A DNA stretch of 34,101 nucleotides from Thermoplasmata archaeon (GCA_021163705.1 JAGGTO010000138.1:1-34101), one strand, 5' to 3'; positions 1 to 34,101 are shown, counted from the first letter of the stretch. A program made the numbers and translations. Notes: generated by a model not told the origin, from the letters alone.

Positions 1-74
1 CCAATGAGACTCTTCGAACGGATTTTAAGATCCTGCTGAATGAATTAGAGAAAACAATTAATAAGAGGATGTAG
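1..74 (+). CDS. 3' end of an upstream gene cut by the window edge (product unknown)
   Basis: Frame 3 is open from the window edge to TAG at 72-74 (...NETLRTDFKILLNELEKTINKRM*). It ends 4 nt before the next ATG, and its last codons contain the AGAGGA Shine-Dalgarno of the next gene. It is too short to identify. Confidence 0.3.
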   Translation, partial: NETLRTDFKILLNELEKTINKRM

Positions 75-78
75 ATTT

Positions 79-1056
79 ATGTTGGTGAATTTAAGAGAGA
101 TGTTTAAAAGGCTTCTCGTTCTCAATAACATAGAGGTGGAGGATAGGGAACCCTCTGAGTTTATATGGGCCAGGTATGGAGATACCCTGGAGCTTATTTA
201 TGTGGAGGAGGATAAGGTTGTGGATGGGGATTACATAATCAATTTTTCGCGGATGACAGAGGAGATTCACGGTAATAAAACGATCATATGCGTGATGGGA
301 TATACGGAGGATGCCATTTCCATGGCAAGAAAGCTAAATATTGAGCTTCTTAATAGAAAAGAATTTGCCAACCTCATAGGAGAGTTCATCCTTGAGATCT
401 ATGAAAAGAAGAAAATTATTCCTGTGGAGCTATTTGAGGAAGAGGATATAGAGGTAGAGGAGCTTGAGGAAGAGACCGAGGATGTGATCCCCATTTTTCT
501 CGAAGAAATCTCAGGGGAGGGGGAAGAGAGAATAATAAAGCTTCAGATAGGTGAGGAGGAGGCTGCAGCAATAGCCAAGAGCTATGTTCATGGTTTTACC
601 CGCAGACTTATTCTCCTACCATATTATGTATTTGAGTATTCCCTTGAGCTAATAATTGAGGGAAGTATTCAGACCAAGAAAGTAAAAGGTGTGATTGCAA
701 TAAACGGTGTAAATAAGAAATTTGAGATATGGAAGAAGGGTTTTGAAACTACCAGAAATATAAGCTTGGAGCATGAGAGATTTGAGCCTGTAATAGGACT
801 TGAAGATGCCCGGAGAATGGCGATGGATGCTCTGGAAACCGAGTACTCCAGGGAGGAGGAGGTAAAGATAGAAGGTGAAAATGTCACCATAATTGAAAAA
901 AGGAAAACCAAACCAAAAAAAGGTAGTGTGGATATCAATTTTCTAAGCTTGTATTATCTTCCAGTTTGGATTATAGAGGGAAGAGGCGGACTTGTCATGA
1001 TTAACGGTGCAACAGGAGAAATAATGAAAGAGAATATTTATGGGGCTATATCTTGA
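79..1056 (+). CDS. Hypothetical protein: N-terminal restriction-endonuclease (Mrr-cat)-like fold, acidic linker, two PepSY-like repeats
   Basis: ATG ORF of 325 aa with AGAGGA 8-10 nt upstream. The N-terminal ~110 aa (LIYVEEDK...IICVMGYTEDAISMARKLNIELLNRKEF) resembles the C-terminal half of Mrr-type nuclease domains. An EEEDIEVEELEEETED linker follows. Two similar modules come next (EEEAAAIAKSYV...VIAINGVNKKF and LEDARRMAMDALE...LVMINGATGEIMK). No TM helix or signal peptide is present. The function is inferred by eye only. Confidence 0.7.
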   Translation: MLVNLREMFKRLLVLNNIEVEDREPSEFIWARYGDTLELIYVEEDKVVDGDYIINFSRMTEEIHGNKTIICVMGYTEDAISMARKLNIELLNRKEFANLIGEFILEIYEKKKIIPVELFEEEDIEVEELEEETEDVIPIFLEEISGEGEERIIKLQIGEEEAAAIAKSYVHGFTRRLILLPYYVFEYSLELIIEGSIQTKKVKGVIAINGVNKKFEIWKKGFETTRNISLEHERFEPVIGLEDARRMAMDALETEYSREEEVKIEGENVTIIEKRKTKPKKGSVDINFLSLYYLPVWIIEGRGGLVMINGATGEIMKENIYGAIS

Positions 1057-2143
1057 TTATTATGAAGATCACTATTATTATGACGGCAGCAATGAATAGC
1101 ATCATCATCCATCTTGGTAACCTGCTGCTCTCAACGCCTATGTGAAGTTCTCCCATCTCCTTTGCCTCTATAATCTGTGTAGTATCCTCGTATTTCAAAT
1201 TTTGATAGTGTCCCATTATAAAGCGATAGTATGATGTGAGATGGCTACTGTTTCCATCTTCCTCCCACAGGGTGATGCGATAGGGATCTCTGATGAGAAA
1301 TCCCCTGCCAAGGTTCTCCCCTCCCAAGTCTGAGGTTATGTCAATATTAACCTTTACAAGTCCATTGGGAGTGGGTATCATAGTGGCAACCCAGGCATGG
1401 GGACCCCAGGATTTGGATGTATATAGAAGACCATATTCTACCCAGGCAGGTATTCCTATGCTCCTTGCCATGGAGACAAAAACGAATGAGAGCTCGTCGC
1501 AATCTCCACCACCCCTGTTCCAGGTGGTTACTGCATCATGAGGTAATCCTCCTCCCTGAGTATTATACTCCAGATTTGCCTGAATGACATCGTAGATAGC
1601 TCTCAATTTATCAAGAACACTTCCCTTATCCTTCGTAATATTCAAGGTCATATTTCGGAACGGTTGTGGATTTATTACCCATATTTTCTGATTATGCTCA
1701 TCCAGAATGTACTCGCGATGGTCGTACTGCTTCTTAAGCTTCTCAGGAATCGCATCGATGTTTAGACTTTTCTCTATTTTCCATATCTTTGTTGTGGTAT
1801 TCCCCCTGTATCTTATTACAATCTCATGATTGCCTGTCAGAGTATAGCTCCAGATGGTTCTGTTTGCCTCCTCCAATACCTTCTTTGGAAGATGGCTCTC
1901 ATCTATCATCTCCACCTTTTGATAGGGGTTATTCTGGGGTAGTGTGATGTTTAGAGTGTATGCGCCTACAGCATTTACTGTTATGACCCTCTTGAACTCA
2001 AATTCAAAATTCTTTGCCATAACGAAGCTCTCGGTGGCGGGAGGCTCCTCAATAAAGCCCTGGATCGTTGGAAAGAGGAGGTAGAGGATGATCAAAAATG
2101 CAATTACTGCTATAATTTTTCCGGCCAGTTTGCCCTTTTTCAT
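1046..2143 (-). CDS. Transglutaminase-like (papain-fold) ectoprotein anchored by N- and C-terminal TM helices
   Basis: 365 aa. The transglutaminase-core Cys-His-Asp pattern is present: GGGDCDELSFVFVSMARSIGIPAWVEYG ... GPHAWVATM ... NIDITSD. An N-terminal signal anchor (KIIAVIAFLIILYLLF) and a C-terminal TM helix (MMMLFIAAVIIIVIFIII) are visible. The start overlaps the stop of the upstream gene (ATGA at 2140-2143). Confidence 0.85.
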   Translation of the reverse strand: MKKGKLAGKIIAVIAFLIILYLLFPTIQGFIEEPPATESFVMAKNFEFEFKRVITVNAVGAYTLNITLPQNNPYQKVEMIDESHLPKKVLEEANRTIWSYTLTGNHEIVIRYRGNTTTKIWKIEKSLNIDAIPEKLKKQYDHREYILDEHNQKIWVINPQPFRNMTLNITKDKGSVLDKLRAIYDVIQANLEYNTQGGGLPHDAVTTWNRGGGDCDELSFVFVSMARSIGIPAWVEYGLLYTSKSWGPHAWVATMIPTPNGLVKVNIDITSDLGGENLGRGFLIRDPYRITLWEEDGNSSHLTSYYRFIMGHYQNLKYEDTTQIIEAKEMGELHIGVESSRLPRWMMMLFIAAVIIIVIFIIIKI

Positions 2144-2835
2144 GACATTTCCTCCTCGGGAAGATTTTTCTTCATCTTTAACCTAAGCAGGTATCCTTTA
2201 TAAATTTTGTAGTAAAGAAGAGGTGTTGCCAAAACCACACCTCCCAGATACCAGGGTGGTGGGAACCCCCAGATTAAGGGAAGTAGGGTGAGATTGAAAA
2301 TCATTTGCATAAGAAATGCTCGCAGCATATATCGCTCTGTATTTCCCTCCAGTAATCCCATACCCAGCCAAGTTCCTGTAACTGCATGAATGGCTGAAAG
2401 AGAAAAAGAAAATACGAGAAAATAGAGTGAAGCAAGTAAATATGAGGACTGGGTCAACGGAGTGTTCATATAATACTGATAGATAATTGCAACACTCCAT
2501 ATTGCACCTATTCCGAGTCCCAATGCAAAACCGGAGAAGGGAACTTCCCTACTCTTTCTCTTTGAAGGCATATTGAGATATATGAACTTGAACATCTCTG
2601 TGAATATTGCAAAGAATATCAAGGAGAGAATAGATAAATCAAGTGCAGTATACACAGAAGATTTGAGAATCAGGAAAAACACAGCTATGGGTATTCCCAT
2701 AAGCCATCCAATAAAATAGCTTTTGAACAGGCTTTTTTCATCGAAATATCCTTCTATCTTCCCCCAGGTAAGATAGAAAACGAGAAATGATGGCAGAAAA
2801 CCTATTATTGAGGCAATATAAAAATTCACATCCAT
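2140..2835 (-). CDS. Polytopic membrane protein (about 7 TM), possibly a PrsW-like intramembrane protease
   Basis: 231 aa and almost entirely hydrophobic helices. Candidate PrsW-type motifs are FTEMFKF (E-x-x-K in a TM helix) and LSAIHAVTG (His in a TM helix). It is translationally coupled to the transglutaminase-like gene. The family call is weak. Confidence 0.7.
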   Translation of the reverse strand: MDVNFYIASIIGFLPSFLVFYLTWGKIEGYFDEKSLFKSYFIGWLMGIPIAVFFLILKSSVYTALDLSILSLIFFAIFTEMFKFIYLNMPSKRKSREVPFSGFALGLGIGAIWSVAIIYQYYMNTPLTQSSYLLASLYFLVFSFSLSAIHAVTGTWLGMGLLEGNTERYMLRAFLMQMIFNLTLLPLIWGFPPPWYLGGVVLATPLLYYKIYKGYLLRLKMKKNLPEEEMS

Positions 2836-2859
2836 AGGAGCGAAATTGGGAGCTACTAC

Positions 2860-3864
2860 TTAATTTTTTGGTGTGAGCTTTGCATCCACAACTATATGCC
2901 ATATGTGCGGTGCGTAGGATTTTATCACCCTTTTGTAGAGAATCTCAACCTTAAATCCATATCTCTTTGCATTAGTCTTAATAATCTCTTCAGGCAGCCA
3001 GTCCTTTTCCTCAGATGTAAAAGTATCATGGTAATGTATTATTCCACCTTCCTCTTTGAGGCACTCTATACCTCTGTCCAGAAATTTTTCTGTATGTACA
3101 TACCCCAAAATCACCCTCTCTGCAATTTTTCTTGGAGCTACATCCCTGTTATCCCCTAGGAGAGGATACACATTCTCCACATCATTGATTTCCAAATTCT
3201 TAAGGAGATAGTGAAAAGCTAGAGGGTTTTTTTCACATGCATATATTTTCTCAGCACCGCCGTACTTGGCAATCGGGAGCGTGAAATATCCTATACCAGC
3301 AAACATATCCACCACGACATCTCCTGAAGCATCTATCTTTCCCATTCTTATTCTCTCCTCTACATTACCGGAGGAAAACATTATGCGAGAGATATCCAGA
3401 GCATACTTTATACCATTTTCCACATGCACTGTTGTGGTATCATTACCATATATCATCTCTATTTCAGGCTCTCTCAGCTCACCTTTAACCCCATGATAAA
3501 TTGCAACGGTCTTTACCTTTAAAATCCTGGAAAATGCCTCTCCAACAATTTTCCCATGCTTTCTATATCCTTTAAATGGGGGAAGGAGAAGAACATCTCC
3601 TATCTTTTCCCAGTAATCTGGAATCTCCAGTTCTCTACTGAGACTCTCGGTCACAAGTTCTTTAACCCTCTCGTAGGGTGTCTTTCTCCTATTTCTTTGA
3701 GGCAAATCCATATATAAGGAGCCATCGATCTTTCTCTTCAAAGGGAAATATATGTAATCCCCATCCACAACGATTTTCCATTGCGATGCTAGAAGCTTCT
3801 TTCTAACAAGCTTTCTTCGTATCCTTTCAGCATCTTCCTTTCTTACTTTCAGGACGAATGGCAT
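2860..3864 (-). CDS. trm5: tRNA (guanine37-N1)-methyltransferase Trm5 / Taw2 (Met-10+ like) family
   Basis: 334 aa with a class I SAM-binding core VVDMFAGIGYFTLPIAKYGGAEKIYACEKNPLAFHYLLKNLEIN and ...LGDNRD, typical of the archaeal Trm5/TYW2 family. A TTTTTAAT box (complement of 3891-3898) lies about 30 nt upstream of the ATG. Confidence 0.85.
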   Translation of the reverse strand: MPFVLKVRKEDAERIRRKLVRKKLLASQWKIVVDGDYIYFPLKRKIDGSLYMDLPQRNRRKTPYERVKELVTESLSRELEIPDYWEKIGDVLLLPPFKGYRKHGKIVGEAFSRILKVKTVAIYHGVKGELREPEIEMIYGNDTTTVHVENGIKYALDISRIMFSSGNVEERIRMGKIDASGDVVVDMFAGIGYFTLPIAKYGGAEKIYACEKNPLAFHYLLKNLEINDVENVYPLLGDNRDVAPRKIAERVILGYVHTEKFLDRGIECLKEEGGIIHYHDTFTSEEKDWLPEEIIKTNAKRYGFKVEILYKRVIKSYAPHIWHIVVDAKLTPKN

Positions 3865-3907
3865 GACAAATACATAAATTTCAACTAAAGATTAAAAACT
3901 TGTGAAT

Positions 3908-3945
3908 GGCCAGTCATAAAACGCTCCTATAGCATGGACTGGAAG

Positions 3946-3950
<5 letters not shown>
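3908..3950 (-). other. 3' strand of the 23S rRNA processing stem, including a bulge-helix-bulge motif
   Basis: It pairs with 6874-6915 as follows. 3908-3919 pairs with 6904-6915 (12 bp). 3921-3927 pairs with 6897-6903 (7 bp, one G.U; 3920 is bulged). 3928-3930 is a 3-nt bulge. 3931-3934 pairs with 6893-6896 (4 bp). 6890-6892 is a 3-nt bulge on the other strand. 3935-3950 pairs with 6874-6889 (16 bp). Confidence 0.85.
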
Positions 3951-6873
<2,923 letters not shown>

Positions 6874-6878
<5 letters not shown>

Positions 6879-6915
6879 CTTCCAGTCCATTGTGCCGGAG
6901 CGCTTATGACTGGCC
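6874..6915 (-). other. 5' strand of the 23S rRNA processing stem (BHB partner of 3908-3950)
   Basis: See the pairing listed for 3908-3950. The sense strand reads GGCCAGUCAUAA-GCGCUCC-GGCA-[CAA]-UGGACUGGAAG-GUAGC. Confidence 0.85.
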
Positions 6916-7024
6916 TCATTGATCGCGAGGATCTAAGCCCTTCCTCGATAACCCCGAGGATTATCGAGTGCATTTCAAAACCGCAATGGATGTATAGTGA
7001 ACTTGTATTTAAGGGTAACGGAGA

Positions 7025-7032
7025 TTTATAAA
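7025..7032 (-). promoter_or_regulatory. Candidate TATA box of the 23S rRNA promoter
   Basis: The palindromic TTTATAAA lies about 110 nt upstream (in the rRNA sense) of the processing stem. A second TATAAAAA (complement of 7041-7048) sits just upstream. No other gene is available for these boxes on the minus strand. Confidence 0.45.
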
Positions 7033-7072
7033 CCCCAGAATTTTTATACTTTCCGAAAGAGGGGAGGTAAGG

Positions 7073-7080
7073 TATTTATA
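7073..7080 (+). promoter_or_regulatory. Candidate TATA box for the large surface-protein gene
   Basis: TATTTATA predicts a transcription start near 7104. GGAGGT (7115-7120) then lies 9 nt before the ATG at 7130. Confidence 0.4.
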
Positions 7081-7129
7081 CCTTAAACTCTATTGCTTAA
7101 TAATGTTGCAAACTGGAGGTGTTAAAATA

Positions 7130-10100
7130 ATGAGAGTAATAAGGTTAATTCTGACAGTATCTCTAATCTTTGTTCTAACTGGGAGTTTATTCGCAGGATC
7201 ATTTCATCCTTCAAATTTTGAGGGGAAGGAGATACCAAATGGGATTAGGGAAACAAATATATTGCCAAGAGGTAATGTTGTCACAATCACAGAAACATTT
7301 GTAATAAATCGAACGACCATAGATCCCCTTACAGGTAAAAGAGGTCAGTATGGGTTCGACGCAAATGTTTATGTTGCTCCTGGAGGAACGCTGAAAGTGG
7401 AAAACGCCACAATTTACTTCCTTTCAGATGAAGAGCATCCCTATAATCTAACTGTGAAGGGTAACCTTTATCTATACAATGCCACGGTAACCATTGGAGG
7501 AGGTTTAATAAAGCCACATTATCCATTCTCCATAAACATTGGGGGCACAGTAGTTGGAGAGGTGAAAATAATAAAATCCAAACTTCTCTATCCCGGATGG
7601 TTCAATGTGAGCAATAAAAATGGGAATGTCATAATTATTGATTCAACATTCGATAAGATGCATGGGGGCACTTTAGATAACCCCCCTCCCTTTGGTCCCA
7701 TACCATATATCAAGAATTCAAAAATATTCATACTGAATACTAGCTTCAAAAGTCTTCCCAAGAGGGAATCTTCTGGAAGTGGATCTATAGGATATGCATA
7801 TAATAGCACTGAAATAACTCTGGGTTCTTCTGGAGGACTTGGTGCCACTCACGGGGGTAATCTCACCTATGGGAATTTCAAAAAGAAGGTATATTCAGAG
7901 TATGAGAAATTCTGGGAGTATGTGGTTCTCAAGGATTTTGTTCTGAAACTTGCCTATACGAATGATTCCCAGTATGATGAAAAATCACTGCTGCAGGTTA
8001 TTTACAAGGGGAGATACAGGGATACATATCTTGCAAATTTCACAATACCTGGAGTCAAAGAGGGCACCGGAGCTATCAACGAGACTGTTTCACTGGAAAA
8101 TTATAATTTCACTGGGAATGAATTTTTCCAGGAGCTTCAAACAGGTAAGATAGTTGTTTATGTTACTGCTCCACACAATGGAACCCTCACCCTTAAAAAT
8201 CTCACACTGATTATGGAAGTGGAAAAGAATCTGCTTGTGGATGGTATTAAAGGCTACTGTTTCAATGTTGAGCATTCTACAATCTATGGCAGGGATGTGT
8301 ATGTTGATGTTGACTATCGCAATCGCAGATATCTGGGCATAAATCACAATATGTTCAATGTGATGAACGGCGCACATCTCTACTTCCTAAATCTAACCAT
8401 AAATGATACAGGCAAAGAGAAAAGGGAAGATACGGCATTTCTCTTTCAGGATAGCCAGTCAGAGGCATATATTTTGAGATATGTGGTTGCAAAGGTGAGC
8501 TTCCATAACCATCCAATCGACAGCCTACATGTATACGCTACTCCATATCCTGTGGATGTCAGCAGTGATCCCCAGCTGATTTCAAAAATAGTAGGTGTGA
8601 TTTCTTCATACATCTCTGAAACACAGCATGTGAGCTCCATGAGCATAGGACACATCTCTGGAAATTCTGTCTGGGATATAACAAAAGATGGAAAGGCCCT
8701 TCTTCCTCTTCTCTCAGATATTCTTAATAATTCTGAGATGCCAAATAGTAAATTTGTGGGAATTTACAATGTTGAAGTGAAAAACACTACAAAGGAGTTC
8801 GCAAAGGTGCAGATAGGTCTCAACTACTTCCCATGGCTGCTCCCAGAGAACAACAGTGTGGTATACAATCTAATTCTCAAGAAATACCAGGATGTGGATC
8901 TTCAGGTTGTGGATGTGGATGTGCTGAATGAAGAGCCATACATAAGCGGGGAAGATGTGAAGATAAAGGTAAAGGTGGAGAATCTGGGTAATGATAAGGC
9001 TGTAGCTCCTGCTCTTGCGATATACATAAATGATTTGCTTTATGAGAATATCACGCTCCCAGATATTAATGGAAAGGATAGCTATGAAAACACATATATG
9101 CTCTCGGGCAACTATTTTGCTAATGCAGATATTTATCACATCAATGTGAGTGTGTATCAAATATGGGATTATGAGCTTACAAATAATTGGAGAGGTATTA
9201 CTATTTCAGTTGGAGATATATATGCCAAGAACTGGGTTCCATCGCAAGTCATAAGATATCACGCAGTGAATGTGAGTTTAACACTCACATCCACATACGA
9301 GTGGGACAATGTGAAGGTCTCCCTCTATCTGGACAATCAAACAAATCTTATAGGGGAGCATACACTAAACCTTCAATCTGGAGATAACCCACTCATCTAT
9401 CAATGGGATGTGGGCTCCACCTCAGTGGGAAGCCATACTCTCTTACTGTATGTGAATTCCAAGCTAGTGGGTATGTATCATATTGATGTGAAATATGATG
9501 TAGATCTTCAGGTTGTTGACCCGTCAATAAACCCATCCGAGGTCTATGTGGGAGAGAGCGTAACAATCTCCACCAATGTGGAAAATGCAGGCAAAGATGT
9601 ACCCTCATCCGCAGAGATAATTATATCTCTCTACGACCCACTTGGAAATCTGATAAGCAATGAGAGCTTTACCTATCCTTCCACATATCAGCTGAGCTAT
9701 ACTCCTGAGCTGAGTGGGACATATACGGTCCAAATAAAGGTAATATCCAGCATCGATTATAACATCACTAACAACAAGTACTCCTTTACCTTCGTGGTTA
9801 ATCCAGTGCCATATTCTGTGAGTGTGACATCCTCCGCCGTTTATTACAATGGAACCGATATAGTAATAAATGTTACAGTTTACAGTGAGCTCTCTGCAAG
9901 CTTAAATGTGAATGTGAAGATAAGCGAGCTAGGAATAACACTACAGCCTGAGGGTGGAAATCCTGTGAATGTGGAGAAGAGTTCCACCGTATCCCTGCAG
10001 TTCATACTTTCCAAAAATGCCTATAAGAGTGTGCTGCAGGGAAAAACAAGTGTGAAACTCACATATTATGTGTGGATTTCCTCTGATAGAACGGGAGATG

Positions 10101-11659
10101 CGCTATACTCCTTTGGTCCAAATTATCTAACAATCAAAGAAATCGCAGATTTGGAGATCCTACCAGGCAGCTTTGTTGTGGAGCTGAATGGAAAAAATGT
10201 AACGCAGGTGGCGGAGAAGGTAACGGTCACCATAAGGTTCACTGTGGAGAATGTGGGTGGTTTACCTGCCACCCTTTCATATATCTTAGTGGATGGAGAG
10301 AAGATCCTGGTGGAAAAGACAGCAGGCACTTTGAACCCAGGGGAAAAGGTCACAGTGGAGTACAATTACACAGTGGATGGAGTTGGAACGCATAATCTCA
10401 AGGTGGAGCTGAATCCCCAGAGAAATGTTACGGAGAGAAACTACGAAAATAACAATGCAACTCTTATGCTCAAGGTTATTCCTCCCACCATGGAAATAGT
10501 ATTTACAAGATATTCAGAGGAGCACGGTAATACCATTTACCAGGAAGACCACATAATCGTCCTGGTAAAAGTTGTAAACAAAAACGCAACGGAATCCAGT
10601 GGAAAAACTGTGTGGATGAGCAATGTCACCGTATACCTGGATCTCGGTAATTTGGGAAGATATTCCCAGATGACAAACAAATTTGGAGTGGCAAAGTTCG
10701 TTATACCTGCAAAGAATGTTGGTTCGTATGCTCCTTTAGTCACTGTGGAGTATTATGGCGCAAAGCAGAGCTTCACTCTCACAGCTAAAGATTACAAGGT
10801 GGTGGTGGAGAAGAAGCCTCTACAGCTTCCCTGGCTGTGGATAATAATAGGGGCAATAGTCGCAGGTGTTGGAGGATTCTTCCTATATGGATTCCTGCGT
10901 TTCAAGAAAAAGGCAAAGGAATATATGATCTGTGGAAACTGTGGCCGGTTAGTGCCTGCGGATGCTGAGAAATGTCCATATTGTGGTGTTGTATTTGAAA
11001 AGGAGAAGGTCAAATGTCCAGAGTGCGGCTCCTGGATTGATGAGGATTCCAAATACTGTCCGGTGTGTGGAGCTCTCTTTATGGATAAGGAGGATCCAGA
11101 ATACGATAAGTACAGTGAACTTAAGAGTAAATATGATAAGTACATAGAGAAGTATAAGACAGAAGCCAAGAAATACATAGGAGAGGAATACACAACGGAG
11201 GAGTTCTTCAAGTGGTGGAAGACTCATCCAGAGTTCATATCCTTCCAGGAATGGATCAAGAGACAGGAAGAGAGAGTTGAGGGAGAGACTGTAGTGTGTC
11301 CAGTATGTGGAGCAGTTAATCCCAAAGGAGCAAAGATATGCCGTGTTTGCGGTTCACCTCTTCCAGTGGAAGAAGAAGAGAAGAAAGAGGAAAGAACAGA
11401 GGAGGAAGAGGGAAAAATAAAGCCACTGCCTTTGGCTCATGAAGAAATAGAGAGACTTAAGAGACCTGGAGTTGTAACTGTAGAAGAATGGGCCAAGAAG
11501 AGGGAAGAGAAAAAAGAGGGAGAAAAGAGAGAGGGAGAGAAACCAGCAAAAGAAGAAGAGGTAGAAGAAAAGAAGGAAGAGAAGAAACCCATTGTGAAGA
11601 AAAAGGTGATTAAGAAGGTAATAGCACTGGAGGAGAAAGAGAAGAAAGAGGAGAGCTAA
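7130..11659 (+). CDS. Very large N-glycosylatable surface protein: Sec signal, beta-helix-like region, CARDB-like Ig repeats, one TM helix, three cytoplasmic zinc ribbons, Lys/Glu-rich tail
   Basis: The ORF is open from 7103, but the ATG at 7130 has GGAGGT 9 nt upstream and starts a classic signal peptide (MRVIRLILTVSLIFVLTGSLFAGS). Many N-x-S/T sequons are present. Repeated modules include DLQVVDVDVLNEEPYISGEDVKIKVKVENLGNDKA, DLQVVDPSINPSEVYVGESVTISTNVENAGKDV and ..VTVTIRFTVENVGGLPA (about 8890-10480). The TM helix is LPWLWIIIGAIVAGVGGFFLYGFL (about 10826-10897). Three C-x2-C-x10-C-x2-C ribbons lie at 10931-11353. A KE-rich tail runs to the stop. Confidence 0.9.
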   Translation: MRVIRLILTVSLIFVLTGSLFAGSFHPSNFEGKEIPNGIRETNILPRGNVVTITETFVINRTTIDPLTGKRGQYGFDANVYVAPGGTLKVENATIYFLSDEEHPYNLTVKGNLYLYNATVTIGGGLIKPHYPFSINIGGTVVGEVKIIKSKLLYPGWFNVSNKNGNVIIIDSTFDKMHGGTLDNPPPFGPIPYIKNSKIFILNTSFKSLPKRESSGSGSIGYAYNSTEITLGSSGGLGATHGGNLTYGNFKKKVYSEYEKFWEYVVLKDFVLKLAYTNDSQYDEKSLLQVIYKGRYRDTYLANFTIPGVKEGTGAINETVSLENYNFTGNEFFQELQTGKIVVYVTAPHNGTLTLKNLTLIMEVEKNLLVDGIKGYCFNVEHSTIYGRDVYVDVDYRNRRYLGINHNMFNVMNGAHLYFLNLTINDTGKEKREDTAFLFQDSQSEAYILRYVVAKVSFHNHPIDSLHVYATPYPVDVSSDPQLISKIVGVISSYISETQHVSSMSIGHISGNSVWDITKDGKALLPLLSDILNNSEMPNSKFVGIYNVEVKNTTKEFAKVQIGLNYFPWLLPENNSVVYNLILKKYQDVDLQVVDVDVLNEEPYISGEDVKIKVKVENLGNDKAVAPALAIYINDLLYENITLPDINGKDSYENTYMLSGNYFANADIYHINVSVYQIWDYELTNNWRGITISVGDIYAKNWVPSQVIRYHAVNVSLTLTSTYEWDNVKVSLYLDNQTNLIGEHTLNLQSGDNPLIYQWDVGSTSVGSHTLLLYVNSKLVGMYHIDVKYDVDLQVVDPSINPSEVYVGESVTISTNVENAGKDVPSSAEIIISLYDPLGNLISNESFTYPSTYQLSYTPELSGTYTVQIKVISSIDYNITNNKYSFTFVVNPVPYSVSVTSSAVYYNGTDIVINVTVYSELSASLNVNVKISELGITLQPEGGNPVNVEKSSTVSLQFILSKNAYKSVLQGKTSVKLTYYVWISSDRTGDALYSFGPNYLTIKEIADLEILPGSFVVELNGKNVTQVAEKVTVTIRFTVENVGGLPATLSYILVDGEKILVEKTAGTLNPGEKVTVEYNYTVDGVGTHNLKVELNPQRNVTERNYENNNATLMLKVIPPTMEIVFTRYSEEHGNTIYQEDHIIVLVKVVNKNATESSGKTVWMSNVTVYLDLGNLGRYSQMTNKFGVAKFVIPAKNVGSYAPLVTVEYYGAKQSFTLTAKDYKVVVEKKPLQLPWLWIIIGAIVAGVGGFFLYGFLRFKKKAKEYMICGNCGRLVPADAEKCPYCGVVFEKEKVKCPECGSWIDEDSKYCPVCGALFMDKEDPEYDKYSELKSKYDKYIEKYKTEAKKYIGEEYTTEEFFKWWKTHPEFISFQEWIKRQEERVEGETVVCPVCGAVNPKGAKICRVCGSPLPVEEEEKKEERTEEEEGKIKPLPLAHEEIERLKRPGVVTVEEWAKKREEKKEGEKREGEKPAKEEEVEEKKEEKKPIVKKKVIKKVIALEEKEKKEES

Positions 11660-13299
11660 CTTCTTAAAACCTCTTCCACTCTTTTTAATACCTCTTCTGG
11701 ATTTTTATAGTACGCCGATACTATTCTTGCCACATCTCTGTAATATCTCACTCCCAGTTTTTCCATGTATTCCAGAATCCTTTCCCTTCTTTTGACTTCA
11801 AGCTCCATTCTTCTCTGTGACCAGCCCTTTATGGTGGCTATTTTTTCATACACATAGCTATGTCCACTGAAATTGAAAGTATCATCTGCAGGGTTCCAGA
11901 TGTAAGCATTGTTGGTAATTATTTCATTTGTCTCGGGATCTATTCCCACGATTTCGGTGATTGTTTTAACCCTTCTTGTCATGGAATTTCCAACCTTCAC
12001 TTGCGCTTGAAGAATAACTATGTCAAGGGCACCAATCAGGGCTCTCGGTAAATTTATGGGAGCATTTTCAAATCTGTGAACCATGGATTTGACATCCTCA
12101 GCATGGAAGGTTGTGAAACATGTTTTGCCTGTGGCCATTGCCTGGAACACTGTGTATGCCTCGGCACCTCTTACCTCACCCACCATGATGTACTGAGGTC
12201 TCTGTCTTAGAGCTGCCTTAAGCAAGTCAAACATATCTATTTCTCCAGGCTTTTTACCCGTAACGGGGTGCGGCTCACCAACCCCCTCTCTTGTGAGAGA
12301 AGGTATCCAGTTCTCGTGGGGAAGATTGAGTTCTCTGGTATCTTCTATGCTCACTATCTTCATGTTTGGAGGTATGAAGAGCAGGATGGCATTGAGTGTG
12401 GTAGTTTTTCCACTTGCAGTACCTCCACACACTATTATGCTCATCCCATTCTCAACGGCCAGCCATAAATAGGCCATCATCTCCCTGCTCATAGTCTTAA
12501 ATCTTATGAGATCTATAGGAGTAAATGGATTTGGCTTGAATCTTCTTATAGTAAATGACGATCCTCTTTTTGTAACATACTTACCAAGAGTGGCCTGCAA
12601 TCTTGAGCCATCGGGCAGTGAAGCATCCACCATGGGACTCGAGATGGATATATGCTTCCCGGATTTCTGCACAATCCAGATTACATAGTTATCCAGATTT
12701 TCTTCCTTCTGAAACATCAGATTTGATTTTATTGAGCCATACATACGATGATATATGTAGATGGGAATATTCACGCCATCACATGATATATCCTCCACCT
12801 CGCTATCTATCATTGGAACTTGTATTAGACCATAGCCTATGAAATCCCTGTAGATGTAGTATTTCATCCTATCCCATACCACTGCATCTAGCGCAATGTT
12901 GAGGTCATCTCTTACCTTCTCAGCGGTCTTAAAAAGATATTCTTTTCTCTCTTCAATGCTCTCAAACTCTTTAATCTCGAGATATTCAACCATGTGAGCT
13001 TTAAGTTCCTCTAAAATTTTGATTTCCTCATCGCTAAGAGGTGGCTCGATCACCTCGTATATGTACTCGCTGTTGATGGTATCATAAATTATTCTAACAA
13101 ATGAGTATGGCTCTTCTATACTTCTTATCTCTATTTCCTTTAGGTGAGGGGAGGTGATTGGAGGTACAGGTGTGATATCCGTTCCATATTCCTTCTCCTG
13201 TCTGGGTAGTTTTATCTTGAAACCTTCCTTCTTCACCATTGGAAAAACAAGATTAAGGAGCTTAAGTCTTGAAGGTACATCTTTCTTTGATATTGCCAT
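11656..13299 (-). CDS. Type IV filament assembly ATPase, FlaI/PilB/TadA (VirB11-GspE) family, paralogue 1
   Basis: Walker A is CGGTASGKTTTLNA, the Asp/Walker B region is IVSIEDTRELNLPH, and RQRPQYIMVGEVRGAEA and the His box TTFHAED are present. The ORF is open to a GTG at 13308, but the ATG at 13299 is preceded by GAGGTG at the usual distance. It is the last gene of the operon. Confidence 0.9.
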   Translation of the reverse strand: MAISKKDVPSRLKLLNLVFPMVKKEGFKIKLPRQEKEYGTDITPVPPITSPHLKEIEIRSIEEPYSFVRIIYDTINSEYIYEVIEPPLSDEEIKILEELKAHMVEYLEIKEFESIEERKEYLFKTAEKVRDDLNIALDAVVWDRMKYYIYRDFIGYGLIQVPMIDSEVEDISCDGVNIPIYIYHRMYGSIKSNLMFQKEENLDNYVIWIVQKSGKHISISSPMVDASLPDGSRLQATLGKYVTKRGSSFTIRRFKPNPFTPIDLIRFKTMSREMMAYLWLAVENGMSIIVCGGTASGKTTTLNAILLFIPPNMKIVSIEDTRELNLPHENWIPSLTREGVGEPHPVTGKKPGEIDMFDLLKAALRQRPQYIMVGEVRGAEAYTVFQAMATGKTCFTTFHAEDVKSMVHRFENAPINLPRALIGALDIVILQAQVKVGNSMTRRVKTITEIVGIDPETNEIITNNAYIWNPADDTFNFSGHSYVYEKIATIKGWSQRRMELEVKRRERILEYMEKLGVRYYRDVARIVSAYYKNPEEVLKRVEEVLRS

Positions 13300-13309
13300 T
13301 TTTACCACC

Positions 13310-14188
13310 TCATGCAGCTCCCATTATTCTCAGGATCAGATATCCTGAGACAAGCAGCAGGAATGCCCATACCATCCCGCTTTTCATCCTCCCATCCGAA
13401 AGTAGACCTATCATTATTCCATCTCCAACACCATGGAAAATGGTGGCTATTACAAATAGAAGTCCTATAATGGGTACATTTTCATAAGCTATATTCACGG
13501 GAATATTTGTTGGAACGGTCATATGTTGAAGACTCTCTCTCACCGCACGGCCAGCTTTAGCCATTTCTGGTAGGAATGATCTGTTGAGAATTATAATGGT
13601 GGCTACAAATACAAAGAAGGATGTGAGAAGAACAAATGCGTATGTGAACATCTCCATTTTCCTTTCCTTTTCCATAAGCTGTGTCTCTCTGGCCGCATGT
13701 GCCACCATGGAAAGTACATCGGCCACATTACCTCCAGCCTCATTAGCTTTTATTATTATGGCAACCATCCTATTTATCAGGGGAGTGTTGATTCTTCTGT
13801 TGAAGGAGAGAAGAGCATCCTTCACCGGTACTCCCCACTCTATTTTTGAGGCCATCCTTTTTATCTCATCTGTGAGGGCGCCATACCTTCCAGAAGAGGC
13901 CACGACTATGGCCTCCGCCAGGGTCATACCAAATCTTCCTGCTTCTGCCACATCCCTTAGGAAATCTGGAAATCTCTCTTCTATCCTCTTAATTCTCCTC
14001 TGATTAATAAAATCGTATATTCCCGGACCAATAAGGAATGCAGCTATTCCAATTACTATCATGTCAAGCCATTTTAAACTCGGGATAATGGAACCCATCT
14101 TGTATCCAACTATGCCAAGAATTATGAAGAATGCCGCGATAATTGAAGACGAATACCAGATGATTTTCTCCTTGCTCAGTTTTACCAT
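13310..14188 (-). CDS. Half-size type II secretion system F-domain platform protein (TadC/EpdK-like)
   Basis: 292 aa. It has an N-terminal TM pair, a cytoplasmic helical domain (FPDFLRDVAEAGRFGMTLAEAIVVAS..., IEWGVPVKDALLSF) and C-terminal TM helices, giving a single T2SSF-type unit. The start overlaps the upstream stop (TAATG), and GGAGGTG lies 9 nt upstream. Confidence 0.8.
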   Translation of the reverse strand: MVKLSKEKIIWYSSSIIAAFFIILGIVGYKMGSIIPSLKWLDMIVIGIAAFLIGPGIYDFINQRRIKRIEERFPDFLRDVAEAGRFGMTLAEAIVVASSGRYGALTDEIKRMASKIEWGVPVKDALLSFNRRINTPLINRMVAIIIKANEAGGNVADVLSMVAHAARETQLMEKERKMEMFTYAFVLLTSFFVFVATIIILNRSFLPEMAKAGRAVRESLQHMTVPTNIPVNIAYENVPIIGLLFVIATIFHGVGDGIMIGLLSDGRMKSGMVWAFLLLVSGYLILRIMGAA

Positions 14189-15189
14189 TAGACGGTCACC
14201 TCCTTACTGGTACTGTAGATGAAATAGCTAAACACGAAGATTATCAGGGGAATCATCACCATCACCACTATCTCCAAAAGAAGTACAATGGTTGCACTGC
14301 TGCTACCATTTATAAGTGCCATAATCGCCATTATTATGACCAGGAACAATGGAAATGCCACACCCACCGTAACATATATTTCTGCGAATAATCCAAGATT
14401 CTCCATATTCCTTTTTAGATTCAATTTCTGCTCCTTCTCGAACTCTTCCGATTTGAGAAGGAAATAGGGCTTTAGCCTTCCTCCAGAGGTAGCTGTTGTA
14501 ATCACACCCTGCAAAAATTCTTGCCATTTGGTAGATGGACTCCTTCTAGATGCCTCACCTAAGGCTGTGAGTATATCCTTACCCAAAAGCTCTGTATCTC
14601 TGGTAATCCACTCAGCCTCCTTGGCTATCTCTCCATACTCCTTTCTCTGTGCAAGCTCCTTGAAGATGGTGGCTACAGTTACATCTGCCGATGATAATGA
14701 AGCTATGAAGTTCATTGCTGATGGAAGATGAATGTCAATATTCTTTGCTCTTTTCTTTGCCTTAGAAGCGGGTGATGATGGAAGGGTGGCAAGGGTGATA
14801 ATCGGCGGCATTACCGCTATTATTATTCCCAGAAGGATGAATATTATGGATGGTAACATTGGAAGGAGAAAATATCCAAAAAGAAATACAAAGACTCCAA
14901 GCCCAATACCTACAAGTCCCATAACCAGAGTGGTAAAGTAGATATAGGCAAGATATTCCTGTGGCCTCAAAAGTATGTGGGCCTTGAGAAGATCCATCTC
15001 AAGCTTCGTGTATTTTTTATTTTTTATATTTTTCTCGGCAAGCTTGCCCATAAGCTTCCATGCCACTTTATAATATGGAGAAATGTGAATATAGGAAGGC
15101 AAGCTTCCCTTGGGGAGTTTCACCTTGTATTCTCTTCCCTCAGAAGGCTTTGGGGCATATTTTGAGAAGAGTTTTGCCATTAGTCCCAT
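14188..15189 (-). CDS. Half-size type II secretion system F-domain platform protein (TadB/EpdJ-like)
   Basis: 333 aa with the same architecture as the neighbouring platform gene: TM helices, a cytoplasmic helical domain (HLPSAMNFIASLSSADVTVATIFKELA..., LGKDILTALGEASRRSPS) and C-terminal TM helices. The ATG directly follows the ATPase stop (TAAATG), with GGAGGTG in the last codons of the upstream gene. Confidence 0.8.
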   Translation of the reverse strand: MGLMAKLFSKYAPKPSEGREYKVKLPKGSLPSYIHISPYYKVAWKLMGKLAEKNIKNKKYTKLEMDLLKAHILLRPQEYLAYIYFTTLVMGLVGIGLGVFVFLFGYFLLPMLPSIIFILLGIIIAVMPPIITLATLPSSPASKAKKRAKNIDIHLPSAMNFIASLSSADVTVATIFKELAQRKEYGEIAKEAEWITRDTELLGKDILTALGEASRRSPSTKWQEFLQGVITTATSGGRLKPYFLLKSEEFEKEQKLNLKRNMENLGLFAEIYVTVGVAFPLFLVIIMAIMALINGSSSATIVLLLEIVVMVMIPLIIFVFSYFIYSTSKEVTV

Positions 15190-16821
15190 TTACTCCACCT
15201 CCTCCAGTTCTGCACGGATTTTCTCTGCGGTTCCCACAGGATCACGATAATACTCATTGATGTACTTCCATATCTCCCTGTAATCCAGAATCTTCTTCTT
15301 TACCCAGTATCTTACAATATCCCTTCTCCTCTCAAATTCCTCCATCATCTCATTATGTGTTAGATTTTTCATTGTCATGATTTTATCAAACAAATAACTG
15401 TGTCCCTTGAATCTATGCACATCCTTATCCTGCTCCCATTCAAAGACCACATTGGTGATTAGCTCATTGGTCTCCGGCTCAAATCCCACATTTTCTACCA
15501 CCTGAGTTATTCTTCTTCCTATCGTGTCCCTTATTCTCACAATTTTTTGAATTATAACATTGTTCAGGGCAGTCATAAGGATCCTCGGGCAGTTTATTGG
15601 AGGATTCTCCAGGCGATGGATCATTGAGACTATGGAATCTGCATGCATTGTTGAATATGTGGTATGGCCAGTGGCCATGGCCTGGAACATTGTATAGGTT
15701 TCTCTCCCTCTGACCTCTCCCACAATTATGTAATTTGGTCTCTGTCTCAAGGCGGCTCTCACAAGATCGTACATGTCTATCTCTCCCGCAGCCTTGCCTG
15801 TTAATGTGGCTTCACCCATTCCGCTTCTGGTTGTTCCAGGTATCCAATTCTGATGTGGGAGGTTTATCTCCCTTGTATCCTCCATGCTAACTATTTTTGC
15901 AGCCGGAGGAATGAACATGGCAAAGGCATTGAGCGTTGAGGTTTTTCCACAGGCAGGTCCACCAATCACAATAGCACTCTCGCCCTGCTCCACCATCAGC
16001 CAGAAATAGGCCACAATCTCTGGAGAGGCGGTGCCATACATAACCAGCTCTGTGGGAGTAAATGGTTTCTCCTTGAATCTTCTTATGGTAAATGTGGCAC
16101 CTCTCGTGGTAACCTCCCTCCCATAGGTGGCCTGAACCCTGTGCCCCTCCTCTGTGGTACCATCTAAAATGGGATCTGCCACCGAAATCTGTTTCCCGCA
16201 TTTTTGAGAAATATAGACGACAAAGGAGTTGAGCTCATCATCGTCATTGAACATCAACTTGGTTTTCATAGATTGATATTTTTTGTGGAAGATGTATATT
16301 GGAATTCCAACACCATCACATGATATATCCTCTACCCTCTCATCACGAATGAGCCCATCTATTTTTTGATAGCCTATATAATCCCTCACAACATAATACA
16401 TTATCTTCTGCTTCGAAATCTTGTCAATTTTTATTTCCCTGCTTCTAAGGAAGCTATCCACACTATCCACAAGATACTGCTCCTTATCTTTCCTTGTCAT
16501 AATTTTCCAGTTGTAGGTGAGTGTTCTTTCCAGGGTGTCCTTGATATCCCATAATATTTCTTCCTCCTCTTCTGTAAGGGGAGGTTCGAGAAGCTCGTAT
16601 ATGTACTCGTACTCCTCCCTGTTGTATATTATTCTCGCATAAACATAGGGCGGATAAATGGGATATACCTCCACACTTTCATAGTTGGGATTCTCCAACG
16701 GGGGAATTGGAGTTATATCGCTACTCTTCGCCACTTCAAATTTTGGAATTTTTATCTTGACCTTTGGTTTTACCCATGTCTGGAAGAATCCGAAGCTTAT
16801 TTTCTTACTTTTGGAAACCAT
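15190..16821 (-). CDS. Type IV filament assembly ATPase, FlaI/PilB/TadA family, paralogue 2
   Basis: Walker A is GGPACGKTSTLNA. IVSMEDTREINLPH, RQRPNYIIVGEVRGRET and the His box STMHADS are present. The N-terminal domain is colinear with paralogue 1 (ITPIPPLENP.., YIYELLEPPLTEEE). Confidence 0.9.
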   Translation of the reverse strand: MVSKSKKISFGFFQTWVKPKVKIKIPKFEVAKSSDITPIPPLENPNYESVEVYPIYPPYVYARIIYNREEYEYIYELLEPPLTEEEEEILWDIKDTLERTLTYNWKIMTRKDKEQYLVDSVDSFLRSREIKIDKISKQKIMYYVVRDYIGYQKIDGLIRDERVEDISCDGVGIPIYIFHKKYQSMKTKLMFNDDDELNSFVVYISQKCGKQISVADPILDGTTEEGHRVQATYGREVTTRGATFTIRRFKEKPFTPTELVMYGTASPEIVAYFWLMVEQGESAIVIGGPACGKTSTLNAFAMFIPPAAKIVSMEDTREINLPHQNWIPGTTRSGMGEATLTGKAAGEIDMYDLVRAALRQRPNYIIVGEVRGRETYTMFQAMATGHTTYSTMHADSIVSMIHRLENPPINCPRILMTALNNVIIQKIVRIRDTIGRRITQVVENVGFEPETNELITNVVFEWEQDKDVHRFKGHSYLFDKIMTMKNLTHNEMMEEFERRRDIVRYWVKKKILDYREIWKYINEYYRDPVGTAEKIRAELEEVE

Positions 16822-16825
16822 TTTA

Positions 16826-17695
16826 TCACGCCCCTATTTCCACTTCATAATATATTAAATTAACATTCACCCGGGCCACATTTTGAATTTCTAAAGTCAT
16901 ATTCCCATGGGATTGTACCTCTGCTGAGTCGCCCAGATAGCTATGGATAGTTGCATTTATATAATCCAGCCAGAATTTTGTGAAGTTGAGATGCAGATTC
17001 CCGTATGTATACTCGCTTCTGACAGTTATATTCACTGAATTTTTGGGAGTATAAACATATGAGGCTGAGCCAACATATGTGATTCCCAGGTTTCTTGTTT
17101 CAGTTCCACTTACCATTAGAGATGTGCCGTAGAGCACATTTAGCACCGCAGAAATGATTACCCTTCCCTCCGAGAGGGAGAATTTTATATTTGGCTCTAT
17201 GACAAATGTTGTATTATTTGCCTGGAAATTGTACCTGCTAACTGCTCCATTTTCCAGTGAGATTATTTCTGGGATGTAATATCTATTGGGTATAAACATC
17301 TGTATGCTTCCGGAGCTGTTGGCATAAATCTCATTTCCGGCCACATCTGGAAAATGTATCGAGAGGAGAAAATTGGATTCGTTGCCTGTGGGAAATACGG
17401 CAAGCTGCCCATAGGTGGGAGAGACAAACAGAGTTATGCCCTCTGCACCAAGTTTAATAGGAATATATGCAGTATAGTTCGTATTTTTCGTTAATGCCAG
17501 GAGATCCATCATACTTCTTATGTATGAAAACTGGGAAATTACCTGCATATCATGCTGAGCCTCATTTCCCTTCATCTGCACAGGTACTACCTGCATCATG
17601 AACATGGAGAGTAAAGCTGTGAATATCATTAAAGCGAATATGGTACCTACGGTGGAAGCTATACCATCCTCCTTCCTTCTATACAGTCTCTTCAT
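16826..17695 (-). CDS. Type IV pilin-like protein with a class III (prepilin-type) signal peptide
   Basis: The N-terminus is MKRLYRRKEDG|IASTVGTIFALMIFTALLSMFMMQV: a charged leader, then D-G-I-A-S-T, then a hydrophobic helix. This fits the archaeal prepilin peptidase substrate pattern. The rest is beta-rich with several N-x-S/T sequons. It is the first gene of the operon. Confidence 0.65.
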   Translation of the reverse strand: MKRLYRRKEDGIASTVGTIFALMIFTALLSMFMMQVVPVQMKGNEAQHDMQVISQFSYIRSMMDLLALTKNTNYTAYIPIKLGAEGITLFVSPTYGQLAVFPTGNESNFLLSIHFPDVAGNEIYANSSGSIQMFIPNRYYIPEIISLENGAVSRYNFQANNTTFVIEPNIKFSLSEGRVIISAVLNVLYGTSLMVSGTETRNLGITYVGSASYVYTPKNSVNITVRSEYTYGNLHLNFTKFWLDYINATIHSYLGDSAEVQSHGNMTLEIQNVARVNVNLIYYEVEIGA

Positions 17696-17860
17696 AAATA
17701 TGACACCATTTACTATAGAGTCACTTTCCTATTTAAACTTATCTTATTATCAGTATGGGATGATAACATTCAGTGATGGCCAAAACTTTATGAGCTCGAA
17801 TAATGTGCTAAGAGAGAAGGGAAACGAAAATTTAATATGTGGGGGAGTCATCTTAATTTT

Positions 17861-19231
17861 ATGAGTGTTCCATCGGAGGTCAAAGATTTTCTCCAGAAGG
17901 AGGGAGTGATACTTTTAATAAGGGGATTGCCCGGCACAGGAAAAACAATTTTTTCTCTCAGCCTGATGATGGGTCTCAGAAATGCGGCATATATCACAAC
18001 GGAAAAGGTGGCAAAGGATATAGAGAGAAATTATCCCTGGGTTGATGAGGATGCAAAGAAGAGGATATTCATCCTGGATGGAAAGTATGATTTTTCTCCC
18101 TCCACAAGATTTGAGAATTTTCTCTATCTATTTCCCAATTCAATAAGACATGTGTTAAATCTCGTTGAAAAGGGGGAGATAAACACAATAATTCTGGATA
18201 GCTGGCACACAATACTTCAAGAGATGAGATTTAAGGAAATAGAGGAGAGAGAGCGCCGGGAGGTATACAATCCCGATAGGTTTTTTCTCAATTTACTAAA
18301 ACTTTCAGATATGGGTGTGAACATAATAATATGCAAGGAGGGGATTGAGGAAGACGACCTCTCCTATGTTGCAGATGGTGTCGTGACTCTTCACAAAAAG
18401 GTTGAAAATGGAAGAATATTCAGGGGAATTACCATAGATAAGCTTAGGGGGATAGAGATAAAAAGGGCCGAGTATGTATTTTCCCTGAAGGATGGAAAGG
18501 CGCATACCCTTCTATCACAGCATTTCAAGCATCCCCACAATCTTCGAGAATTTCCAGTGAAGGAGATAAAAATTGGTCGAGGAGTACCATCTTGCGTGTT
18601 TGATTCGATTTTGAGATTTAAAAGAGGAGACACAATTTTCTATGATTTTGAGGAATATGTTTCCAAGGAATATCATCTCACCGTAATAATGTCCACACTT
18701 GCAAATTTTCTGAAAAACAATCTTAAAAGCATTATCCTGCCCCCAAATGATATGGATGCAAATGAGCTAAAGTATCAGATATATCTCTTCTCACTTGAGA
18801 AGGAGCTAAAGAATCTGCGCGTGCTTTACAATGAAGAAGAGATGGAAGAATATATTGAGCAGGTGAATATGAAGGATGAGAAACTTCTGGAAGAGGTGGT
18901 TAAGAGAGGGCTGGAGGGAGCATCCATGCCGCTTTTCATACTGGGTTATGATCGTCTTCACAGCTATCTCTCTTCCCATGAGATCATGCAATTCATAGAC
19001 TTCCTGAGAAATGAGATAAGGAAGAGAAGTGGGATACTTATAATCAGTGGAAAAATCTCTGAGAGGGAGATAAAAAGATTCTGCGCCGGGTTATCCGATG
19101 TTTACATAAAGATAAACAATGTAAATGGAGATTCCATAATGTATGGAATTAAGCCATGGACCCATGCCTATCATCTCAATCTCACCACAGATGAAGGATA
19201 TCCAAAGATTGTTCTGGAGGAGATAACATGA
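17861..19231 (+). CDS. KaiC/RecA-superfamily ATPase (FlaH-like N-terminal domain) with a degenerate second domain
   Basis: Walker A is LIRGLPGTGKTIFSL and Walker B-like is NTIILDSWH. The C-terminal ~230 aa lack a P-loop. The ORF is open from an ATG at 17837. However, TTTAATAT (17831-17838) overlaps that ATG and is centred 26 nt upstream of the ATG at 17861, which suggests a leaderless start there. Confidence 0.75.
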   Translation: MSVPSEVKDFLQKEGVILLIRGLPGTGKTIFSLSLMMGLRNAAYITTEKVAKDIERNYPWVDEDAKKRIFILDGKYDFSPSTRFENFLYLFPNSIRHVLNLVEKGEINTIILDSWHTILQEMRFKEIEERERREVYNPDRFFLNLLKLSDMGVNIIICKEGIEEDDLSYVADGVVTLHKKVENGRIFRGITIDKLRGIEIKRAEYVFSLKDGKAHTLLSQHFKHPHNLREFPVKEIKIGRGVPSCVFDSILRFKRGDTIFYDFEEYVSKEYHLTVIMSTLANFLKNNLKSIILPPNDMDANELKYQIYLFSLEKELKNLRVLYNEEEMEEYIEQVNMKDEKLLEEVVKRGLEGASMPLFILGYDRLHSYLSSHEIMQFIDFLRNEIRKRSGILIISGKISEREIKRFCAGLSDVYIKINNVNGDSIMYGIKPWTHAYHLNLTTDEGYPKIVLEEIT

Positions 19232-19587
19232 AGCGCATACTTCTTGTGGACGATTCCCCACTGTTTTACAATTTCGTGAGAAATGTGCTAAAGAAAGAAA
19301 ATATTGAGATTGAGTGGGCCAAAAATGGAAGGGAAGCTTTAAGAAAAATAAAGGAAAAGAAGCCAGAGCTTATCCTAGTGGATATAATCCTCTCAGACAT
19401 GAATGGAGTGGAGCTCATAAGAAAAATAAGGAGAGATTGGGAGAAAGCCAAGATCATAGTTATCACGGGTGTTGATAAAGATTATGTGGCAGAGGATGCC
19501 TTCGAGGCAGGAGCCTTAGACTATCTGGTGAAGAATCTTCCTCTTGGAGAATTTAAGAAGAAGATTTTAAAATATCTGGAGAACTGA
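19228..19587 (+). CDS. Stand-alone response-regulator receiver (CheY-like) protein
   Basis: 119 aa. It carries the acidic pocket LLVDDS, the phospho-acceptor context ELILVDIILSDMNG, then IIVITGV and DYLVKNLP. ATGA overlaps the KaiC-like gene, and GGAGG lies 7 nt upstream. Confidence 0.85.
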   Translation: MKRILLVDDSPLFYNFVRNVLKKENIEIEWAKNGREALRKIKEKKPELILVDIILSDMNGVELIRKIRRDWEKAKIIVITGVDKDYVAEDAFEAGALDYLVKNLPLGEFKKKILKYLEN

Positions 19588-19589
19588 AT

Positions 19590-21329
19590 TTAAAATTCTT
19601 CGGCAGGACATTTTCCCAGACAATCCAGACAATGAATGCATTTCTCCACAAGAATTTTTATCCTTCCCTTCTCCAAAATAAGTGCATCGGTGGGGCATCG
19701 AGCGAGACATATACCACATCCAACGCATTCCTGTGAGCGTATGAGCAGTGATTTGGCATCACTTTCAAAATCCTCTAAAATTTCAAAATCTTTATCGGCT
19801 TTCCATGTACCTGGAGGAAGCGCATTGAGAAGATTTGCAGCTCTCTCTCTATCAATCTCCTTATTGAATTTTACCCTTTTCCATTCATCTCCCTCGAAAC
19901 TTATTTCCAGTTTTTCTCTTCTCACCCGTATACCGCCTGCCCATTTTGGTGGCTCTCTCCATCTCCAGGATGACTCTGCCCATTCTTCGGGCACATTTTT
20001 CTCCCGAGCGTACCTGCGAAGATACTCAAGCCATCTTTTGATACCATCAAAATACTGGGCAACTATGTGAAAATCTGCAAGATCGGATGATGGACAAAGA
20101 TAGCAACCTAATCTTGTTAATCCTCGAATGTACCAGGGATTTATGGGTGCTTTTTTCCAGAGAATATAGAGCCATACTTCCAGAGAGCTCCAGTTCTGGA
20201 TAGGGCTTGCAGATATCTGATTTGGAACCCATTCATTTTTCCAAATGCTACCCTTTCTCATCCTATCCATGCTTTCATATCTTCTCTGTCCAATTAGCGT
20301 GAGAAGTCCCCTGGGATATTTTTCAAGTATATACCTTGTGGTAGGTCCAAGTTTGCATGTCTTGCAGCACCACCTGTAATCTCTTCCGGGCGGTCCAAAA
20401 TGATTCAACGCCTCAAAAAAAGCATTGCCGGCATCTATCCTATCTATGTTTATCCCATAGATCTTTTCTATCGTGTTTACATACTCCACTGTTTCTGGAA
20501 ACTCTATTCCCGTGTTTAGAAAGAATGTGGAGAAGCTCTCCCCGCTTTCCAAGGCGAGAAGAAGAACTACCAGAGAATCTTTTCCTCCGCTGAAAGATAC
20601 TGCCATGGGTAAATCATATCTCTTCTTAACATCCCTTATGAACTTAACAGCCCTCTCCTCCAGTTTCTTTAGATGCTCCTCATTTGCCTCAATTATATCT
20701 TCAATTTTTGGCTCATTCTTATTCTCCCATGTGCCGTAGCCTTTGTACCTTATCTTTACGGCCATACCCCTTTTACTCTCTTCCATCTCCTCAGAGCTCA
20801 TCTTGGCTATACCCACAGCCACAGGCTCTCTTTTCTCATCCACAACAACTATCTCATCACCCCTCTTAATTCCTTCAGAAAAATCCAGAACTCCTGGCCT
20901 CATCAGGTTCCTTCCCTCCAGAATGAATGGTATAGCTCCATTATCAACGATGATCCATCCCCTCTTTATTTTTTTCCCCATTAAATAAGCACCATCCATC
21001 CGCAGGCTCATCTTGAAACCCTGTTTTGGCTCGTATCTGAGATTGCCAATAATTTTACCATCTATTATTATCTCATCCATTCTATCATAATGGGGGACCC
21101 TGTTGAACAGCACAATTTTTCTTGTAAGGGAGAAACCAAACTGCCTTTTCAGTGTATCCTTTAAAATATCCAGATCTCCCTGAAATCCTATTCTCACTTC
21201 TCCTGGCGGGGTTATATTTACCTTTCTTCCCCTTTTCCCGCATCTGCCACATTTATCTTGCAGGAGGGGCACATTGCATTTATCACACCAGTAAAGCTTT
21301 AGCCTTCCAAGATAAACTGGCTTACCCAT
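19590..21329 (-). CDS. Zn-ribbon / PUA / PAPS-reductase-like PP-loop / 2x[4Fe-4S] ferredoxin fusion protein (predicted RNA-modifying enzyme)
   Basis: 579 aa. The domains seen are an N-terminal CDKCNVPLLQDKCGRCG; a PUA-like segment (GVLDFSEGIKRGDEIVVVDEKREPVAVGIAKMS); the PP-loop AVSFSGGKDS plus a PAPS-reductase-type core (LIGQRRYES); and C-terminal CVGCGICLARCP and CIHCLDCLGKCP. Confidence 0.8.
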   Translation of the reverse strand: MGKPVYLGRLKLYWCDKCNVPLLQDKCGRCGKRGRKVNITPPGEVRIGFQGDLDILKDTLKRQFGFSLTRKIVLFNRVPHYDRMDEIIIDGKIIGNLRYEPKQGFKMSLRMDGAYLMGKKIKRGWIIVDNGAIPFILEGRNLMRPGVLDFSEGIKRGDEIVVVDEKREPVAVGIAKMSSEEMEESKRGMAVKIRYKGYGTWENKNEPKIEDIIEANEEHLKKLEERAVKFIRDVKKRYDLPMAVSFSGGKDSLVVLLLALESGESFSTFFLNTGIEFPETVEYVNTIEKIYGINIDRIDAGNAFFEALNHFGPPGRDYRWCCKTCKLGPTTRYILEKYPRGLLTLIGQRRYESMDRMRKGSIWKNEWVPNQISASPIQNWSSLEVWLYILWKKAPINPWYIRGLTRLGCYLCPSSDLADFHIVAQYFDGIKRWLEYLRRYAREKNVPEEWAESSWRWREPPKWAGGIRVRREKLEISFEGDEWKRVKFNKEIDRERAANLLNALPPGTWKADKDFEILEDFESDAKSLLIRSQECVGCGICLARCPTDALILEKGRIKILVEKCIHCLDCLGKCPAEEF

Positions 21330-21643
21330 TATACCACTATCTCCAGAACCTCCTTCCTGAGAATCTCCACACTATCTTCAATCTCCTTTAGGTTATCCGC
21401 TATTTTTAAAAGCTTGTCCCCTATGTCCCCATTTATCATTGCACCCTGCGGCGTTGCCACTATGAGTCCACAGTTCTCCAGGGAGGATAGAGAGTTTCTA
21501 ACCTCATGGAAATCTATTCTCAAAATTTTGGAGAGTCTAGTTATGCCGATGGGCTGGTTGTTTATCACCGCTTTGAGAACCCTTATATGTCTCGATAACA
21601 GCTCCACCTCATTGTAAAGCTTTCTAGTGAGCATTTTTCCCAC
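21329..21643 (-). CDS. Small winged-helix transcriptional regulator-like protein
   Basis: 104 aa. It has a wHTH-like core (IGITRLSKILRIDFHEVRNSLSSLENCGLIV) followed by a coiled C-terminal helix. Its stop overlaps the next start (TAATG at 21327-21331). TTTATATA (complement of 21666-21673) is centred about 26 nt upstream of the ATG. Confidence 0.6.
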   Translation of the reverse strand: MGKMLTRKLYNEVELLSRHIRVLKAVINNQPIGITRLSKILRIDFHEVRNSLSSLENCGLIVATPQGAMINGDIGDKLLKIADNLKEIEDSVEILRKEVLEIVV

Positions 21644-21685
21644 CCTTCGTATATTGCCTCATACCTATATAAATTTTGGAGGGAA

Positions 21686-21701
21686 AACTCATATATGAGT
21701 T
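21686..21701. promoter_or_regulatory. Perfect 16-bp palindrome AACTCATATATGAGTT between the divergent wHTH gene and the endonuclease IV gene
   Basis: The palindrome was verified base by base. It is centred about 25 nt upstream of the ATG at 21718, so it overlaps the expected TATA position of the endonuclease IV promoter. Confidence 0.45.
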
Positions 21702-21717
21702 ATTCAATGCATTTCAT

Positions 21718-22551
21718 ATGAACGCTCTTCACTTTGGTCCGGCAGGTGTACCTCTTTCCTCTCCCAAAAGGAGCACAATAGATGGAATAATGCATGTGAG
21801 AACTCTTGGATTGGATGCCATGGAGATGGAGTTTGTGAGAGGAGTGAAGATGGGCGAGAACATGGCGAAGGATGCTGGAAAGGTGGCCAGAGAGAATAAT
21901 GTTCTTCTCACAGCTCATGGACCTTACTTCATAAATTTGAATTCCGACGATAAGGGGAAGAGAGAGGCAAGTGTGAGGAGAATTTATCAAACTGCCAGAA
22001 TAACCTGGATTGCAGGGGGCTACTCCATAGTTTTCCATGCGGCATATTACGGTAAATTATCTCCCCAAAAAACCTACGAGAATGTGAAGGCGGAGCTAAA
22101 AACCTTACTTGGCATTCTTGAAGATGAGGGCATTGATATATGGATACGCCCGGAAACCACAGGAAAAAGATCTCAGTTTGGAACATTGGAAGAGATTGTG
22201 AAACTGAGCGAAGAACTACCTGGAATTTTACCATGCATAGATTTTGCACATCTCCATGCCAGAAGTTTAGGGAAATACAACACCTATGAGGAGTTTTATG
22301 AAATTTTGAGCTATGTGGAGGAACATCTAGGCAGGGAGGCTCTAGATAACATGCACATCCATGTTTCGGGGATAGAATATGGGAAAAAGGGAGAGATAAG
22401 GCATCTGAATTTAAAGGAATCTGATATGAATTATGAATCCCTGTTAAAGGTATGGAGAGAATTTGATATAAAAGGAGTGGTCATCTCAGAGAGCCCGAAT
22501 CTGGAAGAGGATGCCCTTCTCTTGAAAAAACTGTACGGAGATATTAAATAA
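21718..22551 (+). CDS. nfo: Endonuclease IV / AP endonuclease family 2 (xylose-isomerase-like TIM barrel)
   Basis: FGPAGVP lies near the N-terminus. Metal-ligand contexts are present: FHAAYY, IRPETTG, IDFAHLHA, MHIHVSGIEY and VISESP. The ORF track starts at a TTG (21676) that lies right next to the divergent TATA box. The first in-frame ATG is at 21718. Confidence 0.8.
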   Translation: MNALHFGPAGVPLSSPKRSTIDGIMHVRTLGLDAMEMEFVRGVKMGENMAKDAGKVARENNVLLTAHGPYFINLNSDDKGKREASVRRIYQTARITWIAGGYSIVFHAAYYGKLSPQKTYENVKAELKTLLGILEDEGIDIWIRPETTGKRSQFGTLEEIVKLSEELPGILPCIDFAHLHARSLGKYNTYEEFYEILSYVEEHLGREALDNMHIHVSGIEYGKKGEIRHLNLKESDMNYESLLKVWREFDIKGVVISESPNLEEDALLLKKLYGDIK

Positions 22552-22571
22552 AAGTAGGGAGATAGGGTAGC

Positions 22572-23180
22572 ATGAACAACAAAACTATCCTCGTGATAGC
22601 AGTTATTCTGGCATTCTCCACAGGATTTATATCATCCCAGATGATTGCAAGTATGCATCTCTCTTCTCCTCCGGTAATAAACGCAAATGGAACTCAGATT
22701 ATGGTGATAAACGATGATGAATATTATCCTGTGGTTATAAGGGAAATAAAAAATGCCAGTATTTCCATACACATCATAATGTATGAGATAAGGTGGTATG
22801 GTGATCCTCAGAATGATACTCATGAGGTCAGCAATCTTATGAGGGAGGTAATAAAAGCTCACGAAAGAGGTGTGGAGGTTAAGATAATCCTGGAGGATGG
22901 TAGCACATACGGTGAGCATGAGAATAAAGAGATTAAAGAGAGCAATGAGAACTGGAGCAAATATTTAGAGAGGAAGGGGATAGAGGTTAAGTTTGATAAG
23001 AGCGATGTCACCACTCATGATAAACTTGTGATAATTGATGAGTATGTGGTAATTCTCGGCTCAACAAATTGGAGCGAGTCCGCACTTAAATACAATCACG
23101 AGGCAGATGTTATGCTCAGAGGCAAAAAGGTGGCAGAGGAATACGAAGAATACTTTGAAACTCTCTGGAAGAGTTTTTGA
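22572..23180 (+). CDS. Single-HKD phospholipase D-family protein (Nuc/Zucchini-like) with an N-terminal TM anchor or signal
   Basis: 202 aa. A complete HxK(x)4D(x)6GSxN motif is present (HDKLVIIDEYVVILGSTNWS). The N-terminus is MNNKTILVIAVILAFSTGFISSQMIA. AGGGAG lies about 10 nt upstream. T-rich runs follow the stop. Confidence 0.85.
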   Translation: MNNKTILVIAVILAFSTGFISSQMIASMHLSSPPVINANGTQIMVINDDEYYPVVIREIKNASISIHIIMYEIRWYGDPQNDTHEVSNLMREVIKAHERGVEVKIILEDGSTYGEHENKEIKESNENWSKYLERKGIEVKFDKSDVTTHDKLVIIDEYVVILGSTNWSESALKYNHEADVMLRGKKVAEEYEEYFETLWKSF

Positions 23181-23199
23181 TTTTTATTAAATTTTTATA
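23171..23199 (+). terminator. Oligo-T tract after the PLD gene, overlapping the helicase TATA box
   Basis: The sequence gagTTTTTgaTTTTTattaaaTTTTTata contains three T5 runs, as used by archaeal RNA polymerase for termination. TTTTTATA (23192-23199) is centred about 25 nt upstream of the GTG at 23220. Confidence 0.4.
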
Positions 23200-23219
23200 C
23201 CTCAAGCACATCTCCTTCT

Positions 23220-25235
23220 GTGAAACTCCATTTCAAAGATTTTGAAGAGTATTATTCGTATTTCTCCCGCCTGATAGAGAGGGAAAGAAGGGAGGAGATA
23301 TCTCAGTGTCTTAATGAAATAAGGAGGATGAGTGGCAAAAAGAGGGAAAAATTGGGTAGGGCAATTCTTAACGTGAGGGGGAGCAGAGCAGGTAGGGGGC
23401 TTGGAGGCACATACCTTGTAAAATATTCCCGGGAAAATTTCCCCAAGACGGAGATATCTGTGGGGGATATTGTTTTAATTTCCAAGGGCAAGGTGGATGA
23501 GAAAAATCCCAAAGGAACTGTTTATCAGAAGGGGAAAAACTATATAGTGGTGGCCTTCAATGACAGGCCGTCAAGATATATTTATGGCAAGGGAATAAGG
23601 ATTGATCTCTATGTGAGTGATATAACCTTTAAAAGGATGAAGGATGCTTTAAAATATCTCTCCCAGAAGCAAGATCTTCTCCCCATAATTTTGGGAAGAG
23701 GGAAAATTGAAAAAGAGAAAATTGGCAGGATAAAATTTTTTAATGGGATGCTCAACGCCTCTCAGAGGAATGCTGTGATTAAAGCTCTTCAGGCGGAGAG
23801 AATATTTCTAATTCACGGACCTCCCGGAACAGGTAAAACTACCACCCTTGTGGAGGCAATTGTGCAGCATGTTCATTTTGGTCACAGGGTTCTTGCCACG
23901 GCAGATTCCAATGTGGCGGTGGATAACCTTGTGGACAATTTAAAAAATTTTGTAAATGTTGTTCGGGTAGGAAATCCAGCAAGAGTGACCAAATCTCTTC
24001 TTGAACATACACTGGATTACCTTGTTCAATTTGAGCCAGAGTATAAGAAGGCTCAAAAATTGTGGGATGAAATTGAAAAACTTGTGGAAGAGAGGGATAC
24101 ATACATAAGGCCAACCCAGCAGTGGAGAAGAGGACTGGGAGATGATGAAATATTATATCTTTCCAGAGCGAGAAGGAGTGTCAGGGGCATCCCTGTGGAT
24201 GTCATGGAGAGTATGGCTAAATGGATAAGGTTAGAGAAGAAAATTGAAGAGAAGGTGAAAAAAGCCAGAGAGCTTGAAGGTAAAGCTGTGGAAAAAATTT
24301 TGAAGAGGGCGGATGTTATATGTGCAACGAATTCCACAGCGGGAAGTGAAGTTCTAGAAAATTGCCAGTTTGATGTGATTTTTATAGATGAGGCAACTCA
24401 GAGCACGGAGCCATCCACGCTGATTCCCATCGTTAAGGGAAACAAGATAATTATGGCGGGAGATCATAAACAGCTTCCACCTACAGTTATGAGTTTTGAG
24501 GCCAGAGAGCTAACACATACTCTTTTTGAAAGGATGCATGAGGTATATGGTCATAAAATAGTGGAAATTCTGAATTTGCAGTACAGGATGAACGAGAGGA
24601 TAATGAACTTTTCAAACAGGGAATTTTATGGAGGAATCATTAAATCCCATGAGAGTGTTAAAAATATAACTCTGGAGGATCTTGATTTGAAGAAAATTAC
24701 CGTGAAAGGATGGATGGGCGAGGCTCTTGAAGCTCAGAATGTAATAGTTTTCATTGACACCTGCGGAAATATGCCTGAGAGGCAGAGGAGAGGATCCACA
24801 TCCTATGAAAATCCTGGAGAGGCAAAGATCGTAAAAGAGCTAATCATCAAGCTTTTTGAAATGGGAATGGATCCAGGGGATATTGGAGTAATCACACCCT
24901 ATGATGATCAGGTAGATTATCTTAGAGTGTGCCTCAATGAGGATTTACTGGAGATAAAATCTGTGGATGGTTTTCAGGGCAGAGAGAAGGAGGTGATACT
25001 CATCTCCTTTGTTCGCTCAAATAGTAGGGGGGATATAGGATTTCTGGAGGATTTGAGAAGGTTGAATGTCGCCATAACAAGGGCAAAAAGAAAGCTTATA
25101 ATGATTGGAGATGCATCCACGCTTTCAAAACATCCAACCTATGCAAGATTGATAAATTACACATCTCTCAACGGTAAAGTTTTAAGTTTATGTGATGATT
25201 TCAGGCATGATGAGCTTCAATCCCGAAGAATATGA
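23220..25235 (+). CDS. Superfamily 1 helicase, Upf1/IGHMBP2/Dna2-Nam7-like (COG1112-type)
   Basis: 671 aa. Motifs seen are motif I IHGPPGTGKTTTL, motif II VIFIDEATQ, then GDHKQLPPTV, LNLQYRMN, VDGFQGREKEVILISFVRSN and RRLNVAITRAKRKL. The N-terminus has a barrel-like domain (GDIVLISKG...GTVYQKGKNYIVVAF). It has a GTG start and is probably leaderless. Confidence 0.85.
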   Translation: MKLHFKDFEEYYSYFSRLIERERREEISQCLNEIRRMSGKKREKLGRAILNVRGSRAGRGLGGTYLVKYSRENFPKTEISVGDIVLISKGKVDEKNPKGTVYQKGKNYIVVAFNDRPSRYIYGKGIRIDLYVSDITFKRMKDALKYLSQKQDLLPIILGRGKIEKEKIGRIKFFNGMLNASQRNAVIKALQAERIFLIHGPPGTGKTTTLVEAIVQHVHFGHRVLATADSNVAVDNLVDNLKNFVNVVRVGNPARVTKSLLEHTLDYLVQFEPEYKKAQKLWDEIEKLVEERDTYIRPTQQWRRGLGDDEILYLSRARRSVRGIPVDVMESMAKWIRLEKKIEEKVKKARELEGKAVEKILKRADVICATNSTAGSEVLENCQFDVIFIDEATQSTEPSTLIPIVKGNKIIMAGDHKQLPPTVMSFEARELTHTLFERMHEVYGHKIVEILNLQYRMNERIMNFSNREFYGGIIKSHESVKNITLEDLDLKKITVKGWMGEALEAQNVIVFIDTCGNMPERQRRGSTSYENPGEAKIVKELIIKLFEMGMDPGDIGVITPYDDQVDYLRVCLNEDLLEIKSVDGFQGREKEVILISFVRSNSRGDIGFLEDLRRLNVAITRAKRKLIMIGDASTLSKHPTYARLINYTSLNGKVLSLCDDFRHDELQSRRI

Positions 25236-25827
25236 TTCGTGGTATGAAAGGCACAGGGATATATATGAGGCGGAGCTTAGAGCTCTTGAAGATATTGTAA
25301 AAAAGTATCCATCCCCGAAACTTGAAATAGGTGTGGGCACTGGAAGGTTTGCTTCAGTCCTGGGAATAGAGTATGGTGTGGATCCCGACGGAGAAATGCT
25401 TAAATTTGCCGAGAGGAGAGGAATAAAGGTTATCAAGGCCATGGGGGAAGATTTGCCATTTAGAGCAAATAAATTTTACCTTGTGTTGATTTCTACAACC
25501 CTGCCATTTTTCAAGGATGCAAAAAGGGTTGTGAGGGAAGCATATAGAGTTCTCAAGCCCCAGGGTGCCATTGTGATAGCTTTTATTCCAAGAGATTCCT
25601 ATTTTGGGAGGAAATACACCGAGATGGGCAAGGAAGGGGATGAGAGATTTCGAGATGCGCATTTTTACACTCTGGAAGAAGTTGAAAAGCTTCTTGAGAA
25701 TCTATTTTACATTACCAGGATGAGGAGCACCCTTATAGGGGAGGAAATCAGGCTAGAGGTGAAGGACGGCTATGATCCAGATGCAAGTTTTGTTGTTGTT
25801 GAGGGGGTTAAAATTCAAAATCTTTAA
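25207..25827 (+). CDS. Class I SAM-dependent methyltransferase (Methyltransf_11/UbiE-like, small-molecule type)
   Basis: Motif I is LEIGVGTGRFA and a post-I acidic residue is present. Further along are VLKPQGAIVIAF and the start MMSFNPEEYDSWY. Four in-frame ATGs lie between 25192 and 25210, so the start is uncertain. All of them overlap the helicase 3' end by at least 26 nt. Confidence 0.75.
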   Translation: MMSFNPEEYDSWYERHRDIYEAELRALEDIVKKYPSPKLEIGVGTGRFASVLGIEYGVDPDGEMLKFAERRGIKVIKAMGEDLPFRANKFYLVLISTTLPFFKDAKRVVREAYRVLKPQGAIVIAFIPRDSYFGRKYTEMGKEGDERFRDAHFYTLEEVEKLLENLFYITRMRSTLIGEEIRLEVKDGYDPDASFVVVEGVKIQNL

Positions 25828-25851
25828 TAATGATAAGAGCATCGCATCTCT

Positions 25852-26163
25852 ATGTTCTGTCCAAAATGTGGCTCTTTAATGCATCCAAAGGATGGAAAGT
25901 GGGTCTGTTCCAACTGTGGCTATGAGATGGAGATTGAAGATGAGGAGAGAAAGGAGATAAGAGAGGTGGCAAAAGAAAAAGAGATGATTGTGCTGGATTC
26001 TCAAGAAGAGCTAAAGGCCCTGCCTTACGATGAGAGTGTGATATGCCCAAAATGCGGGCATCAAGGTGCTCACTGGATGCTACAGCAAACAAGGGCTGCA
26101 GATGAGCCCGAAACTCGCTTTTACATATGTCCAAAATGTGGGCATAGGTGGAGGGAGTATTAA
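25852..26163 (+). CDS. tfs: Transcription factor S (TFIIS-type cleavage factor / RpoM-like)
   Basis: 103 aa. It has an N-terminal zinc ribbon (CPKCGSLM...CSNCG) and a C-terminal TFIIS ribbon with an acidic hairpin (CPKCGHQGAHWMLQQTRAADEPETRFYICPKCGHRW). TTTAATAA (25823-25830) is centred 26 nt upstream of the ATG, suggesting a leaderless transcript. Confidence 0.9.
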   Translation: MFCPKCGSLMHPKDGKWVCSNCGYEMEIEDEERKEIREVAKEKEMIVLDSQEELKALPYDESVICPKCGHQGAHWMLQQTRAADEPETRFYICPKCGHRWREY

Positions 26164-26164
26164 A

Positions 26165-26608
26165 TCAGGCATAGCCCACAACATCACTCTTCTTTTTAGT
26201 TTGTTTTTGCTGCATAAACTGGGCTGGTGGCGGAATTGGCGGGGGTAATCTAAGCTCCTTGGCTATCCAGACAGCTTCTATCACACAGTTATTTATTATG
26301 GTTGCATGAACCTCCTGTGCCACTTCATCAGGCATCCTGTGCTTTTTTCTCCATTCCTCGGCTATTTCTTTTGCATTCCCCTCATATATTAAGATCCCAT
26401 CCAGGGTTATTACACCTATGCCAGAGTAGGTGACAGTGAATTTGAAGGACATCTTCACCTTGTTCTCATCTTCATAGGATATTGAGAGTATGGTGCTATT
26501 ATTATCAATTCTTATCTCTCTAGGGGCATTTTCAGGCTCTATAAACCTCTTCGCCTCAATGCCATCAATTCTAAATAGCTTTATCATAGGATACCCTATG
26601 GTTTGCAT
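26165..26608 (-). CDS. Conserved-looking small protein of unknown function (tentatively SecB-like fold), co-transcribed with reverse gyrase
   Basis: 147 aa, starting 6 nt after the reverse gyrase stop. The pattern IKLFRIDGIEAKRFIEPENAP ... FKFTVTY ... ITLDGILIYEG ... helix ... LRLPPPIPPPAQF parallels the beta-sheet/helix layout and terminal motif of SecB. This is a by-eye resemblance only. Confidence 0.6.
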   Translation of the reverse strand: MQTIGYPMIKLFRIDGIEAKRFIEPENAPREIRIDNNSTILSISYEDENKVKMSFKFTVTYSGIGVITLDGILIYEGNAKEIAEEWRKKHRMPDEVAQEVHATIINNCVIEAVWIAKELRLPPPIPPPAQFMQQKQTKKKSDVVGYA

Positions 26609-26614
26609 CCTTAT

Positions 26615-29600
26615 TTACTTTCCCCTTATTTCCTGAATCTCCTGGTAGAGCTCCTGAAGAACATCATTGTAGTCCTTTTCCCCACTCTCAATTTTATCCA
26701 TCTTCTCCTCCAGAATTCTCGTTCTTTCCTCACTTATGAATTTACCATAGTTGGAGGAGAGATAAGAGAAAACATCCACACCTCTCTTAGTGGGTATTAA
26801 ACCCATTTTTCCTTCATAAATGTATTTTCTCTGAAAGAGCTTACCAAGGATTGTTGCATAAGTGCTTGGCCTTCCTATGCCACGCTCTTTCATCAATCTT
26901 ATTACATCCGCCTGTGTATATGGAGGAATCTTTATTATCCTTTTTTCAACTTCAATTTTCCCCCTTCCCTCTTTCAATGGAGGGTATATCTTCAGACTAT
27001 AGGGATATAGTTTGTATGCCTTTCCCCTTGCACCTGTAACCAGGGAGAACTGCATCTCCTCACCATTCACCTTCAATTCATACCTGGAAATTTTCATAAG
27101 GCCTTTACTCTGAGATGCCATAAATCTTCGGAAAATTAAATCGTAGAGGAGAATTTCATTCCCCTCCATTTTAATCTGCAAGATTTCCTCGTTTATGTAT
27201 CTTTGAATTGTTTGAGAATCCCAAGGTCTTGTGGGACGGATACATTCATGTGTACCCTCCTTCCCCCATCTCCTACCTACAAAATCATCCTTGAGATAAT
27301 CTTTTGCAATTTTCAGGCCCACATCGGATACATGCGTAGAATCTGTGCGATGATATGTTATGAGACCCATTTCAAAAAGGTTCTGAAGTATCCTCATTGC
27401 CTCCTTTGCTCCAATTCCATATATTCTATGAGCATCTTTGAGTATCTCATCGGTGGTATAGGGCGGAATAGCATATTCCTTTTCCTCCATCCCTATCTTT
27501 CTTATTTCTCCATAGAGCTCGCCCTTCCAGGGAAGCTTAACAGGAGTGCCTTTGAGGAACCATGCCTCTTCCTTTTTCTTCGACTCTTCATATCTTTCGA
27601 TTATCCATCCAAGCACTGGAGTCTGGGCTCTACCCGCCGAGAGATTTCTCTCGCCATACTTTTTCCAGAGCTTCTGAGAAAGCTCAAAGCCTATCCATCT
27701 ATCCTCAATTCTCCTCACTATCTGTGCTTTAACTAAATCTTCGTTCATCTCTCTCTCCTTCTCTATAGCCTCAAGAATCGCCCTTTTTGTCACCTCATGA
27801 AATTCTGCCCTTCCAATATGTTTCGCAAATGGAAATAGGAGATTTTTAAGATCCCATGCTATTTTCTCTCCTTCAATATCGGGATCTGTGCCTATGAGCA
27901 CACTCTCACATTCAAATGCGAGAGCCCTCAAAACATCTATCTGGGTCTTTGCAAAATATACATCATCAGAACCGCAGATTGGACATCTATCACCCTCAGT
28001 AAACTGATAATTGCATTTTCTGCATTTCCTAAGGGGTGCATATACAGGAATGAAATCCTTCTTCACTATCACTCCATGAAATCCTCTCTTGGTCACGAGA
28101 TCCACAATATGACCAAGGGATGGGGCTATAAGTAAAACATTCTTCTCTGTGGCCACTTCATATACTATTGCATTGCCTATTATTCTTACATTTGGTTTTC
28201 CAAAGAACCTTGCGATATGCTTGGCCTTATTTGGACTCTCAACAATGAATAGGAGGGGCTTAATTACCTCCTCCCCTTTTCCTCCCTTCTTTAGCTTTTT
28301 CCTATCTTCATCTATTTCCCTGGCAAGCCGAGAAAGATTTACCTCTTCCATTTCTCTGAATTCAATATCGTAAAGGGATGCTCTTCTTTCGAATACCTCC
28401 AATTTCGAAATATCATCAAGAAGAAAACTGGCCCCCTTGGTAATCCCTCCCAGATATAAACGGGATGCCCTTCCAGAGCCCTGAAGATATGTCCGAATAT
28501 CTGGAAATATTATCTTTCCCTCTTCATATATGAATCCCGAGCCCTGGAGAGTTCTCCGAGTTTCAAAAAGTCTTTTGAGCTTTTTTCTGAGTTTCTCAAA
28601 CTCTCTTTTATTTGCAAGTTCAACAAGCTCCTCTTCCCGCAGCATATAGGCAAGAGAAATTATTATCCTATCACTCACCGAATCTATGTTCTCTGCTCCT
28701 ATTTTGAAATGGGGTATCCCGTAAAATACAACAAACCTTATTCTCTCAGGAAGGTCTATACCCCTGATGAGAGAGCCATATGGGGTAGCCACGCCGAGAA
28801 GATAATCAAGCTCTCCATTTTTGAATTTCTCGTAGGCCCTTTTATCCTCAGAGACTACCACACCAACTCTAAACTCCTGCAGTAAGGAGGAAAGCTCGTA
28901 TGCTTCATCCGCCGTAGGTGTGAAGATCAAACCCCCAGAACCCATCGCTCTTAAAATGTTGACCAATTGCTCCTTCGGAGCTTTTATGTCTTCTATGTTT
29001 CTCACGGCATTCTGAATGTTTCCCACATCGAAATTAAGCTTCTCCCTCAGAAGCTTTGTGTTGTAACCTTTTGTGCCTGTGGCCGTGGAAACCATCAGAA
29101 CCCCCTTGCCTCGAAGTACGAGAGAGATGAGCTTCTCAATATTTTTTGATTTCTTGAGCACTGAATCCACATCATCCACAAATATAAAATCGAATTTTAG
29201 ATTGGAAACCATGCTAAAATTTCTTGATAGAAATGCAGAAGTGGTCACAAGAATCTTAAAGTTTCCCTTTGAAATTCTCTCTCTCATCTCCTCTTTTTCT
29301 CCTTTTTTCATTTTTCCGTGATAATATACTACACCCTCTCCTCCCATCATGCTTAGCTTCTCCACACACTCCTTCAATAAAAGGGTGGTGGGTAGAATCA
29401 AATAGCTTCTCTTTCCCTTGCCCGAAAGATACAGGGCCATAATTATGCCGAAGGAGGTCTTCCCTATTCCCGTGGGAGCAATAGCAGCAAAAGAGTAACC
29501 ACTAAGCACTCTCTTTGCCCACATTCTCTGCAATGCTCTGGGCTTTGCATTCATCTTCTCTTCAAAAAATTTCTCAAATTTTTGATATTCCCAGGATAGG

Positions 29601-29713
29601 GATGTGTAATACAGCCTCTTCTTTTTTTTCTCACAAAAATTCTTCTCTATTTCAAACCAGCTAAGATCCCCTCCACATTGTGGACATAGCTCACCATAAA
29701 TCACAGGAAGCAT
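26615..29713 (-). CDS. rgy: Reverse gyrase (SF2 helicase-like domain fused to type IA topoisomerase)
   Basis: 1032 aa. Helicase motifs are APTGIGKTSFG, FVDDVDS, STATG and YLQGSGRASR. The Toprim domain has LFIVESPNKAKHI and GTDPDIEGEKIA. An internal zinc ribbon reads CRKCNYQFTEGDRCPICG. The active-site Tyr context is LITYHRTDSTHVS. TTAAATAT (complement of 29735-29742) is centred about 25 nt upstream of the ATG. Confidence 0.95.
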   Translation of the reverse strand: MLPVIYGELCPQCGGDLSWFEIEKNFCEKKKKRLYYTSLSWEYQKFEKFFEEKMNAKPRALQRMWAKRVLSGYSFAAIAPTGIGKTSFGIIMALYLSGKGKRSYLILPTTLLLKECVEKLSMMGGEGVVYYHGKMKKGEKEEMRERISKGNFKILVTTSAFLSRNFSMVSNLKFDFIFVDDVDSVLKKSKNIEKLISLVLRGKGVLMVSTATGTKGYNTKLLREKLNFDVGNIQNAVRNIEDIKAPKEQLVNILRAMGSGGLIFTPTADEAYELSSLLQEFRVGVVVSEDKRAYEKFKNGELDYLLGVATPYGSLIRGIDLPERIRFVVFYGIPHFKIGAENIDSVSDRIIISLAYMLREEELVELANKREFEKLRKKLKRLFETRRTLQGSGFIYEEGKIIFPDIRTYLQGSGRASRLYLGGITKGASFLLDDISKLEVFERRASLYDIEFREMEEVNLSRLAREIDEDRKKLKKGGKGEEVIKPLLFIVESPNKAKHIARFFGKPNVRIIGNAIVYEVATEKNVLLIAPSLGHIVDLVTKRGFHGVIVKKDFIPVYAPLRKCRKCNYQFTEGDRCPICGSDDVYFAKTQIDVLRALAFECESVLIGTDPDIEGEKIAWDLKNLLFPFAKHIGRAEFHEVTKRAILEAIEKEREMNEDLVKAQIVRRIEDRWIGFELSQKLWKKYGERNLSAGRAQTPVLGWIIERYEESKKKEEAWFLKGTPVKLPWKGELYGEIRKIGMEEKEYAIPPYTTDEILKDAHRIYGIGAKEAMRILQNLFEMGLITYHRTDSTHVSDVGLKIAKDYLKDDFVGRRWGKEGTHECIRPTRPWDSQTIQRYINEEILQIKMEGNEILLYDLIFRRFMASQSKGLMKISRYELKVNGEEMQFSLVTGARGKAYKLYPYSLKIYPPLKEGRGKIEVEKRIIKIPPYTQADVIRLMKERGIGRPSTYATILGKLFQRKYIYEGKMGLIPTKRGVDVFSYLSSNYGKFISEERTRILEEKMDKIESGEKDYNDVLQELYQEIQEIRGK

Positions 29714-29746
29714 AGTTGGGATATGGAAAAAGAGATATTTAAGAGT

Positions 29747-30346
29747 TCATAGCCTTTTTCTTATCTCATGTAGTAGCTCCGCAGGACTCTTTACAGGATA
29801 TTCCAGATCCTCCAGGATTTCCTTGATATCCTTCCCCATAATCCTGTATGCCTTCAATCTCTCCATGAGCTTATCCTTGTTCACTGGAAAGTTCAGGCCC
29901 TTGATATTTTTGAGGATATGCACCGCCCATTCCACCCCCAGACTCTTTGCACTCTCCTCCATGATCTCTATTCTCTCCCTCAAATTATCTCTTTTCTCTT
30001 TTATGGCTTTATAGGCAAGCTTTGCAAGTCCTCCCGCTATGTGCTCCTTCTCCTTGGTCCCCTCACCTTGAAGATATTCTTTAATCTTCTCCTCATCTGC
30101 ACTTAGTATCTTTTTAACCGTTTGCTCTGTTATCCCGAGATATTCCGCAATCTCCCTGCTTGTTTTCACAGCCTCATTTTTCAGCGCGATTACATAGGCA
30201 GCCTCAGCCAGGCTTGGAAGCCAGGTGAGGTTTCTGTATTCCACCAGATTTTTCAATCCCCCCACTATTCTTATGCTCTCCTGAAATATTCTCTCCGCAA
30301 TCTCGTCTATATTACCTTCCCTAACGGGAGCTTTAATCACTTCCAT
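29747..30346 (-). CDS. HTH-containing putative regulatory partner of the adjacent KaiC-like ATPase
   Basis: 199 aa and all-helical. It has a TrpR/sigma-r4-like HTH (KTSREIAEYLGITEQTVKKILS). It starts 2 nt after the KaiC-like stop. Confidence 0.65.
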   Translation of the reverse strand: MEVIKAPVREGNIDEIAERIFQESIRIVGGLKNLVEYRNLTWLPSLAEAAYVIALKNEAVKTSREIAEYLGITEQTVKKILSADEEKIKEYLQGEGTKEKEHIAGGLAKLAYKAIKEKRDNLRERIEIMEESAKSLGVEWAVHILKNIKGLNFPVNKDKLMERLKAYRIMGKDIKEILEDLEYPVKSPAELLHEIRKRL

Positions 30347-30348
30347 TT

Positions 30349-31209
30349 TTAATCACCTCCTTTGGCAATTCTACTCAGGGGATATTTTATCTCAATTAAT
30401 CCTGTATCTGTAATCTCAAACACATAGGTTTCAGTGGTGTGGGGTGCCAGTCTGCATCCGTCAATTCTTATCGTTCTTACAACCTCTCCAATTTTCTTTC
30501 CATACAGTGAGGCACTCCATTTGGACGCTATGATCTCCTTGTCCATCACAATTGTTCCATCAACAATGTGCGCCACGGCTAATCCACCAGCAGCTTCTGC
30601 ACTTTCACTGCTTTGCGATGATCTTTTCTGTGAAACCAGAAGCGCCGTTTGATTCCACTTCTTCAGGAAATTGAATATCTGTCTCACAATCTGCCTTGCA
30701 AGAACCTCCCTGTGCTCGTAAAGCCCTGTGATACTGTCTATCACCACATTCTTTGTATTCTTTTTCTTTATGGCATAGGCAAGGGTCTCCAGGAGGGCAG
30801 ATAAATTCTCTCTCAGCTCCGTTTCCTGGGAAGCGTCCACTATTATCATATTCTTCTCCACATTTTCAAAATCCAGACCCATAACCTGAGCTTTCTGCTT
30901 AAGTGTGGTATAAAGAAAATTTGCAGGAGATTCCACAGTAACGAATAGCACAGGATAATTTCTCGCAGCCTGATATACTGCAAATTGCTCTGCCAGCACA
31001 GATTTCCCCGTATCGGGAATACCTGTGACATTTATTATGGAGAGATAGGGTATGCCTCCAAGTGGCTTTTTAACATATTTTCCCTCCTTTTCATCATATG
31101 TGACAGTGTAAAACATCTCATCTAACTTTGTACCTGTGGGTATGCCAAACAGCTTGGGCGCCTTGCCCTTGAGCTCATCCAGCGTGTAAATGTACTCCTC
31201 ATATTTCAT
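30349..31209 (-). CDS. Single-domain KaiC-like (RecA-superfamily) ATPase
   Basis: 286 aa. Walker A is VTGIPDTGKSVLAEQF and Walker B is NVVIDSITGL, with a KaiC/RadA-like core. TTTTTATAG (complement of 31231-31239) is centred about 26 nt upstream of the ATG. Confidence 0.8.
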   Translation of the reverse strand: MKYEEYIYTLDELKGKAPKLFGIPTGTKLDEMFYTVTYDEKEGKYVKKPLGGIPYLSIINVTGIPDTGKSVLAEQFAVYQAARNYPVLFVTVESPANFLYTTLKQKAQVMGLDFENVEKNMIIVDASQETELRENLSALLETLAYAIKKKNTKNVVIDSITGLYEHREVLARQIVRQIFNFLKKWNQTALLVSQKRSSQSSESAEAAGGLAVAHIVDGTIVMDKEIIASKWSASLYGKKIGEVVRTIRIDGCRLAPHTTETYVFEITDTGLIEIKYPLSRIAKGGD

Positions 31210-31293
31210 ATTTCAAGTATGATTATACTTCTATAAAAAATTTTCGCCATCATTTGAAGAAAACTTTAAATATAGAGCATCGAATGGAGTTAC

Positions 31294-31479
31294 ATGCCTC
31301 CAACTTTCTGGATAATACTTATAATCGCTCTAGCCGTGATAATTCTGGGAAAGTTTCTCCTGAAGCTTCTGATGTGGATAATCCTTATCGTAATTTTGCT
31401 TATTCTTTTAGGAATTGCAGGGTATGTTTTCAGGGACCTTCTGGGTCTGATAATAGCTCCCCTTACCGGGGTTTTTTAG
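31294..31479 (+). CDS. Small two-TM membrane protein (61 aa), hypothetical
   Basis: The sequence is MPPTFWIILIIALAVIILGKFLLKLLMWIILIVILLILLGIAGYVFRDLLGLIIAPLTGVF. TTTAAATA (31265-31272) is centred 26 nt upstream of the ATG, and GGAG lies 4 nt upstream of it. This ORF is preferred over the overlapping 136-aa ORF at 31254-31664. Confidence 0.5.
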   Translation: MPPTFWIILIIALAVIILGKFLLKLLMWIILIVILLILLGIAGYVFRDLLGLIIAPLTGVF

Positions 31480-31627
31480 GTCTAGAGCATATAGCCTGCT
31501 CATCACCATCGAAAAAAATCTCTCTATCAGGATATTTTTCTGAGAGCTCCTTCATTATTTTGTACAGCTCTCCCACCGTAAGATCAGGATGCTCCTCAAG
31601 CCTCAGATGCACTATTTTTTCTTCCAT
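31463..31627 (-). CDS. Small soluble ORF (54 aa) not in the ORF track, hypothetical
   Basis: A manual translation gives MEEKIVHLRLEEHPDLTVGELYKIMKELSEKYPDREIFFDGDEQAICSRPKKPR*. Its composition looks protein-like. A TATA-like AAATATAAATA (complement of about 31652-31662) lies about 30 nt upstream. Its 3' end overlaps the convergent 61-aa ORF by 17 nt. Confidence 0.4.
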   Translation of the reverse strand: MEEKIVHLRLEEHPDLTVGELYKIMKELSEKYPDREIFFDGDEQAICSRPKKPR

Positions 31628-31683
31628 CCAGTATATGAAAATATCTCTCCCTATTTATATTTAACTCATCGGAACTTAACATT

Positions 31684-31697
31684 TGTCAATTTTGACA
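31684..31697. promoter_or_regulatory. Inverted repeat TGTCAA-TT-TTGACA next to a TATA-like box upstream of the acetyl-CoA synthetase gene
   Basis: The arms are 6 bp with a 2-bp spacer. TTTATA (31701-31706) lies 4 nt downstream. The repeat sits in the 132-nt divergent spacer between the 54-aa ORF and acd. Confidence 0.35.
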
Positions 31698-31765
31698 TCG
31701 TTTATAGTCGATATGCTAAATTTATTATGGAATGATGCAATTTCCCCTTCAAGGAGGTTATGAAA

Positions 31766-33901
31766 ATGGACAGTTTGGATGCGATATTCAAGCCAAAGAG
31801 TGTGGCAATCGTCGGAGCAAGCAGAGATCCAAAGGCCATAGGGCACCAGTGCCTTCAGAATTTAATTAAATCCGGTTATCAAGGTAAAATTTATCCTGTG
31901 AATCCCAAGGCCGATGAGGTCGCAGGACTTAAATGCTATCACAGCATAATGGAGGTGCCAGATGAGGTTGATATTGCATTGATAGTCGTTCCTGCAAAGT
32001 ATGTGCCTGCGGTGACTGAAGAATGCGGAAAAAAGGGAGTTAAAGGCCTTGTGATAATAGCCTCAGGATTCAGCGAGGTTGGGCGTGAGGATCTTGAAAG
32101 GGAAGTTGTGGAGATCGCACGCAAATATGGAATGCGTATACTCGGCCCCAATGTTGTGGGAATTATGAACAACCCTCTTAAAATGAACGCCTCTTTCGCT
32201 CCCTATTTACCATATCCCGGGAAGGCTGCACTCATATCTCAGAGCGGTGCATTGCTCATTGCTATGGATGCAAGAACATGGATAGATAAGGTTGGGATTT
32301 CGCATATGATTAGCATTGGAAACATGGCAGACTTGAATTTTGGAGATTTGATCGAATATTTCAATGGGGATGAGGATACAAAGGTTATATCCCTCTATAT
32401 AGAGGGTGTGAAGGATGGTCGCAAATTCCTAAACTCTGCAAAGAATTCCAAGAAACCCATAGTTGCTCTTAAAGCCGGTGTCTCAAAAAGGGGTGCTGCG
32501 GCAGCAGCTTCACACACTGGAAGTCTTGCAGGAAGCACAAAAATATACGAGGCAGCATTCAAACAGGGGCATATTGTTCAAGCTGAAAATCTCAACGCAT
32601 TATTTGATGAAACCATGGCTTTGGCATTGCAACCTCCCATGAGGGGGGATAATCTTCTCATAATAACAAATGGTGGTGGTGTTGGTGTCCTTGCCACAGA
32701 TGCTGCAGAGAAATATGGTGTGCCAATAAAGGATGCCCCCGATGATCTCAAGCTCCTGATGTTCAGGCACATGCCTGAGTTCGGCAATCCAAAGAATCCT
32801 GTGGATCTGACGGGTATGGCTGATCGGGAGCAGTATGAGGGATCCATTAGAGATGCTCTAAAGCATGAGTGGGTGCATGGTTTGGTGGTTCTTTACTGCG
32901 AGACTTCATTCACAGATCCGCAGAACATCGCAGAGGGGATATACAAGGCATATAAGGATAGTGGTGTAAATAAGCCCATAGCGGTGAGCTTTGTGGGTGG
33001 AGAGCGTAGTGTAAAAGCCGGACAATGGTTAATAGAGCATGGAATTCCCTACTACAGCAGTCCTCATGCAGCTGTTCGTGCGATGAGTGCACTGAGAATA
33101 TACGGAAGGTATCTGGAGAAGGCATCAAAGGAATTTGTACCCTATAAAGTGAACAAAAAGAAGGTTGAAGCCATATTGGGTAAGGCAAGAGCATGTGGAA
33201 AGAGTGTTCTCACCGAACCTGAGGCAAAGGAGGTATTTGCCGCCTACGGTTTGCCTGTACCAAAGGGTAAGCTGGCAAAGAATGAAGATGACGCTGTGAA
33301 GATAGCCCGTTCTATAGGATATCCTGTGGTTATGAAAATAGTGTCTCCACAGATAATTCACAAGAGCGATGCTGGAGGAGTTAAGGTGAATATAAAGAGT
33401 GATGACGAGGCGAGAAAGGCGTTCAGAGAGATCATGGAGAATGCAGAAAGATACGATCCCCACGCGGAAATAATGGGTGTTTATGTGCAGGAAATGGCAC
33501 CATGGGGTACAGAGACCATAATAGGGAGCGTAAATGACCCGCAGTTTGGACCCACCGTAATGTTTGGTCTGGGAGGCATATTTGTGGAAATTCTGAAGGA
33601 TGTGACATTCCGCATAGCTCCATTCAGCAAGGATGAAGCCCTGGATATGGTAAAGGAAATCAGAGGCTACGGCATACTCAAGGGTGCAAGGGGTGAGAAG
33701 CCCAGGGATATTGAAGCAATAGCCGATGCAGTTAGCAGATTATCTCAGCTTGTCTGGGATTTCAGAAACGAAATAAAAGAGGTGGATGCAAATCCTGTTA
33801 TAGTTTATGAGAAGGGATTGAGCGTGGTGGATGCAAGGATTATCCTCAAAACAGAGAAAGTCACCAAGGTCACACCAAAGCCACTGGATAAGTGCGGATA
33901 A
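31766..33901 (+). CDS. acd: Acetyl-CoA synthetase (ADP-forming), fused alpha-beta type (NDP-forming acyl-CoA synthetase)
   Basis: The N-terminal CoA-binding domain reads FKPKSVAIVGASRDPKAIG. The phosphohistidine loop is AAASHTGSLAGS. The C-terminal ATG-grasp domain has ATP-grasp features (LTEPEAKEVFAAYGLPVP, VVMKIVSPQIIHKSDAGGV). GGAGG (31753-31757) lies 8 nt before the ATG at 31766 and only 2 nt before the first ATG at 31760. Confidence 0.9.
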   Translation: MDSLDAIFKPKSVAIVGASRDPKAIGHQCLQNLIKSGYQGKIYPVNPKADEVAGLKCYHSIMEVPDEVDIALIVVPAKYVPAVTEECGKKGVKGLVIIASGFSEVGREDLEREVVEIARKYGMRILGPNVVGIMNNPLKMNASFAPYLPYPGKAALISQSGALLIAMDARTWIDKVGISHMISIGNMADLNFGDLIEYFNGDEDTKVISLYIEGVKDGRKFLNSAKNSKKPIVALKAGVSKRGAAAAASHTGSLAGSTKIYEAAFKQGHIVQAENLNALFDETMALALQPPMRGDNLLIITNGGGVGVLATDAAEKYGVPIKDAPDDLKLLMFRHMPEFGNPKNPVDLTGMADREQYEGSIRDALKHEWVHGLVVLYCETSFTDPQNIAEGIYKAYKDSGVNKPIAVSFVGGERSVKAGQWLIEHGIPYYSSPHAAVRAMSALRIYGRYLEKASKEFVPYKVNKKKVEAILGKARACGKSVLTEPEAKEVFAAYGLPVPKGKLAKNEDDAVKIARSIGYPVVMKIVSPQIIHKSDAGGVKVNIKSDDEARKAFREIMENAERYDPHAEIMGVYVQEMAPWGTETIIGSVNDPQFGPTVMFGLGGIFVEILKDVTFRIAPFSKDEALDMVKEIRGYGILKGARGEKPRDIEAIADAVSRLSQLVWDFRNEIKEVDANPVIVYEKGLSVVDARIILKTEKVTKVTPKPLDKCG

Positions 33902-33915
33902 TCTTCTCTTTCCAA

Positions 33916-33927
33916 TTATTTTTGTTG
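33916..33927 (+). terminator. Oligo-T tract downstream of acd
   Basis: The sequence ttaTTTTTgttg begins 15 nt after the stop codon. It is a weak, sequence-only call. Confidence 0.3.
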
Positions 33928-33992
33928 TGAGCTGTGATAATATTCTCTCTTGTTCTGTCACGCCTCTTTACCTCCAATGTTGAGAGAAAAAA

Positions 33993-34000
33993 TTTATAAA
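33993..34000 (+). promoter_or_regulatory. TATA box (with purine-rich BRE-like GAGAAAAAA upstream) of the tRNA gene
   Basis: TTTATAAA is centred about 30 nt upstream of the tRNA 5' end at 34026. Confidence 0.6.
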
Positions 34001-34025
34001 AGTGTGAGATATTCACGCTCTCAGT

Positions 34026-34101
34026 GCCACCGTAGCTTAGCCCGGTAGAGCGGCTGACTTGTAAGAGCCCCTTTCTTAGAAAGAAAGGTGCTTCACCCCC
34101 A
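34026..34101 (+). tRNA. tRNA-Thr(UGU), 5' exon (34026-34063) followed by an intervening sequence; truncated by the window end
   Basis: The acceptor strand is GCCACCG, followed by UA. The D arm is GCUU-AGCCCGGUA-GAGC, followed by G. The anticodon stem strand is GCUGA and the loop is CU-UGU-A. The expected 3' stem strand UCAGC does not follow. Instead AGAGCCCC-CUUUCUU-AGA-AAGAAAGG.. continues to the window end, which indicates an interruption at the canonical 37/38 position. Confidence 0.75.

Follow-up and report, generated by a model that had tools for sequence, protein, structure and literature searches.

The closest described counterpart of the operon analyzed here is the locus of Aciduliprofundum boonei T469 / MAR08-339 (gi 432327931-432327936), which comprises arCOG02911, arCOG01817, two copies of arCOG01808, a second arCOG01817 and a convergent arCOG01917, followed by TYW2 (PMC4858521). 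Makarova, Koonin and Albers noted in 2016 the "two distinct ATPases ... in the same locus" of A. boonei; in their Table S4, gene 5 of the MAR08-339 locus is annotated as arCOG02911, "Predicted Pilin family protein", a family that they regard as a minor pilin, and arCOG01917, "Zn-ribbon domain containing protein", is listed beside the locus and is not flagged as a pilus component (PMC4858521). The A. boonei and MAR08-339 orthologs are labeled Clade_2 in Table S2, and in the published tree the Aciduliprofundum orthologs fall in the euryarchaeal Clade 2, not in the Epd clade; many Clade 2 loci have two tadC genes (PMC4858521). Aciduliprofundum also has a separate clade 3 ATPase, beside an unsplit 554-aa FlaJ (archaellum) (PMC4858521).

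As for filament dynamics, until 2024 archaeal pili were thought to be non-retracting, while in Sulfolobus one bifunctional ATPase is now credited with retraction; PilT is absent from Archaea (PMC11178785). For the bacterial PilB/PilT pair, an origin by duplication with a later division of labor is assumed (bioRxiv 10.1101/2023.08.04.552066), and the two-gene platform of the Tad and Epd systems was attributed to gene fission by Denise et al. 2019 (PMC6668835).

The locus described here lies in a 34,101-nt stretch of DNA from a Thermoplasmata archaeon (the window). It is considered, with a probability of roughly 0.6, to be the Thermoplasmatota form of the euryarchaeal Clade 2 type IV pilus operon, of the adhesion-pilus type, separate from the archaellum and working with two motors. 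The dual-ATPase arrangement, whose novelty was implied in an earlier sequence-only reading, had already been catalogued for Aciduliprofundum in 2016 (PMC4858521); on present evidence, the locus is a catalogued type, and not a demonstrated new mechanism.

Organization of the operon

Five co-directional genes, in the order PIL-ATP1-F1-F2-ATP2, occupy positions 11656-17695 of the minus strand (ORF listing of the window; Table 1). Their junctions are tight: a 4-nt spacer separates PIL from ATP1, the F1 ATG comes immediately after the stop codon of ATP1 (with GGAGGAGGTGGAG as the F1 Shine-Dalgarno), F1 and F2 share 1 nt in TAATG, and 1 nt lies between F2 and the GTG at 13308. ATP2 more likely begins at ATG 13299, 10 nt downstream and preceded by a GAGGTGG Shine-Dalgarno, which would give a protein of 547 aa; the database orthologs of ATP2 are also 547 aa long. 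Each internal gene has a strong Shine-Dalgarno-like motif within the preceding gene, and PIL has no such motif; all five genes are firmly predicted to be translationally coupled. The 141-bp intergenic region contains a TTTAAATA-like element 5′ of the PIL ATG and, judging from its sequence, is presumed to be the operon promoter region. The order and close packing of the five genes agree with the sequence-only reading, as does the lack of a prepilin peptidase or archaellin gene: neither of these, nor FlaC-G, is found among the window ORFs of at least 100 aa (34 kb).

Table 1. Features of the pilus locus and its flanks (positions in the window)
Feature	Coordinates	Strand	Remarks
PIL, pilin-like protein, class III signal peptide, arCOG02911 type	16826..17695	-	289 aa; first gene of the operon
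ATP1, secretion/assembly ATPase, derived paralog	15190..16821	-	543 aa; T2SSE
F1, half-size platform, N-half equivalent of FlaJ/PilC/TadC type	14188..15189	-	333 aa; T2SSF
F2, half-size platform, C-half equivalent of FlaJ/PilC	13310..14188	-	292 aa; T2SSF
ATP2, secretion/assembly ATPase, ancestral-like paralog	11656..13308	-	550 aa from GTG; T2SSE + PilB3_C
BIG, membrane protein, convergent with ATP2	7103..11659	+	1518 aa; Pfam CARDB, DZR, Zn_ribbon
Intergenic AT-rich region, PIL to divergent KaiC-like gene	17696..17836		141 bp; presumed operon promoter

Divergently upstream of the operon, genes for a KaiC-like ATPase and for CheY are found. The KaiC-like protein scores 21 bits, far below the FlaH/ArlH cut-offs of 194-215, and these neighbors are not conserved among related loci.

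PIL contains a FlaFind-type class III motif, RRKEDG|IASTVGTIFALMIF (D-G|IASTVG), followed by a hydrophobic helix, and is the sole ORF of the 34-kb window with a class III motif; its orthologs retain the N-terminal motif EEG[IV]A[ST][TA][VI]GT throughout the phylum. The AlphaFold2 model of the protein (pLDDT 85) has a 59-residue N-terminal helix and then a beta-rich domain; PIL has no Pfam match and no fold match in the PDB. It shares 51% identity, over its full length, with AciM339_0005, whose locus-tag number and position suggest that it is gene 5 of the MAR08-339 locus. Since PIL is large for a major pilin, and arCOG02911 is regarded as a minor one, the major pilin subunit may be encoded elsewhere.

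Two ancient and intact ATPase paralogs

ATP1 and ATP2 are colinear, with 47% identity over 526 aa (BLASTP, E 2e-180), and all the peptide pairs previously quoted to support their paralogy are present. Both contain the Pfam T2SSE domain (E 9e-32 for ATP1 and 4.5e-35 for ATP2); PilB3_C is above the 27-bit cut-off in ATP2 (35.8 bits) and just below it in ATP1 (25.8 bits). Neither paralog has lost its Walker A, Walker B or His box, as the sequence-only reading had it, nor its Asp box, and all four motifs are invariant in 79 ATP1 and 59 ATP2 orthologs. Per-domain conservation is equal between the two ortholog sets, and dN relative to one related locus (L001) is 0.046 and 0.057 for the two ATPases, with dS saturated.

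The paralogs differ at 11 fixed sites, and at most of these ATP2 has the residue found in the majority of the outgroup. In particular, ATP2 keeps the ancestral form of the LPDGSR loop, replaced in ATP1 by a fixed, derived EEGHR (EGHR); other fixed derived states of ATP1 adjoin the Walker B and His boxes. Sequence comparison thus identifies ATP2 as ancestral-like, and ATP1 as derived, at the fixed-difference sites, and the contrast between the ancestral LPDGSR loop and the derived EGHR is reported here as new.

The order ATP1-F1-F2-ATP2 is kept in 56 of the 63 informative genomes across Thermoplasmatota, in lineages that include DHVE2, Methanomassiliicoccales and marine groups, and it persists also in loci with the pilin gene relocated to the 3′ end; this phylum-wide distribution indicates that the duplication is ancient, and not a recent tandem copy. 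In the NJ tree the ATP1 clade is monophyletic (bootstrap 99), as is the ATP2 clade (bootstrap 100), while the sister grouping of the two has 33% support. The separate clades, together with the conserved gene order, rule out a recent lineage-specific tandem duplicate absent from relatives, one of the cases by which the sequence-only reading had proposed to refute itself. A group of hot-spring Thermoplasmata has both ATPase genes at scattered positions with no platform gene close by, so that strict coupling in one operon does not hold everywhere. The phylum-wide fixation of the four-gene core is a further new result.

A platform split in place

The platform is encoded by two mid-sized proteins, each with one Pfam T2SSF domain (E 6e-13 and 4e-19). 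F1 aligns to positions 9-241 of 555 of the ArlJ/FlaJ profile and to 28-247 of 484 of UpsF, while F2 aligns to positions 270-533 and 268-455 of the same profiles, respectively, in agreement with the earlier claim of a platform divided between two genes; the two proteins are only 20% identical to each other (E 0.002). F1 is present in 60 related loci, and in related loci F1 and F2 are always adjacent, the N-half followed by the C-half. These alignments establish, at the sequence level, that F1 and F2 are a FlaJ/TadC-type platform fissioned in place into N- and C-halves.

A conserved zinc-ribbon membrane protein

BIG, whose counterpart in the Aciduliprofundum locus is listed as arCOG01917, consists of a signal peptide, a CARDB/Ig-like ectodomain, one TM helix, a cytoplasmic triple zinc ribbon and a Lys/Glu-rich tail, and its 3′ end overlaps that of ATP2 by 4 nt. 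In 40 of the 56 loci with enough flank, a member of the BIG family is located downstream of ATP2 in convergent orientation (within 250 bp in 24 of the 40); the family still adjoins ATP2 where the operon is broken (loci L019 and L020), and is found beside it also in distant marine lineages (L085 and L086). The TM helix and three CxxC...CxxC motifs, with fixed spacing, are kept in about 45 members. BIG is probably an accessory partner of the pilus machine, a functional link suggested by this conservation. That a convergent membrane protein with three zinc ribbons in its cytoplasmic tail is conserved beside the operon is likewise reported here as new.

Family assignment

The functions assigned to the operon genes are putative and derive from homology. 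The best PDB match of ATP1 is afGspE2 (2OAP; E 1.8e-123, 42% identity), which matches ATP2 with E 1e-141 and 48% identity; FlaI and CpaF are far weaker (for CpaF, E about 1e-37 and 1e-42 with ATP1 and ATP2, respectively). In the tree both paralogs group with afGspE2, with FlaI outside. Three gene-level features of Clade 2 systems are recognized in the window: both ATPases are arCOG01817 members within Clade 2, PIL, with its class III signal, appears to be of the arCOG02911 signature type, and the cognate TadC/FlaJ-like platform, often encoded by two genes, is represented by F1 and F2, whose orthologs are arCOG01808. Clade 2 systems are further characterized by processing of the pilin by a PibD/FlaK-type prepilin peptidase and by assembly of a surface filament; no gene for such a peptidase is found among the ORFs of at least 100 aa in the 34-kb window.

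The label "Tad/Epd-like", used in the sequence-only reading, is not supported: against the TIGR03819 TadA model the ATPases reach 133 and 144 bits (cut-off 373), CpaF lies far behind afGspE2, and the orthologs belong to Clade 2. Nor does the split platform, taken there as a hallmark of Tad/Epd systems, discriminate, since many Clade 2 loci likewise have their platform in two single-T2SSF genes (PMC4858521). The window has neither a short major pilin of the Flp/Epd type nor a TadZ/FlaH-like partner, and no dedicated peptidase such as TadV/EppA is found among its ORFs of at least 100 aa. An archaellum is rejected as well: the NF058587 FlaI scores are 398 and 446 bits (cut-off 550), the platform is split, and no archaellin or Fla accessory genes are found among the window ORFs of at least 100 aa. 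Members of the PilT family are about 345 aa long and lack the N-terminal domain of the assembly ATPases; both paralogs, of 543-550 aa, are colinear with assembly ATPases throughout and score 44.8 and 53.3 bits against TIGR01420 (cut-off 319), which excludes PilT/PilU.

Proposed mechanism and alternatives

In the mechanism proposed, the pilin precursor would be cleaved by a prepilin peptidase encoded elsewhere, and F1 and F2 would form one pseudo-dimeric platform, on which ATP1 and ATP2, each as its own hexamer, would dock in turn. The two ATPases would be non-redundant, subfunctionalized motors: ATP2, with its ancestral active-site periphery, would most likely be the main polymerization motor, while ATP1, with its derived nucleotide-sensing loop (LPDGSR to EEGHR), would most likely have a second activity, that is, priming, the use of a different pilin set, or depolymerization. 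BIG may use its cytoplasmic zinc-ribbon tail to tether ATP2 or to regulate it.

If, as the sequence-only reading suggested in the first place, one paralog polymerized and the other depolymerized the filament, the two would be an archaeal analog of PilB/PilT, originated independently by duplication of an assembly-type ATPase. Such an antagonism could explain why both motors are intact, ancient and kept together on one platform, and why ATP1 has fixed changes around its active site; PilT itself is believed to come from a duplication of PilB (bioRxiv 10.1101/2023.08.04.552066), and Archaea have no PilT, yet their pili are able to retract (PMC11178785). However, neither paralog is PilT-like (45-53 bits versus 319 for TIGR01420), and both keep full N-terminal domains. 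Caulobacter Tad pili, moreover, presumably retract with a single bifunctional ATPase. The Aap pili of Sulfolobus retract with one bifunctional ATPase as well (PMC11178785), so that retraction does not require a second motor. Both paralog types have Archaeoglobales relatives in the published tree, and paralogous ATPase/TadC modules with different pilin sets have been described (PMC4858521); this pattern points to the merger of two assembly motors rather than to a new retraction motor and, all considered, an extension/retraction pair is unlikely. A bolder version, in which the cassette represents independent archaeal bidirectional pilus dynamics, with the derived ATP1 as an antagonist or gear-change motor and the BIG tail coupling surface state to ATP2, is similarly speculative and improbable; if true, Archaea would have in it their first two-motor machine for type IV filaments, a convergent parallel to PilB/PilT.

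That ATP1 and ATP2 strictly co-occur, are under equal evolutionary constraint and are translationally coupled within one operon would also be expected if they formed an obligate hetero-oligomer, a mixed hexamer (e.g., 3+3) driving the split platform, another suggestion of the sequence-only reading. Rings made of two different units are feasible, since in one protein of the wider family (P0127) two complete ATPase units, both intact, are naturally fused in tandem; P0127, however, is Tad/Epd-like and not an ortholog. A mixed ring is unlikely, judging from the unlinked ATP1 and ATP2 genes of some Thermoplasmata genomes, from the fixed differences, which are near catalytic motifs and not obviously at subunit interfaces, and from the solved structures of the relatives afGspE2, FlaI and CpaF, which we take to be homohexamers. 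Very unlikely is the possibility that ATP1+F1 and F2+ATP2 are independent adjacent modules, merged from two half-machines and acting on different substrate sets, possibly including BIG: the mirror-image order places each ATPase beside one platform gene, BIG remains with ATP2 in broken operons, and ATPase/TadC modules are exchangeable among pilin sets (Makarova et al., PMC4858521), but F1 and F2, so little alike, are complementary N- and C-halves of one FlaJ/UpsF-type platform, and their invariable adjacency, N-half then C-half and with the 1-nt overlap in the window, is that expected for in-place gene fission.

Two subfunctionalized motors in a Clade 2 operon remain the preferred reading. Two intact, diverged motors, kept with one platform in a whole phylum, are well suited to the study of how, in type IV filaments, a motor comes to be duplicated and its work divided. 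Among the Thermoplasmatota are marine lineages of high abundance, methanogens of gut and sediment, and the DHVE2 archaea of deep-sea vents and, because A. boonei is cultivable, the dual-motor question is experimentally approachable.

Comparison with known systems

The window locus has the same six genes as that of Aciduliprofundum, in the same order and orientation (PMC4858521); the orthologous locus was recovered here, and ATP2 and its A. boonei counterpart share 82% identity. The window, however, belongs to a different, uncultured DHVE2 species, and the upstream flanks differ, with KaiC-like and CheY genes in the window and eIF5A and arginase in Aciduliprofundum. The 2016 work offered no analysis of the dual ATPases as to conservation, polarity or function, and left the Zn-ribbon protein unconnected to the system (PMC4858521).

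The closest solved relative of both ATPases, A. fulgidus GspE2 (2OAP/2OAQ), is colinear with them over the full length, C-terminal helical domain included, and an A. fulgidus protein groups with the ATP2 orthologs in the published tree (PMC4858521). Archaeoglobales have relatives on both the ATP1-side and the ATP2-side branches, with separately encoded ATPase/TadC modules (PMC4858521), whereas in the window the two paralog types are found at one locus with one platform. The PilB3-PilC3 system of Haloferax volcanii belongs to the same Clade 2 family, of which arCOG02911 is the signature pilin, but it has a single ATPase and PilA pilins encoded in trans (PMC4858521), unlike the two-ATPase operon of the window. 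Adhesion by PilB3/PilC3 is experimentally supported, whereas an adhesion role of the window operon is putative.

In bacterial Tad (TadA/CpaF, TadB, TadC) and in Methanococcus Epd pili the platform is likewise made of two single-T2SSF genes; in the window, at variance with these, the N-half gene precedes the C-half gene. The Tad pilus, we assume, uses one bifunctional ATPase. The PilB/PilT pair of bacterial type IVa pili also places two paralogous hexameric ATPases on one platform; PilT, however, is a shortened, distinct family, whereas the window paralogs are both full-length, assembly-type enzymes with 47% identity.

Organization and conservation of the operon

The operon couples one pilin-like substrate and one split platform with two intact, anciently diverged ATPases of the assembly type. 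Apart from its classification, the feature described in the sequence-only reading is real and was described correctly: the ORF listing returned the five minus-strand genes at the positions it had assigned, and every ATPase peptide pair it quoted was found. Downstream of the pilin-like gene PIL, 4 nt separate it from the ATPase gene ATP1, ATP1 and the platform gene F1 abut (0 nt), F1 and the second platform gene F2 overlap by 1 nt (TAATG), and 1 nt precedes the ATPase gene ATP2; strong Shine-Dalgarno-like motifs precede every internal gene, while none is found ahead of PIL. The mechanical ORF of ATP2 starts at GTG 13308; since a GAGGTGG Shine-Dalgarno is well placed ahead of ATG 13299 and the database orthologues are 547 aa long, this ATG is probably the real start, and with it the F2-ATP2 gap becomes 10 nt.

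Table. Position of the operon and of the neighbouring features
Feature	Position	Strand	Description
23S rRNA	3942-6882	-	complete archaeal gene, 60% G+C block
BIG	7103-11659	+	membrane protein, 1518 aa, arCOG01917 type
ATP2	11656-13308	-	ATPase
F2	13310-14188	-	half-size platform protein
F1	14188-15189	-	half-size platform protein
ATP1	15190-16821	-	ATPase
PIL	16826-17695	-	class III pilin-like protein
KaiC/GvpD-like	17837-19231	+	ATPase, 464 aa
CheY-like	19228-19587	+	receiver, 119 aa
147-aa protein homologue	26165-26608		
Reverse gyrase	26615-29713	-	helicase + topoisomerase IA, 1032 aa
Second KaiC-like	30349-31209	-	canonical single-domain ATPase, 286 aa, E 4e-57

With ATP1 as query, the genome scan retrieved 80 loci, every one from Thermoplasmatota, and tblastn together with ORF clustering found the order PIL-ATP1-F1-F2-ATP2 in the large majority of them. 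The order is indeed conserved in relatives, ATP1 being followed by F1, F2 and ATP2 in 56 of the 63 loci with enough downstream sequence. The exceptions form one group of hot-spring Thermoplasmata MAGs (L017-L022, L024, L040), in which the ATP1 orthologue stands alone among housekeeping genes; the ATP2 orthologue of L019 and L020 was located about 6 kb from ATP1, convergent with the large membrane protein of the BIG family, and no platform or pilin genes were seen in the surroundings of the ATPase loci of this group. Distant "Candidatus Thermoplasmatota" lineages, reached via an outgroup representative, keep the ATP1-F1-F2-ATP2 core, with the pilin gene at its 3' end.

F1 and F2 contain one T2SSF domain each (Pfam) and share only 20% identity. 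On the NCBIfam ArlJ/FlaJ profile, F1 covers positions 9-241 of 555, the N-terminal half, and F2 positions 270-533, the C-terminal half; the UpsF profile gives the same pattern. The split two-gene platform was thus borne out, the two proteins matching complementary halves of unsplit archaeal platforms, and together they are a single platform that was split in place rather than a pair of equivalent ones. A sequence search of the PDB returned nothing relevant for either F1 or F2.

PIL is the only ORF of the 34 kb window with a FlaFind-type class III signal motif, and it has no Pfam match. Its AlphaFold2 model (pLDDT 85) opens with an N-terminal helix of 59 residues, after which comes a beta-rich domain; a Foldseek search of the model against the PDB gave no match at E <=0.001, with TM-scores up to about 0.2, and the predicted structural class is nothing finer than an N-terminal helix plus a beta domain. 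Sister DHVE2 genomes encode longer homologues of 490-504 aa (P0409, P0412, P0415-P0426), which add a LamG/ConA-like lectin domain; this domain suggests a carbohydrate-binding, adhesive role.

Divergence of the two ATPases

ATP1 and ATP2 are colinear paralogues, as had been claimed, with 47% identity over 526 residues. Their orthologues form separate clades, with bootstrap values of 99 and 100, and an exclusive ATP1-ATP2 sisterhood received 8% support in the NJ tree and 33% with eight extra lineages; among the 150 relatives returned, without taxonomy, by a 50% representative library, identity to either paralogue never exceeded 52%. Walker A, Walker B and the His box, reported as intact by the sequence-only reading, are invariant in 79 ATP1 and 59 ATP2 sequences, as are the Asp box and the TIRRF arginines. 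Mean conservation is nearly the same for the paralogues in every domain, and dN against the closest locus is 0.046 and 0.057 for the two ATPases; dN alone is usable, because dS is saturated even in this comparison. Given the invariant motifs, the conservation, the gene order kept in 56/63 loci and the two clades, a recent lineage-specific duplication is ruled out. Both ATPases are under strong, symmetric purifying selection.

Eleven positions are fixed inside each clade but carry different residues in the two; five of these fall together in the loop ending the N2 domain, which reads LPDGSR in ATP2 and EEGHR in ATP1, and further differences adjoin the Asp box, the Walker B glutamate and the His box. 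LPDGSR is near-universal, being found also in the Archaeoglobus fulgidus GspE2 (afGspE2), FlaI and CpaF. Polarisation with about 110 outgroup representatives indicated that most of these sites are ancestral in ATP2 and derived in ATP1; H227 is common to ATP1-side outgroup lineages. Such differences read as a signature of subfunctionalisation, not of decay, and do not indicate the nature of the second function. In the tree of Makarova, Koonin and Albers 2016 (PMC4858521), the branch of the ATP1 orthologues also includes A. sulfaticallidus and a nanoarchaeote (local support 0.78), and that of the ATP2 orthologues includes A. fulgidus and Ferroglobus (0.88); these separate groupings suggest that the two types are older than Thermoplasmatota.

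The probably linked membrane protein and the other neighbours

The BIG gene ends 4 nt within the 3' end of ATP2. All members of its family, drawn from L001-L080 and L085-L087, are built alike: they have a signal peptide and an Ig/CARDB-like ectodomain, a single transmembrane helix about 250 residues from the C-terminus, and a cytoplasmic tail with three zinc ribbons whose spacing is fixed. A convergent family member lies downstream of ATP2 in 40 of the 56 loci with enough flank (within 250 bp in 24 of the 40); the family stays beside ATP2 even where the operon is broken, and it is seen again in distant marine lineages. The arCOG01917 protein is not flagged as a pilus component in the Makarova 2016 census (PMC4858521). 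BIG is probably a linked sixth gene, and may serve the machine as an anchor, an adhesin or a signal relay to ATP2.

In about 27 loci of Methanomassiliicoccales type (L023, L028, L042-L080), a protein of about 800 aa is encoded just upstream of the operon, e.g. L044:3419-5959 (+); it comprises a zinc ribbon, a helix-hairpin-helix, a long coiled coil and a C-terminal KaiC-like ATPase (85-91% conserved). Between this gene and the operon a 147-aa protein is often encoded, a homologue of which is present in the window.

KaiC-like genes near Clade 2 (euryarchaeal type IV pilus) loci are a known theme. In the window, the KaiC/GvpD-like and CheY genes, which overlap each other by 4 nt, diverge from PIL across a 141-bp spacer; however, the pair was rejected as conserved regulators, as no related locus examined has it in its flanks, not even the 94%-identical L001. 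The second KaiC-like gene adjoins a gene for a 199-aa protein with weak, sub-threshold matches to HTH_23 and DUF2795.

The host, a DHVE2 archaeon resembling Aciduliprofundum, belongs to the phylum Thermoplasmatota and is uncultured; the window has a G+C content of about 40%, its closest genomes are DHVE2 MAGs, and ATP2 is 82% identical to the A. boonei protein. The reverse gyrase is consistent with a thermophile. The 23S rRNA gene is unlinked, no 16S or 5S rRNA being detected anywhere in the window, and is flanked by BIG and a TYW2/Trm5 gene, an order shared with Aciduliprofundum MAR08-339.

Possible roles of the two motors

Most likely, F1 and F2 would form one pseudo-dimeric platform, on which ATP1 and ATP2, each assembled in its own hexamer, would alternate as non-redundant motors; ATP2 would be the polymerisation motor of ancestral type and ATP1 the source of a second activity. 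A rival is an extension/retraction pair, as the sequence-only reading had suggested, one ATPase extending the filament and the other retracting it. Two findings make this idea topical: PilT has been proposed to stem from a duplication of PilB (bioRxiv 10.1101/2023.08.04.552066), and Sulfolobus Aap pili retract without any PilT (PMC11178785); however, the same work indicates that one ATPase can suffice, and neither ATP1 nor ATP2 resembles PilT (45 and 53 bits on its profile, against a cut-off of 319).

Another rival is an obligate mixed ATP1/ATP2 hexamer. P0127, a 1154-aa protein of the representative library, makes rings of mixed composition conceivable in the wider family: it contains two complete secretion ATPase units, at about 235-630 and 675-1150, each provided with Walker A, Asp box, Walker B and His box; this only true tandem fusion is, however, Tad/Epd-like and not an orthologue of ATP1 or ATP2. 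The other long homologues with two matched stretches were rejected as fusions, since they carry intein insertions: inserted segments of about 450-500 aa interrupt many archaeal homologues at Walker A and at sites near residues 245, 320 and 385 (P0166, P0167, P0176, P0179, P0201, P0218, P0221, P0223, P0230, P0231, P0235, P0247, P0250, P0256, P0257, P0261, P0270), and P0167, the one whose sequence was inspected at that level, shows a classic intein boundary, GTASGK|CVVG...HN|TCTLNA. The complementarity of the halves F1 and F2 speaks against two merged half-machines. What the second motor does is approachable by experiment.

Comparison with known systems

The dual-ATPase layout is already published for Aciduliprofundum. 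Makarova 2016 (PMC4858521) lists the MAR08-339 locus gene by gene as arCOG02911 "Predicted Pilin family protein", arCOG01817 ATPase, two arCOG01808 TadC and a second arCOG01817 ATPase, followed by a convergent arCOG01917 "Zn-ribbon domain containing protein" and TYW2; the window matches this order, down to the 23S rRNA and TYW2 genes, and an orthologous A. boonei-type locus was recovered directly. Two tadC-like genes occur in many Clade 2 loci (PMC4858521). Full-text searches, some of them incomplete, found no paper on dual ATPases beyond Makarova 2016. New are the fixity of the arrangement throughout Thermoplasmatota, the polarity of the divergence between the paralogues, and the zinc-ribbon membrane protein linked to the operon.

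Both ATPases match T2SSE and PilB3_C (Pfam), the latter slightly under the cut-off in ATP1. Their closest solved relative is afGspE2 (E 1.8e-123 for ATP1 and 1e-141 for ATP2), with weaker matches to FlaI (about 1e-86 and 1e-92) and weaker ones still to CpaF (about 1e-37 and 1e-42). An archaellum was considered, A. boonei being archaellated and FlaI being used as the name of some of these ATPases in the JGI annotation; it was rejected, since the two ATPases score 398 and 446 bits on the FlaI equivalog profile against a cut-off of 550, and Aciduliprofundum has, besides two Clade 2 ATPases, a separate Clade 3 (archaellum) ATPase (PMC4858521), which adjoins an unsplit 554-aa FlaJ.

The "Tad/Epd-like" label of the sequence-only reading did not hold, and the operon is assigned to the euryarchaeal Clade 2 type IV pili; the TadA profile gives the two ATPases 133 and 144 bits, far under its cut-off of 373. 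In Tad and Epd the two-gene platform has been attributed to gene fission (Denise et al. 2019, PMC6668835). The platform consists of two genes in both cases, but in the operon described here the halves follow each other N-then-C and the ATPases belong to a clade outside Tad/Epd.
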